DNA from: a virus
Strand: one strand, 5' to 3'
Virus record (IMG/VR): IMGVR_UViG_3300036770_000877
Location: 40,500-104,499 of that record
Length of the DNA: 64,000 nucleotides
Part shown: positions 1 through 64,000 of the stretch, one piece after another
How positions within the stretch are numbered: the first letter of the stretch is position 1
Layout of the letters: each line of letters opens with the position of its first letter
Notes under the pieces: model-generated
Told to the model about the DNA's origin: nothing
The model's input: only the letters and a program-made list of their open reading frames with translations
The model's database searches: none
Made by a program: the position numbers and the translations under genes

Positions 1-1304
1 AGTTCATTAAACTTTAAAACAAAAGCATCTGTAAATTCTGCAATTAGACGATTTAATTTCTTTTCTAAATTTCTTTGGGCTGGTCTAGCAACCTGCTCTT
101 TAAATGTCTTATCTGCATCTTTAGCTGCTGCAAGAGAGACGCCCTCTGGCAGACCCAGTTTTGATATTGGGGTTCTATGTGCAATTAAAATTTCATCTCT
201 ATTTGATTGACGATATTTGTTGAATGATGAATCTTGTACGTCCGCCTCAACAGCTTCCATCTTAAACTCAACCTTATTTCCTTCATCGTCTGCTGGAAGA
301 GGAATATAAATTGATCTATGGTTCTTGCCCTTTAGATTGGTCTGGAAGAACTCAAGCAATTTGCGTTCTGCTTCACGGCTAAGAGTTGCACCCTTTACTG
401 TAATTATATATCTTGGGACAGCTTTATTCTCAAAATAATCTAAATTAAATCTTGAAGCAAATTCATCTCCCGCTAGGGCAGTCTTTGCTGGAATAATATC
501 TGGCACACCATAGTATCCATTTGTTGGTGTGTACTTCTTAATGTGAATAACTTCATTAGGACGAGCATCGTCTCCAATTGGATTAGGTGTCGAATCATCT
601 TGAAAATTACGGAAGAATACTACCTTATTTCCGATTACCTGAACAAATCCATCTCTGTCCTTACGAACACGCATGGATGTTGCTGGAATATGTCCAACGA
701 AACCAATCTCTCCATTTACTTTTCGGCCAACTTCGATATAACCATTGCCAGTTGCTTCGAAATCTAGGTATACCTTTGTTAGTGTCTCTGTAAATGTATC
801 CTCTTGGTTCATTGACTCAAGTAGGTCGTACAGGTCTTCTCTCATCCGCTCTAACTTAGCACGGAATCTTTGTAGGCTTTCTGGAGTATCAGAAAGATCT
901 GCAATCTTTTCTTTCGTTGCACGAGTGTGCGAAAAATCATATCCCAAGCCAACAATATTTGCTGCCTTAGCATTACATGCCGCAAAGTGTGGCGATGATA
1001 CTTCGTAAATCTTAGCTAGATAATCTAGGTTGTATGGTGGAGTAATAACATCAAGGATGTCGTAACCCATAAGTATTTCTTGCTCATACTTTTTAGACCT
1101 TGCTTGTCCGTCTGCACCCTGTTGGAACTTCTGGATTAATCTTGTGTTCTTTCTTTTAAAGTTAGGAGAGAATCCACGATATTTAGATAGGTCCTCTGCC
1201 TTTACATAAAACGGATCTGACTCTTCTGCTGGTCTTTCTGTAAAGAAGTCTCCAGACAATACCGCAGATACTTCGTTTAAATTATCTTCTATTGCGTCTG
1301 ACAT
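1..1304 (-). CDS. Phage portal protein (PBSX/HK97-like), 3' end runs off the window
   Basis: Not in the ORF track. Reading the minus strand from ATG at 1304 gives MSDAIEDNL...PPYNLDYLAKIYEVSSPHFAACNAKAANIVGLGYDF...YYGVPDIIPA...YFENKAVPRY, typical portal motifs. Confidence 0.85.
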   Translation of the reverse strand, partial: MSDAIEDNLNEVSAVLSGDFFTERPAEESDPFYVKAEDLSKYRGFSPNFKRKNTRLIQKFQQGADGQARSKKYEQEILMGYDILDVITPPYNLDYLAKIYEVSSPHFAACNAKAANIVGLGYDFSHTRATKEKIADLSDTPESLQRFRAKLERMREDLYDLLESMNQEDTFTETLTKVYLDFEATGNGYIEVGRKVNGEIGFVGHIPATSMRVRKDRDGFVQVIGNKVVFFRNFQDDSTPNPIGDDARPNEVIHIKKYTPTNGYYGVPDIIPAKTALAGDEFASRFNLDYFENKAVPRYIITVKGATLSREAERKLLEFFQTNLKGKNHRSIYIPLPADDEGNKVEFKMEAVEADVQDSSFNKYRQSNRDEILIAHRTPISKLGLPEGVSLAAAKDADKTFKEQVARPAQRNLEKKLNRLIAEFTDAFVLKFNE

Positions 1305-1633
1305 TAGTCGTTCCTCAAATTCTTTAGGCTATCTTTGTACTCACCAATATCCAGTGGATCTGGTGTTAGTCCCCACTTCAACCTCTGTTGCTGTTCTTCA
1401 TACTCTTCATCGTTAATCTTTCTTTGTCCCGACAAAAATACTGCTTGGCCTGTTTGAATGCCATAACCTTTGATAGCTTCGGTAAGAGCGTTAATTCTAT
1501 TTTGGTCTCCCTTAAATGCAGAAACTGATAAATAGTTTCCATTATCATCGCCTACCCAGCGTCCGTCTGGCATTTGCCACACATAAACCCCTAATCGGGT
1601 TTCTTCAACAATAGATGTTTTAATTGATTTCAT
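1304..1633 (-). CDS. Hypothetical phage protein upstream of portal
   Basis: 109 aa ORF, TAATG coupling to portal, leaderless after a GGTATCAT -10 element. Confidence 0.75.
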   Translation of the reverse strand: MKSIKTSIVEETRLGVYVWQMPDGRWVGDDNGNYLSVSAFKGDQNRINALTEAIKGYGIQTGQAVFLSGQRKINDEEYEEQQQRLKWGLTPDPLDIGEYKDSLKNLRND

Positions 1634-1693
1634 ATAGTAATGATACCATCTTTTATTGCAAATAGCCAGAGTTTGTAATAGAATATGCCAAAA

Positions 1694-4138
1694 CTATGCT
1701 CTTTGCCAGGCAACTAGGTACGGAGTAAGGCCATAATCAATTATATTAAACGCAATTTGTTCCTCGCCCAAGCTTTCTTGGGGAGACCCTACAAGAACCT
1801 CATACTCTGTTTCGGCATCAAACTGATCTAGGGTATATGCGGCCATAGCAAATAAGCCAAGAGTAATGTCCGTCTGATTTGCTCCCGCATCATCTGAACC
1901 CACATATATATTAGATCCAGCATTAATCTTTGAAGTCGACGTTAATACAACATGTACCCAATCGTTTATCATAGCTTGATTGTTAAATGATTCTTGTCCA
2001 TTTACATACATCTTAGAAAATCCTGAATGCTGCCAAGAAGTCCCGTCCCAGTATAAAGATTTTGAGCCAGACTCCAAAATGTACGTATTTGCCACTAAAG
2101 GTACATTTATCTTAAATACCATGGAAATAGACTTAGTTCCGTTAAATCCTCCAGAATCATAATTACTTGATTGAGACGGGATTGTTAAATATGAATCTCC
2201 AGATAATCTAATACCAGACTGATCTAGTCTATCTAATACTTCGACATCATCATCAAATATAATCGCATCATCGATATTTACTATTGTTGCAGATTCATTT
2301 GTATTATCTGAAACCACCCGCTTCATTCCTTGGGTATATGCATATAGACCAATGTTTGACAAGATTGGCAGATCGTCTTCGGAGTCATTAGTAAATAATG
2401 TAGCTTTTATATTATATTCCGTTACCTGATTTGCAGGGTTATCTACCAGAGTAGGCATAGAAGCCATTCTAGGCCATTGTAAGCCGTTATTATAGGTAAC
2501 TGATACATTTGATGAGGAAGTTGTATAAAAGGCCAGAGAACCGCTGTAATCGACAGCAGGCAATGTTATAAGGCCTTCTATCTTTCCATATTGAGACCAT
2601 TTAAGATTGTTATTCATCTTGAGAATGAATGTTGCTTCTTCATTATATAATGTGTAATCAGTTAAGCTTTCATTCTGAATTCCTGATTTAATTGCTATCC
2701 AAGTTACTGGACATACGGCATATAGGTCATTTACTTTTCCTACATATAAATCTGTTATTGTTTGCAAGTAGTCTACGGATGTAAATATGCTTGATCCATT
2801 TAGGTATACATTAAGAGAGCCTACTTTATTTTCTATTAGGATCTCATTCCATCCCGCCGCAGGGCTTGTTGTAGTTGTAGTATCAATACCGTTTAGACTA
2901 AAAACAAAATCATCTGAGGCATCTACTCTAATATTAAAACTCTGGCTTGACTGAAAATTATACATCGATACTAGACCTTTTTCTGGTGCTAGTGGATTAT
3001 GATAAAAGCTTAGAGATACTGCTGTACCACTTTCTGCCAATCTTATAACTGTTGATAAATCAAGGTAGGCCCCAGCCCCCAGGGACAAGCAGTTTCTGGC
3101 ATCTACTACAGAATGAGTTTCAGTACCACCAGATACCGTAGCGTGTGATATGTATCTTAAAGATACTTGATTATTTGAATTAACAAGAGCGTTATCAAAA
3201 TCAAATCCTGTCCAATTATTGGCGAACTTATAGGCTAGCAGGCAGTCTTTATTACTTGGTTCATAGTAAACCTGAGAGTTTGCATTATAGTATCTGTCTT
3301 TAAGAATTGTTTTTCTTGATAAGTTCATGTGCTCTGCTGCACGAACATAATCTAATACATATCCATATAGAGCAACTGCGTCAACTGTTATGTCGTAATT
3401 ATCAGATCCATAAGTTCTCATGGCTCCTGGGTTTTGGCTAAACTGAAATATTTCAGATAAATCTGCAGATGATTTTGTTGATACATTTACTCCATTTACA
3501 ATTAAAGATATTCCATTAGATGAATAGTTGGCAACAATGTGATATCTCCTCTTCCAGTCTGGAACCTGATAAGAAACATAATAATTTATTAGTGGGTCTG
3601 GCCTAAAATAAATCTTGTTCTTATAAACATAAACTCCATAAGGAGCTAATACTGTTGCATTTAATATTTGATCATATGTCTCAAATGCAGCTAAGACATC
3701 TGAGTATGTGTCGTAGTCGTCAATTAAATCTGTATATGTCTGTATCAAAGAGTTTTCTGATGTTTGTAAGCTGGCTTTGTTTCCAAACAATACAATTTCT
3801 TCAGAGATAGAAAGAGAGTCTTCATTTAATTTAAAATAAAGCTCTACGCTAAATGATTGATTGCTTTTTCCTTTTGTCCATAGGCTACCGTCAATCCATG
3901 ACTGTCCCGACCCTGAAGCACCTGGTATTGGATAATAAATGCTAGCAGTAGAATCTGTTAGCCTAGTACCATAAATACCATTGGCTACCAATGGTATTGC
4001 TTCATCGAATATCGATCCAGTATATGCGCCATTAGAACCACTGCCTGTGGCCTCTCTAGCTATACCAGTCGTAACGTCGTCATCTAAAGGCCAAAAAGAC
4101 AGCGGGTTCTGAGATATAATTACTTCTCTGTAACCCAT
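1694..4138 (-). CDS. Virion structural protein with LamG/ConA-like domains
   Basis: 814 aa, N-terminal PLSFWPLDD and FSVELYF/WVHVVLT LamG-like strands. Confidence 0.65.
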   Translation of the reverse strand: MGYREVIISQNPLSFWPLDDDVTTGIAREATGSGSNGAYTGSIFDEAIPLVANGIYGTRLTDSTASIYYPIPGASGSGQSWIDGSLWTKGKSNQSFSVELYFKLNEDSLSISEEIVLFGNKASLQTSENSLIQTYTDLIDDYDTYSDVLAAFETYDQILNATVLAPYGVYVYKNKIYFRPDPLINYYVSYQVPDWKRRYHIVANYSSNGISLIVNGVNVSTKSSADLSEIFQFSQNPGAMRTYGSDNYDITVDAVALYGYVLDYVRAAEHMNLSRKTILKDRYYNANSQVYYEPSNKDCLLAYKFANNWTGFDFDNALVNSNNQVSLRYISHATVSGGTETHSVVDARNCLSLGAGAYLDLSTVIRLAESGTAVSLSFYHNPLAPEKGLVSMYNFQSSQSFNIRVDASDDFVFSLNGIDTTTTTSPAAGWNEILIENKVGSLNVYLNGSSIFTSVDYLQTITDLYVGKVNDLYAVCPVTWIAIKSGIQNESLTDYTLYNEEATFILKMNNNLKWSQYGKIEGLITLPAVDYSGSLAFYTTSSSNVSVTYNNGLQWPRMASMPTLVDNPANQVTEYNIKATLFTNDSEDDLPILSNIGLYAYTQGMKRVVSDNTNESATIVNIDDAIIFDDDVEVLDRLDQSGIRLSGDSYLTIPSQSSNYDSGGFNGTKSISMVFKINVPLVANTYILESGSKSLYWDGTSWQHSGFSKMYVNGQESFNNQAMINDWVHVVLTSTSKINAGSNIYVGSDDAGANQTDITLGLFAMAAYTLDQFDAETEYEVLVGSPQESLGEEQIAFNIIDYGLTPYLVAWQRA

Positions 4139-4152
4139 AATATTCCCTACTA

Positions 4153-4356
4153 CTAAGCTAGAACAGCTGTTATTTGAGCTTGCTTTTCTGCAATTGAAGC
4201 ATTGAGCTCAGCAATCTTATCTGAGTCAGGAGATGTCTTTGCATTTTCTGCAATTTTTTCTACCTCAAGTGCGTACATCTGGTATTCAAGACTTCTTGCA
4301 GCCGCCTCTTGGATAGCTGTTTTTTCGTCTTCAGTTAGTTTTGTGTATGTTGGCAT
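4153..4356 (-). CDS. Small coiled-coil hypothetical protein
   Basis: AGGAGG RBS, upstream TGATATAAT promoter. Confidence 0.7.
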   Translation of the reverse strand: MPTYTKLTEDEKTAIQEAAARSLEYQMYALEVEKIAENAKTSPDSDKIAELNASIAEKQAQITAVLA

Positions 4357-4386
4357 TTTTCCTCCTTTCCAAATTATATCAGTATA

Positions 4387-4566
4387 TTATAAATCTGACA
4401 ATAGGTCTTGGCACACCTGCTTTTTTAATATAGCATCGTCCAATATTAACCTATTTGATTCTTTATCAGGGCCAACCTCATCTGCATATGGGGTAAGCCT
4501 TTCTATTAAATCTTCTAGTCTCTGTATTTCAGATAACAAGAATTCTGTTTTATCGCTTATGTTCAT
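4387..4566 (-). CDS. Hypothetical protein
   Basis: TAATG coupling with the upstream gene. Confidence 0.55.
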   Translation of the reverse strand: MNISDKTEFLLSEIQRLEDLIERLTPYADEVGPDKESNRLILDDAILKKQVCQDLLSDL

Positions 4567-6602
4567 TATAGCCACGCAGTATAACTTGAGTAGGAAGAGT
4601 TTCCTGCAGAGTTAGTTGCTCTTGCCCTCCATCTAGCATAAGAATAAGTTGAGCTATTTCTTGTAACTGTTTTTGTTCCGCTTCCGCTTACGCTACCAGA
4701 AGCAGAAGCTTCAACGGTAGAGGTATTGGAATCAGAAAGTTGTAGATCCCAGTCATAACCAGTTGGTGTTCCACCAGAACCCTGGTTAATTGTAAGAGTC
4801 CAAGTATAGTATCCGTTTATGTATCCATCATAATTATTTGACACCGACGGTACCCCAGGAGTTGTAACTGCAGATGTTGTAGATGCAGTAGCTGGACCAG
4901 ACCAAGCGGAAGTTCCCCCTGGACCAACTGATCTAACCCAAACATACCATGTTGTTCCAGATGCTAAACCACTAATTGTTTTAGATGTACCAGTTTGATT
5001 AAAATCTACATAACTTCCTGGATTATAGTTGGTGCTATTATAGTAAATATCATATGAAGTAGTATTAGCCATTGCATTCCAAGATGCCGTTATTGAAGAT
5101 GTTCCTCCAGAAGATGCACTTAGTCCAGTAGGAGCGCTTGGTGCTGGTACTGGATATGTTCCAGAACTTGTTCCAGTTCCGCTAGTAGCATCAGACAAAC
5201 TAAGGCTACTTGATCCAGATAGTGTTCCAGCTAACGAGGCCCCCGTTGTATAAGCAGTAACTGAAGAAACAGATATATTAGTTCCAGCAAGTGTCAGGGA
5301 GTTTCCATTCACCTGTTGACTTCCAGAAGATCCATCTGCAACATAACTAACAATATAATAAGAAGCTCCACTAGAACTTGTCCAAGATATCGTTGCCTGC
5401 TTATTTGTATTTACTGCATAAACTCCTACAGAGTAACTGCTACCTGGTGTTGCTCCCCAGTTATCATTTGTAACATATCTAGCATTAGATCTGTATCCTT
5501 CTGAACCGCCGCTGATATAAGAAAAATAATAACTAGCATTAGATGTAGCATTCCAGGTATAACTAACGTTGTTTGAGGCAAATGTTAGTCCAGAAACTGA
5601 TGGTGTACCAGGAGTTGCTGTAGCATTTGATATGCTATAAGTAAAAGCACTTAATGTTGTAATTGTTGCAGTTGAGCTATAAGTATATCCAGATCTTTTA
5701 TCTGAAGTTGCTACAGAATACTGTACTGCGTAACCTTGATAATTTGTCGATCTTGGTGCAATTGTATAAAAAGTTGTAGACGAGTTAGCGTTGGTATAAA
5801 TTTCCGTTATTGTTTGACCAACTGAATACCCAGATGCCGAAACAGTTTTCCAAGGGGATCCCGATCCAAAAGTACCAACCCAAATTTCATATGAAGAAGC
5901 TCCAGCTACATGCTGCCACTGAATAATAACCTGCCTGTTTGAATTAACAGATCTAATACCTACTTGAACATTTCCAGCCGTACCAGTTCCAGAATATGTT
6001 CTATTTATTTGATCAAAGCTAGATATAGAACCGTTAGTTGTAGTATATTCATAAGCGGTTGTATTTGCGGTTGCTGACCATGATCCAGAGTAGGTACCCG
6101 TCCCAGTACTAATGCTTACAGAACTTGGAGAGCTTGGTGTAATTGTATAATCATAAACTGTTGCGGATGCAAGATATGGCAACTCTATAACTGATGTAGA
6201 AACTGTAATAGGTGTTTGACCTCTACTGTTTGTTGCTGTTATGGTTACTGAAATAACTGTTTCAACATCATCTGATGTAGTTGTATACGTTTGAGATGTT
6301 GCACCAGATATATTTGCGCCATTTCTTTTCCATTGATAAGAGTATGAAGTTGGATTATATGCATCTTCATTTCTCCAAGTACCGCTACTAATTGAATAAG
6401 TTGATCCTAGTCTTCCTATAGAACCAACTGTAGCCACTATAGATGGGTATACAATTATGGATGGGTATTCTGGATAATTAATCTTCCATGAAGATCCATT
6501 CCAAATCCATCCTCTTACGGCTTTTTTAAATGTAGAATTGTTATAAACATTTAATTTTATTGCTTGCTTAAAATCTGAACCATTGTATATTTTTAAAGCC
6601 AT
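4566..6602 (-). CDS. Tail fibre/adhesin with Ig-like and fibronectin type III domains
   Basis: YSYQWKRNG Ig motif; APTGLSA...SITASWNA...TISGLASGTTWYVWVRSV Fn3 motif; S/T-rich. Confidence 0.75.
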   Translation of the reverse strand: MALKIYNGSDFKQAIKLNVYNNSTFKKAVRGWIWNGSSWKINYPEYPSIIVYPSIVATVGSIGRLGSTYSISSGTWRNEDAYNPTSYSYQWKRNGANISGATSQTYTTTSDDVETVISVTITATNSRGQTPITVSTSVIELPYLASATVYDYTITPSSPSSVSISTGTGTYSGSWSATANTTAYEYTTTNGSISSFDQINRTYSGTGTAGNVQVGIRSVNSNRQVIIQWQHVAGASSYEIWVGTFGSGSPWKTVSASGYSVGQTITEIYTNANSSTTFYTIAPRSTNYQGYAVQYSVATSDKRSGYTYSSTATITTLSAFTYSISNATATPGTPSVSGLTFASNNVSYTWNATSNASYYFSYISGGSEGYRSNARYVTNDNWGATPGSSYSVGVYAVNTNKQATISWTSSSGASYYIVSYVADGSSGSQQVNGNSLTLAGTNISVSSVTAYTTGASLAGTLSGSSSLSLSDATSGTGTSSGTYPVPAPSAPTGLSASSGGTSSITASWNAMANTTSYDIYYNSTNYNPGSYVDFNQTGTSKTISGLASGTTWYVWVRSVGPGGTSAWSGPATASTTSAVTTPGVPSVSNNYDGYINGYYTWTLTINQGSGGTPTGYDWDLQLSDSNTSTVEASASGSVSGSGTKTVTRNSSTYSYARWRARATNSAGNSSYSSYTAWL

Positions 6603-6604
6603 GG

Positions 6605-8500
6605 TTAAGCCTCATGCTGTATATATATGTCGCCAGCAACTAGATTAGAAACTGGTTGTGTTCCACTGCTATTATAATAAACCTTATTAGCATTTCCAGG
6701 TGTTGTACCATTAGAGTATGCTGATGTTGTTATTTGTGCCCATGAAGCCGTGGTGCCATTTGTTGTAAGAAAATAACCAGAAAATCCAGATTGAGAAGGA
6801 AGATCACTTACCGTAGTAGATCCACCCAAAGTAACGTTAGTTCCATTAATTGTTATGTAGTTATATTCTAGTTCGCTATTTAATACACTTGCTGTGCTTG
6901 TCAATATACCCGATGAATTTGTTTTTACAAATCCAGATATTACAAGCGGGGTTGTTATTGAACCAGTAAATATTGGAGATTCTGATGGAGCACGAGTATC
7001 TATTTGATCTTGTAAGTTGCTTTTAGCATTATCTAGATATGATATCTCTGTATCGGTAATATTTGCTACCGCATTTTGTAATTTTACCCATGTGCCACCG
7101 TGGGCAAAACTCATAGTCCCATCTTGATGAGAGTGTGCTAGTGCACCATGATATGTTGAAGCACTTGGAAACTCTGTCTGATTGTTGTAATAAAAAGGAA
7201 TTATATTTGAAACAGCTGGTGCTGTAATTGCCCCTGTATCAGATATAGTTACAAGAGAGTCTTGTAAAAGCTTACCAGTTGTAGCATCAAATCTTACTAT
7301 TGCGTTATCTGTTGAAGAAGCTGGACCTACTACATCTCCTAAACCGCCGCCTGTTGATGTTACCGTTGCCCATGAAACGCTTGTTCCATCTGTAGTTAAA
7401 TACTTACCAGAATTTCCTGTTTGTGATGGATAAACTCCGCTTAATGTTGCTCCAGTAAAATTAACACTTCCAGTAAATGTTGGGGAAGCTAGTGGTGCCT
7501 TTAAGTCTAAAGCAGACTGAGTAGCGGTAGATATTGGCTTGTTAGCATCTGATGTATTATCGACATTTGCTAACCCAACCATTCCTTTTGTAATACCAGA
7601 TACCGTTCCTGTAAATGTTGGATTATTTAATGGGGCTTTTGCTGCCAAAGAGTTTGTTACGGTTGTGGCAAATGATGCGTCTCCGCCTAATGCGTCTGAT
7701 AATTCTTTTAATGTATCTAGGGCTGCTGGAGCAGAGTTTACAAGATTGGATATTGCTGTATCTGTATATATGTTTGCTGCTGATTGTGCTGCCGCCGCAG
7801 ATCCATCTGCGTCATACAGAATGTCTGCTTCTGATTGTGTTAAATATTGTGGATGTGGGTCTGCTGCTGCTAGGTGTCCAGAAAGATCTCCACCAGTAGC
7901 ACTAATTGTAATTGTGTCTGTAAGTGGATCTGTTGTAATTGTAACATTGCTTCCAGCGGTAAGATTAAGAGTGTCAACTGTAGAGTCTGCAGATACTGTA
8001 GTCTGACCTGAAACTGCTATGTTAGAAAATGTATTTGGAACTACTGTTCCTACTGCTGCAACGTTTGCCCATTTGGTTCCTGTTGCAGTTGTGGAGTCGG
8101 AAACCAAAACATAATCGTTGGTTCCTGGAGTAATAATAGAAACACCGCCAGCGGTACCAATTGGGATAGCTCCCTTTACTCCGCTAATTGCTGATGTATT
8201 TAAATAATCTGTATGGACATGTGATAACCCTGAATAAAGGGTGTCATGTGTATGTGTATTTTGAGAATATCCTGCAAGGTCTGACGTCTCTAGGTATTCT
8301 GTATGGGTATGTGTTGTATTTGCATAAACCCCCTCATGTGTGTGAGTGGTTGTAGCGTAAACGCCATTATGAGTGTGGGTAGTCTGTGAATAATTATTTA
8401 AACTAGTATCTACTGCTTGTGCGAGTAATTGAATGTCCTGTGGGACATTTGGGTCATCAGACGAGGTGGGATATGGGAATCCCTTACTGGTATTTGGCAT
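6605..8500 (-). CDS. Tail fibre protein
   Basis: HxH repeats (THTH), APAALDTLKELSDAL and KAPLASPTFTG fibre motifs. Confidence 0.8.
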   Translation of the reverse strand: MPNTSKGFPYPTSSDDPNVPQDIQLLAQAVDTSLNNYSQTTHTHNGVYATTTHTHEGVYANTTHTHTEYLETSDLAGYSQNTHTHDTLYSGLSHVHTDYLNTSAISGVKGAIPIGTAGGVSIITPGTNDYVLVSDSTTATGTKWANVAAVGTVVPNTFSNIAVSGQTTVSADSTVDTLNLTAGSNVTITTDPLTDTITISATGGDLSGHLAAADPHPQYLTQSEADILYDADGSAAAAQSAANIYTDTAISNLVNSAPAALDTLKELSDALGGDASFATTVTNSLAAKAPLNNPTFTGTVSGITKGMVGLANVDNTSDANKPISTATQSALDLKAPLASPTFTGSVNFTGATLSGVYPSQTGNSGKYLTTDGTSVSWATVTSTGGGLGDVVGPASSTDNAIVRFDATTGKLLQDSLVTISDTGAITAPAVSNIIPFYYNNQTEFPSASTYHGALAHSHQDGTMSFAHGGTWVKLQNAVANITDTEISYLDNAKSNLQDQIDTRAPSESPIFTGSITTPLVISGFVKTNSSGILTSTASVLNSELEYNYITINGTNVTLGGSTTVSDLPSQSGFSGYFLTTNGTTASWAQITTSAYSNGTTPGNANKVYYNSSGTQPVSNLVAGDIYIQHEA

Positions 8501-8542
8501 TTATTCTCCTTGGTCTATTATACCAATTATAAGTGCTAAAGG

Positions 8543-10081
8543 CTAAGAAAAGCTTATTGTTCCTGAACCAGACGTAAATGATGTTACTTTATATCCAGCA
8601 ACTGCTGTAGATGTTGAATATGCTAATCCAGCAGAGACATTTATTGTCTTATCATTTGGATATTTAACAATCACTATACCAGAACCACCATTTCTACCAT
8701 AGTTAGTTGTATCTGTTCCTCCGCCGCCACCAGAACCAGTATTAGATGATGCAGCTGTAGCAGTAGTACCTTCTTGCTGACCACCGCCTTGTCCTGCTCC
8801 AGCACCTCCAGGAGCTCCACCTCCTACGTGTCCACCTCCACCACCGCCTGCTGCGTATACTACAGATGATCCAGTAATTGTTGAAGTAAACCCACTTCCT
8901 CCAGCACCTCCACGAGCAGCGCTAGTTCCATTTAATCCTGCGCTACCTTTACCACCTCCACCGCCTGCTCCTGCTGCGCTTCCTATATAACCAGCTCCTC
9001 CAGAATTACCTTGACCAGATGTTCCAGCACCTCCAGAAGACCCCTGACATCCCGCACCACCACCTGAACCACCAGGTCTACCATTGTTATCGTGTGGACC
9101 TCCTCCACCACCACCAACTGTTGTTAAATTATGAAATACTGAACTCTCTCCGTCTGTTCCATAACCAATCGACCCAGTTCTACCAAGGCCTCCAGATCCA
9201 ACTGTTACTGTGTAAGACAATGAAGGTGTAATAGATGTTGATCCAGAAAGAAGACCTCCAGCTCCACCGCCTCCGCCGCCTTCTCTATATGCTCCATTAC
9301 CCAATCCTCCTCCACCTCCACCTGCAACAACAAGATAATCTGTTGTAAATGGTTGTGGAACTATAGAGGTAATGCTAAATGTTCTTGATGTAGGTTGGTT
9401 CGACCCATCACTTGCATTAAGAGTAAATGTATATGTCGTATCTGAAGAAATGTCTGGCAATGTTCCAGATATAACTCCTGTTGATGAATTTAACGTTATT
9501 CCAGAAGGTAAGGTAGAGCCACTTGCTAGAGAATAGGTAATACTATTATTTTCTTCATCAGAAGCTGCGACTGAAACAGATATTGATGTTTGTTCATAAA
9601 ATGCACCTAAAGAACCACTTGATGTTGTCCAAATTGGTGAATCATTAACAGTAACTATATCATAGTAAACTCCATAAAGATTTGATGGATTTGTAACCTT
9701 AATATCATAGGGTTCTTTATCTTTTGATAACGGTCCAAACTGGGCCTGTATTAACTGTGTGTTTGATACAGTTGTAGTAGTTGCAACATATTCCGTTCCG
9801 TCATTTCCTACCAAAGTTGCAACTGCTCCAGTAGCAAAAGCAGTTCCTGTTATGTTTAATGAGTTAACAGAATTTGTTTCAAGAACTGAGCCAGTGTACC
9901 CTACAACCCCTGGAGTTTCTGCAATTATATTTTGCCAACCATAAGTGGGCCCTGTATAAAGCTCAAGTCTTTGAAGCTCACCATTTGAATATAATTTTCC
10001 AACCCCTGGATTTGCTGGACGACCAGCTGTATTACCATAGGGAATTCCTCCACCAGTAATATCTGAGAATTTAATTGTCAT
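8543..10081 (-). CDS. Virion protein: IPT/Ig (He_PIG-like) domains plus Gly-rich C-terminal domain
   Basis: LPSGITLNSSTGVISGT motif; YLVVAGGGGGG...GGSGIVIVKY; start moved to the ATGA overlap. Confidence 0.7.
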   Translation of the reverse strand: MTIKFSDITGGGIPYGNTAGRPANPGVGKLYSNGELQRLELYTGPTYGWQNIIAETPGVVGYTGSVLETNSVNSLNITGTAFATGAVATLVGNDGTEYVATTTTVSNTQLIQAQFGPLSKDKEPYDIKVTNPSNLYGVYYDIVTVNDSPIWTTSSGSLGAFYEQTSISVSVAASDEENNSITYSLASGSTLPSGITLNSSTGVISGTLPDISSDTTYTFTLNASDGSNQPTSRTFSITSIVPQPFTTDYLVVAGGGGGGLGNGAYREGGGGGGAGGLLSGSTSITPSLSYTVTVGSGGLGRTGSIGYGTDGESSVFHNLTTVGGGGGGPHDNNGRPGGSGGGAGCQGSSGGAGTSGQGNSGGAGYIGSAAGAGGGGGKGSAGLNGTSAARGGAGGSGFTSTITGSSVVYAAGGGGGGHVGGGAPGGAGAGQGGGQQEGTTATAASSNTGSGGGGGTDTTNYGRNGGSGIVIVKYPNDKTINVSAGLAYSTSTAVAGYKVTSFTSGSGTISFS

Positions 10082-10470
10082 CCTAGTCTCCATCCAAGAG
10101 TCGAACCAGTATATATTAATACCGCCGCTGCTTTATCTACGTCAATTATAGCATTTTCTGCTACCCCGTTAATATTTTTATTATTACGGTTAATAGTAAT
10201 GTTATGTGTTCCCGCCGTTCCAGATGCATCAAAGATCTGAACTTCGTCTCCTAAAGAAGGGTTTAATGGAAGTGTAATAATTCTTTCAGATGAAGTGTCT
10301 ACAAAGTAGCGATAACCAACCTGGGCGGTTATATTAGAGGCTACGGTTGCAGAAACTTCTTTCTTTCTTTGAATAAGATCTGCTTGTGTTACATAATCTG
10401 GCGGAATAGCAGCCATTATACCTACATTTACCCATTCAGTTCCGCTCCACACTTTAATTGTTTTAGCCAT
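10078..10470 (-). CDS. Small tail fibre-associated protein
   Basis: ITLPLNPSLGDEVQIFDA motif, shared with the C-terminus of 13852..15720. Confidence 0.65.
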   Translation of the reverse strand: MAKTIKVWSGTEWVNVGIMAAIPPDYVTQADLIQRKKEVSATVASNITAQVGYRYFVDTSSERIITLPLNPSLGDEVQIFDASGTAGTHNITINRNNKNINGVAENAIIDVDKAAAVLIYTGSTLGWRLG

Positions 10471-12008
10471 TAGAATGTCACCGTTCCACTTCCTGCGGTA
10501 AACTTGTAAACCTTATACCCAGGTCTACCAATAGTATCTAATGTATATGTTAATCCAGCACTAATACTTGAAATATTTAGATATGAATCTGGATATGCAA
10601 CAATAATCACTCCAGAGCCACCATTACCAGCTGGTGGCGCATCATCACCACGCATTGAACCTCCACCAGAACCTGTGTTGGCTGCACCACTAGTTGGAGT
10701 ACCTCCAGCATTTGCTCCATTTCCTCCAATACCAGACCCTCCAAGACCTATCGTTCCGTCTCCAGAACCACCGCCTCCGCCTCCATAGTAAAGAGTTGTT
10801 CCAGTAATAGAGCTGGCAATTCCAACACCTCCAGATGGAACGTTACCATTTCCGCCTGCTCCTCCACCGCCAGAAGAATTTTGAACTGTATATGAAACGC
10901 CAGGGTTATTTTGTGGAGATCCAGAAACTCCACCAGATCCAGTTGTTCCTGGTCCAGAGAATCCCCCTAAACCACCTCCTCCAGTAAATCCAAATGCTGA
11001 TGTTGGAAAACCATTTTGCTTGCTATTAGTTGCTGTAGATCCAACTCCACCAGCCCCCACTGTAAAAGTATATTGTGTTCCAGGTGTAACGGCAACTGTT
11101 CCTGTATAATAACCACCAGCTCCTCCTCCTGCTCCATAACAAGCACCAGGAGTTCCTTTAGCTCCAGAAGCACCTCCGCCTATTAAGAAATACTCTACGC
11201 TTGATGGAGCAACTACATTACTTACAACAACATTGAATGATCTAGATGAAGTATTAACTCCATCTGAAGCGGTAACAGTAAAAGAATAAGTTGTATCTGA
11301 TAAAATTTGAGGAGCTGTTCCAGTTAATAAACCAGTTGATGAGTTAATAGATATCCAAATAGGAAGATCAGATGATGAATAAATTATTGAGGTTCCATCT
11401 GGGTCTGTTGCAGAAACAGAAACGTTTAATTGTGTTCCTTCATAAATATTAGCAATATTTCCAGATGCTGTATTCCATATTGGAGTACCACCAGCGTCCA
11501 AAGAATTTTCTAATAAACCAAATTGTCCGTCTGGGTTTACAACTCTAATGTCATATGGTTCGTAGGCTACTGGTAAAACAGGTGTTGTCGCTGTTGCTGA
11601 AGTAACATCTATAAAAGTAGCAGTTGGAGAATTATATGAAATTAAATTTGTTCCAATAAATTGAACTGTTAATCCTGGTTTAAAATTTGAACCAGATATA
11701 GTAATCACTGTTCCAGATATTGCAGATGTTGTAGGCAATATGCTAGCAACTTGTGGAGCTGGATCTGTAGACACCTTTTCCCATCCTGCGACTCTATATG
11801 CAATTAAAGCATTCAATGTTGTGTCAAAGTATAAGTCGCCTATTGATGGTGATAAAGGTCTATTTAATGTTGTTCCACGCCCAACGTGTCCGTTTGCTGC
11901 CGTCGCATGTGTTGAAACTGCGGCGGATACAGCAGAAGAAACCTCAGCATCAGTAGCAATAGCTGTATTTGCTGATAGTATATTTGCTATATCTCTGGCT
12001 TTAGACAT
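10470..12008 (-). CDS. Virion protein: Ig-like domains plus Gly-rich domain
   Basis: Paralogous architecture to 8543..10081. Confidence 0.7.
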   Translation of the reverse strand: MSKARDIANILSANTAIATDAEVSSAVSAAVSTHATAANGHVGRGTTLNRPLSPSIGDLYFDTTLNALIAYRVAGWEKVSTDPAPQVASILPTTSAISGTVITISGSNFKPGLTVQFIGTNLISYNSPTATFIDVTSATATTPVLPVAYEPYDIRVVNPDGQFGLLENSLDAGGTPIWNTASGNIANIYEGTQLNVSVSATDPDGTSIIYSSSDLPIWISINSSTGLLTGTAPQILSDTTYSFTVTASDGVNTSSRSFNVVVSNVVAPSSVEYFLIGGGASGAKGTPGACYGAGGGAGGYYTGTVAVTPGTQYTFTVGAGGVGSTATNSKQNGFPTSAFGFTGGGGLGGFSGPGTTGSGGVSGSPQNNPGVSYTVQNSSGGGGAGGNGNVPSGGVGIASSITGTTLYYGGGGGGSGDGTIGLGGSGIGGNGANAGGTPTSGAANTGSGGGSMRGDDAPPAGNGGSGVIIVAYPDSYLNISSISAGLTYTLDTIGRPGYKVYKFTAGSGTVTF

Positions 12009-13852
12009 TATGCATTATTCAGGTATCTTACGATAACAATACCCGACCCTCCGTTTCCTCCAGTAGATCCAGTTGTATTTGTAAATCCTCCTCCGCCACC
12101 GCCAGTATTGGCAGCACCAGAAACTCCAGGCACTCCAGAACCATTTGATCCTGCACCACCACCGCCTTGACCTCCAGTGCTACCAGGATATGGAGATGTA
12201 TGAGCAGAACCGCCACCACCACCAGCAAACCAACCTGCAGCACCATATGTTGTACCAAAGTACGAGCTCATGTTTCTTCCTACACCACCATTACCATTTG
12301 AACTTTGTGTTGTAGGTCCACCAGCTCCACCAGCTCCGCCTCCACCTGCTGAATAATAAGGAGGGCTTTGTGATGCACTACTTGGATCATCTCCTCCAGG
12401 AAATCCTTGACCAGGTGTATATCCACCACCTACGTAAGGACCGCTTGATGATTGAGTTCCTCCTGATCCGCTACCCCAAACATTTAGAGTTGTTGGTGGT
12501 TGCCAATCCCAACCATATGCACCTTGTCCTCCATTTGCAATAGAGACTCCAGTTATTGCTGGAGTTATGGATGTATTTTGACCATCCTTAGATGTTGATT
12601 GATCTGAACCACCAGGTCTTGGAGTATATCCAGTGCCTCCCGCTCCTACTAAAACGCTATATGTTCCTGCTGGTGCTGTAATATTTTCGGCAAACATCAA
12701 GCCGCCAGCTCCACCGCCTGCTGCTCCACCAGCTCCGCCTCCTGCAATTAACATGTAGTCTGCTGAAACAGGTTTATTTATTTTAAGTGTTGAGGTTCCA
12801 GTTGTCGTAAAAACATGCATCTTATAGTTTCCAAAAGTTGTTATCGTTCCACCTTCCATTGCTGGACCTAAATAAAATATTCTATCTACATAGTTTCCAC
12901 CAGTATCTATAGCTCTTACTGTTATTTCTGAAAATACTTCTTGAGATGGTGTTCCAGAAATAACGCCAGTTTCTTGATTTAAAGATAATCCACTAGGTAA
13001 AGTTCCATACACAATTGAATAATCAATATCTGTATTTTCAGTATCAGATGCTAATAATGTTGTAGAATAAGGAACTCCAGTAGAAATTACTGGCAGATTT
13101 GAATTTGTTTGCCATGATGGAGAAGATCCAGCAGTTATACTATTTGAAAGAATATGTAAATTAGATCCTGTAGGAGATGTTACTCCTGGATTTGTTACCT
13201 TTAAAGAATATGTTCCTGGTGCAAAGCTATCTGGTCTTACAAATGTAATTGATGTATTAGATACACGAGTAAATGATTTAGGTGTTATTTCATTATTATT
13301 TGAGTCTACTATTTTTAAATCTACGTTTAATGCAAAATTTCCACCAGTAATAGTTGCTGAATCATCTATATTTACTAAAGCTGTTGGTGTAACTGAAGAT
13401 AAAAATGGTCCTGCGGTTGTTTGAGATGTAGTTGTATCTGCAGTAAATGTTGTTTTATAGCTAAATGAAAGCAGGTCTCCCTGTGACCCACCTATAACTA
13501 CTATTTTATTAAAGTTACCAGTAGCATTTAATGATGGGGACTTTGTGTATCCAACAACTGAGCCATCTCCTGAATATACATATATGTCGTAAGTAGCATC
13601 TCCAAGAGCTGAATTAATTGTGTAAGCTCCAGCAAAGTATTCTTTTGTAAATGTGGCAGTTGTAACTGACCCATTGAGAGTTACGTTAAAGTCATTTGCT
13701 CCTGTTGCTGGAAGCCATCCAGAAGATGTATAAATTTCTTGTACGCCGAGTGTACCATTATAAAATGTTTGGCCAATTGCTGGATTTGCAGGTCTATCTG
13801 AAGATGTACCAAAAGGTACCCCTCCAAGCGCAGATGTTCTAATATCGCTCAT
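12008..13852 (-). CDS. Virion protein: Ig-like domains plus Gly-rich domain
   Basis: LPSGLSLNQETGVISGTP, Gly-rich tail; start at TAATG overlap. Confidence 0.7.
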   Translation of the reverse strand: MSDIRTSALGGVPFGTSSDRPANPAIGQTFYNGTLGVQEIYTSSGWLPATGANDFNVTLNGSVTTATFTKEYFAGAYTINSALGDATYDIYVYSGDGSVVGYTKSPSLNATGNFNKIVVIGGSQGDLLSFSYKTTFTADTTTSQTTAGPFLSSVTPTALVNIDDSATITGGNFALNVDLKIVDSNNNEITPKSFTRVSNTSITFVRPDSFAPGTYSLKVTNPGVTSPTGSNLHILSNSITAGSSPSWQTNSNLPVISTGVPYSTTLLASDTENTDIDYSIVYGTLPSGLSLNQETGVISGTPSQEVFSEITVRAIDTGGNYVDRIFYLGPAMEGGTITTFGNYKMHVFTTTGTSTLKINKPVSADYMLIAGGGAGGAAGGGAGGLMFAENITAPAGTYSVLVGAGGTGYTPRPGGSDQSTSKDGQNTSITPAITGVSIANGGQGAYGWDWQPPTTLNVWGSGSGGTQSSSGPYVGGGYTPGQGFPGGDDPSSASQSPPYYSAGGGGAGGAGGPTTQSSNGNGGVGRNMSSYFGTTYGAAGWFAGGGGGSAHTSPYPGSTGGQGGGGAGSNGSGVPGVSGAANTGGGGGGFTNTTGSTGGNGGSGIVIVRYLNNA

Positions 13853-15720
13853 TATCCAACCTTCCATCCATAGGTGCTACCAGTATAAAGTAATGTATAC
13901 CAGCCACCATTATTGTCAATTATTAAATTGCCAGTCCCGCCATTTATTTTATTGCCGTTTCTAGCCACAGTTATATTATACGTTGAAGCGTTCCCAGAAG
14001 CATCTACGATCTGAATCTCATCGTTTAGCGCAGGTGACGCAGGTAGCGTCAATGTAAGCGCAGAAGCCGATGTAACAAAATATCTCTTTTTAGCTACCAA
14101 GTTAGTGTTAGCAGATATTGATAATGGGGCTACTGAAGTATTGGCAGCAAGTAAGGCATCTGTTTCTGCCTGTGTATATGTATCTACTGCATTAAAATTA
14201 GTTACTGTAAGTACTTCAATTATATCCCCCGCCGTTGCGTCGGCAGTAAGAACAACTGTATGCTCTGTAGGTGTTGTATAGTCTGTAGTACGAATAAGCA
14301 GAATACCATTCATAAATACCTGCTCGTATCCAGGAATGAATGGAACAGTTGTAGTAAATGTATCTTGTTCTGCTACTGCTGTAAATACTTGACGACGTAC
14401 TAGATTTGGATCAAATACGTCAACCTCATCATCTGAGTCAATCCATATCTGTCCTACTTCTGGAGATGTTGGAGCAGTTGTTTGATACAGGGCACCTGGT
14501 TGTGTAGATGCATCAATCTGATCAATAACGAATGCTGTTGTAGCAATTTGTGTAGTATCTGTTCCTACCGCTGCTGTCGGCGCTGTAGGTGTACCTGTAA
14601 ATGTAGGCGATGCTGATGGAGCCTTAGTTCCAAGAGCTGTTGTTACCGTGGCTGCAAATGATGCGTCATCATTAATAGCCGCTGCTAATTCATTTAAAGT
14701 ATCTAGTGTTGCAGGAGCTGCATCTACAATTGCAGCAGCCGCTGCTGAAGCAGCGTTATCTGCATAAGTCTTTGTAGCTAGGTCTGCGGTATTTGCAATA
14801 CCGTGAATATTAGTTGTGTCTGATTCATGTGATGATAAAGCAGATGCTGCAGCAGATTGTGCTGCTGCTGCTGATCCAGCGGGATCAAATAGGTTATCAA
14901 TAGTCTGATTAGTCCATAGCCCAGTAGTTGAGTTATATCTTAGTACCTGATTATTTTGCTTCCCGCTTATGTAGACATCATGAATTTCATCTAGCTCAAA
15001 CCCGTTTTGAACCTTTACAAAGATAGATCCTGTGTTTACTTGGGCTCTAGTTACAATACCTACAAATACTAAATGCTGTGGAGCATATGGCTTATTAGCC
15101 AAACCATAAATTACTGAACCTGGAGTAGATCCTAGCCATACTGGATCTCCTGGTTGAGCTGTTGAAGTATCAATGCCTTCAATAAGACCTTCGGTTACTA
15201 CCGTTCCAATTGCACCGTCTGCTACGGTATCTTCCATAATTCCAAAAGTTTTAGATGATGTTGATTCGGCAGAGTTTGAAGAAAGAACTACTCTAAGTTG
15301 ACCCGATGCTCCTACAGCCCCAGCTGCGGAAACTACCTGACCTTTATAAATAGTTGAACCAGTATTATTTACTACTTCTTGAGAAATTTTATTTGCAGTT
15401 CCACCAACACCAGTTAGTATTACTTGGTTTCCTACGTCGTCATATGTGGCGGTAAGGTTGACATGGTTTGCATGGTTAAAAAGGGCTGCCGAAGCATCCT
15501 GAGCCATTTCGTCTGTATATGTAGGAACAGTCTCTAATTGACGTACTCTATAGTCAAGGCTAGTGGTATTTGCCGAGTTGTTTATTCCAACCTTAGTCTC
15601 TAAGGCTTCAATGGCATCATTCGCATCCGCATGTTGCTGAGAGTGCGATGGAGCATCTAGTTCGTTTGTGCTGGCGGGATTTGTTAGGTTATCCAGCGAA
15701 GTCGGGAAATTGGTAGCCAT
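13852..15720 (-). CDS. Tail fibre protein
   Basis: MATNFPTSLD start, APATLDTLNELAAAI and SPTFTGTPTAPT fibre motifs. Confidence 0.8.
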   Translation of the reverse strand: MATNFPTSLDNLTNPASTNELDAPSHSQQHADANDAIEALETKVGINNSANTTSLDYRVRQLETVPTYTDEMAQDASAALFNHANHVNLTATYDDVGNQVILTGVGGTANKISQEVVNNTGSTIYKGQVVSAAGAVGASGQLRVVLSSNSAESTSSKTFGIMEDTVADGAIGTVVTEGLIEGIDTSTAQPGDPVWLGSTPGSVIYGLANKPYAPQHLVFVGIVTRAQVNTGSIFVKVQNGFELDEIHDVYISGKQNNQVLRYNSTTGLWTNQTIDNLFDPAGSAAAAQSAAASALSSHESDTTNIHGIANTADLATKTYADNAASAAAAAIVDAAPATLDTLNELAAAINDDASFAATVTTALGTKAPSASPTFTGTPTAPTAAVGTDTTQIATTAFVIDQIDASTQPGALYQTTAPTSPEVGQIWIDSDDEVDVFDPNLVRRQVFTAVAEQDTFTTTVPFIPGYEQVFMNGILLIRTTDYTTPTEHTVVLTADATAGDIIEVLTVTNFNAVDTYTQAETDALLAANTSVAPLSISANTNLVAKKRYFVTSASALTLTLPASPALNDEIQIVDASGNASTYNITVARNGNKINGGTGNLIIDNNGGWYTLLYTGSTYGWKVG

Positions 15721-15744
15721 ACCTTCCTATTATACCCCGAATAT

Positions 15745-16029
15745 CTACCAAAAGTGCTTTATGATAGCAGCTGAAGCCAAAATAGACCATCCTATATTAA
15801 AATATATAATAGTAGGCAAAGTCTTGACTGTTGAAGTAAGTATCAAGGTCAAGCTTGATGCGAGAGCAAATATGTAAAGCCACCAAAACTGAACCCCGAA
15901 AAGAAGTCCAGGAAATATGATTGCAAGTTTTGTTGAGAATGCCCAGAACTCAATAATATTGGTTTTGTTCCAATATGACTTTTGTCCTAGTTGTTTTGTT
16001 ACTTCTACGATTTCTTTAGGCTTTATCAT
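15745..16029 (-). CDS. Small membrane protein (about 3 TM)
   Basis: Hydrophobic segments, ATGA overlap with the upstream gene. Confidence 0.6.
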   Translation of the reverse strand: MIKPKEIVEVTKQLGQKSYWNKTNIIEFWAFSTKLAIIFPGLLFGVQFWWLYIFALASSLTLILTSTVKTLPTIIYFNIGWSILASAAIIKHFW

Positions 16030-16730
16030 TCGTAGCTTTTCTTTGCCCAAGCATTGTCTCTATACCACCCTAAAATTTTTCTTACGGACTTACTAGATGC
16101 TTTCCAACCTTCTAAAATAATATCTTTACAGTATTCTGAGATCCACTTATCTCTTTTAAATGGAATAATCTGGAAAAGAGGTGTTCCCATTTCTATGATA
16201 CCGCTAAAATCTTCTTTTAAAAATATTGAATAGTTTCCTGGAAATAAAGGATATTTATCAGTATCTATAATTGCAGACAAACCATAGAATGGTAGGTCTG
16301 GTCTATTAAATGGTTGAGTTATAAGTATGCTATATCCTGGTGGTGTTTTTATATATAACGGATGGCTTAATGTATAGTGAACATCTGAATATCCAGCCAT
16401 TTTTGGCATAAATCCAGATTGGGCGCTATCTCTAACTCCAATTATGTTATCTTCTTTTTCTTTCCATCTTATATTTTGAATCCCAGTATTTTCATCTTTT
16501 ATCACATAAAGATCTGCCCATAGCTCAAAAATATATCCAGAAATCATAGCGTCCGTAAATGGCATACAAACTTTAAAAGTTTTTTTAGCATTTAGCAAAT
16601 TTTCGTCTGGCGTCCCCATGAATCTAGGAGTTTTTTTAAACCACTCTGGAAGATAAGACTTTGCTGGCTTTGGAAAAGATATATCCCAAAGCCTGTCTGA
16701 TAGAGCAAACTTTATTGTTTTATTTTTCAT
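16026..16730 (-). CDS. Conserved phage protein, possible dUTPase-like beta fold
   Basis: PEWFKK, CMPFTDAM, KTPPGYS, GTPLFQIIPFKR motifs. Confidence 0.5.
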   Translation of the reverse strand: MKNKTIKFALSDRLWDISFPKPAKSYLPEWFKKTPRFMGTPDENLLNAKKTFKVCMPFTDAMISGYIFELWADLYVIKDENTGIQNIRWKEKEDNIIGVRDSAQSGFMPKMAGYSDVHYTLSHPLYIKTPPGYSILITQPFNRPDLPFYGLSAIIDTDKYPLFPGNYSIFLKEDFSGIIEMGTPLFQIIPFKRDKWISEYCKDIILEGWKASSKSVRKILGWYRDNAWAKKSYE

Positions 16731-18309
16731 TATGGATATTTTCCTTTAGCCATTGATACATAGTTGGTGAAGCATCTGCTTCTTCCTGCCAAAGTTTACG
16801 GAATAGATCCCATGTCTTCCACGTATCTTTGCAGTATTCATAATAATCGATACCGTCATAGTGATGCCATCTTTCTACTGTATCTTTAGTAACAGGGAAA
16901 TAATTAAGTCCTGTAGCAATACAGTGGATTCCACCAACCCCGTCATATCTTTGACGATTAATGTGAATATCACCCATATCTTGGAATCCAATAACCATAG
17001 ATGGATTTAATTCTTGAAGATCTGGCTGGAATGTCTTATCTGTAATATCCTGCCAATATTTTGTATCTTGTCTATTTGAAAGAGCATAATGTTGAGCAAC
17101 AAACTCCTTAAATCCAAGATACTGTCTACGTGTTGTCATATTATAAACATCACGATCTGTTTGTGTTACCGTTCCACGGCTTAATGTCTTTACTAGCTTA
17201 TCTAGAAACTCATGGACTGTAAATAGACCATTAGATTCTAGCGGCTCAATAAATCCAGCAGCAAATCCAATAGCAACAACATTCTTTACAAATGTGCGCT
17301 TATGAATTCCCACCTTAAACTTAATATACCTGTATTCAAAATTATCTACATCACGATTTGGATCATGTATAGTCATCTTATCTGATCTTAAGTGATCCTT
17401 AAATTCCTGCAGAGCATCTTCCTTTGAGATGTACTTATCGCTAAATACATATCCTGTTCCGATACGTTCCCATGAAGGAATATTCCATACCCAGCCATTT
17501 TCAATGGCAATACAGTTAGTGTATGGCTCCATCTCTTTTTCCTTATCCGTATAAGGAATACGAGTAGCCCATGCGCTGTTATTTGGAAGCATATGCTCAA
17601 AATCATCCCATGGCTCGTTCAATGCACCTTCGAGCAACATTGATTTAAATCCAGTACAGTCAATAAATAGATCTGCAGTTATCTTTTCTCCAGTAGTTAG
17701 AGTTACTGATTCAATTCCCGCATCATTTGTAGAAACCTCAGTTACTGTATCTGCTACTACTATAACTCCACGAGGAATACAGTAGTTATTCTTTAGCCAC
17801 TGACCAAACTTAGTAGCGTCAAAGTGGTATGCGACATCTTGCTTAAAGTTAAAGTTACCCAACTTGCCCGATTCATTCCATGACAGCTTATTCTGTTCTG
17901 CCAAAGTAAGGGCGGGGAAGAAAGTGCGAGCATAATCTGCTACATCTAGATCTGGAAACTTAGCCTTCTTAACATACCAGTCATTAAGACCATTAACTGT
18001 TCCATCTAGGAATACCTTACCAAATGGGTAGTGGAATCCACCAGCATCCTTATTATAAAAATCTGTAAACTTAATAGACATCTTATATACAGCATCTGTT
18101 GCTGGCATAAAGTCTTTTTCATCAATACCAATCCAATTAGCCCATCCAGTAATCCCGCCTAATGTAGATTCTCCCACACCAATAATCGGATAATCTGGGG
18201 ATTCTATTACAACAATTTCCTTATCTGGAAATGCTCTAATCATGGAAGCGGCTGACATCCAGCCAGCTGACCCTCCACCAACAATAACAATCTTATTTAA
18301 ATTAATCAA
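16720..18309 (-). CDS. Flavin-dependent tryptophan halogenase family protein (PrnA-like)
   Basis: GGGSAG FAD motif, IGVGEST, catalytic-Lys region VYKMSIKF, WVWNIP, FIEPLES. Confidence 0.9.
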   Translation of the reverse strand: MINLNKIVIVGGGSAGWMSAASMIRAFPDKEIVVIESPDYPIIGVGESTLGGITGWANWIGIDEKDFMPATDAVYKMSIKFTDFYNKDAGGFHYPFGKVFLDGTVNGLNDWYVKKAKFPDLDVADYARTFFPALTLAEQNKLSWNESGKLGNFNFKQDVAYHFDATKFGQWLKNNYCIPRGVIVVADTVTEVSTNDAGIESVTLTTGEKITADLFIDCTGFKSMLLEGALNEPWDDFEHMLPNNSAWATRIPYTDKEKEMEPYTNCIAIENGWVWNIPSWERIGTGYVFSDKYISKEDALQEFKDHLRSDKMTIHDPNRDVDNFEYRYIKFKVGIHKRTFVKNVVAIGFAAGFIEPLESNGLFTVHEFLDKLVKTLSRGTVTQTDRDVYNMTTRRQYLGFKEFVAQHYALSNRQDTKYWQDITDKTFQPDLQELNPSMVIGFQDMGDIHINRQRYDGVGGIHCIATGLNYFPVTKDTVERWHHYDGIDYYEYCKDTWKTWDLFRKLWQEEADASPTMYQWLKENIHNEK

Positions 18310-18385
18310 TGATATACCTATCTCTAAAAAGACTAATGCCTCTACTTATAGGTTACTATAATAGAGGCATTTTGTCAATGCTTTT

Positions 18386-18670
18386 TTATGAAAGCTTTAT
18401 CCAAGCTGTGGTTTCTTCGTCCCAGCGATAAACTCCATCTTGAGGGGCTAATCCTGCTGGAGATTCCCACTCATAAGTTTCTTCATTAAATATCCAGGAA
18501 TTCCATGGTTTAATATCTATAAATTTATTGGACTCAAAATCATATGTTGATCCAATATGAGCATCTCTTGTTGACTCTGTTACTCTTACGTATCCAGCAG
18601 AGTTAAAAGATTCATCTCCAACAATTATATTAACTACTGTATTATTTATTACTTGTGCAAACTTAATCAT
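18386..18670 (-). CDS. Tail fibre accessory/chaperone-like protein
   Basis: FAQV...KPWNSW...WESP...WDEE; paralog of 22711..23004. Confidence 0.65.
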   Translation of the reverse strand: MIKFAQVINNTVVNIIVGDESFNSAGYVRVTESTRDAHIGSTYDFESNKFIDIKPWNSWIFNEETYEWESPAGLAPQDGVYRWDEETTAWIKLS

Positions 18671-19755
18671 ACGATATAGTACCTCACTATCACTGCACCA
18701 GACACTGCATTTTCAGTGCTTGAACCACCAGTTCCTCTTCCTCCAGCGCCATAATATCTTTCTGTAGCATATACTCCAGCTCTTCCAGGGCTATGCTGAG
18801 CTCCGCCGCCGCCAGATCCATAATATCTAGTTGTTCCTTCAATGTCTGAAGCATGCCCAGGTCCACCTGGCCAATCGCTATTAAATGAATTTCTTGTAAA
18901 TGCGCTTGGTGAACCAGCTGCGCCTGCTCCACCTACTCCATAATGATCTCCATTATTATGCTGAACATTGCCACCAGCAAAACCTCCGTGATGGGTTGGT
19001 GAGCCTGTAGTACCTAATCCAGTTCCTGCTGTTTGTGCTATTCCAGCTCCTCCAGTATATAATGATCCATTACTGTGCGCTCCAGCTCCGCCACCATTAC
19101 CTCCAGCAATTCCGTTTTCATTATTACACCTTCCGCCGCCGCCGCCGAGAGCGTAAACATTTCCAAAATAAGTTGAGCCACCTACTTGCCCCGTACCAGA
19201 ACTAGAACCACCATATCCAACTGTAACTGAAGTGGTTCCCACTGCTTGGTATGCATTAAGCTTAACAACGTTTCCGCCACCTCCGCCGCCTCCATAGTGT
19301 GCTCCACCTCCGCCGCCTCCAACTAAAAGAACATTGATTAGTGGAAGTGCGTTATTAGGTAATACAAAGTTTCCTGATGATGAGATTACGGAAGGGAATG
19401 AAGCAATTGCTAGTTTACCTATAGATGGGTCTGCATCAAACGGGTTATTGTAAACAGATGTTGCCTTAACTTGCGCCTTATACAAAGAAATCATATCATT
19501 TGTGGGGGCAATTATATCAACTCTTGTAAATGAATGGCTAATGTAGGTAAGTTTATTTAATGCTGCTCCAGTACTTGTTCCAGCTCCAACAAAATATGCA
19601 TAACCATTTTCTTGGTTAGTTGAGTAAAGAGCATAGTACCCTGCTGAACCTCCTTGAGACCAAGAGCGATTGAAAGTTTCCATATGAACAGAAGCTATAA
19701 AATTTAAATTTGCTTGGCCTCCGCCAGCTTGAGAAGGAAAACTGTTAATTGCCAT
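18667..19755 (-). CDS. Gly-rich domain virion protein
   Basis: Close paralog of 23001..24086. Confidence 0.7.
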   Translation of the reverse strand: MAINSFPSQAGGGQANLNFIASVHMETFNRSWSQGGSAGYYALYSTNQENGYAYFVGAGTSTGAALNKLTYISHSFTRVDIIAPTNDMISLYKAQVKATSVYNNPFDADPSIGKLAIASFPSVISSSGNFVLPNNALPLINVLLVGGGGGGAHYGGGGGGGNVVKLNAYQAVGTTSVTVGYGGSSSGTGQVGGSTYFGNVYALGGGGGRCNNENGIAGGNGGGAGAHSNGSLYTGGAGIAQTAGTGLGTTGSPTHHGGFAGGNVQHNNGDHYGVGGAGAAGSPSAFTRNSFNSDWPGGPGHASDIEGTTRYYGSGGGGAQHSPGRAGVYATERYYGAGGRGTGGSSTENAVSGAVIVRYYIV

Positions 19756-20087
19756 TAAACGTCAAGCTCCGCTCCAAAGACGTTGAATGATACTAGGCCA
19801 GATGACGACTGAACTGTAACTACGTCATTTTGATTAAGTGTAATTCCAAGATTGAGCGATGTTGTTGAGTTTGAATTAACTTGAACATCATATGCTAGAT
19901 ACATGTCGTCTGTTAATGTAGCTCCATCTGGGCGTACTGAAATTCTATATGTAGCAGAGTTTGCATCTCTATTCGCTACTGTAATACAGTTAATAATAGC
20001 GTCTTTTGTTCCGCTAACTGTGTAAATGTCCCAGCTAGTATTTGCTGCTGGTGACTTTTGTCCTAAAACCTTATATCTAATTGCCAT
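19755..20087 (-). CDS. Small virion structural protein
   Basis: YKVLGQ...FNVFGAE; paralog of 24086..24421. Confidence 0.65.
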   Translation of the reverse strand: MAIRYKVLGQKSPAANTSWDIYTVSGTKDAIINCITVANRDANSATYRISVRPDGATLTDDMYLAYDVQVNSNSTTSLNLGITLNQNDVVTVQSSSGLVSFNVFGAELDV

Positions 20088-20091
20088 ATTT

Positions 20092-20454
20092 TTATATTCC
20101 TACCGTAAAGAATGGATGTAGCGATGCTCCCGCTCCAGATACCTGGTTAATTGCGGAAACTCTTGCAGATTCAATATCAGCTAACGCAGTCGCCCTGTCT
20201 GAGTTAACATCTGACAAAGAGTTTACACGCTTTGTCTCTAATGAAGCTAAAGAAGTTGTTGTCTTTGTATCAAGTTCTGTGATCTTTGCTGCTGTGGCTG
20301 CTACGATGTCATTAACACCTAGTAGTCCTCCAAGTTCGCCTAGAGCCTTAGCCATGTAAATCATGTCTTGGGCGTTCATAGCCGTGCTTGAAATTGCGCT
20401 TGTCATTTCTGACTTTAGCGCATCAATTTGTGTTGATAAACTATCGTATGCCAT
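20092..20454 (-). CDS. Helical virion protein
   Basis: Paralog of 24423..24791. Confidence 0.65.
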   Translation of the reverse strand: MAYDSLSTQIDALKSEMTSAISSTAMNAQDMIYMAKALGELGGLLGVNDIVAATAAKITELDTKTTTSLASLETKRVNSLSDVNSDRATALADIESARVSAINQVSGAGASLHPFFTVGI

Positions 20455-20492
20455 TCATAATCACCAACCTTAGTATAGCACGAGTCATATTA

Positions 20493-21083
20493 TTAGATCC
20501 CCAATCCTAGCTCTAGGCTTGTTATTCTAGCATTAAAGCTATTTACTGTGGCTGTTAGGGAAGCTATTTGAGATGCTACCTCCGCCGCAAAGTTGGGGTT
20601 GTCGTTTAGAGCGTCTGACAGTTCGCTAAGCGTATTAAGAAGGGCTGGGGCAGCTCCTACAAGATTTGATATTGACGTGTCAGTATACGAGTTAGCAGAA
20701 GACAGAGCGTTGGCTGCCGCTGAGGTTGCAAAAGTCTGGGTAGCCAGGAGAGCTGTATTGGCAATACCATGAACATTTGTAGTTACTGAGTTGTGGGTAG
20801 ATATATCTGAAGCCACTGATGAATTTGTAGCAAGAACTGCGGTGTCTGCAATTCCGTGGACATCTGTAGTATCATTATTATGAGCAGTAATTGCTGATGT
20901 TAAGTCTGAGGCTAGTAAGTTAGCATAATTTAAAATTCCCCAGGCTGAGGATCCATTACCAATCTTAAACTTATTTAATGTAGTATCAATTCCAATTTCC
21001 CCCGCTTGAAGAACTGGATTATAGGTAGTCCAATTTGCTGTAGTGTCTCTACGCAACTTAAAAGTAACATTCATTGTTGTCAT
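20493..21083 (-). CDS. Tail fibre protein with hyaluronidase/Mtd-like N-terminal domain
   Basis: LRRDTTANW..NPVLQAGEIGIDT..KFKIGNG motif. Confidence 0.75.
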   Translation of the reverse strand: MTTMNVTFKLRRDTTANWTTYNPVLQAGEIGIDTTLNKFKIGNGSSAWGILNYANLLASDLTSAITAHNNDTTDVHGIADTAVLATNSSVASDISTHNSVTTNVHGIANTALLATQTFATSAAANALSSANSYTDTSISNLVGAAPALLNTLSELSDALNDNPNFAAEVASQIASLTATVNSFNARITSLELGLGI

Positions 21084-21286
21084 GCTGGGTTTGCGTCCCC
21101 TCCGTCATAAGAGACCATTGATGCTAGTCCACCTGTAACTAAATCTCCATCATATGTATGAGTATGTTCAAATACTACTGCTGGATCTGTAAATAGTTCC
21201 CAAAAAACTCCAGTCCAACGCCATCTAATGCCGTTAGATTCATATGTTTGACCAACCGCAGGGCTGGATGGAAATATTGTAGCCAT
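21080..21286 (-). CDS. Small fibre-associated protein
   Basis: FPSSPAVGQTY...WRWTG motif; leaderless after GGTATAAT. Confidence 0.65.
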   Translation of the reverse strand: MATIFPSSPAVGQTYESNGIRWRWTGVFWELFTDPAVVFEHTHTYDGDLVTGGLASMVSYDGGDANPA

Positions 21287-21293
21287 AAAACTA

Positions 21294-22697
21294 TTATACC
21301 CTAACAGCGTATGAAGGAACAGTAATCTGTGATTGTGTTTGTGCAACTAAATAATAGTTGCTATTCTCTGTATAGTGTGCATATTGTGTTGCGCTTCCAG
21401 GTGTCTTTGCAACATTAAGAACTGGTGTTGGAGCCCAATACTGTGGTTTTTCAACTGGTGTTGGAAGGAATCCTGTAGCGATATAATCAGCCTTTGAATA
21501 CTTGTTATTAAACTTATCATACAAGTGTGTGGCATCTTCGTGGTATGTTCTACCATTCATGTGTCCGAGGGTAGTAAATGATGGTCCCTCTGAGAGCCCG
21601 ACGGTCTTAAAGTTCTTAATAGTTGTATATGAGTTAGTTGCTGGGTCGTAATATCCAAACCAGTAGTCAAATAAGACTCTTGATCCCTTATCTACTGCTG
21701 TATAACGAGCACCTGAAATATAAACCTTACCCTGATAGGTAAAGATAAATGTTTCGTCTGCAGAAACTGACGGGAACCCATTCATCTTAGCAATTGGAGA
21801 CCATGTATTTGTAGTACCATTCCACTTATAGGCTAGATTTCCATAGTAATGAGATGTAGGAACATTTGATGTTTCTAAATAGTGCTGTCCAAATGTGTAG
21901 ACATTTCCGTCTCCAGGAGCAGCCATAAGAATATTCATTGTATTTAATGAGTCTGGGTATGCAGCCTTTGCTGTTTGAGTAAATGAATGTGTTGACATAT
22001 CTTTTTCAATAAATGTTGTATACATTGTCTGGCTATGAGATTGAACTCCACCGCTTGAATTGTATACGCCGCCGCCAATGACATAAACTTTATTGTTTAC
22101 ATAATCATGTGCAAATGAAGCACCACGATAGTTATTTGAATATAAATCTTGTGAAGCAAATGTTGAGCAGTTTACTACCTTACCAGCATAGTAAGCATTT
22201 GTAGATACATTATATGTAGGGTATGTCCATGCATAGTCAGTCCCGCCAACATTTCTTGTTGTAATAGTATTTGTTAGCTGAGTTGCTGGGGTTGTAGGAA
22301 TAGTAATGCTTGGTGTAGTATTAGTATTTGAACTAAGACCAGAAGCTACTGTAGCATTTGAGTTTGCTGGCCAGTAGATATAATCGCTATCGCTAACAAG
22401 AATTATCTTTGCCCATTGCTTTGATGGGTTAAAGTTAAATGTAGTAGTTAGGTCTGGGTTTTCAAAAGACTCGTCAATTACGTTTCCGTCGCCATCTAAA
22501 ATATTAATATAGGCAACATTTGTAGGATTTGCTCCTGTAAATGTTAGGTTATAAATACCAGCATTTACAAGCATACCTACGTTAAGAATAAATATTCTTT
22601 GTTTGATTTGTGTTGATGTAGATGGGGCCTTAAACGTCAAAGTACCGCCTAGTGCGGGTAAGGAGTTTTTAGATACTAGATCTAAGGTTACTGCCAT
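21294..22697 (-). CDS. Putative beta-propeller (Kelch-like) receptor-binding protein
   Basis: KVYVIGGG, VYTFG, NTWSPIAKM, KVYISG, YDPATNSY Kelch-like repeats. Confidence 0.55.
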   Translation of the reverse strand: MAVTLDLVSKNSLPALGGTLTFKAPSTSTQIKQRIFILNVGMLVNAGIYNLTFTGANPTNVAYINILDGDGNVIDESFENPDLTTTFNFNPSKQWAKIILVSDSDYIYWPANSNATVASGLSSNTNTTPSITIPTTPATQLTNTITTRNVGGTDYAWTYPTYNVSTNAYYAGKVVNCSTFASQDLYSNNYRGASFAHDYVNNKVYVIGGGVYNSSGGVQSHSQTMYTTFIEKDMSTHSFTQTAKAAYPDSLNTMNILMAAPGDGNVYTFGQHYLETSNVPTSHYYGNLAYKWNGTTNTWSPIAKMNGFPSVSADETFIFTYQGKVYISGARYTAVDKGSRVLFDYWFGYYDPATNSYTTIKNFKTVGLSEGPSFTTLGHMNGRTYHEDATHLYDKFNNKYSKADYIATGFLPTPVEKPQYWAPTPVLNVAKTPGSATQYAHYTENSNYYLVAQTQSQITVPSYAVRV

Positions 22698-22710
22698 TTA
22701 TTTCCTCCTA

Positions 22711-23004
22711 TTAAGAAACTTCAAGCCAATCTTGTTCTTGTTCGCTCCAGGCCCATTTTCCACTAGCAGGCTTTTCTTTTGGTGGAGTCCATTCAAAAGA
22801 TTCTTCATCTAGAGTCCACGAATCAAATGGCCTGGATATAATAAACTTATTTTTTTCTTTAGAATAAAGTGATCCTGGTCCAGCCCATCCAGTTTCTTCT
22901 GTAACTTCAACATAGATTCCTTCTATCTCATCGATAAGAGATGGAACTGCTACTATTACTGATTCAACAATATTTTCTGAATTAATTTTTGCAAAGTTTT
23001 TCAT
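22711..23004 (-). CDS. Tail fibre accessory/chaperone-like protein
   Basis: Paralog of 18386..18670. Confidence 0.65.
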   Translation of the reverse strand: MKNFAKINSENIVESVIVAVPSLIDEIEGIYVEVTEETGWAGPGSLYSKEKNKFIISRPFDSWTLDEESFEWTPPKEKPASGKWAWSEQEQDWLEVS

Positions 23005-24086
23005 GGTATATAGTACCTCACTATAACAACTCCTTGATCTGATCTATAAGGATTATTATTTCCGCCGCCTGAATCATGACTATGTCCACCTGATCTTCCA
23101 CCAAATCCGTAACCAGAGAATCCTGCAGTGTATTGTTCTGATCCGCTTCCATTATGGTGACCAGCACCACGACCTCCACCAGCATAAGATAAGTTTGTTC
23201 CAGTTATGTCAGAGTTATGGGCTAGACCTCCATTGCCTCCGCTGCCGTCAGCACCATTTCCTCCAGCACCGCCTGCTCCACCGCCGCCGCCGCCTCTACT
23301 GTTATGACTATTTCCTCCAGTAGAATTTCCTCCAGCAAAACCTCCGTGATATACGGGAGAACCTGCTGTTCCTAAACCTGTTGATGAAGTTTGTGTTATT
23401 CCAGAACCACCAGAGAATTGGCTATTATGTGCACCTGCGCCACCACCATTTGCACCAGAATGACCATTTCCACCATGGTGATTTCCATAACCTCCACCTA
23501 AAGCATAAACATTTCCAAAATATGTAGGATTTCCATTATTTCTTCCATTTGTTTGAGCACCTACAGTTACAGAAGTTGTACCGACTGCTTGATAAGCTGT
23601 AAGCTTTACAACTCCACCGCCACCGCCACCTCCGCCGCCATGATGGTCTCCACCAGATCCTCCTCCACCACCGACAAGCATTACGTTTACTAGTGGTAAA
23701 GCATTGTTAGGTAAAACAAAGTTTCCTGATGATGAGATTATTGATGGAAATGATGAAAAGTTTGCAAAGGCGTTTGGAAACTCTGTTGTTGCCTTAACTT
23801 TTGCTTTATACAAAGAAACCATGTCATTTTGAGGTGCTATAATATCAATCCTTGTAAAGCTATGAGAAATATTTGCAAGTCTGTTTAAAGCTACTCCTGT
23901 TGTAGTTGCTCCAACAAAATAGGCGTATCCATTTTCCTGATTTGTTGAATAAAGAGCATAGTATCCTGGAGTTCCACCTTGAGCCCATGAACGATTGTAT
24001 GTAGACATATGAATAGATGCTACATATGTCATATTAGCCTGGCCCCCGCCACCTCCGACGGCTGGTAGTGTGTTAAATCCTGGCAT
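23001..24086 (-). CDS. Gly-rich domain virion protein
   Basis: Paralog of 18667..19755. Confidence 0.7.
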   Translation of the reverse strand: MPGFNTLPAVGGGGGQANMTYVASIHMSTYNRSWAQGGTPGYYALYSTNQENGYAYFVGATTTGVALNRLANISHSFTRIDIIAPQNDMVSLYKAKVKATTEFPNAFANFSSFPSIISSSGNFVLPNNALPLVNVMLVGGGGGSGGDHHGGGGGGGGGVVKLTAYQAVGTTSVTVGAQTNGRNNGNPTYFGNVYALGGGYGNHHGGNGHSGANGGGAGAHNSQFSGGSGITQTSSTGLGTAGSPVYHGGFAGGNSTGGNSHNSRGGGGGGAGGAGGNGADGSGGNGGLAHNSDITGTNLSYAGGGRGAGHHNGSGSEQYTAGFSGYGFGGRSGGHSHDSGGGNNNPYRSDQGVVIVRYYIP

Positions 24087-24421
24087 TATGCATCAAGCTC
24101 CGATCCGAATAGATTGAATGCGATTGATGTTGAGGCTGCATAAACTTCAACGATATCGCCTGCTGATACTGTCATAGAGAGTTGTAGTGCCTGTGAGACA
24201 CCGCCAGCTGCTGCTGTGTCATAAACAAGAGTTTGCTTGTTTGCTGCTGCTTCGCCAGCTACACGAACACGCACACGATATAAAATGTCGTCTGCTGTTA
24301 AATTTGCTACGGTAAGAGATGAGCATACTGCCTCCTTACCTGTTGGAACAGCGTATAGCTGTGTCCATGTGGCATTAGCAGATGGTACTGCTTGCCCTAA
24401 AACCTTATAATGAATTGCCAT
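24086..24421 (-). CDS. Small virion structural protein
   Basis: Paralog of 19755..20087. Confidence 0.65.
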   Translation of the reverse strand: MAIHYKVLGQAVPSANATWTQLYAVPTGKEAVCSSLTVANLTADDILYRVRVRVAGEAAANKQTLVYDTAAAGGVSQALQLSMTVSAGDIVEVYAASTSIAFNLFGSELDA

Positions 24422-24422
24422 A

Positions 24423-24791
24423 TTAAATCATGCTCCCTATGAATAGCACATTGAAATTTGTTGATGCGCCAGTAATTTGATTTAGAGCACTTGTTTTAGC
24501 AGAATCAATATCTGCCAATGCTGTTGCTCTGTCAGCATTTACGTCAGCTAATGAGTTAACTCTCTTTGTTTCGAGGTTAGCCAAAGCTGTAGTCTTAGCT
24601 GTATTAACTTCAGTAATTTTATCTGCTGTAGCTGCTACAATGTCATTTACTCCGAGCATCCCGCCCAAAGTTTGTAGTGCTGATGCAAGGTAGACTAGAT
24701 CTTGTGCGGTATAGGTAGAAGTACCTACGCTTGCAGCGATCTCCGACTTGATAGCGGTAATTTCATTCGCTAACGAAGTATAATCAGGCAT
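24423..24791 (-). CDS. Helical virion protein
   Basis: Paralog of 20092..20454. Confidence 0.65.
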   Translation of the reverse strand: MPDYTSLANEITAIKSEIAASVGTSTYTAQDLVYLASALQTLGGMLGVNDIVAATADKITEVNTAKTTALANLETKRVNSLADVNADRATALADIDSAKTSALNQITGASTNFNVLFIGSMI

Positions 24792-25015
24792 TACATCAAC
24801 TCCATTTTATTCATTTTTAGTGCCATGGCTATTTGGTAACCCATTTTTTGCCAGCCACCTTTTGTGTACTGCTCAAGTGTATCATGAGTGGTATTAAAAT
24901 ACAGGTCCCCGTGTGAAGGATTCTGTGGTCTTTCTTCTGCTGTTCCGACTGGAATTGCTGAGGCTGGAGCGGTAGAAGTAACAATTGTTGACGAGCTAGC
25001 CACTCTTATACTCAT
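24791..25015 (-). CDS. Small fibre-associated protein
   Basis: IPVGTAEERP..P..GDLYFNTT motif. Confidence 0.6.
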   Translation of the reverse strand: MSIRVASSSTIVTSTAPASAIPVGTAEERPQNPSHGDLYFNTTHDTLEQYTKGGWQKMGYQIAMALKMNKMELM

Positions 25016-25314
25016 GGTGTTATTACACCTGAAATATGAAATTTAACACCAGCTGTAGAAGCTAGTCCTGTAATTTGCAGATTCTGTGCAAGCACAGTAC
25101 GCATGTCAAGGATCATGGTGTCGTTTGCGCTAACAGCAATTTCGTCTAGATACTCTACGCCGTCAAATAGAATTGTTGCGGTAGTTGCTGAAGCTCCTGT
25201 ATTTGTAATAGAGATATTGGTTACGATGGCAGTCTTGTTTGCGGGAACGGTATACAACAATGTTGATGTTGTATTTGCTGCTCCCCTGAAAAACTGTACT
25301 GGTGTATTTGCCAT
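25012..25314 (-). CDS. Small virion structural protein
   Basis: LYTVPANKTAIVTNISITN motif, related to 24086..24421. Confidence 0.65.
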   Translation of the reverse strand: MANTPVQFFRGAANTTSTLLYTVPANKTAIVTNISITNTGASATTATILFDGVEYLDEIAVSANDTMILDMRTVLAQNLQITGLASTAGVKFHISGVITP

Positions 25315-25320
25315 AATCTC

Positions 25321-26031
25321 CTACAATGCTCCCATAATTATACCAATTTCAGTGTCCAAAACGGAAGCTTTTGTTGCATTGATTTCATTATACACTGAAG
25401 TAGCAAAATCTGCATTATCTCCAATAGCCGCTGCAATTTCATTAAGCGTATCTAGGGCTCCAGGAGCTGAATCTATAAGATTTGTTACTCTTGTGTCAGT
25501 ATAAGCATTTGCGGTTGTTATAGCCCCAGCAACGGCTGTTGCAGTGGCATCTATGGCTCTTTGATTGGTAAAGTATCTATTATTTGTGCCTTCAGATAAT
25601 GAATCTGTAGTTCTAGCTAGAAAATCAGAGGCAAAACTAGTTGATGAATATGGTGTTACCCAAGTTGTATCATAATCATTTGTTGAAGATTTTGCTGGAA
25701 CCTGCCCAACTGTACCGCCAGTTGGAAGACCAGGGCCAGAAGGTCCAACAGGTCCAAGCGAAACTTCTACCCAATATGTTCCATCATAAGTATAGAAATG
25801 TGGATCTACGTTATTAAACCAAAGATCGCCTTCTGTTTGTGATGTTGGTGGGTTTGACCCAATGTGTACTGCTGCTCCGCCGCCAGATCCAACTTCGACC
25901 CAGCCTGTGGCGGTATAAACTCTAAAATTATTTGTAGTGGTGTTTAAATAAAAATCACCAAGTTTTGGATTGGTTGGATTAGATGCTAATGAAACTGCAT
26001 TTAAGGGAACTAATCTCTTTATAGAAGACAT
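25321..26031 (-). CDS. Tail fibre protein
   Basis: GDLWFN, short collagen-like GPVGPSGP, LSEGTNNRYFT, APGALDTLNEI. Confidence 0.7.
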   Translation of the reverse strand: MSSIKRLVPLNAVSLASNPTNPKLGDFYLNTTTNNFRVYTATGWVEVGSGGGAAVHIGSNPPTSQTEGDLWFNNVDPHFYTYDGTYWVEVSLGPVGPSGPGLPTGGTVGQVPAKSSTNDYDTTWVTPYSSTSFASDFLARTTDSLSEGTNNRYFTNQRAIDATATAVAGAITTANAYTDTRVTNLIDSAPGALDTLNEIAAAIGDNADFATSVYNEINATKASVLDTEIGIIMGAL

Positions 26032-26042
26032 TTATTTCCCCC

Positions 26043-27350
26043 TTAGCCTACTATTACTACCTTGTATGCTCCTGAAGCTGGTGCTACTGCAAATGTTAGT
26101 GCTACTTTTGCCTGAGTAGGTCTTGAAATTCCACATTCTACGTTTTCGTAAGTAGCAGCGTCGTAAACCTGAACTTGTACATCATATGTATCCATTCCAT
26201 GGCTTACTTCAAATGATGTTGCTGCTCCGTCACCGATTGTTGCTACGAACTTCTTTGCTAATCCATAATATGTAGATCCGCCATCAGAAATTGTCCATGT
26301 GTCTGCTGTTTCGTCCCACAGAATTTCAACATCTGTTTCTGTTCCACGCTCTACACGAAGTCCTGCATTTGCTACTGGTGTTCCAGTAACATTAGAATTA
26401 AGGTTTACCTTGTTATCAACAATGTTGATTTCTGTAGTGTTTACAGAGTTTACTGTACCTACTACGTTTAGGTTTCCGCCAACTTGTAGGTCTCCAGTAA
26501 TGTTTACATTATCTGGCAAGCCAATTGTTACGCTTGTGCCTTCTCCAGAAGTTGGAGTTACTGTTACCTCACCTGTGGTTCCAGTAATGTTAGCTACATA
26601 ATCACCTGTGGTTTGTGTTCCAAGGTTTACGTTCTTGATTGTAACCGCACCAGATGTTACTGTAAAGTCTGTTGAATCGAATGAAGCAACACCCTTATTA
26701 GTATAAGTTGCATCTTCTGCAGCTACTGTAATTGTATTGTTTGTTACAGCAACATCGATTCCTTCTCCACCAGATACTGTTAGAGTGTCAGTAAGAAGAT
26801 TTACTGTATCTGTTCCAGTGTCACCTGCGATTGAAAGTGATGTTGCTACTGTTACAGTTCCTGCTGCGGTCAAACGACCTTGTGCATCTACTGTAAATGT
26901 TGGGATCGCTGTTTGTGATCCATATGAACCTGCTGTAACGCCTGTGTTGGGAAGGTCAACGTTAACTGCAGCTGTTTCAGATCCTGAACCAGTTACTGTA
27001 ATTGTACCGCCAGAAGACGCTACTGTTGCTACATAGTTACCAGTTGTATCTGTACCTAGGTCGATGGAGTTTGCATTAATTGTGGCATTAAGTGTTACAT
27101 TTCCATCTGTATCTGTTGTTGCGGTTCCTGAAAGGTCGCCGCCAAGAGTAATTGAGACAAGACCAGTTGCTTGCCAGTTAGTTCCATTATAATAATAAAG
27201 CTTATTTGTAGTAGTATTGAAGAATACTCTACCCTTAAATACCGATTCTGAACCTGACGCTACTGTTGGATTCGAAAGTGCATTTTCAATGCGAAGCTTT
27301 TGAATCTCCAGACCCGTCATATCAATCGGGGTTAAAAATTTACGTGCCAC
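26043..27350 (-). CDS. Tail fibre/baseplate structural protein
   Basis: GTG start with AGGAG RBS; VTAGSYGS..IPTFTVDAQGRLT fibre motif. Confidence 0.7.
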   Translation of the reverse strand: MARKFLTPIDMTGLEIQKLRIENALSNPTVASGSESVFKGRVFFNTTTNKLYYYNGTNWQATGLVSITLGGDLSGTATTDTDGNVTLNATINANSIDLGTDTTGNYVATVASSGGTITVTGSGSETAAVNVDLPNTGVTAGSYGSQTAIPTFTVDAQGRLTAAGTVTVATSLSIAGDTGTDTVNLLTDTLTVSGGEGIDVAVTNNTITVAAEDATYTNKGVASFDSTDFTVTSGAVTIKNVNLGTQTTGDYVANITGTTGEVTVTPTSGEGTSVTIGLPDNVNITGDLQVGGNLNVVGTVNSVNTTEINIVDNKVNLNSNVTGTPVANAGLRVERGTETDVEILWDETADTWTISDGGSTYYGLAKKFVATIGDGAATSFEVSHGMDTYDVQVQVYDAATYENVECGISRPTQAKVALTFAVAPASGAYKVVIVG

Positions 27351-27375
27351 TTTGTATAACTCCTAGGTTTTTAAA

Positions 27376-27831
27376 TTACGACAGATATGCCTTCCCAGAA
27401 AACTCTGCCGCAAAACTAATTATAACAGTATTGTCATTCTGGTACTGGACATGCCCTTCCACTTGGTTTCCATTATTATCTACCACAGTAACGTTTGGCT
27501 TAAAGGCCAATTTATGCATTGAAACTGGAATTGTCCATGTTGTTGAAGAGATTAGCTGCTCAAAAGCATATACTGACTCTGGTAGGGTAAATAGATCAAC
27601 TGGAGTACCCCAGCTACCTGAATAGGTTCTTGGACCATACATCAGATACTCTGGAAGCTTTAGGTAGAAATCTCCTTCTACTGCTTCTGATGGAAATGTT
27701 GATGTAGGTGTTTGGGTACCACTTAATATTGATTTACCTCTAGGACCTGGTTGACCAGTATCAGAAATGATTACATCATTATCTACTGTGGTAATATCAA
27801 TGATATTAGAATTATCAATATAATTTACCAT
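27376..27831 (-). CDS. Virion structural protein
   Basis: GQPGPRG, WTI..H.L...PNVTVVD...FSGKAYLS. Confidence 0.65.
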   Translation of the reverse strand: MVNYIDNSNIIDITTVDNDVIISDTGQPGPRGKSILSGTQTPTSTFPSEAVEGDFYLKLPEYLMYGPRTYSGSWGTPVDLFTLPESVYAFEQLISSTTWTIPVSMHKLAFKPNVTVVDNNGNQVEGHVQYQNDNTVIISFAAEFSGKAYLS

Positions 27832-28181
27832 TAAACTACCGTCACCGCCCTAGAAACTTCTAACCATCCTTCTACAAGTCTTGTTAGTTGACCTGTTGGT
27901 ATATGTTCAACAACTAAATCATATGCTGATTTTGGATAAGCAAACTTTGATGTTTTATCTGGAGCTGCATTTACTTCAATTTTTCCCTGGAGGGGAGTAA
28001 CAGTAATGCCATTACCTTGAGTCAAAGAAGCTAATACTTTCTTTGAACCTGGTGCAGATTTGATATCCATAAATACACGATATTGTGTTAAATCAATTGG
28101 ATCTCCGTCGGGATCTTTATAAATAAGGGTAAAGGTAAAGTTAGTAGATTGATCTACTTTAAAATTTTTAATACCAGCCAT
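27831..28181 (-). CDS. Baseplate/tail adaptor-like protein (BppU-like)
   Basis: PIDLTQY...AYDLV...RLVEG motif. Confidence 0.6.
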   Translation of the reverse strand: MAGIKNFKVDQSTNFTFTLIYKDPDGDPIDLTQYRVFMDIKSAPGSKKVLASLTQGNGITVTPLQGKIEVNAAPDKTSKFAYPKSAYDLVVEHIPTGQLTRLVEGWLEVSRAVTVV

Positions 28182-28226
28182 TAATTAATCCCTCCAGATT
28201 AATTCAATTTTATCACAAAAGCCGTT

Positions 28227-30161
28227 CTATGCTGATGTGGTAGTTAGGTCTACTACTTCGCAATTATCTGCGCTGCAGGCAAAGGTCTGGCTACCAGAAG
28301 TCATATCTTCTTTTTCATAGAAAGACAAATCTGACCAATTAATTGCTGAAGGCATCTTGGCCAAGAGCTCTAGGTATTCCAGTTCGGTTACTTCTTGATA
28401 CGGAGCCTGCTTATAGGTATGATCTGAATACGGTAAAAATGAAATTCCAGATACCTCGTCAAAATGGTCGTATACCCATGCCCCTACAGCCATCCATTCA
28501 TCATCACGAACAGATACGGTAATTGAAGGCTTATGCTCACACCATTCTCTCTGATATACCAACCATGTATTTAAATGGTCAATAGCAGTAAGGTCATTTC
28601 TAACAATTGCACCCTCTGGTGCTTTTACTGGGAATGAAAATACAGTTGTTGAGTCTGGCTTCATAAAGTCTGGTTCATTTGGAACCTCGTATGCCTTCAT
28701 CAATTCTGTTAATGGATCTTTATTGTCTGCACGTACTGTACGGATATAGTATTCTGAGTGCCATGGGTGCATTCCTGAAGATACCCCAACCAACTGTGAT
28801 ACTGTACCTGAAGGCTTAACGCATGTAATAGCTGCGGACTCAGGAATAGAAAGCTTTGCTGCTTCTTCCTTATTAGTCTCTCTTGCATAATCACGAAGAC
28901 GGGCCAAGAAGTCAGAAAGGTCTTTAAGGTCTTCTTTTCCAGACATAAACTTGTGACCAAATTGTCCTGTTAAAGATACTCCTAGTAGTCTTTCTTCTTC
29001 TGTATTATCTTTCCATATTTTACGAAGATACTTAAAGTCTGTAAGTGTTGACTGCCATGTTCCAAGAACTGTGGCTAGACGAACCTTGTTTGCAATTGTT
29101 TCCTTAGTGTCATTTTCACGAATTACAACTTCGGATAGATTACAAAATTGATAAGGTCTAAGGATAATTTCTGAGCATGGGTTAGTTCCGTAGTGGATTT
29201 CTGGATCTCTACGCCCCCATCTGGCTGCCTGCTTTTGAGCAGCTGCCACATTGTATATACCACGCTCTCCTGATTTTGAGTCATATAAGTTTTTCCATTC
29301 TGCTATAAATTGTTCCATCTCTGGCTTACGAGAATATGCAACAGAGTTGTTAGACAAAGCACGTTGAGAATTATTCTCCCACCAGTTTCCAGTTTTTGCT
29401 TGTGCCATTTCAATATCATTGATATTAGAAAGTGAAATCATTGCAGAACGACGAACACCACCTACAACAACAATCTCACCAATCTTGCACATGATGTCAT
29501 GACATTCGATTGGCTTTAGTTGACGACCAACTGCATTCTTAAACTTTGCAATTGTAAAGTCAAAAAGATTTACTAGCGGTTGAGGTCCTGAAGAACGACC
29601 ACCCATTGTCTTAAGACGTGCACCAGCTGGGCGAAGTCTAGAAACATCAATTACTGGAATCTGTCCTGCCCAAAGCATTGCAAGAAGTTCCTTGTATGCC
29701 TTTGCCCATCCCTGCTTGGAATCTTCTACAACTATTGTGGTTGTAGTCTTTTCTAATTTTTCGGGGACAGCAGGAAGTTTATTAATGTATTTATACTCAA
29801 CAGAGAATCCTACACCTGTTCCACACATCAAGATATACATTGTTTCATCAAATGATCTTGGAGAATCAACTGGAACAAACGAACAGTTATAGCCTGCAAC
29901 ATTATCTCTTTCTAGTGCAGCACCTGCAGTCATGACAGATCTCATTGATGGCATGATATCTAAATTGTAAACTGCATTACGAAGTTCTTTAAGTAGTTTT
30001 TCGTCTGGAGTATATCCGTGATTTTTACCTAAGTGATTTGTAACAAATGCAAAATATCTATCTACTGTCTCACCCCAGGTTTCTCTACGATTCTCGGACT
30101 CTATATATCTTGCATAGCGAGATAAAGCAATAAACTCCTGATATGGTGATGGTAACGACAT
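28227..30161 (-). CDS. nrdJ: Class II adenosylcobalamin-dependent ribonucleotide reductase
   Basis: MPSMR, YNCS, LMCGTGVGF, GTNPCSEI, TCVKPSGTVS, C-terminal CSADNC; start reassigned to the ATG after AGAAGGAG. Confidence 0.93.
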   Translation of the reverse strand: MSLPSPYQEFIALSRYARYIESENRRETWGETVDRYFAFVTNHLGKNHGYTPDEKLLKELRNAVYNLDIMPSMRSVMTAGAALERDNVAGYNCSFVPVDSPRSFDETMYILMCGTGVGFSVEYKYINKLPAVPEKLEKTTTTIVVEDSKQGWAKAYKELLAMLWAGQIPVIDVSRLRPAGARLKTMGGRSSGPQPLVNLFDFTIAKFKNAVGRQLKPIECHDIMCKIGEIVVVGGVRRSAMISLSNINDIEMAQAKTGNWWENNSQRALSNNSVAYSRKPEMEQFIAEWKNLYDSKSGERGIYNVAAAQKQAARWGRRDPEIHYGTNPCSEIILRPYQFCNLSEVVIRENDTKETIANKVRLATVLGTWQSTLTDFKYLRKIWKDNTEEERLLGVSLTGQFGHKFMSGKEDLKDLSDFLARLRDYARETNKEEAAKLSIPESAAITCVKPSGTVSQLVGVSSGMHPWHSEYYIRTVRADNKDPLTELMKAYEVPNEPDFMKPDSTTVFSFPVKAPEGAIVRNDLTAIDHLNTWLVYQREWCEHKPSITVSVRDDEWMAVGAWVYDHFDEVSGISFLPYSDHTYKQAPYQEVTELEYLELLAKMPSAINWSDLSFYEKEDMTSGSQTFACSADNCEVVDLTTTSA

Positions 30162-30251
30162 TTTATGAAAACTCCTTCTAGTGCCCCCTGGCACTTTTAA
30201 ATTTTTGTTGGAATACAATCTTACCACAAGCTTTTACAAGTGCGGAAGTGT

Positions 30252-31235
30252 TTATGCAATGTTTTTTAAATGGGAAAAAGCTTTTTCGGTAAGTGTGTCC
30301 CAATTAAACTGATCATAAATTTTTGTAGTATTCTTTAGTGCAACTGCACTGTGTTTCTCAAAGTTTGATACTGCGTCTAACATTAAAGTCTTTAAGTGGT
30401 CTTTATTTGGGAAGAAAACTTTTCCAGGATGCATTAAAGGCCAAGGTGAGTCCCCAAGTGTTGACTCTAGCTTTAGAGTTATAAGATCTGCATATGGAGC
30501 CCAGGCGGATGTGCAAATGGTTGGCATTGCTGTAGCCATTGCTTGAAGCGGGATAAATCCAAAACCCTCTCCATAGCTAGGATATACAAGACAGTCATGT
30601 TGATGCATTAACATTACTAGACCTTCATCGGTCATTTCATTTACAACAAACTTAATATTGGGATATTGTGATTTTATATCCATATGGTTTCCAAACATGT
30701 CTTTATATCTAATCGTATTAGCATTATGACATTTTAATGTTAATTCATATTGGGGGTCATTTCCAAATAATTCTATAAAAGCTTGAATTACTAACTCTCC
30801 GCCTTTTCTAGGGGCAGGTTCTCCAATGTGTAAAAATCTAAACTTTGATCCAGGCTTTCTTACTTTAGGCTTCTTCCAAACATCATGTATTCCGTGACGA
30901 TAAACTTTAATAGGTTTTTCTACACCAGCATCTATAAAGAACTTAGCAGTCATTGCTGATGTAGCCCACACCTCATCACATTTATTCATATTTTCTAGCC
31001 AATACATAGGCAAAACAGTTGACTCCCAGGGTGTATATCCGATAGTATATTGAGTAGGGTTGTTGAACTTATAGTATGTAGGTTGAACAAAATTAAGCTG
31101 AAGATCGGCATCTTCGTTATTCAAAGTGACGAGATGCCCTAATTTTTGGAGTGAGGAGACTATTCCGATTCCCGCCTGGCCGTATCCAACGGTGGAGTTA
31201 AATCCAGACTCAGACGAGAAAAAACTTATATGCAA
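30252..31235 (-). CDS. Glycosyltransferase family 4 (GT-B)
   Basis: RKGG, YPSYGEGFGFIPLQAMA motif. Confidence 0.85.
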   Translation of the reverse strand: MHISFFSSESGFNSTVGYGQAGIGIVSSLQKLGHLVTLNNEDADLQLNFVQPTYYKFNNPTQYTIGYTPWESTVLPMYWLENMNKCDEVWATSAMTAKFFIDAGVEKPIKVYRHGIHDVWKKPKVRKPGSKFRFLHIGEPAPRKGGELVIQAFIELFGNDPQYELTLKCHNANTIRYKDMFGNHMDIKSQYPNIKFVVNEMTDEGLVMLMHQHDCLVYPSYGEGFGFIPLQAMATAMPTICTSAWAPYADLITLKLESTLGDSPWPLMHPGKVFFPNKDHLKTLMLDAVSNFEKHSAVALKNTTKIYDQFNWDTLTEKAFSHLKNIA

Positions 31236-31333
31236 GGGGTATTACCTTTCGCTTCAGAATATTTTCAGTATATCACAAAGATTTTTTAAAAAAAAGTCTT
31301 GACAAGGTACAAGAAAGAGGTTATTATAATAAT

Positions 31334-31957
31334 ATGAGTAAAAACCTAAGTATTAGGTTACTTAGTTATTTATTAGTATTTATATTAGGAATTAATATTA
31401 CTCCTAGTATAGATTTTAGTAAATATACAAAAGAACCGTTAAAAAAGGTAAGTAACTTAGAAGATTTAAAGACTACTAAGGAATATCAAGAGTATCTTGA
31501 ATCTTTAAAGAAAACCATGGAAATTGTGAAAGCTAGAACTAATAAGCTTGAGCAATTTAAAAAGGCTAAGAAGTTAACCGATGAAGACCTTGCTATTTTA
31601 TTATATTTAGTAGGCTTTGAGGGTAATGAGCTTAAGAAGGCCTGGGCTATCGCTAAAACGGAGTCTAATGGCCGCCCCGTGGCATATAATGGTAATACAA
31701 AAACTGGAGACAGTTCTTATGGCATATTCCAAATCAACATGATTGGAAGCCTAGGGCCAGAGCGTCGAGAGAAGTTCGGGCTTGAGAGCAATAAGGAGTT
31801 GCTAAATCCAGTTACCAATGCAGAAATTGCATTTCATATGTCTAAGGGTGGAGAAAATTGGTCCTCATGGGTCAATTCAATCCAGAAAGCCAAAACATGG
31901 GTACTTAACTTCCCGAAAGTGGATCTAACCCCTTATAAAATACCTGTCGAAGCATAA
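31334..31957 (+). CDS. Secreted lysozyme-like/lytic transglycosylase
   Basis: N-terminal signal/TM; AIAKTES...GDSSYGIFQIN...WSSW. Confidence 0.8.
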   Translation: MSKNLSIRLLSYLLVFILGINITPSIDFSKYTKEPLKKVSNLEDLKTTKEYQEYLESLKKTMEIVKARTNKLEQFKKAKKLTDEDLAILLYLVGFEGNELKKAWAIAKTESNGRPVAYNGNTKTGDSSYGIFQINMIGSLGPERREKFGLESNKELLNPVTNAEIAFHMSKGGENWSSWVNSIQKAKTWVLNFPKVDLTPYKIPVEA

Positions 31958-31995
31958 CCTTGACATTCGGTAAAATAAAATGATACAGTTAATCT

Positions 31996-32208
31996 ATGAC
32001 AATAGATAACACTGGGGTAATTGATATCAGAGTCGTAAGGCAATGGCTTGATACTCGCACAGACTTTTCCCATAATGTTTCTTGCGGTGTCAAGCTACTT
32101 GCTGGTTTTGACGACGACGGAGTATATCTTTTTTGTCTAGAATGTAGTGATAGAGTGTATGTAGGAATGGACACATATAGAACAATGGAACGGGAATTAA
32201 ATGGCTGA
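31996..32208 (+). CDS. Hypothetical Zn-binding protein
   Basis: CLEC motif; leaderless after TTGACA-N17-TACAGT. Confidence 0.6.
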   Translation: MTIDNTGVIDIRVVRQWLDTRTDFSHNVSCGVKLLAGFDDDGVYLFCLECSDRVYVGMDTYRTMERELNG

Positions 32209-32386
32209 AGAAAACGACAACATCTTACTTGGAATCTATATACAACTATCAAGGGTGTATGATATGCTTATGATAATAGCAGATGGTGTTGGTAAAGGTG
32301 AAGAAGCATTAGAGATTAGAAATCTACATGCAGAAGGAAAGATTCTCACACCACCGCCATCATTAGTGGAGGATGAAGATGCCTAA
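32201..32386 (+). CDS. Hypothetical protein
   Basis: ORF track, coupled to neighbours. Confidence 0.6.
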   Translation: MAEENDNILLGIYIQLSRVYDMLMIIADGVGKGEEALEIRNLHAEGKILTPPPSLVEDEDA

Positions 32387-32555
32387 ATATTTTGTCACAT
32401 TGAATCTGGAAGTGGATATTAATAAGTATGACAACATAGAGGCCATAGTCGACTCTTTTGACCTAATCGGTTCTGCTGAAAACACAGAAGTGTTAGATGT
32501 TAGTTACGAGAAGGAAGAAGAGTTTGAAGATGACTTCGAAGAAGAAGAATATTAA
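32379..32555 (+). CDS. Acidic hypothetical protein
   Basis: GGAGG RBS, E/D-rich. Confidence 0.55.
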   Translation: MPKYFVTLNLEVDINKYDNIEAIVDSFDLIGSAENTEVLDVSYEKEEEFEDDFEEEEY

Positions 32556-32595
32556 AAAATAATCCCCCAGGATTTCTCCTAGGGGATTATTTTTT
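32554..32595. terminator. Bidirectional intrinsic terminator
   Basis: AAAAAATAATCCCC...GGGGATTATTTTTT between convergent genes. Confidence 0.8.
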
Positions 32596-32603
32596 AGAGC
32601 TTA

Positions 32604-33401
32604 TTAGCCCTTTAGAGCCTTGAATGTTTTTTGATCAACAATACCAGTCTCTGGAAGACCTTTGGCCTTCTGAAATGCTTTTACAGCCTTTTCTGTTACT
32701 GGACCAAAGTCTCCGTCATCCTTAAGTTTTAGAGCCGCTTGAACAACTTTTACTTTTTGTCCTTTAGATCCAACTTTTAGATTAACAAACTCCTTTGGCG
32801 CAGCAGGTGCTGCTGGTTTAGCTGGTTTAGCAGGTGTTGCAGAAGTATCAGAAGATCCAACCTTAGACAATAGCGGTAGGTTTTCTTCGCCAGCATATAC
32901 TGGACGACCCCAACCAACTACAGCATTAATTAGCTTCTTCTTGTTATTCTTTACATATGCACGAGTTTTCTCTACGCACATACCACCGTTACGCTGATCC
33001 CCTTTAGCAGTTCCTGAAGTATTTCCTTCAATGACTTGGATTGTTCCATCGCCATTATTTTTAATACAAAGACCTACGTGTGAAATACGATTTACTCCAT
33101 CATCTGGGAAATCGAAATAAATCCAGTCTCCTGGAGTAGGATCATCGTTACGAGCATCTGCCCAACGATTATTTTTCTTAAACCAATCAGACGCTGCAAT
33201 TGTTGCAGCAGTTTTAGGGTACTTCTTTGGATCTAGTCCAGAAGTAAATGCACACCAAGAAACAAATGATTGGCACCATGGAAGAAAGTTTGCACCTGTC
33301 CACTTTCCATACTTTGTCTCGTTGTCTTTAGGACCTTCAATAGTCCCAACTTCCTTTTTAGCAATTTCAATAATTGCTTCTAAAGATCCCTTTGTTGCCA
33401 C
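32604..33401 (-). CDS. Endolysin: CHAP amidase plus C-terminal peptidoglycan-binding domain
   Basis: PWCQSFVSW, SHVGL, IEGNT; DGDFGPVTEKAVKAFQ...TGIVD. Confidence 0.9.
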   Translation of the reverse strand: MATKGSLEAIIEIAKKEVGTIEGPKDNETKYGKWTGANFLPWCQSFVSWCAFTSGLDPKKYPKTAATIAASDWFKKNNRWADARNDDPTPGDWIYFDFPDDGVNRISHVGLCIKNNGDGTIQVIEGNTSGTAKGDQRNGGMCVEKTRAYVKNNKKKLINAVVGWGRPVYAGEENLPLLSKVGSSDTSATPAKPAKPAAPAAPKEFVNLKVGSKGQKVKVVQAALKLKDDGDFGPVTEKAVKAFQKAKGLPETGIVDQKTFKALKG

Positions 33402-33403
33402 TA

Positions 33404-33715
33404 CTACTTCACCGTCTTCTTAGATGCTGTTTTCTTAGCTGCTGATGTAGACGCTGCTGTCTGTAGTTTCTTTGTTGCTTCTGCAGCAACTGATGTTGCT
33501 ACACGACCAAATGCTGGGTCCTTCTTATTCGCCCAACGGATTAATGTTGGAACGGCAGATGACCAAAGAGCATTTGCTACTAGTAACCATTCAGATGCAC
33601 CAAAATCAACTGGTGATCCGACATTAGCTGTTTGCATTACGATTACAATAGCACCTACTACTTGACCAGCAAGGTTACGTGCATATGAATCTAGCATTGC
33701 TTTATTGATTGACAT
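33404..33715 (-). CDS. Putative holin
   Basis: 2 TM segments, basic C-terminus, directly upstream of endolysin. Confidence 0.7.
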   Translation of the reverse strand: MSINKAMLDSYARNLAGQVVGAIVIVMQTANVGSPVDFGASEWLLVANALWSSAVPTLIRWANKKDPAFGRVATSVAAEATKKLQTAASTSAAKKTASKKTVK

Positions 33716-33774
33716 ATATGTTTTCTCCTTCTAATATCCTCAATGGATATTATATATTGTATCAGATAAATAAA

Positions 33775-33869
33775 AAATGAGCAGTTTACATGGCCATGCT
33801 CAGGGCCCTTATGCCCGCACTAAGCTATCCGCAAGAAAGGTAGAACGGAAAGTAACACGGCGGTGCACA
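33775..33869 (-). ncRNA. Putative sRNA: long hairpin with anti-SD loop plus 3' pseudoknot
   Basis: Own promoter TAGACA-N18-TATAAT (33904-33875); stems GUGC/GCAU, CCGC/GCGG, GUUA/UAGC, UCCGU/GCGGA; loop UCUACCUUUCUU; ends in pseudoknot plus U-tract. Confidence 0.6.
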
Positions 33870-33882
33870 TATTAATTATAGC

Positions 33883-34305
33883 CTATTTTATTTTAATTTG
33901 TCTAGGCTTTTTCTCTTCTGGAATTTCTCTTTTTAGAACTACATAGAGAATTCCATCATTGTAGTCAGCAGAATCTACTTCCCAATACTCCCAAAGAGTA
34001 ATAGTTTTAGCAAACTTCCGAGTTGCAATACCCTTATGTAGGTACTTTGGCTCTTCTTCCTGCTTTTCTTTTTCTCCTGAGATAGTTACAACATCGTCTT
34101 CGATCTTGATGGTTAGCTCGTCCTTTGCAAAACCAGCGGTAGCTAGTTCAAGGACACGAGTATCCTCATCGATTTCTCTGATATTAAATGGCGGGTATGA
34201 ATCCTGCCATGATGTTGCCGTAGTAGTCCATGTTTGATTCCATAACTGATCTACGAACTTGAATGGGTCATAAATGCTGACCATTGAGTTATTGTAATTT
34301 ACCAT
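33883..34305 (-). CDS. Small heat shock protein Hsp20 (IbpA-like)
   Basis: YPPFNI, LATAGF, YLHKGIATRKF, ADYNDGIL, IPEEKKPRQIKI. Confidence 0.92.
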   Translation of the reverse strand: MVNYNNSMVSIYDPFKFVDQLWNQTWTTTATSWQDSYPPFNIREIDEDTRVLELATAGFAKDELTIKIEDDVVTISGEKEKQEEEPKYLHKGIATRKFAKTITLWEYWEVDSADYNDGILYVVLKREIPEEKKPRQIKIK

Positions 34306-34310
34306 TTTTG

Positions 34311-34327
34311 CTCCTTTATTAAGCGAG
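34311..34327 (-). promoter_or_regulatory. ROSE-like RNA thermometer over the hsp20 RBS
   Basis: mRNA CUCGCUU-AAUA-AAGGAG: UCGCU pairs with the SD leaving a bulged G. Confidence 0.65.
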
Positions 34328-34333
34328 TTTAAA

Positions 34334-34360
34334 TTAGCACTCCCCGAAGCAGAGTGCCAA
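34334..34360. promoter_or_regulatory. CIRCE element (HrcA operator) upstream of hsp20
   Basis: TTAGCACTC-N9-GAGTGCCAA, 1 mismatch to consensus, just downstream of a TGATATAAT -10. Confidence 0.9.
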
Positions 34361-34524
34361 CTATATTATATCATCTGGATAGAGGTCTAGCCAGTCTGGG
34401 CCATCTTCCCTATCACATCTACCATCATTTTTTTTATTTCTACTCATATAATCATAATATCATATGGAGTGATCAGTGCGCCGAAAATATGACACCCCCA
34501 ATAAATATGCCGTATAATAGCTAT

Positions 34525-34869
34525 ATGAACCTATACGATCAATTAACCCCCGTAGAGAAAGCCTACCACGATGCCTTGCTTTCAGTAGTAGATAAATTTG
34601 GACCTTTCGATAAGGGCAGCGGATCTGTCTGGGTCGGATATGAAGATGGCTCTAATAATGAAAATGCCTCCATTGGAGTAAAATGCGGAAACTGCTCCTT
34701 CCATGTAGAAATGCAGGGGATGTCAGAGCTAGGATGTAAAATTTTATCCTTTAAGGTAGAAGAAAATGGATTATGTAGATTGGCTGCTATTCCAGATGGA
34801 TTAGTGAATGCCGAAAATGATAACACCGATAATGAAAATATGGATAAATTCTGGAAGGGCATATTCTAA
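34525..34869 (+). CDS. Cys-rich hypothetical protein (HiPIP-like Cys spacing)
   Basis: CGNC...C...VEENGLC; leaderless after TATAAT at 34513. Confidence 0.55.
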   Translation: MNLYDQLTPVEKAYHDALLSVVDKFGPFDKGSGSVWVGYEDGSNNENASIGVKCGNCSFHVEMQGMSELGCKILSFKVEENGLCRLAAIPDGLVNAENDNTDNENMDKFWKGIF

Positions 34870-35249
34870 TGTATACTTATTACACTAAAATTGAAAATGT
34901 CGTCGATGGCGACACTGTAGATGTTTTTATCGATCTTGGCTTTAAGGTATGGAGATCAGAGCGTATTCGCCTTGTAGGGGTAGATACAGCCGAAAAGAAT
35001 ACTCCCTATGGCAAAGCTACCAAGGCATACCTTACCCAACTTTTGGCGGGGAAGCTCGTAAAACTCGAAGTCTTTAAACCAGATAAGTACGGTAGATACC
35101 TAGGTAAGATATATATCAATAGCGATATTTCGATCAATGACCAAATGGTAGCTAAAGGTATGGCTAAGGGTTATATGGGAGATTCCAAAGTAGGACTTTG
35201 GACTCAAGAAGAGCTTAATAAGACTACTATAGATATTACTCTGGAATAA
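34869..35249 (+). CDS. Thermonuclease (SNase-like)
   Basis: VVDGDTVD, RIRLVGVDT, DKYGRYL. Confidence 0.88.
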   Translation: MYTYYTKIENVVDGDTVDVFIDLGFKVWRSERIRLVGVDTAEKNTPYGKATKAYLTQLLAGKLVKLEVFKPDKYGRYLGKIYINSDISINDQMVAKGMAKGYMGDSKVGLWTQEELNKTTIDITLE

Positions 35250-35780
35250 AGTCATCTAGGGCAAGGAGAATTTCTCTTGCTATCCCGTCGAAATTTATTG
35301 ATCCATTATTAAAATACTTACCTGACTGTATAAGCTTTTGTAGCGTATCAGCTAGATATTGCTGTTTTGTCATATCCCGTCCTCCTAATTTATTAGACGT
35401 AGATAATCAATTATAAGTTATATAGTCATTATTAGCAAAATACTCTATATGCCCTGTTTATTTATATATTGGTATTTTGTTAATAAAATTTTAAATTTTA
35501 CAAAGGTGTTTTCGTATATAGCTATGGGATCCTATTTTGAAAATCCCCCCACCCTTTCCATATTTACCAAAATGTTAGTAAATTTTTAATTTGTATGATG
35601 CAGCATTTTGCGATGTCCGATTTGTCCTAATAGCGAGCACAGATTTGTGAGCAAGGTCACAAAGTTTTTTTTCAAAATGTCCGATTTATCCGTGTTGTCC
35701 CCTTGAAAATGTCAGACCCCTCTGCTAGACTTTAGTCATAGAAAGTTGATAAAGGTTATCAACAAAGAAAGGAAAACAAA

Positions 35781-35993
35781 ATGTTTTCACTAAGTTATAA
35801 AATTCAATCAAAGTCCGAAAGTAATGTGTTCGGCACTTGTCTAGGTGTCGTGTTCGATACCGAACAAAAGGCTTGGTCATATCTTGACCTAGTAGAAAAG
35901 GATAACTACATCCTTGAATGTAATCTAAAAGAATTAGAAAACTACAAGCCTAGCAAGCGTGTAGTATTCGCTACTACTAGAAGTTGGGAGTAA
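35781..35993 (+). CDS. Early hypothetical protein
   Basis: AAGAAAGGAAAA RBS after the first promoter. Confidence 0.75.
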   Translation: MFSLSYKIQSKSESNVFGTCLGVVFDTEQKAWSYLDLVEKDNYILECNLKELENYKPSKRVVFATTRSWE

Positions 35994-35997
35994 TTCA

Positions 35998-36198
35998 ATG
36001 AATGAACAAACTCTACTAACTAAAATGGGTTTCTCTACTCATTCCGCCGTTTCATCTTCTATCGTATCCGATGGGTGGGAGCGTTTTGCCACCTGCTCAA
36101 AATGCGGTTTAGATATATCTGCCTTTTGGGTAGATGATGAAGACCGCCTTAGCGGTTGGTCATCTTGGAAAGCCACTAGTGGCTTATGCCAGGCGTGA
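35998..36198 (+). CDS. Early hypothetical protein (CxxC)
   Basis: ORF track. Confidence 0.6.
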   Translation: MNEQTLLTKMGFSTHSAVSSSIVSDGWERFATCSKCGLDISAFWVDDEDRLSGWSSWKATSGLCQA

Positions 36199-36305
36199 TA
36201 TAAATCACATCCAGCTCTCGGCGTGTCGCCTTGATATTGTCGGGAGTATCTGATAGTATTTACATATACAAATAAATAAATAAGAACCTAAAGAAAGGGG
36301 ACAAA

Positions 36306-36506
36306 ATGTCCGCAAATGTATATTCAATCGAAAACCTATTAGTAGGTAAAACCTATCGCTCAAATAGCCTAACAGGTGAAATAATCTCAGCCGAGCCTCA
36401 CCCTAAAGGTGTATGGTATGAGGGTTGCGATTCCTACTTAGTAGAAATCCGTAATGCTAATGGCGGTTATTCTTATCGCACAATAGCGGTAAAGGTAGGT
36501 GAGTAA
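36306..36506 (+). CDS. Early small beta-rich protein
   Basis: AAGAAAGG RBS; paralog of 39294..39509. Confidence 0.75.
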   Translation: MSANVYSIENLLVGKTYRSNSLTGEIISAEPHPKGVWYEGCDSYLVEIRNANGGYSYRTIAVKVGE

Positions 36507-36508
36507 TA

Positions 36509-36667
36509 ATGAAAATCACTTACTCAATATGGCAGGGCTCTATTATCAAGGGCTCAGGATTCACCGCCTCTAAAATGTCGGAGGTCGCTGATACAATAAA
36601 AGAACTAAACGCAACAGACACTAAACCAAAGTTTGAGGCGTATATTAGCAAAATCGAACAGAACTAA
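36509..36667 (+). CDS. Early hypothetical protein (52 aa)
   Basis: MKITYSIWQG...; below the ORF-track cutoff. Confidence 0.55.
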   Translation: MKITYSIWQGSIIKGSGFTASKMSEVADTIKELNATDTKPKFEAYISKIEQN

Positions 36668-36685
36668 CGAAAGGAAAACTAAAAA

Positions 36686-36850
36686 ATGGAAATACAAATC
36701 GAATTCTCAAAATGGGGTTTTGGTTTTTACTCTGATTTTCTTGCGCTAGATTTTACTTGGGGTTTTCTTGGCTCTCTTGTAGTAATCTATTTCGTAAATA
36801 AAATTCTAAAGCGTAATGAAATAAAATTATTTCGTAAAAGAGTAAAATAA
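36686..36850 (+). CDS. Early small membrane protein (54 aa)
   Basis: GAAAGGAAAA RBS, one TM, basic tail. Confidence 0.6.
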   Translation: MEIQIEFSKWGFGFYSDFLALDFTWGFLGSLVVIYFVNKILKRNEIKLFRKRVK

Positions 36851-36851
36851 A

Positions 36852-37022
36852 ATGATGACTAGAAAAGACTACATCACCGCTGCGGATATTCTAAATCAAG
36901 CATATCCAGAAAATCCCGAACTAATTTTAGAGATGGCTTCTGATTTCTCTGATTATTTCGCAAAGGATAATCCTAGATTTTCCCGCCCTCGATTTTTTGA
37001 GGCAGTAAAAAAGGGCTGGTGA
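36852..37022 (+). CDS. Early hypothetical protein (MTRKDY...DNPRF type)
   Basis: Motif pattern seen in small phage proteins. Confidence 0.65.
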   Translation: MMTRKDYITAADILNQAYPENPELILEMASDFSDYFAKDNPRFSRPRFFEAVKKGW

Positions 37023-37065
37023 GATAACTCACAAAACTGATCGGCGTGTCGCCTTGACAAATCTG

Positions 37066-37089
37066 CGACACGCCCGACAGCGGCGGGCC
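37066..37089 (+). repeat. 24-bp GC-rich repeat CGACACGCCCGACAGCGGCGGGCC, copy 1
   Basis: Identical at 39103 and 40344. Confidence 0.95.
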
Positions 37090-37091
37090 TT

Positions 37092-37107
37092 TCGAACAGA
37101 TGTTCGA
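37092..37107. promoter_or_regulatory. Actinobacterial SOS box (LexA site)
   Basis: TCGAAC-AGAT-GTTCGA, perfect match to TCGAAC-N4-GTTCGA. Confidence 0.8.
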
Positions 37108-37252
37108 TTTAAGAGAGCCCCAAAATGTGGTGTAAATCACAAAACAAAATGTCCGATTTATCCGATTACTGGTCAGTAAATGTCAGTGGTCTATGGTAGG
37201 ATACTAGGTATCAAGATGAGATAAAGGTTATCTCAAAGAAAGGTGGTCTAAA

Positions 37253-37465
37253 ATGGCTACATTAGAAATATTCGAAATGAACGAAAATGGTGCTGGTTGG
37301 GTATCATTAGAAAATGCTTCACAATCTACAAAACTAGATTTGGAATTAGCAATCATAACAAATGCTCCCGTGCAAATGTTGTGCTTCAAATGTCATACAC
37401 CAATTCCAAAAGGAAATGTGTGTTTCAATCATAAAAATGTGAGAGGTGGTATCTACCTTGACTAA
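37253..37465 (+). CDS. Early Zn-finger-like protein
   Basis: AAGAAAGGTGG RBS, CFKC...C..H. Confidence 0.7.
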   Translation: MATLEIFEMNENGAGWVSLENASQSTKLDLELAIITNAPVQMLCFKCHTPIPKGNVCFNHKNVRGGIYLD

Positions 37466-37564
37466 AGATGTTTTTGGATTTGAAAATGCAATTCAATTAG
37501 ACCATTTAACTTTAGAAGAGTTAAAAGAATTAGAAAATATTTTAGAAAAAATAAAATAATTTTT

Positions 37565-37637
37565 GGTGCGTTAGATTAGTGGTTAAATCACTACACTGTC
37601 ACTGTAGAGATCATGGGTTCAAATCCCATACGCATCG
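37565..37637 (+). tRNA. tRNA-Asp(GTC)
   Basis: Acceptor GGTGCGT/ACGCATC, anticodon arm CTACA-CTGTCAC-TGTAG, GGTTCAAATCC; no encoded CCA. Confidence 0.85.
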
Positions 37638-37644
37638 CTAGCTG

Positions 37645-37668
37645 CGACACGCCCGACAGCGGCGGCCC
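37645..37668 (+). repeat. 24-bp GC-rich repeat, copy 2 (1 mismatch)
   Basis: CGACACGCCCGACAGCGGCGGCCC. Confidence 0.92.
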
Positions 37669-37677
37669 TGTGGATAA
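37669..37677 (-). promoter_or_regulatory. DnaA box
   Basis: TGTGGATAA = TTATCCACA on the minus strand, intergenic; second perfect copy at 48052-48060. Confidence 0.55.
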
Positions 37678-37851
37678 CTTTGTCAATACGACACGCCGTA
37701 AAAACGCTGGAAATTTTTGTGATTTCTAACACAATGTGACGCACAACACATGTGATGTGGCTCACAATGTCCGATTTATACCTATTTTCGGCGGGAAAAT
37801 GTCAGTCCCCCCTGCTAGAATTGTGGCATAGAAAAAAGAAAGGATAACTAA

Positions 37852-37980
37852 ATGAAAATTTGTTGCTTCTGCGAAATTGACTTAGATAATGACGCTAAGT
37901 TTTGCTGGAATTGCCTAGAGTATAAAGGCGTAATGTCCGTTGAGGATTTTGAAAAATACTATGGAGAAAGGATTTCCTAA
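37852..37980 (+). CDS. Early Zn-ribbon peptide (42 aa)
   Basis: AAGAAAGGA RBS; CCFC...FCWNC. Confidence 0.65.
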   Translation: MKICCFCEIDLDNDAKFCWNCLEYKGVMSVEDFEKYYGERIS

Positions 37981-38072
37981 TGTCAGATTATCTTGATTAT
38001 CTAGATGAAATCTACGAGGAACTCGTAGACGAATTCGGTCATGAAATTGAAAGTAATTGTATTCATGACTAA
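37980..38072 (+). CDS. Early acidic peptide (30 aa)
   Basis: AGAAAGGA RBS; MSDYLDYLDEIYEELVDEFG. Confidence 0.55.
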   Translation: MSDYLDYLDEIYEELVDEFGHEIESNCIHD

Positions 38073-38171
38073 AATGTGAGGTATCTCACACCGACACTAG
38101 GGGCTAAATCCCCCAAAATGTCAGCCCCCAATGCTAAAATTGTATCCATAAAATAAAGAAAGGAAGTCAAA

Positions 38172-38354
38172 ATGACTTACACGATTAGACTAGAAACCTT
38201 CAATGGTTCAGTATCCAAAATCAACCTACCTTCTAAAGGTGCGGTTGCTCAATTCATCAACACTTATCCAAATCAACTCCCTGTCGGTATTTCCGTCAAG
38301 TTTGATTGCGACTTGCTCGGTGTTCGTGGTGTTCTAAAAGGAAAGGGAAAATAA
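38172..38354 (+). CDS. Early hypothetical protein
   Basis: Promoter at 38119 plus AAGAAAGGAA RBS. Confidence 0.75.
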   Translation: MTYTIRLETFNGSVSKINLPSKGAVAQFINTYPNQLPVGISVKFDCDLLGVRGVLKGKGK

Positions 38355-38355
38355 A

Positions 38356-38547
38356 ATGGAACTTTCTACACTAAATAAAATCAGCGATTTATTCAAGCAA
38401 CTAGAGGAAAAAAGATTTCCTAATAGTTCATCAAATAGCACGACCTCAATGGCTCGACAAATCGGCACAATGTCGGTTTTCGTTTCAGAAAAAAATGCTA
38501 AGCAAATAATTAAAATGTTAGAAAGAGAAATTGGAGAAATTGAATAA
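38356..38547 (+). CDS. Early hypothetical protein
   Basis: ORF track, GAAAGG RBS. Confidence 0.65.
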   Translation: MELSTLNKISDLFKQLEEKRFPNSSSNSTTSMARQIGTMSVFVSEKNAKQIIKMLEREIGEIE

Positions 38548-38699
38548 TGAAAAAAAATGTTTTAATCTCGTATGTTGTAGAGGCTGATACCGACCTATCC
38601 GCTATCTTTGCTTTACAAAAATCCCTGCGCTATTTACCTGATAGCGAATTAATTAAGTTTGACGCTTTCGAAGTTCTAGAAGTAAAGGAAAATAAATAA
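38547..38699 (+). CDS. Early hypothetical protein (50 aa)
   Basis: TAATG coupling on both sides. Confidence 0.6.
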   Translation: MKKNVLISYVVEADTDLSAIFALQKSLRYLPDSELIKFDAFEVLEVKENK

Positions 38700-38968
38700 T
38701 GATTAGCACCGCTCTAAAAATTCAAGACGCAACACAAAAAGCCGTTATGGATGAAAACATAATGAAAATGGCAGGCTTTATTTATACTCATAGAAATGAT
38801 GTTGATGACGAAATGATGGCTAAAATCATTTTTGAATATTCCGCAAATTTATCTGCTCTCGTTGCTACTTTGGTAAGCGAAGCAATTTTATCAGAAACCC
38901 AAATGAAAGAAATGATTTCAGAAATCGAAAGTTTTGAAAAAATTTCTAAAGAAGTTTTAGGAGAATAA
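38699..38968 (+). CDS. Early helical protein
   Basis: ORF track. Confidence 0.7.
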   Translation: MISTALKIQDATQKAVMDENIMKMAGFIYTHRNDVDDEMMAKIIFEYSANLSALVATLVSEAILSETQMKEMISEIESFEKISKEVLGE

Positions 38969-38969
38969 A

Positions 38970-39083
38970 ATGACAACAAATAGAATTTTAACAACGCTGG
39001 TTCAATTAATTTTAGCTGGCGTAACAATTCCACTTTTAATTTTAGCGATTAAAGATTTTAAACACGATCTAAAAAATAGATAG
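38970..39083 (+). CDS. Early single-TM peptide (37 aa)
   Basis: AGGAG RBS, hydrophobic stretch. Confidence 0.55.
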   Translation: MTTNRILTTLVQLILAGVTIPLLILAIKDFKHDLKNR

Positions 39084-39102
39084 TTTAATTTTCAACTAAA
39101 TC

Positions 39103-39126
39103 CGACACGCCCGACAGCGGCGGGCC
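39103..39126 (+). repeat. 24-bp GC-rich repeat, copy 3
   Basis: Exact copy. Confidence 0.95.
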
Positions 39127-39293
39127 TGATTTGTCCGATTTACGGCATTATGTCCGTTTTGCCAGAATTTCCAGATTTTTTTGTGAAATTTATCACACGA
39201 CACGCCGTATCAAAATATGAGATTACTTACGAGTAGGTTGAAAAATGTCAGTGGGTTTTGGTAAACTTGTAGGTATAAAGAAAGGAAAAACTA

Positions 39294-39509
39294 ATGCGTT
39301 CATACTCAATTGTAGATTTGCTAGTAGACCAATACTATGCGCCTACTTCTCTCCGCCGTCGTTTCAACGGAGGTATCATAAACTTTGCGGAAAAGCGTGA
39401 AGATGTCTATTTATCTGAAGGCTATGAAGCCTTCGCTATTCGCTTCCGCCCTACGGGATCTTTTCAAGACCAATGGGCGACAGTTGCCGTCAGGGTTTCC
39501 GACTACTAA
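39294..39509 (+). CDS. Early small beta-rich protein
   Basis: AAGAAAGGAAAA RBS; paralog of 36306..36506. Confidence 0.75.
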   Translation: MRSYSIVDLLVDQYYAPTSLRRRFNGGIINFAEKREDVYLSEGYEAFAIRFRPTGSFQDQWATVAVRVSDY

Positions 39510-39557
39510 ATGTCGGAGGCTTCTGCTAGACTTGTTCTATAAAGAAAGGAAAAGAAA

Positions 39558-39719
39558 ATGTCTGCTATAAAAAGACTAATTGAAAACATACTCGCTTGTG
39601 ATACCTGCTATGGAAAAGGTTTTATGGGTTGGGTTTCTCCAGACGGAGACTATGACTTTGAGTATTGCGATTGTAATCCTCATAACCTAGTTTTGGAAGG
39701 AAGCGAGGTAATTTTCTAA
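39558..39719 (+). CDS. Early Zn-finger peptide (53 aa)
   Basis: Promoter at 39511, RBS, CDTCYGKG...CDC. Confidence 0.65.
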   Translation: MSAIKRLIENILACDTCYGKGFMGWVSPDGDYDFEYCDCNPHNLVLEGSEVIF

Positions 39720-39829
39720 TGGAAATTTTTCTCTGCGATAAATGCGATACTCTCGCCCAAGTATCCCGAATTGGTGATACAATAAAAATAACTAAGTGTG
39801 CTTGCCTAGCACTAGATTGGAAAGACTAA
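39719..39829 (+). CDS. Early Cys-rich peptide (36 aa)
   Basis: CDKC...CAC, TAATG coupling. Confidence 0.5.
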   Translation: MEIFLCDKCDTLAQVSRIGDTIKITKCACLALDWKD

Positions 39830-40038
39830 TGGACTACTTATACTCGCTAACTATCTCCTATGACGGAGAATTGGTTTCAACAACCCGCTCATCGGATTTG
39901 CTAGAAATAGTAAATGCGTGGAATAAATGCGTGGACTTTGGAGATGCTAAAGAATACGCAACCTACAATTTATCAGACCCTAGTGGTAAGATGTATACCA
40001 AGAATTTCTACAGAAATGGAGTAGTAAATGGGAAGTAA
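39829..40038 (+). CDS. Early hypothetical protein
   Basis: Start reassigned to the ATG at the TAATG overlap. Confidence 0.65.
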   Translation: MDYLYSLTISYDGELVSTTRSSDLLEIVNAWNKCVDFGDAKEYATYNLSDPSGKMYTKNFYRNGVVNGK

Positions 40039-40306
40039 TCTATCAACCGAACTATCAAGTGGGCTATTGGATTTGGATTTGGAGCAACAGATAACTATTC
40101 AGTTGCGTTCTAATCATTACCCGCCCGTTCCGTATTCAATGGTTTCAGTTTGTATTGAAGCGATTGACGCATACAACGAAGGCGAACACAATAAAGAAAT
40201 AACTTTGCCTGAAGGCGTAAGTTGGCGTGGAAAAAATTCTGCACCTGCTTATTCAATTATTGACGGGCACCACTTGTGGGATTGGATTATCGAAAGCGAA
40301 TTGTGA
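40028..40306 (+). CDS. Early hypothetical protein
   Basis: QLRSNHYPPVP...HHL motif. Confidence 0.7.
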   Translation: MGSNLSTELSSGLLDLDLEQQITIQLRSNHYPPVPYSMVSVCIEAIDAYNEGEHNKEITLPEGVSWRGKNSAPAYSIIDGHHLWDWIIESEL

Positions 40307-40343
40307 TCTAAATCATAAAAGCTGCGGCGTGTCGACTTGACAA

Positions 40344-40367
40344 CGACACGCCCGACAGCGGCGGGCC
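40344..40367 (+). repeat. 24-bp GC-rich repeat, copy 4
   Basis: Exact copy. Confidence 0.95.
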
Positions 40368-40448
40368 TCAAATGTCCGATTTATGAGCTTTAAGTAGAAA
40401 CGCCGAAATTTTGTGGAATGTCAGTGGGTTATGCTAGACTAGTTTATT

Positions 40449-40583
40449 ATGAGAAAGAAAACGACTGAGGAATTACGGCGACTAATGGAGTTGCGCCGTA
40501 GTAATGCAGCCACGCCTGTAAAAAATAAAAAGGCGTATTCTCGCAAGCGCAAGCATAAATGTCGCCCCTATGGTGTAGAATAA
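40449..40583 (+). CDS. Basic 44-aa peptide with ArfA-like motif
   Basis: Near-leaderless after the promoter at 40419; KNKKAYSRKRKHK. Confidence 0.55.
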   Translation: MRKKTTEELRRLMELRRSNAATPVKNKKAYSRKRKHKCRPYGVE

Positions 40584-40605
40584 AATAAAGAAAGAAAGGT
40601 GCCCC

Positions 40606-41325
40606 ATGAAACTAAAACGCTCTAATGATAGAAAGGTTGCAAATGCAGTCTCAAGAAATGGAAAAACCCCAACAATTGCCAACACTTTTGGATTGCCTGC
40701 TGGAAAAGACTTCTCGTGTCCTGGTGCCACTAGTGTTTGTGAAAGCGTTTGCTATGCAGGAAAACTCGAAAGAGTATACAAGGGAGTAAAGGCTGTCCTG
40801 CTGCATAACTGGGAACTCCTACGCAATGCAGATATGGAAACAATGTCTCTATTGATTGATGAGATGATTGTTGACTTTGTTGCAGATTGTGAGAAAAAGT
40901 CTGCAGATAAATTATTCCGTATCCACTGGGACGGTGATTTCTTCAATGACACTTACGCATACGCATGGAAGGCTGTTATTGCTAATCATCCCGACGTACA
41001 ATTTTGGGTATACACTCGTGTAAAGTCTGCTGCTCTAATTCTAAAAGATATTCCTAACCTATCACTCTATTATTCTACTGATGATGAGAATAAAGAAATT
41101 GCTCATGAACTAAAACTAAATGACGGTATTCGCCTTGCTTATCTAGGAAAAACTTTCGCTGTCACCGAAGACAAAATGAAAGAACTAACTGGCAAGCCTG
41201 GTGCAAAATGCCCTGAGAATGCAAAACGTATTCCGTTGATTTCAACTAACGGTAGCGCATGCGTGTCATGCGGTCTATGCGTTTATGGTAAAGCAGATAT
41301 TCGATTTAGCGCAACTAAAAAATAA
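40606..41325 (+). CDS. GP88-family (radical-SAM-like Fe-S) phage protein
   Basis: FGLPAG..SCPGAT.VC..VCYA, FRIHWDGDFF, FWVYTR, C-terminal CVSCGLC. Confidence 0.75.
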   Translation: MKLKRSNDRKVANAVSRNGKTPTIANTFGLPAGKDFSCPGATSVCESVCYAGKLERVYKGVKAVLLHNWELLRNADMETMSLLIDEMIVDFVADCEKKSADKLFRIHWDGDFFNDTYAYAWKAVIANHPDVQFWVYTRVKSAALILKDIPNLSLYYSTDDENKEIAHELKLNDGIRLAYLGKTFAVTEDKMKELTGKPGAKCPENAKRIPLISTNGSACVSCGLCVYGKADIRFSATKK

Positions 41326-41333
41326 GGAGAAAA

Positions 41334-41447
41334 ATGAAACTATACAATGCATACATGGCCCTGTACTTAGGAAATGAAGAACAACAACAAGCTGCACAAG
41401 AATATCTCGACTCCTTGGAAGAATTAAAAGAAGAGGACCAGGAGTAA
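41334..41447 (+). CDS. Early acidic peptide (37 aa)
   Basis: AAGGAG RBS. Confidence 0.5.
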   Translation: MKLYNAYMALYLGNEEQQQAAQEYLDSLEELKEEDQE

Positions 41448-41686
41448 TTGGGTTACGTATTTGTAGCTTTATCTGTTGGGATCTTCTTGGTCCCCGCCGC
41501 TATAGTTTATTTACTATATAAGAAAAGCTGAGGCCCGCCCCGCATAAAGCGATTTGTCAAATTACGACACTGTGATTTTTCCCACAAAAGTTTTTGAGAA
41601 AATGTCCGATTTGACCCATTTCTAAGTTGCGCTCTGTCGGTCTGAAATGCTAAACTATTATTACCAACAAACGAAAGGAAGCAAAA

Positions 41687-41836
41687 ATGGCTAAGACACC
41701 AAAAATCGGTGAAACCATTACAACTGCTCAGAGCAAAGTTTCTGGCGTTGTAAAGGAAGTCGTAAAGAACCCATCTGGCTCGGTGCGTGTTCGTCTTGAT
41801 GTAGAGGGCGAAACTCGCTGGACTACTATCAAGTAG
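41687..41836 (+). CDS. Early small SH3/KOW-like beta protein (49 aa)
   Basis: Promoter at 41635, GAAAGGAA RBS; paralog of 42449..42631. Confidence 0.7.
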   Translation: MAKTPKIGETITTAQSKVSGVVKEVVKNPSGSVRVRLDVEGETRWTTIK

Positions 41837-41851
41837 TTTATCAGATAAAAC

Positions 41852-41882
41852 TGACCTGAGCAAGTCAATGCTAAACTGCTCA
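41852..41882 (+). ncRNA. Small H-type pseudoknot motif
   Basis: UGAC-CUGAGCAA-GUCA-AUGCUAAAC-UGCUCA; covarying copy at 33807-33778 (-). Confidence 0.6.
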
Positions 41883-41943
41883 CCAAGTTTATTCTGTCGG
41901 TGTGGTCTGATAGAATAGTAATACCAACTAAGAAAGGAAAAAA

Positions 41944-42366
41944 ATGGCAAGAAACGGCAAGGCGATAAATGTAAAAATCGCTACAACCAAAGTAATCAAG
42001 GCACTTGAGGGTGCGTTGGCTAAATTGGAAACTGAGTATGCTTCACAAGAAGCAAACGAGGCTAAGTATGAAAAGGCTCGTAAGGCTTGGGCTAAAGAAG
42101 TGGGTAAGTTAGCACTTGCTCAAATCTCAAAGGCAGAGAACCTAACTGCTTCTAAACGCTACAACAACGAGGTAAATGTTGATTTCAACTTACCTGCTGG
42201 AACTATCGTTCTACCTGATGAACCTAAAAAGGATTTCACCACAATGAACGAGTGGAACTATCGTGAGCAGAAAGAGGAAATTGAGAACGCTATTCGTATT
42301 CTCAAGATGACCGACGAGGAAGTCGTTTCCACTTCAACTTACAACGCTATCGCTAGATACTTGTAA
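41944..42366 (+). CDS. Early helical protein
   Basis: Promoter at 41895, AAGAAAGGAAAA RBS. Confidence 0.8.
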   Translation: MARNGKAINVKIATTKVIKALEGALAKLETEYASQEANEAKYEKARKAWAKEVGKLALAQISKAENLTASKRYNNEVNVDFNLPAGTIVLPDEPKKDFTTMNEWNYREQKEEIENAIRILKMTDEEVVSTSTYNAIARYL

Positions 42367-42448
42367 TCCTGATGGGGGAGGGGTGTTTGACCTCCCCCAC
42401 CAAATCTGATAAACTAAATATAAGCAAACAAAACGAAAGGAAAAACGA

Positions 42449-42631
42449 ATGTCCCCAGTATTCGGAAATAACAGCGATAGTTTCTATCGCAAGGGTGATG
42501 TATTCACAACTGGCAAGTCAGGTATCACAGGTCGCTTGGAGGAAATCGTATCAGTTAGACCAAATCTAACTAAGATTGCTCTACGCACACCTAACAACCA
42601 ACTTCGCTGGGCAATGGTAAAGATTGGCTAA
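42449..42631 (+). CDS. Early small SH3/KOW-like beta protein
   Basis: TTGACC-N17-TAAACT promoter (42387-42415), GAAAGGAAAA RBS. Confidence 0.7.
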   Translation: MSPVFGNNSDSFYRKGDVFTTGKSGITGRLEEIVSVRPNLTKIALRTPNNQLRWAMVKIG

Positions 42632-42797
42632 TCGATAGCCGATAGAAACAGTGGCAGTTTCGGGAATGTTCTCGCCACATGTCTTAAGTAAGAATTCCCA
42701 CCAAATTTCCCCTGGATGATCATGCGGAGTACAAAACAAAAATAGTAGACTCGTCAGAAGACGTCCAGGGGCCCAATTGGGCCACGGTCCATTCGAA

Positions 42798-42837
42798 TGC
42801 AGTCAGCTTGGTTACCTTTCTTTCCAGGCTGGCTGCA
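42798..42837 (+). ncRNA. Hairpin with anti-SD loop UUACCUUUCUUU
   Basis: 14-bp stem with two G-U pairs (plus strand favoured). Confidence 0.6.
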
Positions 42838-42989
42838 AGGCCCGCCCCGCCAAACCACGCTTGTCAAGTTACGACGATGTGATTTTGCCCACTAAAAAAT
42901 GTCCGAATTGCCCTAGTTTGCCAATCTAACTAGACATAGCCCACCTATGTATGCTAGACTTGATAAGTATCCAATAGAAAGGAAAAAAA

Positions 42990-44021
42990 ATGGCTACAAA
43001 TCTCGCTCATAAGCAAGAAGTAGAAAACGGCGATGTGTCGTTTGCTCTTGTTGATTCCCGCTCAAATCCTGCTTGGCACTCTTTTGCCAATAAGGTGTTC
43101 GATTCAGATTCAGGAGATGTTTCAATCTCCGACATAATGAATGGTGCTAAACTATCCAACTGGAATGTCCGTCTTGAAGATGTTGCGCCTCTTGCGCCAC
43201 AACACAATTTCATTACTGATTCATTCCTTGTTGTTCGTGATAACCCAATGACCGATGGTGCTACTGATGTGCTATCTGTTGTCGGTTCTCGCTATAAGGT
43301 TGTTCAGAATGAAGAACTATTCTCATTCGCTGAAAATCTCCACGATGGAAATCCTGATGTAAAGGTTGATTCTGCTGGTTCTCTAAAGCAGGGTCGCATT
43401 GTTTATGGTTCTTGGTCTTTGCCAAATGAACTAATCATTGACCCAAAGGGTGTTGCTGATAAGACAAAACTTTATCTTATCGTTTGGACATCTCACGATG
43501 GTTCTGTTGCTGTTCAAGCAGCAATCACACCTGTTCGTGTTCGTTGCCAAAACACTCTAAACCTTGCGATGAAATCTGCTAAGCAATCTTTCAAGATTCG
43601 CCACACGCAGACCGCAGATGGAAAGATTCTCGCTGCTCGTGAGGCTCTTGGTTTATCTGTTGCTTACTTTGACCAATTCTCAAAGCAGGCTAATGAACTT
43701 TATCAGGCTTCTATTACCGATAAGCAGTTTTCTGACCTTATCCGTAATCTTTACCCAAAGCCTGAAAAAGACGCTAAGGGTGCGTTGAAGAAGTGGGAAA
43801 ATAAGGTTGTCTTGATTGACGAACTTTATCATAACTCACCAACTAACGCAGGAATCAAAGGCACAAAGTGGGGTGCGCTAAATGCTCTAACTGAGCGTTT
43901 GGATTATTTCCGTTCTGCTCGTAAGGGTAATACGGAATCTCTTTCCGCTTCCGCTTCAGGTTTTGACCCTGTTATCACCGCAGAGAAAAATAAAATTCTC
44001 AAAGCGGTTGTCGCATTGTAA
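42990..44021 (+). CDS. DUF932 / phage-plasmid-like protein (TIGR03299 type)
   Basis: PAWH, VGSRYKVVQNEELF, AGSLKQG, TSHDGS, TPVRVRCQNTL, IRHT, GTKWGALNA. Confidence 0.88.
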   Translation: MATNLAHKQEVENGDVSFALVDSRSNPAWHSFANKVFDSDSGDVSISDIMNGAKLSNWNVRLEDVAPLAPQHNFITDSFLVVRDNPMTDGATDVLSVVGSRYKVVQNEELFSFAENLHDGNPDVKVDSAGSLKQGRIVYGSWSLPNELIIDPKGVADKTKLYLIVWTSHDGSVAVQAAITPVRVRCQNTLNLAMKSAKQSFKIRHTQTADGKILAAREALGLSVAYFDQFSKQANELYQASITDKQFSDLIRNLYPKPEKDAKGALKKWENKVVLIDELYHNSPTNAGIKGTKWGALNALTERLDYFRSARKGNTESLSASASGFDPVITAEKNKILKAVVAL

Positions 44022-44030
44022 AATGCTACG

Positions 44031-44060
44031 GGGGCGCAGAAATGCGCCCCCTATTTTTTT
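44031..44060 (+). terminator. Intrinsic terminator
   Basis: GGGGCGCA-GAAA-TGCGCCCC plus T-tract. Confidence 0.8.
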
Positions 44061-44215
44061 GATCTAAAGCTCGGCGTGTTGATTTGACAAAACAAGTTTT
44101 GCGGGGCGGGTCTGACTGTTTATTTTATCATTACGTCACAAGTTAAAAATGCCCTGGAATTTGCAGGATGTCAGTCCCATGGTGTAGTATTGTATTAAGG
44201 ATAGAAAGGTAGATT

Positions 44216-44425
44216 ATGAGTTGGCAATTAGAAGCCAGTTGCAGCGAGGACCAGCATGACTTGTTTTTCTCGCAGGCTAAAGGTAAAATGGATAGAGCAA
44301 TACAAATTTGTGGCTCGTGCTCTGTAAAGGGTGAGTGTCTTAAGTTTGCTATTGATGAAAAAGTAGAGTTCGGCATATTCGGTGGTCTCACACCGCAAGA
44401 GAGGAAAAAGAAATGGCTGATATGA
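44216..44425 (+). CDS. whiB: WhiB-family transcriptional regulator
   Basis: W..EASC...DLFF...ICGSCSVKGECL...FGIFGGLTPQERK. Confidence 0.9.
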   Translation: MSWQLEASCSEDQHDLFFSQAKGKMDRAIQICGSCSVKGECLKFAIDEKVEFGIFGGLTPQERKKKWLI

Positions 44426-44646
44426 CAGACGACCTATTCTCAGATAGAATAGGAGAACATATTTTAGGTGCTATTCAAGTAGATATCGAAGAGCAACTAT
44501 TTGAAGATTGGAATAACTCTAATCTAGATGAAGGCAATCTTTATGCAGAATGGAGATTTTTTGAATTCGCTACACCTGAAATCAAGAAACAATACAACGA
44601 GCACTACGGATATACAGAAGAGGATGAGTATTACTTATCATGCTAG
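44413..44646 (+). CDS. Acidic hypothetical protein
   Basis: ORF track. Confidence 0.65.
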   Translation: MADMTDDLFSDRIGEHILGAIQVDIEEQLFEDWNNSNLDEGNLYAEWRFFEFATPEIKKQYNEHYGYTEEDEYYLSC

Positions 44647-44813
44647 GTTATACTGCAGATGATGTTGAACGTATGATTAATGCGGTTCATGATTCTAAAT
44701 TATTTTATCTTAGATACCCGTCAGACTTAATTGATAAGTCACAGTTACGTGCAGATCTAGAAGATACGGTCAGCTTTTTACAAGGTGTACTAGCCGAGGG
44801 GCACGTCCAATGA
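44640..44813 (+). CDS. Hypothetical protein (57 aa)
   Basis: MLGYTADDVERM..., overlaps the upstream stop. Confidence 0.55.
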   Translation: MLGYTADDVERMINAVHDSKLFYLRYPSDLIDKSQLRADLEDTVSFLQGVLAEGHVQ

Positions 44814-45072
44814 GCACTAGACATAAACAGTGTACACAATGCTATAATGGAAAGTATTACTTTTACAATGGTAAAGACGAACTAGTCGCTATCCCGTGCC
44901 CATTTTGCTAGGAGATAAAATGAGTAAAGAGTTTAAAGAACTTGTTGGAAAAGGCATTCTAGGTTTTTTGGGCCTAGGTGCCATAGTTATATACGTTATC
45001 TACAAAATATTTGTGGCCTAAGTCACACCTATATTCGTTGAATTTGTCCCCGTTAACTGTTAGGATAGATAT

Positions 45073-45282
45073 ATGGAAAAACTAATAGAATATATGAATA
45101 TACATCTTGTCAGTCTTCTGCAAGATTTAGAATCTTTGGAAGAACAAATGGAGCGATTGGATATGAACTCTAAGGACTTTATTGAGTTAGACTTTGAATT
45201 CAATAATATCTCAGGGCAAACCATTGCTACCCGCCACCTAATGTCAGTTGCTCGTGATATCCTAGAAGAACAGAAAGGATAA
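45073..45282 (+). CDS. Acidic helical hypothetical protein
   Basis: Leaderless after the promoter at 45045. Confidence 0.65.
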   Translation: MEKLIEYMNIHLVSLLQDLESLEEQMERLDMNSKDFIELDFEFNNISGQTIATRHLMSVARDILEEQKG

Positions 45283-45284
45283 CA

Positions 45285-45566
45285 ATGATTGAATCAGCCG
45301 AGGCTATCGAACCACGCTTACAGAAACTAGTTGATTTGGGTTGCACTGGTATTGACATAATGCACGGGGAACTCAAGAATCTTATGCTTGAAGCAGAGCA
45401 GGAATATTCTAACTATGTAAAGATTGAAGAAGAAACTGACTATGATGACGCTATGGATTCTATGGAGCGTAAATATTGGGAGGGCATGCTAGACGCATAC
45501 TCCCACATGTATAAAATGACCTACGACCTATCGTTTGCTATTAGTGCTAAGGAGGCAGGAGAATGA
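45285..45566 (+). CDS. Acidic hypothetical protein
   Basis: AGAAAGGA RBS. Confidence 0.7.
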   Translation: MIESAEAIEPRLQKLVDLGCTGIDIMHGELKNLMLEAEQEYSNYVKIEEETDYDDAMDSMERKYWEGMLDAYSHMYKMTYDLSFAISAKEAGE

Positions 45567-45862
45567 AGGCAGGAGACAAAGACAAACTAAATAAATGTTT
45601 AGAGATTCTAGATACAACTGACCTAGGCCTATCATTAGTTTGGCTATGGACATGGAGTACTATCAAGAACTTTATGGAAGATGAAACATTTATCATGAAG
45701 AAAACTGAAGATGAAATGTGGGATTGTCTATGTGAGGCTGTTGAGGCTGGACATGGATTTTCTTTGGAGTATGGAGCAGAACAACATCATGACGACGTAA
45801 TGGAATGGATGTTAAATCGGGAGTACATGGTAGATTCCATGTTTGAAGAGGAAGAGGAATAA
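45563..45862 (+). CDS. Acidic hypothetical protein
   Basis: ORF track. Confidence 0.7.
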   Translation: MKAGDKDKLNKCLEILDTTDLGLSLVWLWTWSTIKNFMEDETFIMKKTEDEMWDCLCEAVEAGHGFSLEYGAEQHHDDVMEWMLNREYMVDSMFEEEEE

Positions 45863-46086
45863 TGTATCACAAACCAATGCTTGAAATACTTGAAGTAGAA
45901 TACTCAGTTTCCCCTGGTGGTGTAGATGAGTTTGAGGTTTATTCATTACATGAAGAAGATGTTATGAATCCCCCGCTATTTACTACCACCGATCTTTTGG
46001 AAGCAGTTCAATTCTGTTATAGTTTAGGAAAAGATTTTGTTGTGCGAACATTAGCAGAGTGGGAAGAAAGACAAATGCTTATCTAA
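45862..46086 (+). CDS. Acidic hypothetical protein
   Basis: ORF track. Confidence 0.65.
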   Translation: MYHKPMLEILEVEYSVSPGGVDEFEVYSLHEEDVMNPPLFTTTDLLEAVQFCYSLGKDFVVRTLAEWEERQMLI

Positions 46087-46167
46087 AGCTGGCGGGTCGG
46101 GTCTGTCTCAAAATATGGACATTACGTACAACTTGAAAAATGCCCTGGAATCCTGTATTATTAAGAT

Positions 46168-46359
46168 ATGACTGAAACAACCCTGGAATATGTGTTAACA
46201 AATAATGATAGATGTGACCGTTGTTCTGCCCAAGCTTTATATTTATGCAAAGGTATTACGGGTGAGCTAATGTTTTGCGGTCACCATTTCAATTCAAATA
46301 AAGAATCATTAACTAACTGGGCTTACGAGATCGTAGACGAGTCCTCTAAAATTTCTTGA
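46168..46359 (+). CDS. Small actinobacterial-type Zn-binding protein
   Basis: DRCDRCSAQA...LMFCGHH. Confidence 0.7.
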   Translation: MTETTLEYVLTNNDRCDRCSAQALYLCKGITGELMFCGHHFNSNKESLTNWAYEIVDESSKIS

Positions 46360-46411
46360 CAATCCGCCCTGAATTTTCTATAATTAATATATAGACAGAA
46401 AGGAGATGCAA

Positions 46412-46534
46412 ATGACAAAGCGAGAGTACCTAGTTTCCCTTGGACAAAAAGTCGGCAAGCGTGGACGTTTTTCCAAAGAGCAGGTAGAATTGATTAAGAA
46501 GGCTGAAGCACAAGGCACAGTTTTCACAAAGTAA
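46412..46534 (+). CDS. Lsr2-like DNA-binding peptide (40 aa)
   Basis: AGAAAGGAG RBS; REYLVSLGQKVGKRGRFS resembles the Lsr2 C-terminal RGR domain. Confidence 0.6.
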   Translation: MTKREYLVSLGQKVGKRGRFSKEQVELIKKAEAQGTVFTK

Positions 46535-46563
46535 ATATCCACTACTAAGAAAGGTAGGCCCCC

Positions 46564-47328
46564 ATGCCAAATTGGGTATATAACACTTTGACCATACAAG
46601 GTCCTAAAGAGGAAATTGATTCAATTAAAGAAAGATTGAATCGTCCTTTTACACTAGCGCAAGAGACATTCGGAATGGGCGATATTAGTTCATCTGGATT
46701 CCCGACTAAAATCACACAGGTAAGTTATTCTAATCCTGTATTTTCATTTCATAATATCCATTCGTATAAGGACGAAGGCATTACTGATGAAGAGTATGCC
46801 TGCCAGCCTGACCGTAGTGGTGTAGATATGAATGACCCTGACTGGTTCCGCAAGTCTGTTGAGTTTGCTAAAACTCAAAAGGATTGGTATTCATGGAACA
46901 ACTCCAACTGGGGCACCAAATGGGATGTCGCAGTTCGTGATGATGACGAATATCCAAATACTGAGTTACTTGAGTATAAGTCAGAGGGTCATGACAACTG
47001 GCTTGTATACAAGTACGAGACTGCTTGGTCACCTGCAGTAACTATCTTAACTAAACTATCTAACTTGGTTCCTAACTCTCTCCTTACACTGGAGTATGAA
47101 GAGGAACAAGGTTGGGGCGGAGAACTAGAAATTCTTCGTGGTGATGTTAAAACAATTCTAGAATATGAAACTCGTTGCTATGCATGTCAATCTTATGACT
47201 GTGTTGAGTATTGTGAGAATGACTGTGGTCAATTCTGCTCTGAATGCAATGAGGGTTCATGGCGAGATGAAGAAGCAATGGCAGAATGCGAAGAGCACAA
47301 GCCTTTACTTGAAAAGGTAGAGGTGTAA
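46564..47328 (+). CDS. YubB/DUF1281 ferredoxin-like domain protein
   Basis: MPNWVYN, WYSWNNSNWGTKWD, YETAWSP. Confidence 0.8.
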   Translation: MPNWVYNTLTIQGPKEEIDSIKERLNRPFTLAQETFGMGDISSSGFPTKITQVSYSNPVFSFHNIHSYKDEGITDEEYACQPDRSGVDMNDPDWFRKSVEFAKTQKDWYSWNNSNWGTKWDVAVRDDDEYPNTELLEYKSEGHDNWLVYKYETAWSPAVTILTKLSNLVPNSLLTLEYEEEQGWGGELEILRGDVKTILEYETRCYACQSYDCVEYCENDCGQFCSECNEGSWRDEEAMAECEEHKPLLEKVEV

Positions 47329-47981
47329 TGTTTGACCAAAGCTTTACGTCAACCAAGCACACATTTGTCTGTGACCCAGACGAATGTGACACCTTGGTGG
47401 AAATAACTACTTCAGACAAGTTTGGATTCCCTTCTGGATGGATCCATAATACATGTCCCTGCGGTAGACAAATGTCACTGATATCCAGTACAATAGAAGA
47501 AAACCCAACTATAGAAAGGCACCAACCCATGGAATCAACAACTACGGTCCCTGAGACCTATAATGCAAATCTTCTTGTAACATATAAGAAGATTGAGAAT
47601 GGCGAGACATCCTTCCCAGTCATCAAGGTAAATGACCTTGAATGGACCTTGGAGCAGGCCCGCCGCACAGATACCCGTGCAAACAATCTGCAGTCGACAA
47701 TTAATAAAATCATTGATTGTTTAACTGAAGACCACTGGTTTAATCCAAACACAGAACTATCAGACGTCCTAGAAGAACTGTGCGAAATCCTTAACCACAA
47801 CCCAGTTAAGACTGTAACGTGGGAGGCCAGCATAACGGTCCGAGGAGAAGTTGAAGTTCCTCTGGCTGAATTCGAAGACTTCGATTTAGATTCTCATATT
47901 TCTGAGAACTTAACTATTGACTCATATGACGGCAATACCACAATTGACACATATGATGTTGACTATGTAACTGAGCGATAA
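47328..47981 (+). CDS. Acidic hypothetical protein with N-terminal Zn ribbon
   Basis: CDPDEC...CPCG; internal AGAAAGG RBS before MESTT. Confidence 0.7.
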   Translation: MFDQSFTSTKHTFVCDPDECDTLVEITTSDKFGFPSGWIHNTCPCGRQMSLISSTIEENPTIERHQPMESTTTVPETYNANLLVTYKKIENGETSFPVIKVNDLEWTLEQARRTDTRANNLQSTINKIIDCLTEDHWFNPNTELSDVLEELCEILNHNPVKTVTWEASITVRGEVEVPLAEFEDFDLDSHISENLTIDSYDGNTTIDTYDVDYVTER

Positions 47982-48059
47982 CATGGGGATGAGTGGTGGG
48001 GGTCATCTTGCCGACCCCCACCCTCTTATGATACAATCAAATGCGGAAAGGTGTGGATA

Positions 48060-48356
48060 ATGGCAATAGGCGATAAAGACATAGACGAAGGTAAGTTGGC
48101 TGGCATTGTTGAAGACTACTTATCTGATGTCAGATTTAGCAAACTCAACTTCGCTTGGCACATGGGCAACAAGTCCCCACGAATACAGGAAGAGTTTTGG
48201 AATACTCTGTGGGCGTGGATAGAGGAGATGTCTGAGTATTACAGGCGAGGCATGGTAGATACCAAGCACTTCAGAGTGGCAAAAATGTGTCATGAGATTA
48301 GGGCTCACATGGAGGGCGAAACTTGGGTGGATAACCAACTCACGCTTGAGTTGTAA
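48060..48356 (+). CDS. Hypothetical protein
   Basis: GAAAGG RBS; start reassigned to ATG. Confidence 0.65.
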   Translation: MAIGDKDIDEGKLAGIVEDYLSDVRFSKLNFAWHMGNKSPRIQEEFWNTLWAWIEEMSEYYRRGMVDTKHFRVAKMCHEIRAHMEGETWVDNQLTLEL

Positions 48357-48491
48357 GCTGCCCTGGTTTTTGATATAATATATATGATCAATCTTAGTAG
48401 ATGGTGCAGCTATCAGGTGCCGACCAAGTTGTTAAATAAAGCCCGTCCTGGGGGTGTTGACGGAACAGCAGCCATCTGCTATATTTGATAT

Positions 48492-48740
48492 ATGGAACTA
48501 AATGAATATATAACCAAGGTCAAGCAGGATTTCCCTAATGGCTTCTCTGATTACGTCAAAGAGCACGGGGATAAGACAGAATGGTGGTTTCAATACTATA
48601 AGGCTAATAACCTTGTAGAGCAAGTAAATGGCTACGTGTTTGATTATTCTGAGATGGCTATGATGAGCCATTGGGAGAATGAGAAATGGTGGTCGTTTAT
48701 GGGAAATGTAGAATACGAGTTCAACAAAGAATATAACTAA
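48492..48740 (+). CDS. Hypothetical protein
   Basis: Leaderless after TTGACG-N17-TATATT. Confidence 0.65.
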   Translation: MELNEYITKVKQDFPNGFSDYVKEHGDKTEWWFQYYKANNLVEQVNGYVFDYSEMAMMSHWENEKWWSFMGNVEYEFNKEYN

Positions 48741-48754
48741 CAAAGGAGCAAGGT

Positions 48755-49111
48755 GTGGGAGCAAGATGTACGTTCGTATTTAAAACAGATGAGAATCATG
48801 CAGTGGCATTGTATAGCCATTGGGGTGAAGATTCTCTCTATGAAGATTTAGCCGCAGCATTAAATCATGCAAAGCCTAGATGGTCTGACCCATCGTATGG
48901 CACCCGTATGGCAATTAGTTATCTAATGCAGGATAGCATTTTAGATGAAACGGGATTCGGGATTTATGGATGTGACCCATCAGACCAGGGATTTATGGAT
49001 ACACCAATCACAATTGATTTTACAGATAATACTGTAGGCAATGGGGAGGATTGGCATTCCTTTGAAGAGTTTGTTAATTATCATGGGAATGTGTTAGTTA
49101 AATCCAGTTAG
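48755..49111 (+). CDS. Conserved phage hypothetical protein
   Basis: AAAGGAG RBS; LYSHWG, RWSDPSYGTR. Confidence 0.7.
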   Translation: MGARCTFVFKTDENHAVALYSHWGEDSLYEDLAAALNHAKPRWSDPSYGTRMAISYLMQDSILDETGFGIYGCDPSDQGFMDTPITIDFTDNTVGNGEDWHSFEEFVNYHGNVLVKSS

Positions 49112-49116
49112 CTTAT

Positions 49117-49136
49117 GTCCCCGCTTCGGCGGGGAC
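49117..49136 (+). terminator. GC hairpin with UUCG tetraloop ending the plus-strand island
   Basis: GTCCCCGC-TTCG-GCGGGGAC. Confidence 0.7.
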
Positions 49137-49909
49137 TAAGACTCTAAACTTAATAAAATGTCTACCATTACGACTAGATCTAAAAAATCGTGGAATATTT
49201 GAGAAATATATCTCTAAATATCTAGTTAGACATTACGACCATATGTAAAAAATCGCAGAATTATAGCAATATGACAATAGATTGTCAAGAGCTATTTTCT
49301 GCATATAGATCTATTATCCTTTCTTCTGTGGTTTATTTATTCTCTTAGTGTTATTGTTACCTTTAGATTTCCCGCCTTTAAAATCTCTGCCAAACTTATT
49401 ATTCTTCTGTGGGCCCCGCTTCGGGGCGGCGGAATCAGAAGTAACTACATTATCCTTGCTCATTAATACCTCCTATATTACGAAGCATATCATAAAATGC
49501 TAGAAATATCTACAAAAATGTACAAATATGATCATAATAATGTAAAATAGAATAAATATTGATCTATATTGTACGAAATTTAGTCAAAATAAATGCCATA
49601 TTTAGGCATAATTTATGCCATATTTTGGCATATCTATTGACAATATTTTATCCATATGGTATATGCTTATTAGCCCTGTATTTATATATGTCCATATATT
49701 GAGATTTATATATAAAAGCTATTGACATTACGAACGGATTATGATAGTCGTTCCAATACCCATATAAATAACATATAACTATCTAACACTGTTTATTCTA
49801 TTTACTATACTCCATATCTCTCCACTTTACTCCACAATACACCACTATAAAGCCTTAAAAAGGTCTATAACAAGGTGAAAATGGGAGGGGGTAGTGGAAA
49901 AGCTTGATA

Positions 49910-50116
49910 CTATCTTATAGGTCCTATAAAGGGTGTTATTGGACCTTTGTAATCATCATCTGACCATTTGCCTGTAGCAAATCCTACTCTTTGATCATTA
50001 TCCTTGTATTGTTCTATATGGGGAGAATGCTCTTCTTGAGCTTCCCGCCCTAAATTTCTATACCATACATATAATAAAAACAGGGCATATGAGCATGCAA
50101 AAAATATTTCGATCAT
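49910..50116 (-). CDS. Small membrane protein
   Basis: N-terminal TM. Confidence 0.55.
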   Translation of the reverse strand: MIEIFFACSYALFLLYVWYRNLGREAQEEHSPHIEQYKDNDQRVGFATGKWSDDDYKGPITPFIGPIR

Positions 50117-50652
50117 TGGTCTTCACTTTTCGCTTCACTCTTAGAGCCTTTAATATCCCATAACTTTTCCATATTATAATATCTAGCCATAACAAATAAT
50201 AGATCAGATAATCTATTTAGATATCTAGGGATATCACGACTAAACTTAATTTCATCATTTGTCTCATGTATTTCTATAGCAAGCCATACTGTTCTTTCGG
50301 CTCTTCTTACTATTGCCCTAGCATTATGTAATGGTCCTGTAGGTAGGATAAAAGACCTTAGTGGCTCTAGGTATTCGTTATAATCATCTATAAGGGATTC
50401 TAGCCACTCTATTCTTTCTGGGGTAATTTTGATATCTTTAGACCCCGCCAATTCTGCTCCAAGATCAAATAGGTCCTGCTGGATACTATCTATGATATCG
50501 GTTCTATCAGTCATACCTATGGCTGAGTTTGCCTCATCAACCGTACCTATAGCTTCTATCAGAGGCGTTATCTTGCTTAGCCTTTGGTTATTGGCAATTG
50601 ATGTAAATCCATCATCACCCGTCTTTGTGTATATTTTAGTTAGGTTTACCAT
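50113..50652 (-). CDS. pduO: ATP:cob(I)alamin adenosyltransferase (PduO type)
   Basis: KIYTKTGDDG, GTVDEANSAIG, QQDLFDLGAEL, RAIVRRAER, YLNRLSDLLF. Confidence 0.92.
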   Translation of the reverse strand: MVNLTKIYTKTGDDGFTSIANNQRLSKITPLIEAIGTVDEANSAIGMTDRTDIIDSIQQDLFDLGAELAGSKDIKITPERIEWLESLIDDYNEYLEPLRSFILPTGPLHNARAIVRRAERTVWLAIEIHETNDEIKFSRDIPRYLNRLSDLLFVMARYYNMEKLWDIKGSKSEAKSEDQ

Positions 50653-50753
50653 CAGTGCCCCGTAACCGATCTCCATAGATCAATGCTTATTTTATTTGCT
50701 ACATATAATGCAAATAAAGTTATACCTACTTGAAAGATTATTTCAATAGACAT
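50652..50753 (-). CDS. Single-TM peptide (33 aa)
   Basis: MSIEIIFQVGITLFALYVANKISIDLWRSVTGH, TGATG coupling to pduO. Confidence 0.5.
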   Translation of the reverse strand: MSIEIIFQVGITLFALYVANKISIDLWRSVTGH

Positions 50754-50767
50754 TCTGTTCTTAGTTT

Positions 50768-51223
50768 TTAAGGCCATCTTAATTTCCCTTCAGTTGAAAA
50801 TACTAGACCTAATGAATCCCCTTCAGAAAGGTATGTCTCATTGATACCTTTTTGAGCCCACCCCCACTCATTATTCGGAAATGGGATTACATTCTTTTTC
50901 TTTATGATGACTGCCCAATACGCCTCTGCTGGTGGCATTGATTCACAAGATTCAAATGATTCTCCTGGCAAACCATTGACCCTGCATACAACAGCATCTC
51001 CATATTTTTGGGTTCCTTCAATTTTATAATTTTCATTCTTTAAAAGCTCTAGTGCATTTACTTCCCCGCTAGCAGGAATACATTTTGTTATTTTAGATCC
51101 ATTGTCCAATGTACCATAATCAATATATAGATTAATACAACCCTTATCAGAGTTTATATGATTAATTCCACCAAGAATCAATCCAATTAGCATCAAATAT
51201 CCTATTAGTTTTTTTATGTCCAT
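50768..51223 (-). CDS. Membrane-anchored protein with transcobalamin-beta/DUF4430-like domain
   Basis: N-terminal TM; ALELL...VCRVNGLP...YWAV...WAQKGI...LSEGDSLGL. Confidence 0.6.
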   Translation of the reverse strand: MDIKKLIGYLMLIGLILGGINHINSDKGCINLYIDYGTLDNGSKITKCIPASGEVNALELLKNENYKIEGTQKYGDAVVCRVNGLPGESFESCESMPPAEAYWAVIIKKKNVIPFPNNEWGWAQKGINETYLSEGDSLGLVFSTEGKLRWP

Positions 51224-51414
51224 CGTCTCTCCTCTGGTAAATCTAATGGGGTAGGGGGAGTGATCTTACATCCACATGCATAACATTCACACTCTTTTAG
51301 CCCATACCCCGCTATTTCATAGGTTTCTGGGTCGAACATTACGACCATTTTAAAATGATCATTTCCACACATTGGGCATATTGGTGTGGGGAGTCCTTCT
51401 AGTTCGGCGTTCAC
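51214..51414 (-). CDS. Zn-ribbon protein
   Basis: CPMCG...CYACG. Confidence 0.65.
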   Translation of the reverse strand: MNAELEGLPTPICPMCGNDHFKMVVMFDPETYEIAGYGLKECECYACGCKITPPTPLDLPEERRWT

Positions 51415-51590
51415 TTTTTCGGCCCCATATTATCTAATAACTTTTTAGCAGTATCAGTATCATCTAAATCCATATTCATGGTTACACAATATACATATTC
51501 TCCACGCATACCTATAATCCATGCCACTGCTCGTAATACCTTTGACTTCCATCTAGGCATCTCAAGTATTTCGATAAAATTGTCTGACAC

Positions 51591-51977
51591 TTACTTGCCT
51601 TCTGTCCCCGAAGCTTCGTGGACAAAGCCATGCTCTCTATCGAACAATATGAAATCTAATACCTGCACATCAAAGGTCTCCTTGAATATAGACAAGACCT
51701 TATCTAGTTCTAGTTGGCCACATGTGTATAGGTCGAACTGTACCAATGCTGGATCAACCTCATCCCAGATATGGAAAGCAATATGGCTAGTTTCTATCAT
51801 TACAATAGCAGTAAGACCCTTGTTGCCGTCTTTATCTACATAGCTGGCAAATGGGCCCTTGATGATCTTCATATCAATTCTATTAACTAGATTGGTAAGA
51901 AAATCTATACCTTCTTGTTCTGTATTTATTGGGTTTCGCACCTTAGCATTTACCAATAAATGTTTGTGATATATCAC
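51591..51977 (-). CDS. speD: S-adenosylmethionine decarboxylase proenzyme
   Basis: GLTAIVMIETSHIAFHIW, FDLYTCG; GTG start after AGAAGGAG. Confidence 0.85.
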   Translation of the reverse strand: MIYHKHLLVNAKVRNPINTEQEGIDFLTNLVNRIDMKIIKGPFASYVDKDGNKGLTAIVMIETSHIAFHIWDEVDPALVQFDLYTCGQLELDKVLSIFKETFDVQVLDFILFDREHGFVHEASGTEGK

Positions 51978-52108
51978 CTTTTCTCCTTCTCGTAATCTTT
52001 GAAGCATTTACTGCATACAAAGAATATCTTTTCTCCTACCGTCACAATCTGCATTAAATTCTGTGGAAATTGTTTTAAACAGTCGTGACACCTGCCTTTT
52101 AAACCCAT

Positions 52109-52552
52109 TTAATCCCCTTCAAAATTTATGCCGTCAAACGGCAATTGGCTATCTTCATATTTCGGCTCACTCTCGACCAAATATATTACTTCATCTATAA
52201 GATTAGCTCTTAATGCAGTATTAATCATCTGGTCTGATGATCCACCTTCTCTAGGCTTAGATGAGAAATAGACTGTGTAATGAGCCTCTGGGTTTACTGC
52301 TTTTAGCAGGGCACCGTTGGCTATAGCCTTCTTTACACTGTCCGTTCTCTTGGCTCCTGGACGCTTCTTGTTGCCCTCGTAGCCACCTTTAGCCTCTATG
52401 TATCTACCATCAGCAAGGAAGTCTATCTCGACCCCAGCTCCTGGAATAAATACATTCTTCTGTATATCTGTAAGTCCTAAGTTTGTTAGTTCTTCAAAAA
52501 CTATGTCTTCGAAATCTCCGCCAGACTTTTTAGACTCTGACTGGAAATTCAT
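52109..52552 (-). CDS. PD-(D/E)xK nuclease
   Basis: GGDFE...EIDF...IEAKG. Confidence 0.7.
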   Translation of the reverse strand: MNFQSESKKSGGDFEDIVFEELTNLGLTDIQKNVFIPGAGVEIDFLADGRYIEAKGGYEGNKKRPGAKRTDSVKKAIANGALLKAVNPEAHYTVYFSSKPREGGSSDQMINTALRANLIDEVIYLVESEPKYEDSQLPFDGINFEGD

Positions 52553-52785
52553 TTCTTTTTCTTGACTTGGGCCTTCTTAGCTATTTTCTTTGGAGCATCT
52601 TCTGCTTCCAATATTTGTCTAATTAGACTGTTGGTATGGGTAGCAATAGCAACCTCTTCCTTTGTCCAAACTTCAATGACAAAATAAAAATGAATAATCT
52701 CAAATGTAAGTGCTTTTATATAGTGGCAGTAGTTAATACCAAAACCCCATGAGTCCCATTTTCCTGCAAAAAACTTAATCTTCAT
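52549..52785 (-). CDS. Hypothetical protein
   Basis: ORF track. Confidence 0.55.
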   Translation of the reverse strand: MKIKFFAGKWDSWGFGINYCHYIKALTFEIIHFYFVIEVWTKEEVAIATHTNSLIRQILEAEDAPKKIAKKAQVKKKK

Positions 52786-52984
52786 TGTTCTCCTCTATTT
52801 CTGGTCTGTTTATCCAGATCCATTTACCGTACCCAATCCCTCTGTAAGATCCTTGGTACATTCTTCCGTTCTCCATATCAATAAGCACCCATTTTTCTGG
52901 CGCTTTTGTATGGACAGTTAATTCAACAACATCGTCAAGCTCTGGAACCTCTCCACCGCTTGCTAATTTTCTACTTTTTGCCAT
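52775..52984 (-). CDS. Hypothetical protein
   Basis: ORF track. Confidence 0.6.
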   Translation of the reverse strand: MAKSRKLASGGEVPELDDVVELTVHTKAPEKWVLIDMENGRMYQGSYRGIGYGKWIWINRPEIEENNED

Positions 52985-53423
52985 ATTTCATTTGAATGTA
53001 GCATACAAACCAGCCAACAGCAAAACCTGCTAGCAACCACAATGGGTGTAGGTAAGTAACGTCCATTACTTGTGCTCCTTTAATATATGATTGTTTAATG
53101 TCATGTGTGCAAAACCTGAGCGTACCTCGATATCACGATTACACTTAGGGCATGTAACTAATCTACTGCTAGCCATATCTACCATTTCTCTAGTGGACAA
53201 CTGTTATATATATATTGTACAAGATATTCACCAGATTGTCTACACCTTCCGTCCTTTAATATAAATAAAGGACATTCTAAGCATATCTCTGTGCGCTTAT
53301 CTAGCTCATCAAATGTTATATTCATCGTCTTCTTCATCTGAGAAGTCAAAATCTACTTCTTTAAAAGCGTCCATAATAGACATTACGACGAAGTAAACTG
53401 CCCCTCCCAAGATTGCGAAGATG

Positions 53424-53612
53424 CTACCTATTTGTAGTAGTTTTTTCATTCTTCTCCCATAGCACTAGGTTACTATCATTGATCCAAGCATTCTTATACT
53501 TGTCTCTTTCATTCTTTAAATCTTTAATTATCTTGTTAGACTTCATCCACTTTTGGGCATTCCACCATACAGCTATGATTAAATAGAATATGACTACTTG
53601 TTCGATACTCAT
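53424..53612 (-). CDS. Small membrane protein
   Basis: N-terminal TM. Confidence 0.5.
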   Translation of the reverse strand: MSIEQVVIFYLIIAVWWNAQKWMKSNKIIKDLKNERDKYKNAWINDSNLVLWEKNEKTTTNR

Positions 53613-53911
53613 GGCCTACCAGCGTCTTCCCAGAACTTTTCCCGACCCATAGCATCAGTTACCTGCATTGGACTTGACTCGTATTCTTGTGTATCTGGAT
53701 AGGATGCGAGTATGTGATTACATAGCGGAACTATAGCTTTATTAGATTTGTTTAGTTCCATTAAAGCTGGAGAGACATTAAGATCTTCTGAATATTTTCG
53801 CAGAAAGTCTACAAAAAGCTTATCAAATTCTGTAGAAATTGGGTGTGCCTCTGCTGCTGCAAGCACAATGTTTGATAAACCAAAGGGTGGTGGCAAAGGA
53901 ATGTCTGACAT
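53609..53911 (-). CDS. Hypothetical protein
   Basis: ORF track. Confidence 0.55.
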   Translation of the reverse strand: MSDIPLPPPFGLSNIVLAAAEAHPISTEFDKLFVDFLRKYSEDLNVSPALMELNKSNKAIVPLCNHILASYPDTQEYESSPMQVTDAMGREKFWEDAGRP

Positions 53912-54195
53912 TAGAAAAGTTTCCTTATCTCTGGTAGTGGTAGAGCACCTACATTTCTAGTATATTCACCGTTATTATAAGAAATAAGGGTAGGGACGGA
54001 TTGAACTTCCATCTCTCTTGAGATCCCAGCATTTTCATCTACGTCGATTCTAACGTACTTTATGTCTGGCTGTTCCTGCAAAAATGTGTCAATGTTTGGC
54101 TGCATACGCTTACATGGATTACACCATTCAGCAGTAAAATGTACTAAAACCCTGTCATTTTGGGCCACTATGTCATTTAATTCATGCTTGTTCAT
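53911..54195 (-). CDS. Thioredoxin
   Basis: FTAEWCNPCK, IDVDE, VQSVPTL. Confidence 0.9.
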   Translation of the reverse strand: MNKHELNDIVAQNDRVLVHFTAEWCNPCKRMQPNIDTFLQEQPDIKYVRIDVDENAGISREMEVQSVPTLISYNNGEYTRNVGALPLPEIRKLF

Positions 54196-54370
54196 TTAAA
54201 GCCTTCTCTACTTCCTCTTTAAAAGTCTTTAAAACAAAGTCGGTAACGGATGCACAATAGGCCATCTTGGTGTCCGCTTCGACAAGATCCATATCCTTTC
54301 CGTTATATAGGGTATGGAAAAGCTTTTTGGCTACTTCTGCTGCAATAATACTTAGATCTTCGTTATCCAT
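54182..54370 (-). CDS. Hypothetical protein
   Basis: GGAG RBS. Confidence 0.55.
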   Translation of the reverse strand: MDNEDLSIIAAEVAKKLFHTLYNGKDMDLVEADTKMAYCASVTDFVLKTFKEEVEKALNEQA

Positions 54371-54526
54371 TTTTACTCCATTTGATTATGTTTTGTAGGT
54401 TTTTTATTTTTTCTTCTAGCCTAGTATCCATCTCTAATCTTTTAGATTCAGACATCTGGTTATATACGGCCAGTAATTCTTCTATTGCACCCAGCATATT
54501 TGCCAGATGCTTTGTTATATCGTCTC

Positions 54527-55063
54527 TCATTCGCTTAGGTAAAGGAATGGGGGCTCTACTCCCATTGTATATTCAGCAGACGCCTCTAGAGCTTTTGTAA
54601 GGCGTGTGCGAGGGCTCTTGATGTGCTTTGTTGAGTGTAAGCTTCCAAGAGCAAACTGGTAACCGCTTCCAATGGCAAAATACTTGTCGTAGTACTCTCC
54701 CATATTAAAGTCAGTGTCCATTACAAATAGTCGACCATGGATACCAATAATTAAATCTGATATATTGTCGTCATCTTTGTCAATAACAAAATTATTTTTG
54801 GCAAGACACTTCTGAATAGCATCAACAAAGTCAATGCACATTGTCTTTTCTAAGTTTCTTTTACTAGGAACTGGAGGATAAAAGTCATACTGTAGAAGTT
54901 GACCCATTCTAAAGCTATTTGAAAAACCAATTATGTATTCATCTACCATAAAAACTTTGGCATCTTTTCTTTTGTGAACTGATCCAATATCTGAATCGCT
55001 GGCTGCGCTGTCACAAGCCATGTGAACTTTACCGTTATGAATTACTCCTACTACACAGGTCAT
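54527..55063 (-). CDS. HslV/proteasome-beta-like Ntn peptidase
   Basis: N-terminal Thr (MTCVVG), ACDS, AIGSG..FALGSL. Confidence 0.8.
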   Translation of the reverse strand: MTCVVGVIHNGKVHMACDSAASDSDIGSVHKRKDAKVFMVDEYIIGFSNSFRMGQLLQYDFYPPVPSKRNLEKTMCIDFVDAIQKCLAKNNFVIDKDDDNISDLIIGIHGRLFVMDTDFNMGEYYDKYFAIGSGYQFALGSLHSTKHIKSPRTRLTKALEASAEYTMGVEPPFLYLSE

Positions 55064-55177
55064 ATTTTGGCCCCCTCTGCCCTCATTCTATGATACCCTA
55101 AGTTTTTCATCAGGTCAATAACCCTGTTATAATTAGATAGAAATCCATTTACAATTAAATAAGGAGACATTTTACGC

Positions 55178-55522
55178 ATGGAAAGCACTATAGTAGTTGC
55201 CATATTAGGTATTTTGGGTAGTTTTTTTACATACCTATTTACCAAGCCCCAGCAAAAAGCTGATGTTACTGGTGTAATTTCTGCGGCAGCAGAAACTTCT
55301 GTAGATACATTACTTAAAGTAATGGAAGAATTACGTGCTGGAATGGATGAAATTAGATCCACCAATGAACTCCTAAAGTGTGAGATTGATAAACTTGTTG
55401 AAGAAAACGTTCTTCTTCAGGGAGAAATTCACGAACTTAAATTGCAAAACGAAAAGCTTTTGGCAGAGAATGTCAAGCTTCGTAAAGAAATTCATAAACT
55501 TACTAACGAACTCTCTAAATAA
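55178..55522 (+). CDS. Membrane-anchored coiled-coil protein
   Basis: AAGGAG RBS, N-terminal TM, heptad repeats. Confidence 0.7.
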   Translation: MESTIVVAILGILGSFFTYLFTKPQQKADVTGVISAAAETSVDTLLKVMEELRAGMDEIRSTNELLKCEIDKLVEENVLLQGEIHELKLQNEKLLAENVKLRKEIHKLTNELSK

Positions 55523-55742
55523 TTATTTCTGTAGCTGTAATATCTTTACCATGATATTTACGTTTAACTATATAGTCTCTAACCTTTTCAGGACCATATT
55601 GTCTCCCCGCTAGAATAATTGTCCAGCGTGGTTCAAACTTCTCATTGATACAGGCATCACACATTATAAGATTGATATCAAATAAAGATGACTTTACTGG
55701 AGTCAACCTGTGCTTTTGTTTACCGCAAGAGTAGCAAAGCAT
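55515..55742 (-). CDS. Zn-finger hypothetical protein
   Basis: CYSCG...CDAC, FEPRW. Confidence 0.65.
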   Translation of the reverse strand: MLCYSCGKQKHRLTPVKSSLFDINLIMCDACINEKFEPRWTIILAGRQYGPEKVRDYIVKRKYHGKDITATEIII

Positions 55743-55933
55743 TATTCTTCCTCTTCTTCCCAGAACTCTGGGTATCGTATTTCTTCGACAATATCAAAAT
55801 CATCGTTCTCCACATATGTTTCGTACATGTTTTTATCTTTAAAGTATCTAACCTTTGAGACATGTGCCCCATAGGATATAAGTTCTCCATATACCCCTTC
55901 TGAATGGATGTATATAAAATCCCCGTCGCTCAT
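55742..55933 (-). CDS. Hypothetical protein
   Basis: ORF track. Confidence 0.6.
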   Translation of the reverse strand: MSDGDFIYIHSEGVYGELISYGAHVSKVRYFKDKNMYETYVENDDFDIVEEIRYPEFWEEEEE

Positions 55934-56178
55934 ATTCCTTCTGCCCCTTCAAGATCGCATTTGATTCCAAATGACTCTATTATCGCCTTCATGGTGTGTA
56001 AATACTCCATGATTGTAATGTGTTCCATTGGACTAAATTCTGTTATATTAGATTCATAGATTCTCAATGAGAGCATCCCTGGATATTCAACAACAGAAAC
56101 CTTGAGTTTGGGATAGGGAGCTTTTATCTCCCGCAGAGCTTTTTGTATCTCTTTGCTATATAGCACGATATACCCCAA
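55930..56178 (-). CDS. Hypothetical protein
   Basis: ORF track. Confidence 0.6.
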   Translation of the reverse strand: MGYIVLYSKEIQKALREIKAPYPKLKVSVVEYPGMLSLRIYESNITEFSPMEHITIMEYLHTMKAIIESFGIKCDLEGAEGI

Positions 56179-56479
56179 GTTTTTCTAACACTAGTCTCCA
56201 GTCCTCCTGTGACTTGTGCATATTACGAGCACGGTCTACTTTACCGCTATTTAAATATATTCCACCCCAAACACCTACCTCGTTACCATCTATACCAGCT
56301 TGATGACAATATTTTATTACTGGACACGATAGACACATAGAGTCAATTGTGGAAGCATGTACTGCATCTTCTTCATACTTATCGAAGAAGTAGTCTGTTG
56401 GCATTCCATTGCATGCAGCAAGGTCTTGCCATCTAAAATTCTTTTTATCTAACCCTAGCTTATTTAATATTTCCGACAC
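56156..56479 (-). CDS. whiB: WhiB-family transcriptional regulator
   Basis: WQDLAAC...FF...CLSCPVIKYC...GVWGG. Confidence 0.9.
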   Translation of the reverse strand: MSEILNKLGLDKKNFRWQDLAACNGMPTDYFFDKYEEDAVHASTIDSMCLSCPVIKYCHQAGIDGNEVGVWGGIYLNSGKVDRARNMHKSQEDWRLVLEKLGVYRAI

Positions 56480-56693
56480 TGGTAGGTACTTTCCAAAGCC
56501 CGTCGTTGTTTACGACGATTCTCTTTGCAGTTCCCCATTGGCCATTATGAAATCTACCATTTTTCTTTGACCATCCTGTGTGTGTTGGAGTCCATACGAT
56601 CATGTCGTAATTCTCCCACCAAGTATTAGGGGTTGTTCTAACAAATTTTTCCGCCTGATTTAGATTTAACATTCTGAATTTATATTCAGCCAT
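56460..56693 (-). CDS. Hypothetical protein
   Basis: ORF track. Confidence 0.6.
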   Translation of the reverse strand: MAEYKFRMLNLNQAEKFVRTTPNTWWENYDMIVWTPTHTGWSKKNGRFHNGQWGTAKRIVVNNDGLWKVPTSVGNIK

Positions 56694-56861
56694 TACCGTT
56701 CTTTCTAATAGTTGTTTGTTCGGACTTTTCTATTTGAGCAATATAACCAACAATATACTTTAAACATCTCTCAATACTTCTTAATGATGATGAGATATCT
56801 TTTAGTGTCTCTAGGATTTGCTTAAACATATATATATAATATCAAATTTATAGGGTATATG

Positions 56862-57236
56862 TCAAGCGTTTTTGTACTCTATGACACGTATTTTATTAGA
56901 CTGGGCTGCTTCTCGGATTTTACCCGCCTTGTAATCAGCCCCTTTATTGAACAAAAGCATAAAGTCTGGGGACTGGTCTAAAACCTTTTGAATTCTTTCT
57001 TCCATAGATGCAGACTTGTTTGGTATAAATTCAGATACCTTAAAGCCCTTTCCAGTTAAAAAACTTTTGGTCTTAGCAACATATGATCCAGCCATTTGCT
57101 CAGCACCTTCACGATCCAAATGTAAGAAATTAATTTGATTGTCATCTTCTGACATTTCTTGAATTGCTAATGTGATTGCTCTGGCCAATATCATATCGTT
57201 ATCCCAATCTTGGGATCCAGTAACCCACAGCTTCAT
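56862..57236 (-). CDS. SLOG/YspA (DUF2493)-like protein
   Basis: MKLWVTGSQDW...GAEQMA; start reassigned. Confidence 0.6.
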   Translation of the reverse strand: MKLWVTGSQDWDNDMILARAITLAIQEMSEDDNQINFLHLDREGAEQMAGSYVAKTKSFLTGKGFKVSEFIPNKSASMEERIQKVLDQSPDFMLLFNKGADYKAGKIREAAQSNKIRVIEYKNA

Positions 57237-57243
57237 GGTGCAC

Positions 57244-57906
57244 CTACGCTGTTGGTTCTGTAGCTGGTGCTTCTTCAGCAGGAGCTTCAGCAGGCGCTGC
57301 AGACTCTTCTGCTGGCACAACTGTTTCGGCTGGTGCTGGTGCTGCAGATTCTGTTGTTACAACATTCTCTACAGGAGTTTCTACCACTGGTTCTGCTGGT
57401 GTTTCTGCAACTGGTGCAGGAGTTTCAGCAGGAGCAGAAGCTTCTGTTACAACTTCTGGCTCAAGTGGTTCGTCATTTTCTTCTTCAAGATCAACTAGTG
57501 CTTCTGCATTAGCTGCTTCTGTTTGTTCTTTTCCTAATGTGCCTAGGAATGCTCCATCCCAAATGGAACTCATCTTATTGGTCCTCTTATTCTTGATAGA
57601 TGCTGCTTTTTGACGAGACCAGGAAAACCCTGCGTCTCCACCCCATAGATCCCAAGCAACACGGCCTGGGCTAGGGAATCCTTCTTCGCCACTGCTAAAT
57701 CCAGTAGCTTTCTTATCAACTTCATGACGACTAAAGAAAGAATACATACGCATAACTGTACTGTCACTTAGAGCAGTACCATTAACAATTTGATTAGCAC
57801 GAGTTAATCCAACTCTTGTACCACCACGCTTGCCTTCTTTTTTCCATTGTAAAGCACGGCGAGCTGCCGACTTCATGCCACTAGTAGGTGTGTGTCCTTC
57901 TGCCAT
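57244..57906 (-). CDS. Conserved phage protein with acidic Pro/Ala/Glu-rich tail
   Basis: GGTRVGLTRANQI...RMYSFFSRH...AWDLWGGDAG. Confidence 0.75.
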   Translation of the reverse strand: MAEGHTPTSGMKSAARRALQWKKEGKRGGTRVGLTRANQIVNGTALSDSTVMRMYSFFSRHEVDKKATGFSSGEEGFPSPGRVAWDLWGGDAGFSWSRQKAASIKNKRTNKMSSIWDGAFLGTLGKEQTEAANAEALVDLEEENDEPLEPEVVTEASAPAETPAPVAETPAEPVVETPVENVVTTESAAPAPAETVVPAEESAAPAEAPAEEAPATEPTA

Positions 57907-57953
57907 TATATTCTCCTTAAACCGTAGTTACGGTACATATTATTATACCATTT

Positions 57954-58271
57954 TTACTGGTCTTCGTCTATAGCAAAAAACCCAAATCTTTCCATTTCTT
58001 TCTTAGCCTTGTCGCTCATCTTAAACCTAGCCTCAAGGTTATCGTCGTATTCCATGTCTACCATGCCCTCTTTGTATAATTCTAATAGGCTAGATTCTAT
58101 ATCAGCCTGCATCATTTCATACATTTCTGGAGCATATTCTTTCATTTTTTCTGGGTTAGGCTTGAACATTAATTGTCCATCTGGAGCCACACCCTGAATT
58201 TCCATAGCACCAACTTCAAGAAGGTAAGCGAAATACTCATCTTCTCTCTGCTTCATTTCATCTTCTTCCAC
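57954..58271 (-). CDS. Hypothetical protein
   Basis: AAGGAG RBS, GTG start. Confidence 0.7.
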   Translation of the reverse strand: MEEDEMKQREDEYFAYLLEVGAMEIQGVAPDGQLMFKPNPEKMKEYAPEMYEMMQADIESSLLELYKEGMVDMEYDDNLEARFKMSDKAKKEMERFGFFAIDEDQ

Positions 58272-58295
58272 TTGATCTCCTTTTATTATATTGCG

Positions 58296-58367
58296 AGCCC
58301 CCCGTCAGGATTGAACTGACGACCTTCCGCTTACAAGGCGGATGCTCTACCACTGAGCTAGGGAGGC
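58296..58367 (-). tRNA. tRNA-Thr(TGT)
   Basis: Cloverleaf, anticodon loop CTTGTAA. Confidence 0.93.
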
Positions 58368-58368
58368 G

Positions 58369-58440
58369 TAGCCCCAACGGGAATCGAACCCGTCTTGCCA
58401 GATTGAAAATCTGGAGTCCTGACCGATAGACGATGGAGCC
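58369..58440 (-). tRNA. tRNA-Glu(TTC)
   Basis: Cloverleaf, anticodon loop TTTTCAA. Confidence 0.92.
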
Positions 58441-58441
58441 T

Positions 58442-58515
58442 TGGAGCGGGTGACCAGAATCGAACTGGCACTATCTGCTTGGAAGGCAGAGGCACTACCA
58501 TTATGCAACACCCGC
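58442..58515 (-). tRNA. tRNA-Gly(TCC)
   Basis: Cloverleaf, loop CTTCCAA, encoded CCA. Confidence 0.93.
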
Positions 58516-58519
58516 ATTG

Positions 58520-58592
58520 CGCCCTTGGCAGGAATCGAACCTGCGACCTGCGGATTAGAAGTCCGTCGCTCTATCCCCTGAGCTACAAAGGC
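58520..58592 (-). tRNA. tRNA-Arg(TCT)
   Basis: Cloverleaf, loop CTTCTAA. Confidence 0.93.
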
Positions 58593-58593
58593 A

Positions 58594-58821
58594 TTATTCG
58601 ACGTAAACATCAACCAATCCATTAGATTTAAGCCAATCAAATGTTGCCATCAATTGTTCTCGTGTATCACAAACTTCACAACCATCATATAAATCATATG
58701 GCTCCCAACCTTCTCTAACATCCTCTTCATCATATAAATGCATGTAACATGCGTTTCTGTGATCAGTTACAAAAGCTTGGAGTTGTTCCGCCTGCTCTGT
58801 TGTTAGTTTAATTTCTTGCAT
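58594..58821 (-). CDS. Hypothetical protein
   Basis: ORF track, GCEVC. Confidence 0.6.
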   Translation of the reverse strand: MQEIKLTTEQAEQLQAFVTDHRNACYMHLYDEEDVREGWEPYDLYDGCEVCDTREQLMATFDWLKSNGLVDVYVE

Positions 58822-59306
58822 TACTTACTCCTAAGTGGATGTGTTGCCCAAAAGTACTGGCATTTGTCACAGCATGTAACATTGTATGGGCTTGATAACT
58901 CTGGCTGAAACTTAGCATAGTACAAAGGATCTTTCTTAAATAGATTTACTTTGTGTGTTGTAACAATGCACATTAACATTACATCGCTTTCCATCCAAAA
59001 TGGAATCTCGTTGCCCCACTTATGACCATATTCTGCTTCTAGTTGTCGTAGGTTAGACTTGTTTTTGTCTGTCTTGATACCACGCCATTCTGCTTCATAG
59101 ATCATATGACCAATGTATCGGCGTAGCTCACGCTCTGAGCGTTGCCACATAAGTACTGCTGGATGATTGCGCCATGCGCCAGATGGTGATGCGCCTGAAA
59201 GAACTTTAAGGATTTGGTATCCCTCTAGTATTTGTTTATTTAATCTCTTATTGTCAAGAGTTTGTGCTGATGCTTCGTAGTCTGAATATGGTAAGAATGT
59301 TTGCAT
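58821..59306 (-). CDS. Pyrimidine dimer DNA glycosylase / endonuclease V family protein
   Basis: MQTFLP, LDNKRLNKQ.LE..QIL, WRNHPAVLMW. Confidence 0.8.
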   Translation of the reverse strand: MQTFLPYSDYEASAQTLDNKRLNKQILEGYQILKVLSGASPSGAWRNHPAVLMWQRSERELRRYIGHMIYEAEWRGIKTDKNKSNLRQLEAEYGHKWGNEIPFWMESDVMLMCIVTTHKVNLFKKDPLYYAKFQPELSSPYNVTCCDKCQYFWATHPLRSK

Positions 59307-59398
59307 TCTATATCTTTCTCTAGTAGGTATATATTAAGTATAGACTATAAAAGAGGGGGAAGTCAAGAGCGGTGTGGTGGTGGAACTCTTGACCTCCC

Positions 59399-59475
59399 TG
59401 GCGATCCCAACCAGACTTGAACTGGTGACCTCCTGCTCGACAGGCAGGCGTTCTGACCAACTGAACTATGAGACC
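59399..59475 (-). tRNA. tRNA-Asp(GTC)
   Basis: Cloverleaf, loop CTGTCGA, encoded CCA. Confidence 0.92.
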
Positions 59476-59517
59476 TTGGTGGGGCTATTTATACACAGAC
59501 CCCATGTGTTGTTAAGA

Positions 59518-60612
59518 TTACTTAACTAGAGTTACTTTTGCCTTTGGATTCTTTGCATTCCACTTCTTAGCAAGAGCATTAAATGCCTTCTTTAGGTCTG
59601 CAAGAGCCTTGGCGTTGTCTGCCTTTAGCTTAACAATTTCTGCATCCTTAGATGCAATTGTTGCTGTTGCTGAGTCAGTTGCAGCCTTTAGGTCTGCTGC
59701 TGCCTTAGTTGCTGCTGCTGCAGCGTTAGCGTTTGCTGTTGCAAGTGCTGCTTCGGCTGTTGCCTTTGCTGCAAGTGCTGCATCACGAGCAGCAGATACT
59801 GCTGCTAGTTCGCCAGCCAAGTCACGGACTGTGATTGACTTTACTGCAGAAGATGTAACTGTGTTAAATCCTGCTACAGTTGCAGCGATTTCGGCTGCTG
59901 CTGCTGAAATTACAAGTGTTGTAGTTCCAGTTGTTGGAAGTGTAACCTTGAACTCCTTTGTACCGAAATCGGCCAAAGTAGATCCTGTTACTGCAGTTGT
60001 TGTATCAACTGTACCATTTACAACAAGTGCTGACAAAGCTCTTCCAGAAATCTTGTTTCCGAATACGTCTGTCGCTGTTGCTGTAACTGTTACAACGCTT
60101 GATGTTGAACCAGAATCATTGCCTGTAAGAGCAACTGTGTTGACCTTACCTGCTGTACCCTGAACATAGAATGTTAGAGTTGTTCCACCATTTTGGACAA
60201 CTACTGTTCCAATTGCTGTTGTCTTTGTGTAGACATAGAAGGTAGCAGTTGTTCCTGTACCTGTAGCAATTGTCAAAGAGGCTGAGCCTGATGATGCTGT
60301 TACTGGTGCTGCAAGTGTGCTTGTAGCTGCAACAATCGTTGCGTTTGTAGCAGTTGCTGTTACTGCTGTTCCTGTGTCAACAGTAGCAACGAACTTAACA
60401 ACATCGCTGTCGTCAATTACGTTATCTTCTGGGACTGGACGAGCAATAGCATTGCTTGTTGATGTACCTGTGGTCACAGTTGTCCAAGTGGTTACTCCAC
60501 CTGCTACTGCTCCCGTTGATGTTGCAACTGTCATTGGAGCCGCATGTGCTGGAACTGCAGCAAGTGCTGACATTCCCAATACAGAAGCGACTAGAATTGA
60601 TAGTTTCTTCAT
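59518..60612 (-). CDS. Secreted Ala/Thr-rich Ig-like surface protein
   Basis: Signal peptide MKKLSILVASVLG...PAHA, beta-rich core, coiled-coil and Lys-rich tail; start reassigned. Confidence 0.75.
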   Translation of the reverse strand: MKKLSILVASVLGMSALAAVPAHAAPMTVATSTGAVAGGVTTWTTVTTGTSTSNAIARPVPEDNVIDDSDVVKFVATVDTGTAVTATATNATIVAATSTLAAPVTASSGSASLTIATGTGTTATFYVYTKTTAIGTVVVQNGGTTLTFYVQGTAGKVNTVALTGNDSGSTSSVVTVTATATDVFGNKISGRALSALVVNGTVDTTTAVTGSTLADFGTKEFKVTLPTTGTTTLVISAAAAEIAATVAGFNTVTSSAVKSITVRDLAGELAAVSAARDAALAAKATAEAALATANANAAAAATKAAADLKAATDSATATIASKDAEIVKLKADNAKALADLKKAFNALAKKWNAKNPKAKVTLVK

Positions 60613-60672
60613 ATAGTTTTTTATATCCTTTTCTCTATATAGATTTTTGGACATATCCTTTTGGATATACCG

Positions 60673-60744
60673 CTGGTCTTCCTGGGATCGAACCAGGGGC
60701 CTAGGAGTTAACAGCTCCCCGCTCTGCCTCTGAGCTAAAGACCA
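60673..60744 (-). tRNA. tRNA-Asn(GTT)
   Basis: Cloverleaf, loop CTGTTAA. Confidence 0.92.
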
Positions 60745-60808
60745 ATAAAGCCACACAATTAACTATACCCTAATTGCAAGGGTTTTGGCAAGGGTCTTTT
60801 ATGAGAAA

Positions 60809-61255
60809 TTACTTAGAGTTGTATTTTCCACCACGACGCTTATATTCTGCCACCACCCAAGCATTTGCTACTGCTGAAGGATATACGTCAAATTTGCGCT
60901 TAGCTTCAGCGACTATTCTAGCATACAATTCTTTATTTGCTGGGGATCCTTTTCTTGGTTTAATAATGTTTCCATAGTTTGGCTTTGATGCTTTGGTAAT
61001 TACTGGACTAAATACTCCACCCCAAGCTAAAGGAGAATCTTCATTTTCTAATACCGCTTCACGCTCTTCTCCAGTAATTGGGTCCGTATCAGTGTCCATT
61101 GATTTATCCATAGAACCCTCATTTGCATAAAGAGCTCTTTGCTGTGCTAGTGCTTCTTCTCTTGTTTTATGGCATCCCATAACCTTACCGTCATCTTTTA
61201 CAACTGGGTATCCTGAACAACCGTTGGATCCTTTTTCTCCAATATTATATGGCAT
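60809..61255 (-). CDS. Conserved two-domain phage protein
   Basis: GCHKTREEALAQ..ALYANE; AKRKFDVYPSA.AN.W....YKRRGGKY. Confidence 0.7.
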   Translation of the reverse strand: MPYNIGEKGSNGCSGYPVVKDDGKVMGCHKTREEALAQQRALYANEGSMDKSMDTDTDPITGEEREAVLENEDSPLAWGGVFSPVITKASKPNYGNIIKPRKGSPANKELYARIVAEAKRKFDVYPSAVANAWVVAEYKRRGGKYNSK

Positions 61256-61394
61256 TATTCTTGCTCCTTTGTTTTGTATGTTTAACTAAATAAGGACCAA
61301 TAATAGCCTTTATGGTTCCGTCTTTACGTAGTCTAACAATCATTCCATTTTTAATTTGAGTAGGATTAAATGCAGTTGCTTTCTTCTTAGGCAT
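61245..61394 (-). CDS. Small basic protein (49 aa)
   Basis: GGAGG RBS, MPKKKATAFNP...VRLRKDGT. Confidence 0.55.
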   Translation of the reverse strand: MPKKKATAFNPTQIKNGMIVRLRKDGTIKAIIGPYLVKHTKQRSKNNAI

Positions 61395-61633
61395 TATTTT
61401 CCCTCCTCCAAAATTTTTTTTAATTCCTCGTCGATATTGTAATTAAATGATTCTTCAAAAGCTTCATCTAACATATCTGCAAGGATGTGTGGCAAGTTAA
61501 ATATAACTGCCTGCGCTAGCATTGGATCAGAATATCTTATATCTATCTTAATAGTATCGTTAGCTTCTAGGGTCATATTTATAGACCCGTCTTCGTCTTG
61601 ATAACCGCTAAGATTAAAGTTTATTCCTTCCAC
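61394..61633 (-). CDS. Acidic hypothetical protein
   Basis: ORF track. Confidence 0.6.
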   Translation of the reverse strand: MEGINFNLSGYQDEDGSINMTLEANDTIKIDIRYSDPMLAQAVIFNLPHILADMLDEAFEESFNYNIDEELKKILEEGK

Positions 61634-61748
61634 TGCCCCTCGCTTCCTTAGACAATTGTACCAAATTGGGCCCCATATGGCAATCCCTGCTGCACAGGCA
61701 GGATTTTGGGAGATGTGTAACTATCCATCCTAAGTAGGCCATATGGGG

Positions 61749-61825
61749 TGGTGCGCTGTGTAGGACTTGAACCTACGACGACCCGATTATGAGTCGGGGG
61801 CTCTAACCAACTGAGCTAACAGCGC
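61749..61825 (-). tRNA. tRNA with CAT anticodon (Met or Ile2)
   Basis: Cloverleaf, loop CTCATAA, encoded CCA. Confidence 0.92.
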
Positions 61826-61864
61826 TGGCATATATATTACTATACACGCCTATAATGGGTTTGT

Positions 61865-62182
61865 CTACTCCTGTGCGTTCTTGTCAATTTTAGCGAATGC
61901 TGAATTGATTTCTGAAGCAGAAAGCTTTCCATCGTCTAGGAATGCTCGTGCTAGTCTTTCAACTACAGTTGCTACTCCAAGAGTACCTGCAAGAATTACA
62001 GCCTTCATTGTGTCAATTCCGACCAATGAACCTGCGCCAATTACTGAAAGTCCTGATGCTGCAAATACTGCAACAATTCTCATGAGGATATTCCAAATAT
62101 TAGTTACGGCTGATGAACCAATTACTTCTTCTCCTGTAGCAGGATCTGTAACTGTTATATCAATTTCTTTTCTCTTTGCCAT
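61865..62182 (-). CDS. Membrane protein (2 TM)
   Basis: AGAAAGGAGG RBS, hydrophobic segments. Confidence 0.7.
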   Translation of the reverse strand: MAKRKEIDITVTDPATGEEVIGSSAVTNIWNILMRIVAVFAASGLSVIGAGSLVGIDTMKAVILAGTLGVATVVERLARAFLDDGKLSASEINSAFAKIDKNAQE

Positions 62183-62183
62183 A

Positions 62184-62390
62184 TTAGTCCTCCTTTCTGA
62201 GCGGGATTGTGATTAACCAGATAGCTGTTGTTATCAATACTGCAATACCAACAATATCTCTGGCGGATCCCGTCAAAGTTAACCATGCTATAAAGAAGCC
62301 GAGGAGGGTAAAGGCTTGTGCAATTACTTCAACTCCTGCGTCCTTCAGCCATGTGAAAAAGCCTTTTACGACTTTTTTAATTATCTTCAT
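62184..62390 (-). CDS. Membrane protein (2 TM)
   Basis: AGGAGG RBS, hydrophobic segments. Confidence 0.7.
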   Translation of the reverse strand: MKIIKKVVKGFFTWLKDAGVEVIAQAFTLLGFFIAWLTLTGSARDIVGIAVLITTAIWLITIPLRKED

Positions 62391-62391
62391 G

Positions 62392-63999
62392 TTACCTCCT
62401 CATTCCAATCAAAGTGCTAGCAATCTGCGACACAATGACTACTGGAATAATTACTTCCTGTGCTTTTTCTCTCTGATCGTCTGTCATATCCATACCTAAC
62501 TCAGAGAAATTAGATAGGAGTTCTAGTGGGTCTATATCAAATACCGCCCCAAGTGGGTCTGCTAAGAACGCTTCTGTTTGTACTTCTGTTGTAGCGTCTG
62601 CAAGGGTGTACGGCATAGGTGCATCCAAGTTAGCATTTGCACGGTCACCGAACTCTTCTAGTGCTGTTGCTACTTCTGGATTAGACTTGGCTAACTCTGC
62701 TACTACCGCTAACTCTTTTACAGAAACACCCAGGGATTGAGAAACTACTGCCGCTTGCTCTGGCGTTAATTTAGCTAAAGTGTTAGAATTAGTTAAGTCA
62801 GCAATTAAGTTTGCTGTTGCATTATCGATTGGAGAATTGTCTGTTTTACTTGGATTTTCAGAAACATCTTGAGTTGGTTCAGGCTCTGGAGTTGGATCTG
62901 TATCCTCTGGCTGAGGTGAAGGCTCTTCAGAAGGCTCTGTTTCAGGCTCAGGTGTTGGGGTGGGATCTACGGTCTCCTCATCTGTGGTATCAGGCGTTGG
63001 AGAAGGATTGGCTTCTTCTGGTTCAGTTTGCTCAGGAGTTGGCTCCTCAGTAGGTTCTTGTGTTGGCTCTTCTGTAGGTTCTTTAATAGGCTCTTCTGTA
63101 GGTTCTGTTGATGGTTCTGGTGTTGGATCAACTGTTGGCTGATTTGCTGCTGCATTTGCAGCAGCTTGAGCTATAGCAGCGGAGACCCTCTGTTGTTCTT
63201 CAAATTTAAATTGTTCATTATATGAATCCCATGCCTCATCGATAGCGTCATTCATTTCATTTACTGCCTGTGTATAGTTTGTATTAGCAGTATTTTTAGC
63301 AGACAAAGAGTTTGTTAGGTTTTCTTGAGCTGTTGTTAGGTTTTGTGTAGCATTTGTTAGGTTTGAGCTATATGTTGTGAGGTTTTGGTTTTGAGTATTG
63401 TAGTAAGCAAGTTTATTATTATAAATTGTTTGCTTAGTTGCTTGATCTTCTACCGCCTGATTGTATGCATCTATTTGTGCTTGTGTTGCACCAGATCCAT
63501 ATGAGAATGTATTTAAGTTACAGCTAAACCCTACTCCCCAGCCTCCAGTATAATCACATCCTGCTCCAGTCCATCCCCCAGGAATTGCCCATCCAAGATG
63601 ATAATAACCTGGTCCTCCGCCGTTATACCACCAAATTTCTACATCTAAAGTCTTATCTTGGCTAACATCATAAACTGGAGAATATGGACTCCAAGTAGAT
63701 CCTTGTTCTCTCCAATTGTCAACAGCAAGTTGTCCATTAATATACATTTTAAATCCATCATCTGTATATCCTGCAAAATATGTTGAAGTCCAATGAGATG
63801 GGACAGTAATAGTTCCAGTAAACTTAACTATAAAATCCTCATACCTACCACACACTGGTGGCTGCATTGAATTTGAATTCCATACTCCACTACATATAAC
63901 TGCGTCTGGGATTGCTACCCCTCCAAATCCCCTTGTGAGGTAGTAGACTGTATATTGTAATCCTGAGCTACCAGAATTTTGAACTGCTGATTGTGTTGT
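62392..63999 (-). CDS. Large surface protein with PA14 domain, coiled coil, Pro/Glu/Thr linker and C-terminal TM; 5' end beyond the window
   Basis: FTGTITVP...TDDGFKMYING..VDNWREQG PA14 motif; frame open to the window edge; EEPT repeats. Confidence 0.75.
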   Translation of the reverse strand, partial: TTQSAVQNSGSSGLQYTVYYLTRGFGGVAIPDAVICSGVWNSNSMQPPVCGRYEDFIVKFTGTITVPSHWTSTYFAGYTDDGFKMYINGQLAVDNWREQGSTWSPYSPVYDVSQDKTLDVEIWWYNGGGPGYYHLGWAIPGGWTGAGCDYTGGWGVGFSCNLNTFSYGSGATQAQIDAYNQAVEDQATKQTIYNNKLAYYNTQNQNLTTYSSNLTNATQNLTTAQENLTNSLSAKNTANTNYTQAVNEMNDAIDEAWDSYNEQFKFEEQQRVSAAIAQAAANAAANQPTVDPTPEPSTEPTEEPIKEPTEEPTQEPTEEPTPEQTEPEEANPSPTPDTTDEETVDPTPTPEPETEPSEEPSPQPEDTDPTPEPEPTQDVSENPSKTDNSPIDNATANLIADLTNSNTLAKLTPEQAAVVSQSLGVSVKELAVVAELAKSNPEVATALEEFGDRANANLDAPMPYTLADATTEVQTEAFLADPLGAVFDIDPLELLSNFSELGMDMTDDQREKAQEVIIPVVIVSQIASTLIGMRR

Positions 64000-64000
64000 T

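Follow-up and report, generated by a model that had tools for sequence, protein, structure and literature searches.

The actinobacterial PafBC heterodimer is activated by single-stranded DNA (ssDNA). In the promoters that depend on it, the motif tGTCgg(N10)tA(N3)T places an upstream element at -23 to -28 and there is no -35 (PMC8635444). The HTH of PafB reads the GTC core of this element, with residues R46 and R50 making the contact (PMC8635444). The mechanism is known as 'sigma adaptation', in which PafBC is placed between the DNA and region 4 of sigma-A while PafC holds sigma (Mueller et al. 2021, PMC8635444), and the parallel with the sigma appropriation of phage T4 has already been drawn (PMC8635444). 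WYL regulators also control anti-phage systems, with BrxR, CapW and DriD-type activators as examples (PMC9122601, PMC9122588, PMC9186387). These share with PafBC both the sensor family and the ssDNA signal, linking infection or damage to transcription, and in each case a host sensor turns on defence or repair.

Phage and prophage genes can also be placed under host LexA boxes, as in CTX phi and coliphage 186 tum. The SPO1 terminal-repeat module and the T5 pre-early/early regions are host-takeover or early blocks with dense, strong promoters.

Here we describe a gene island of an uncultured freshwater phage of actinobacteria which, judged from its sequence, appears to be read from about 14-15 hybrid promoters, each combining an upstream element with an extended SigA-type -10 and lacking a -35. 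The element, TGTC(A/G)G(TGG), spans 6-9 bp at -28 to -23, exactly 10 nt ahead of TGnTAnnnT. An earlier note on this DNA had likened these promoters to the PafBC (RecA-NDp) type, and they do fit the published motif and the position of its element (PMC8635444). As at the PafBC-dependent (RecA-NDp, recA P1-type) promoters of Mycobacterium, Streptomyces and other actinobacteria, the same hexamer occupies -28 to -23 as a single asymmetric half-site with an invariant GTC, a 10-nt gap leads to a SigA TAnnnT, and there is no -35. On the other hand, the phage carries an array of about 15 such sites before tiny genes without known function rather than repair genes, and its sites mostly have A at position 5 and nearly always TGn, a flavour not seen in the sampled high-GC genomes.

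The other systems resemble the island in part. At the middle promoters of T4, which use a MotA box at -30 together with AsiA, an activator box likewise stands in for the -35, at a constant distance from an ordinary -10, and an adaptor lies between sigma region 4 and DNA; however, T4 encodes both adaptors, whereas no phage adaptor was found here and the box equals that of a host activator. Like the SPO1 and T5 modules, the island gathers many short operons of tiny genes into one block and gives each a separate promoter and a strong RBS. The promoters of those modules are plain housekeeping -35/-10, whereas those of the island are activator-type and the plain ones serve other phage genes. In common with LexA-wired phages, the host damage state would be read through the operator of a host regulator, but there by repressor release, mostly for prophage induction, and here, we propose, by positive control through a RecA-independent ssDNA sensor. 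Unlike BrxR, CapW and DriD, this host sensor would be exploited by the phage for its own genes. If true, the phage borrows the host's DNA-damage alarm switch for its small-gene block. We found no paper describing such a PafBC-type promoter array in phages.

Promoter sites of the plus-strand island

The phage record (104.5 kb, 39% GC) comes from lake and river sources, encodes WhiB and is distant kin of the Streptomyces Stanwilliamsviridae. The mycobacterial setting assumed in the earlier note has to be abandoned: at 39% GC and from freshwater, this is not a mycobacteriophage, and M. smegmatis would therefore be a heterologous test bed. No lysogeny genes are visible and the genome is lytic-type. 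The genes of the island (Table 1) include SNase, GP88-like, DUF932 and WhiB families and an Lsr2-like peptide of 40 aa, plus one tRNA-Asp, while a family search of its ORFs left more than 30 without any assignment. A role in host takeover or counter-defence is probable for this small-gene block.

Within the window, the whole 64-kb stretch of DNA analysed, TGTCRG-N10-TAnnnT has 16 exact matches with both strands counted, whereas 100 dinucleotide shuffles averaged 1.08 and never exceeded 4. Thirteen lie within 35710-45263, every one on the plus strand. A fourteenth on that strand, just upstream of this range, sits in the 3' end of ORF 34354-34869, 126 nt ahead of the SNase gene. All listed promoter sites fall inside the island, where their density is about one per 700 bp. 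The matches at 26786 (plus) and 56478 (minus) are probably due to chance, in line with the roughly one expected. A look-alike of the 56478 match occurs in one relative, in a context that is not homologous.

The 13 sites are uniform in their architecture. TG is present at -15/-14 (extended -10) in 12, just 3 show a hexamer resembling a -35 (at 17-18 nt), and a GAAAGG-type RBS and ATG follow 21-88 nt past the -10 in 12, mostly at 21-50 nt. At the 40419 promoter the ATG lies 8 nt past the -10, so its message may be leaderless. The earlier note had listed the same 13 promoters, had described most of them as lacking a canonical -35 and had placed them directly upstream of RBS/ORFs, all of which is recovered here. 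It had also claimed two variants; one is present (TGTCGC, 40560), and the second could not be matched to any site.

Table 1. Island, promoter sites and related features, with positions in the window
Feature	Position	Strand	Details
Island	34354..49702	+	sole plus-strand gene block of the phage; ~40 ORFs, mostly tiny
Exact -26/-10 match	34721..34742	+	no TG at -15/-14; possible promoter
PafBC-type promoter	35710..35731	+	TGTCAG, TGn, TAGACT; TTGAAA at 17 nt; ATG 35781
PafBC-type promoter	36238..36259	+	TGTCGG, TGn, TAGTAT; TTGATA at 17 nt; ATG 36306
PafBC-type promoter	36576..36597	+	TGTCGG, TGn, TACAAT; ATG 36686
PafBC-type promoter	37181..37202	+	TGTCAGTGG, TGn, TAGGAT; ATG 37253
PafBC-type promoter	37800..37821	+	TGTCAGTCC, TGn, TAGAAT; ATG 37852
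PafBC-type promoter	38119..38140	+	TGTCAGCCC, TGn, TAAAAT; ATG 38172; then five small ORFs
PafBC-type promoter	39246..39267	+	TGTCAGTGG, TGn, TAAACT; ATG 39294
PafBC-type promoter	39511..39532	+	TGTCGG, TGn, TAGACT; ATG 39558
PafBC-type promoter	40419..40440	+	TGTCAGTGG, TGn, TAGACT; ATG 40449
One-mismatch variant	40560..40581	+	TGTCGC-N10-TAGAAT, GTC core intact; precedes GP88-like gene at 40606
PafBC-type promoter	41635..41656	+	TGTCGG, TGn, TAAACT; ATG 41687
PafBC-type promoter	41895..41916	+	TGTCGGTG, TGn, TAGAAT; ATG 41944
PafBC-type promoter	44169..44190	+	TGTCAG, TAGTAT, without TG at -15/-14; adjoins WhiB gene
PafBC-type promoter	45242..45263	+	TGTCAG, TGn, TATCCT; ATG 45285; final array site
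WhiB-like transcription factor gene	44216..44425	+	Pfam Whib, E 3.7e-19; first gene after 44169 promoter
Conventional -35/-10-like promoter	42931..42960	+	TAGACA-N18-TAGACT, TGn, no -26 box; precedes DUF932 gene
Perfect consensus promoter	46356..46384	+	TTGACA-N17-TATAAT, no -26 box; precedes Lsr2-like ORF
Perfect actinobacterial SOS (LexA) box	37092..37107		TCGAAC-AGAT-GTTCGA
Pattern match	26786..26807	+	within minus-strand structural gene
Pattern match	56457..56478	-	within open frame of second WhiB gene; without TGn

Conservation in related phages

Across 80 related IMG/VR loci we counted 1004 gene-strand matches to the motif, against 4 on the opposite strand; the motif controls gave 3 and 8. 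The spacing, which the earlier note had called invariant, is just that across these loci (1004 matches with N10, 8 with N9 and 3 with N11). A logo of the 784 unique sites is conserved at AA-TGTC(A/G)G-T-S-S, at TG in -15/-14 (T 73%, G 83%), at TAtAAT and at an A seven nt past the -10 (60%), and nowhere else; in particular, it has no conservation at -35. Position 5 of the hexamer is A in 79% of sites. When sites were anchored on TGnTAnnnT, RBS and start codon alone, an exact TGTCRG was found at 449 of 722, together with 28 one-mismatch variants, almost all of which keep GTC.

Five complete relatives have 9-14 sites each, in one 7-10 kb island, and across relatives the site positions follow gene cassettes. 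The array is absent from the cultured relatives, the Streptomyces phages Mandalore, BillNye and Coruscant.

The chance that the array is a coincidence or a repeat artefact, in which one duplicated intergenic cassette happens to resemble a PafBC box, is negligible. Some intergenic elements are indeed repeated (e.g. the hairpin GCCCGACAGCGGCGGGC occurs four times), but the sites are 784 distinct sequences with variable spacers from 80 loci, conservation is limited to the hexamer, TGn and -10, and the strand bias is 1004:4; together with the fixed spacing, these results refute such an origin.

The sites could also act as a sponge. In that case fifteen high-affinity PafBC/RNAP sites per genome, their number raised further by replication, would soak up PafBC, and the driving of genes would be secondary. 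This would blunt the host damage response or PafBC-controlled defences; the site density is high and confined to one island, and PafBC is reported, by way of a citing paper (PMC12848934), to affect mycobacteriophage resistance. We consider such a role improbable. A strong RBS and an ORF lie 21-50 nt past nearly every site and, together with the way sites track cassettes in relatives, this argues for promoter function and against a sponge. Titration is unnecessary for anything observed, although it would be compatible with, and does not exclude, reading by host PafBC.

Candidate hosts and the reader of the box

The candidate host group comprises streamlined low-GC actinobacterial genomes that look like acI. 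Of the 401 genomes of the class that were sampled, 388 contain HTH_PafC. In one streamlined genome of 1.4 Mb, pafB (WYL+WCX), pafC (HTH_PafC+WYL) and tatC are adjacent; its PafB aligns from end to end with the M. smegmatis protein in 7P5X and 9FND (E about 1e-37), and the residues R46, R50, K52 and R56 are retained. Upstream of recA, 25 of the 26 streamlined low-GC genomes carry the motif. Its usual form there is TGTCAGTGGCGCCTGCTACCTT, and an SOS box comes directly behind the -10; A stands at position 5 in 20 genomes and TGn is present in 18. In the larger high-GC genomes the motif was present at recA in 19 of 26, with A in only 2 and TGn in none. The preference for TGTCAG and TGn is thus common to the phage sites and the recA promoters of the streamlined genomes. 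The earlier note had suggested checking candidate hosts for pafBC, and they carry it along with the same promoter at recA.

Beyond recA, a LysM-nrdR locus in one streamlined genome carries this box together with an SOS-like one. We take this locus to resemble M. tuberculosis Rv2719c, a RecA-independent damage gene. The bare pattern is no commoner than a reversed control in five streamlined genomes, which suggests that the host regulon is small, defined by recA, a single further locus and the TGTCAGTGG flavour. A comparison of WhiB did not discriminate between host groups.

Because the candidate hosts carry pafBC and the same flavour of recA promoter, host PafBC probably reads the promoters of the phage island; from these sequence comparisons we put the probability at roughly 0.65. 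In the mechanism we infer, the phage would supply no factor for the -26 sites and would depend on the PafBC resident in a host of this group, which would bind them early in infection together with host RNAP-SigA. Specifically, ssDNA in the infected cell, arising from entering or resected phage DNA, replication or nuclease attack, would fire or boost the island via PafBC.

The earlier note had also proposed looking for a phage WYL or sigma-like gene. None turned up: WYL, PafC-type HTH (HTH_PafC) and sigma-70 region 2 are absent from the phage record (85% complete) and from five complete relatives, and a search for sigma region 4 returned sub-threshold matches only.

It is unlikely, in our estimate, that the sites are self-sufficient extended -10 SigA promoters whose hexamer is bound by an unrecognised phage protein, be it a PafB-mimic activator or a later repressor. 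In favour of this reading, TGn is frequent (12/13 in the window, 83% clade-wide) and the -10 is near the consensus TAtAAT. In addition, with the record at 85% completeness and family assignments missing for most island ORFs (more than 30), a phage DNA-binding protein of this kind is possible. However, the same hexamer, spacing and TGn are found at recA in 25 of the 26 genomes of candidate hosts, in the absence of any phage protein, and the five complete relatives have none of the three domains sought. For a repressor in particular, the single asymmetric half-site and its fixed 1-bp register are easier to reconcile with an adaptor on RNAP than with a dimer. Moreover, an island-encoded factor could not launch its own first transcription.

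Wbl proteins are partners of sigma-A region 4. A phage WhiB-like protein on that region might therefore steer RNAP to the hexamer in an auto-amplifying, PafBC-independent circuit, and of the two WhiB genes of the phage, one lies immediately downstream of a -26 promoter. This circuit is highly improbable. To our knowledge, sigma region 4 stays near the -35 at Wbl-dependent promoters, which have no specific box at -26; the host recA promoter carries the same box without a phage WhiB, and the Streptomyces relatives, which are also known to encode WhiB-type factors, have no array.

Other promoter classes and the SOS box

The minus-strand genes of the phage are served by canonical TTGACA-N17-TATAAT promoters, so the -26 promoters form a separate regulatory class. 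The canonical promoters need no activator and could fire before the -26 class. Two plus-strand promoters without a -26 box are listed in Table 1. Unlike host recA, the phage -26 sites have no overlapping SOS box. No LexA box overlaps or abuts a -26 promoter anywhere in the island; the single box at 37092 lies 89 nt upstream of the 37181 promoter, the nearest of this class, and shares 15 of 16 bases with the operator at recA in the candidate hosts.

The promoter array and its conservation

The motif TGTCRG-N10-TAnnnT occurs 16 times in the 64-kb window, against 1.08 expected by chance and a maximum of 4 in 100 shuffles. The earlier note had placed 13 exact promoters between 35710 and 45263, and exactly 13 are found there, all on the plus strand and within an island of mostly tiny plus-strand ORFs (34354-49702). 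Its statements that the sites directly precede an RBS and an ORF, and that most lack a canonical -35, also hold: a GAAAGG-type RBS and an ATG follow 21-88 nt on in 12 of the 13, and a -35-like hexamer is present in only three. In addition, 12 of the 13 carry TG at -15/-14, that is, an extended -10 (TGn). Further matches, among them two intragenic ones that are probably chance background, are listed in the table below. The intragenic minus-strand match was considered as a promoter of the second WhiB gene and rejected, because the open frame of that gene contains it and the look-alike seen in a relative has an unrelated setting.

Known PafBC-dependent promoters share the motif tGTCgg(N10)tA(N3)T, with the 5' part at -23 to -28 and the -35 absent; the GTC is read by R46 and R50 of PafB, and PafC contacts region 4 of the housekeeping sigma factor SigA (PMC8635444). 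Formation of this complex is enhanced by ssDNA (PMC8635444; PMC11804915), and such promoters (RecA-NDp) have also been described in Streptomyces (PMC5087735). Every sequence feature by which PafBC-dependent promoters are recognized is found at the phage sites. To our knowledge, promoters of this type have so far been known solely as the host's RecA-independent DNA-damage regulon, and a full-text literature search found no description of them on a phage. One study reportedly concerns PafBC and mycobacteriophage resistance. We consider it probable (roughly 65%) that the island promoters are read by host RNAP-SigA adapted by the resident host PafBC, and that ssDNA appearing in the infected cell would fire or boost the island.

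The array is conserved. Through the DUF932 gene, 230 relatives were recovered from IMG/VR, and the best 80 loci (63-100% identity, 35-40% GC) were analysed. In these, the gene strand has 1004 copies of the motif and the opposite strand four; reversed-pattern controls give 3 and 8. The spacing, described earlier as invariant, is strictly 10 nt in these loci too (N10 in 1004 cases, N9 in 8, N11 in 3), and the only enriched hexamers are TGTCAG (791) and TGTCGG (213). A logo of 784 distinct sites reads AA-TGTC(A/G)G-T-S-S, then T-n-T-G-n-TAtAAT, with A enriched seven nt past the -10 and no information at the -35. When sites were anchored independently, on TGnTAnnnT plus an RBS and a start codon with the hexamer ignored, 449 of the 722 had the exact hexamer, and nearly all of the 28 one-mismatch variants retained GTC. 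That the array is an artefact can be practically dismissed.

Five relatives that are 99-100% complete (107-120 kb) each hold 9-14 sites in a single one-strand island of 7-10 kb. The array was not found in three cultured Streptomyces relatives (Mandalore, BillNye and Coruscant) and is thus not family-wide. A wider IMG/VR scan used the pattern TGTCAGTGG-N4-TGnTAnnnT; among the matches listed, most multi-site loci have genes in common with the phage. Three IMG/VR fragments (L274, L291 and L306) have 11-16 sites of the same type and almost no proteins in common with it. Two readings fit: hypervariable islands within this clade, or further phage lineages with the same boxes; island gene content is too variable to call a different lineage.

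The phage and its own factors

The window covers the right-hand 64 kb of a record of 104,499 bp, which has 39% GC and an estimated completeness of 85%. The phage encodes two WhiB-like proteins, DnaE, DnaB, DnaG, RecA, a class II RNR, a GP88-like protein and DUF932. Its top cultured matches are Stanwilliamsviridae phages of Streptomyces (57-66% amino-acid identity), and its DNA is present in lake, river and subsurface metagenomes. The mycobacterial setting of the earlier note therefore gives way to a freshwater actinophage. Among 50,697 phage records, none matched the island by megablast. Between 35% and 43% of sampled island words occur in six river metatranscriptomes, and assemblies from four of these yielded relatives' contigs only, whose ends do not mark transcription starts.

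All genes beyond the island lie on the minus strand. Where intergenic regions are visible, these units have TTGACA/TTGACT-N17-TATnnT promoters (e.g. for genes starting at 18309, 55063, 56829 and 59306), so the phage has two separate promoter classes.

As an alternative to PafBC, the hexamer could be the site of an unrecognized phage protein. A check of the phage for a WYL or sigma-like gene, proposed earlier, came back negative: no WYL domain, PafC-type HTH or sigma-70 region 2 was found in this record or in five complete relatives. A search of the complete relatives for sigma-70 region 4 gave two sub-threshold matches. Among 36 island ORFs, named or annotated family matches are confined to a WhiB, a DUF1281_C protein and a 40-aa Lsr2-like peptide, and a few more match PHROGs of unknown function. 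We regard a dedicated phage protein as unlikely. It is more doubtful still that a phage WhiB, acting with SigA, directs transcription at the hexamer.

Candidate hosts and the proposed switch

Transcription by PafBC-adapted RNAP-SigA would require a host with pafBC; the earlier note also suggested looking for these genes in candidate hosts. Of 401 genomes sampled from the class around a Microbispora genome, a PafC-type HTH is present in 388; this tally, and no other claim here, takes in eight unpublished genomes (G008, G023, G028, G031, G037, G280, G339 and G361). A set of 26 genomes (1.3-1.5 Mb, sampled GC ~42-47%, most of them in one contig) fits the streamlined freshwater acI group, as we infer. 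In mycobacteria, pafB, pafC and tatC occur in that order; one streamlined genome has pafB (WYL+WCX), pafC (HTH_PafC+WYL) and tatC side by side. This PafB gives a full-length alignment with M. smegmatis PafB (7P5X, 9FND), and R46, R50, K52 and R56 are retained.

The motif also lies upstream of recA in 25 of the 26 streamlined genomes, in the typical form TGTCAGTGGCGCCTGCTACCTT with TCGAACAGATGTTCGG immediately after it; A is at position 5 in 20, TGn is present in 18 and an adjoining GAAC-N4-GTTC in 23. This compound promoter (PafBC box, TGn and -10, then immediately an SOS box) is near-identical in about 20 genomes (loci L138-L158), where the recA 5' leader measures at least about 200 nt. The larger high-GC genomes have the motif in 19 of 26, with A in only two and TGn in none. 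Phage sites have A in 79% and G at -14 in 83%, and TGTCAGTGG is frequent; the shared preference for A and TGn makes the phage flavour that of the streamlined low-GC group. The LysM-nrdR locus of one streamlined genome has the same box and an SOS-like box. In five streamlined genomes, the stricter pattern with TGn gives about one site per genome, recA included; counts of the bare pattern do not exceed those of the reversed control, so the host regulon cannot be defined by counting. WhiB is uninformative on the host, since a protein search of 55 genomes gave 33-43% identity everywhere and singled out no group. A DUF932 protein search of genome contigs gave one close match (69% identity), a 67.6-kb phage contig (L089, JBBALJ010000006.1) in a 'Bacteroidia' MAG. 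We rejected this as a host link: given the clade's WhiB genes and actinophage kinship, the contig is probably mis-binned.

It is an even call whether an abundant clade of ~105-120 kb freshwater actinophages, probably on acI/'Ca. Nanopelagicales', has ceded a host-takeover block to PafBC and lets the host's alarm fire it. Phage genes would then be fired by the RecA-independent DNA-damage alarm, also when the phage's own DNA or a nuclease-based defence sets it off, and TGn may supply a basal level of PafBC-free transcription. In this scheme we infer how the island is timed against the conventional promoters, where the ssDNA comes from and what the small genes do. The array might also serve as a PafBC sponge, a rather improbable role that is compatible with PafBC-driven transcription.

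Bacteria switch on anti-phage systems with WYL-family sensors. If PafBC does drive the island, this would be the first virus to use sigma adaptation via a host adaptor, with a defence/repair sensor turned into a phage ignition key; should the widespread clade use such promoters for a dedicated block, a host WYL-family ssDNA sensor would gate phage expression. Streamlined freshwater actinobacteria are among the commonest lake bacteria and barely tractable, and the scheme would offer a testable model for how phages of these bacteria time their programme without encoding a sigma factor or an adaptor. For dissecting PafBC recognition, the clade supplies hundreds of natural promoter variants, and the TGTCAG plus TGn flavour may be a signature from which the hosts of uncultured actinophages can be predicted.

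Other elements in and around the island

Features of the window (coordinates are window positions)
Feature	Position	Strand	Remark
Intragenic motif match	26786	+
Motif match	34721	+	exact pattern
GC-rich hairpin GCCCGACAGCGGCGGGC	37072-37088, 37651-37667, 39109-39125, 40350-40366	+	0 expected by chance
SOS box TCGAAC-AGAT-GTTCGA	37092-37107		perfect actinobacterial box, inside island
tRNA-Asp	37565-37638	+	within island, flanked by two -26 (TGTCRG) promoters
Promoter site 40419	40419-40451		ATG of ORF 40449-40583 8 nt past -10, no RBS; leaderless message possible
Variant TGTCGC	40560		one mismatch, before GP88-like gene
Conventional promoter	42931		within island
Conventional promoter	46356-46384		perfect TTGACA-N17-TATAAT, precedes Lsr2-like ORF
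Lsr2-like 40-aa ORF	46412-46534	+	phrog_6269 (DNA-bridging), E 6.7e-8, positions 5-43 of 188 only
Intragenic motif match	56478	-
Seven tRNAs (Thr, Glu, Gly, Arg, Asp, Asn, Met)	58295-61825	-

The island's SOS box is identical to the candidate-host recA operator at 15 of 16 bases. In the 80 related loci, 8 exact and 9 one-mismatch boxes fall in 17 loci, never more than one each, compared with 1-6 matches for scrambled palindromes allowing up to one mismatch. They lie ~110-330 nt before or 30-140 nt after the -10 of the nearest promoter. Every copy of the hairpin GCCCGACAGCGGCGGGC precedes a -26 promoter by 53-133 nt. The hairpin may act as a terminator or have some other regulatory role, and its opposite strand reads ...GCTGTCGGGC, TGTCGG included.

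Follow-up and report, generated by a model that had tools for sequence, protein, structure and literature searches.

The DNA analyzed here encodes a plus-strand RNA hairpin, at positions 42798-42837, whose 12-nt apical loop is complementary to a class of Shine-Dalgarno (SD) sequence used by the early genes of the same phage. Comparative data indicate that this loop is under selection, whether it was ancestral and retained or was acquired twice, because it has been kept across a deep split in the phage family while the stem that carries it covaries. We see an even chance that the structure is an early-message 3′-end hairpin whose loop has been co-opted as an anti-SD element, and that it would pair with the tail-type SDs of early mRNAs and lower their translation alongside a second RNA encoded near 33.8 kb.

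The window, that is, the whole 64-kb stretch that was analyzed, forms the right-hand 64 kb of a 104.5-kb IMG/VR record. The phage is an uncultured freshwater virus with a probable actinobacterial host. Relatives of the 343-aa protein encoded downstream of the hairpin come overwhelmingly from Mycobacterium, Streptomyces, Microbacterium, Arthrobacter and Gordonia phages; early promoters at 35709-44193 of the window have the form TGTCAGTG-N8-TAnnnT (repeat families D2 and D3), which resembles the actinobacterial RecA-NDp/PafBC type; and several homologous genes in relatives start leaderless. Together, these features make an actinobacterial host likely.

A Strand-Specific Hairpin in the 3′ UTR of an Early Gene

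RNAfold pairs the 5′ arm (42798-42811) with the 3′ arm (42824-42837) in a 14-bp helix that includes two G-U pairs and closes the loop UUACCUUUCUUU (42812-42823), as an earlier note on this DNA had described. With short flanks, the hairpin has a folding energy of −32 kcal/mol and a z score of −3.16 relative to dinucleotide shuffles, none of which (0/200) folded equally well. The minus strand of the same region scores at chance level (z of +0.70); the fold is thus confined to the plus strand because of the two G-U pairs in the stem. Three C and eight U residues make up nearly all of the loop, and its 10-mer TACCTTTCTT occurs in three exact copies in the window, at 42813 (+), 33833 (−) and 46547 (−), the last of these being a plus-strand ribosome-binding site (RBS) read on the opposite strand.

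The stem, in which 8 of the 14 pairs are G-C, has the GC-rich character of intrinsic terminators and shares with them its place at the end of a transcription unit. However, it continues into AAGGCCCGCC rather than a U-tract, a U-tract is likewise absent from all four stem variants described below, and the hairpin was not among the entries of a terminator scan of the window. Lacking a U-tract, and with a loop of 12 nt, it is therefore not a canonical intrinsic terminator. Loops of 4 nt and U-tracts characterize the terminators of this phage, clear examples of which are the canonical terminator found by the scan at 44030-44051 (+) and the bidirectional terminator at 32553-32596. Rfam searches of the whole window at the gathering threshold returned only tRNAs and noise, with no match to 6C (RF01066) or c4, and the same was true at E values up to 10 for 42550-43050 and for the 33.8-kb hairpin region. 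No cultured phage was matched in a blastn search with the hairpin region.

A gap of 358 nt separates the two plus-strand genes that flank the hairpin, which is located 166 nt past the stop codon of an early gene for a 60-aa protein (42449-42631) and ∼95 nt before the promoter of the next gene, a position that corresponds, by annotation, to a 3′ UTR. The 60-aa gene also precedes the hairpin in the second clade that carries this loop (L047 and L108), and its C terminus, ...RWAMVKIG, is conserved upstream of the hairpin in alignments of both clades. The downstream promoter (TAGACA-N18-TGcTAGACT, 42931-42960, plus strand) is conserved in relatives and in the Streptomyces phage LilMartin. It drives the 343-aa gene (phrog_1221, 42990-44021, plus strand; SD AGAAAGGA at 42975-42982), and since it starts downstream of the hairpin, its transcripts do not contain the hairpin. 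Cultured LilMartin has the same order of hairpin, TAGACA...TGCTAGACT promoter and gene (L338:2400-2470). No conserved promoter was found directly upstream of the hairpin, a TAGACT-like box at ∼42746 being missing in L004, and an independent small-RNA gene at 42.8 kb is therefore not supported. Four metatranscriptome libraries yielded contigs that extend from the upstream gene across the hairpin into the downstream gene (for example, 42337-43502); such contigs, however, report no ends, strand or level and may reflect DNA carry-over, and stretches that they leave uncovered carry no information.

The sequences on either side of the hairpin are less constant. Alignment and fold show the segment from the stop codon to the hairpin (42632-42797, plus strand) to be a structured, variable spacer; most of it is replaced in L004, despite 94% identity of the flanking proteins. 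A 46-nt insert with its own hairpin, corresponding to 42708/42710, is found in L003 (2680-2730) and in contigs from three RNA libraries and is not present in the window. Directly 3′ of the hairpin is a GC-rich regulatory block that starts GGCCCGCCCCGC (42838-42896, plus strand; repeat family D13). A paralogous 59-nt block of the same family at 41531-41589, with 78% identity and the same start, has no hairpin before it and abuts the stop codon of a predicted small membrane peptide. In relatives, the interval between hairpin and promoter contains perfect DnaA boxes, TTATCCACA, at 20-60 bp from the hairpin; these are two direct copies in L047 (2860-2885) and an inverted pair at about −153 from the gene start in L069, L076 and L078, and the window retains them only in decayed form (42859-42886). 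These boxes may serve DnaA control of the promoter or a replication origin. Two further structures predicted around the hairpin were discarded: L003 does not retain an enclosing helix, UGGGCC/GGCCCG, and L047 does not conserve a pseudoknot of the loop with a downstream AAGG.

The Loop Is Conserved across the Deepest Family Split while the Stem Covaries

We gathered 80 related viral loci by means of the 343-aa gene (63-100% identity). Most have a GC-rich hairpin at the equivalent place, with loops of 3-15 nt and very different sequences, among them CUA, AUA, CAC, UGAUC, UCUUGUU, CUUUCCGA and several U-rich loops of 12-15 nt; the LilMartin hairpin has a UUCG tetraloop. Many of these hairpins begin a few bases past a stop codon. 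Because the loops mostly differ among relatives, the scaffold has a role that is independent of the loop. In this basic role, for which the anti-SD loop is dispensable, the hairpin probably marks or protects the 3′ end of the unit before it.

At this position, the loop UUACCUUUCUUU is limited to two groups, the window phage with L002, L003 and L004, and L047 with L108. In a maximum-likelihood tree of the neighboring protein, these groups fall on opposite sides of the deepest split with 100% support, so that the presence of the loop requires at least two changes of state on this tree. The two clades contain four versions of the stem, in which 7 of 12 pairs have changed on both sides and none is broken, and the 5′ arms of the window and L047 are identical at only ∼5 of 12 bases. 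In contrast, 47 of 48 loop positions agree across the four versions, and the 16-mer formed by GG, the loop and CC is identical throughout except for one U-to-C change in L003. G-U (G-T) pairs are present in three of the four stem variants. L004 differs in length by 1 nt inside the hairpin, and the flanks of L047 cannot be aligned with those of the window.

Exact copies of the 16-mer were found in 37 stretches of viral contigs, five of them hairpins, all five in the window phage group; the others are coding sequence or RBS complements. Among the matches listed for metagenome contigs, the only hairpins are copies of the L004 and L108 types, and the hairpin form is thus confined to the window phage group in the viral contigs and in the metagenome matches listed. 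Two matches were rejected on inspection, that in L223 as coding sequence of an organism with 63% GC and that in L161 as the complement of a bacterial clpP RBS.

Other lineages, too, often have a pyrimidine-rich sequence where the loop at this position is large, and partial complementarity to a purine-rich SD is then more likely. In several other subclades (L031 and L033-L035 versus L043; L048 versus L059; L071 versus L075), U-rich loops are more conserved than their stems; these loops lie at about −170 to −270 from the gene start and read, for example, UUUUUAUGUUUU versus CUUUUAUGUUCU and UUGUGUUUAUUCUU versus ...CCU. A search of the 7-kb loci for a cis partner of such large loops (UUUUUAUGUUUU, UUGUGUUUAUUCUU, CUUAAUGC and others) found no conserved complementary site.

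The Loop Core Recurs on Unrelated Scaffolds

A second anti-SD hairpin is located on the minus strand at 33828-33849, within a ∼95-nt promoter-to-terminator RNA (33770-33868). Its promoter, TAGACA-N18-TATAAT, is at 33904-33875 on the minus strand, and the RNA ends in a U-tract terminator. The predicted hairpin has a 5-bp stem unrelated to the 42.8-kb stem and a 12-nt loop, UCUACCUUUCUU. The matches to TACCTTTCTT and the two folds agree with the view of the earlier note that the two hairpins have unrelated stems with loops of the same length and a shared motif. Relatives of the 33.8-kb RNA (L258-L275) were collected by means of the adjacent hsp20 gene. They keep the promoter, the long hairpin, a GCAUAAGGG-CCUGAGCA motif and the U-tract, and the apical hairpin is modular. 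Indeed, UUCUACCUUUCUU is displayed on two different stems, CCG/CGG with the loop UUCUACCUUUCUUG in the window type and GGGG/CCCC with the loop UUCUACCUUUCUUA in L260, L273 and L274. Elsewhere, the apical hairpin has a UUCG tetraloop (L270-L272) or an AGG triloop (the complete genome G001). The 5′ half of this RNA has been swapped between phages with 99% identical hsp20 genes (L260 and the window phage).

Two more scaffolds, each following another early gene, were found among the loci related to the 42.8-kb region. L021 and L029 have the loop CUCCUUUCUUU, which can be written (C/U)UCUAACUCCUUUCUUUA, on a 9-bp GC stem just after the homolog of gene 41944-42366, and L017 and L018 have the loop UCCCUUUCUA on a 12-bp stem after a gene for a 176-aa protein. 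In a census of distinct hairpins in the 80 loci (stem of at least 8 bp, loop of 7-18 nt), CCTTTCT was present in the loop of 7 of 240 sense-strand hairpins, whereas loop shuffling predicted 0.25 and never gave more than 4 in 2000 shuffles. These seven hairpins come from four lineages and three genomic positions and are not independent. None of the 198 antisense hairpins had a CCTTTCT loop. Pyrimidine-loop hairpins at genome positions 8210 and 30553 were discarded since they are antisense inside long genes. The proposal that recurrence of the loop argues for function is thus strongly supported, and it is extended by the conservation across the deep split, the covariation of the stem and the occurrence of the core on further scaffolds.

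The Loop Is Complementary to the SD Class of the Early Island

The core CCUUUCU is the complement of AGAAAGG, the SD type of the early island, and is identical to the 3′-terminal heptamer of actinobacterial 16S rRNA (...CCUCCUUUCU-3′). The early island was defined as the plus strand of the window from ∼34.3 to 50 kb (15.7 kb), and a tail-type site as AGAAAGG or GAAAGGA/U without GGAG. Tail-type SDs precede 17 of the 30 SD-led ORFs of the island compared with 4-6 of 75 elsewhere in the genome, and 58 of the 75 genes outside the island have SDs of the GGAG/GAGG type. The plus strand of the 104-kb genome has 22 copies of AGAAAGG, and the island accounts for 17 of these. The island RBS is AAAGAAAGG, and repeat families D6 and D7 consist of this RBS plus ATG; these data bear out the complementarity between loop and island RBS noted previously. 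For the AGAAAGG and GAAAGGA sites of island genes, pairing with 16S rRNA is limited to its extreme 3′ tip. The loop data also show a conserved single-stranded seed on a varying scaffold, the combination that marks SD-pairing regulatory RNAs in general.

At four AGAAAGGU sites, the duplexes predicted between loop and SD have energies of −12 to −13 kcal/mol, equal to or better than those predicted for the 16S tail. The best of these candidate targets is the SD AAGAAAGGUA (46547-46556, plus strand) of gene 46564-47328, with 10-11 contiguous pairs and a predicted energy of −12.9 kcal/mol for the loop versus −12.5 kcal/mol for the 16S tail. For the other predicted plus-strand targets, the corresponding values are −12.7 versus −11.2 kcal/mol for AAGAAAGGUG at 40592-40601 (gene 40606-41325, phrog_1392), −12.0 versus −9.5 kcal/mol for UAGAAAGGUA at 44202-44211 (gene 44216-44425) and −13.0 versus −13.1 kcal/mol for AAGAAAGGUG at 37236-37245 (gene 37253-37465). 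The commonest island SD, AGAAAGGA, is predicted to form 7-8 A/U-rich pairs with the loop, at −8 to −10 kcal/mol, slightly weaker than its pairing with the 16S tail; general repression would therefore require a large excess of the RNA. The SD of the 60-aa gene itself, CGAAAGGA, has a predicted energy of −8.0 kcal/mol with the loop, and better predicted partners are thus on other genes.

Across the related loci, those with the loop contain 1-8 AGAAAGG sites each compared with a median of 0 in the 72 other loci, which mostly have CGAAAGG; these counts ignore phylogeny, and the L047 locus has few AGAAAGG sites. The comparison is suggestive of a tie between loop presence and AGAAAGG usage. Covariation between the loop and the SD of phrog_1392 in relatives gave no usable signal, with many leaderless starts and with GAAAGGU present in loop-less phages as well. 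In L050, L054, L076, L079, L030, L036 and others, the phrog_1392 homolog starts ∼7 nt after a TATAAT box and is apparently leaderless; in the window clade, this gene (40606-41325) has a leader with AAAGAAAGAAAGGU.

Discussion

The reading that we prefer is as follows. The 42.8-kb element would be a plus-strand RNA stem-loop in the 3′ UTR of the 60-aa gene, where it ends an early-operon message; the GC-rich stem would belong to the U-tract-less hairpins that appear to close early transcription units in this phage family. The 12-nt apical loop would have been co-opted to display CCUUUCU and, so exposed, would pair with the SDs of early mRNAs, the best candidates being the AGAAAGGU genes that start at 37253, 40606, 44216 and 46564. 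This pairing would compete with the 30S subunit, such that early translation would fall as early transcripts accumulate, and late genes with GGAGG-type sites would be spared. The promoter-driven 33.8-kb small RNA, which has the same loop, would act in the same way. The mechanisms proposed in the earlier note, feedback repression of early translation or host shut-off, are in keeping with the match of the loop to the island-type SD. Here, we infer three things from the comparative and folding data: that the RNA accumulates, that it pairs with the SD sites and that translation is lowered as a result.

A rival reading is a plain 3′-end hairpin, terminator-like, exonuclease-blocking or insulating, whose loop content has no function of its own. 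In most of the 80 relatives, the stretch between the last gene and the DnaA boxes and promoter holds a GC-rich hairpin, which in many cases begins a few bases past a stop codon. The loops of these hairpins range from 3 to 15 nt and include the UUCG of LilMartin. The earlier note had held that a hairpin acting only as a terminator, with a loop free to vary in relatives, would speak against function. The variety of loops agrees with part of that description; the rest does not hold, as the U-tract that marks the clear terminators of the window phage is absent and the loop is not freely variable where it is present. Moreover, phages on either side of the deepest family split share an identical loop with its closing pairs on diverged stems, and the core is found on unrelated hairpins and in a separate promoter-terminator RNA, with seven occurrences in the census versus 0.25 expected. 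We therefore regard a hairpin with a functionless loop as unlikely. A role for the loop as a mimic of the 16S 3′ tail that acts through a protein, as a decoy or binding site for S1, an anti-SD nuclease or a phage RNA-binding protein, also seems to us improbable. It would account for the identity of CCUUUCU with the actinobacterial 16S terminal heptamer, which is established knowledge, for the CUCCUUUCU of L021 and L029, which equals nine bases of the 16S tail, for the tail-like UCACCU... of L003 and for the display of the loop on very stable stems, as a ligand would be displayed. However, the analysis yielded no candidate protein, and both the 42.8-kb and the 33.8-kb family conserve an A before CCUUUCU that differs from the 16S tail and lengthens the pairing with AGAAAGGU; pairing with mRNA therefore fits better than tail mimicry.

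Two other explanations place the signal outside a regulatory RNA. The structure could operate at the DNA level, in a region of replication or regulation where it would form a hairpin or cruciform with a loop read by a DNA-binding protein, and the perfect TTATCCACA boxes 20-60 bp downstream in relatives, together with the dense array of operator-like sites in the region, are in keeping with this. The G-U (G-T) pairs in three of four variants, however, leave a good fold on one strand only, the DnaA boxes of the window are decayed, the 33.8-kb RNA unit has the same loop without such boxes and all copies of the core are sense to the local genes. We consider a DNA-level role very unlikely. Finally, a 50-aa ORF with a TTG start (42777-42929) overlaps the hairpin, which might then be coding sequence or a chance fold. 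This we find barely credible and already at odds with the comparisons among relatives, in which the stem covaries, the 1-nt difference in L004 breaks the frame and the flanks of L047 are unalignable; in addition, all 200 shuffles fold less well.

To our knowledge, almost nothing has been reported on regulatory RNAs of lytic phages, particularly of actinophages, and we found no description of anti-SD-loop hairpins in actinophages in the published literature. A 2025 review of phage-derived small RNAs mentions neither Actinobacteria nor mycobacteriophages (PMC12197685). Known RNAs nonetheless offer partial parallels. The 6C sRNA of Actinobacteria (RF01066) pairs with mRNA through its loops without a chaperone (PMC6486639), and it resembles the 42.8-kb element in using pyrimidine-rich hairpin loops as direct sites for purine-rich mRNA, a pairing that is only predicted here. 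However, 6C is a host gene with its own conserved fold and C-rich loops of six or more C, whereas the present element is a phage-encoded 3′-UTR hairpin with a U/C loop that copies the 16S tail and with no Rfam match. In Staphylococcus aureus, an anti-SD motif in the 3′ UTR of icaR mRNA pairs with the SD and blocks the initiation complex (PMC3868564). The location in a 3′ UTR is shared, but the UCCCCUG of icaR acts on the SD of its own mRNA, whereas the best predicted matches of our loop are on other early genes, its own SD reaching −8 kcal/mol. The c4 antisense RNA of phages P1 and P7, whose loops pair around a phage-mRNA RBS, is likewise a phage-encoded RNA with loops complementary to a phage RBS; it has one target, the ant/icd operon (reviewed in PMC12197685), and is a defined Rfam family, whereas the present loop matches a whole SD class and has no Rfam match. 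The s-SodF RNA of Streptomyces, a small RNA processed from the 3′ UTR of sodF mRNA that pairs with another mRNA (PMC3919588), is an actinobacterial precedent for a stable 3′-UTR fragment that acts by pairing, but it targets a single mRNA and not an SD class. The 42.8-kb element is not a member of 6C, icaR, c4 or s-SodF, given the absence of an Rfam match, its different loop chemistry and its different origin.

On the comparative data alone, the finding describes a selected short RNA motif on interchangeable scaffolds, matched to the RBS class that separates early from late genes. If the pairing is real, it would give the phage a simple, portable means of timing translation, would explain the unusual SD of the early genes and would provide a compact tool for SD-class-specific repression in Actinobacteria. 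A broader proposal, which we put forward tentatively and with more doubt than confidence, is that this actinophage family has an RNA-only switch from early to late translation, in which 3′-end hairpins of early messages and a dedicated small RNA, all displaying the terminal 16S heptamer, would on accumulation cover AGAAAGG sites, which serve early genes almost exclusively, while late genes with GGAGG sites stay translatable, the motif having been inserted repeatedly into the loops of pre-existing hairpins. The RegA and RegB proteins of phage T4 shut down early-gene translation at the ribosome-binding sites of early mRNAs; the analogy is one of function only, with proteins there and RNA here. 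If true, such an RNA-only switch would be the RNA counterpart of T4 RegA/RegB.
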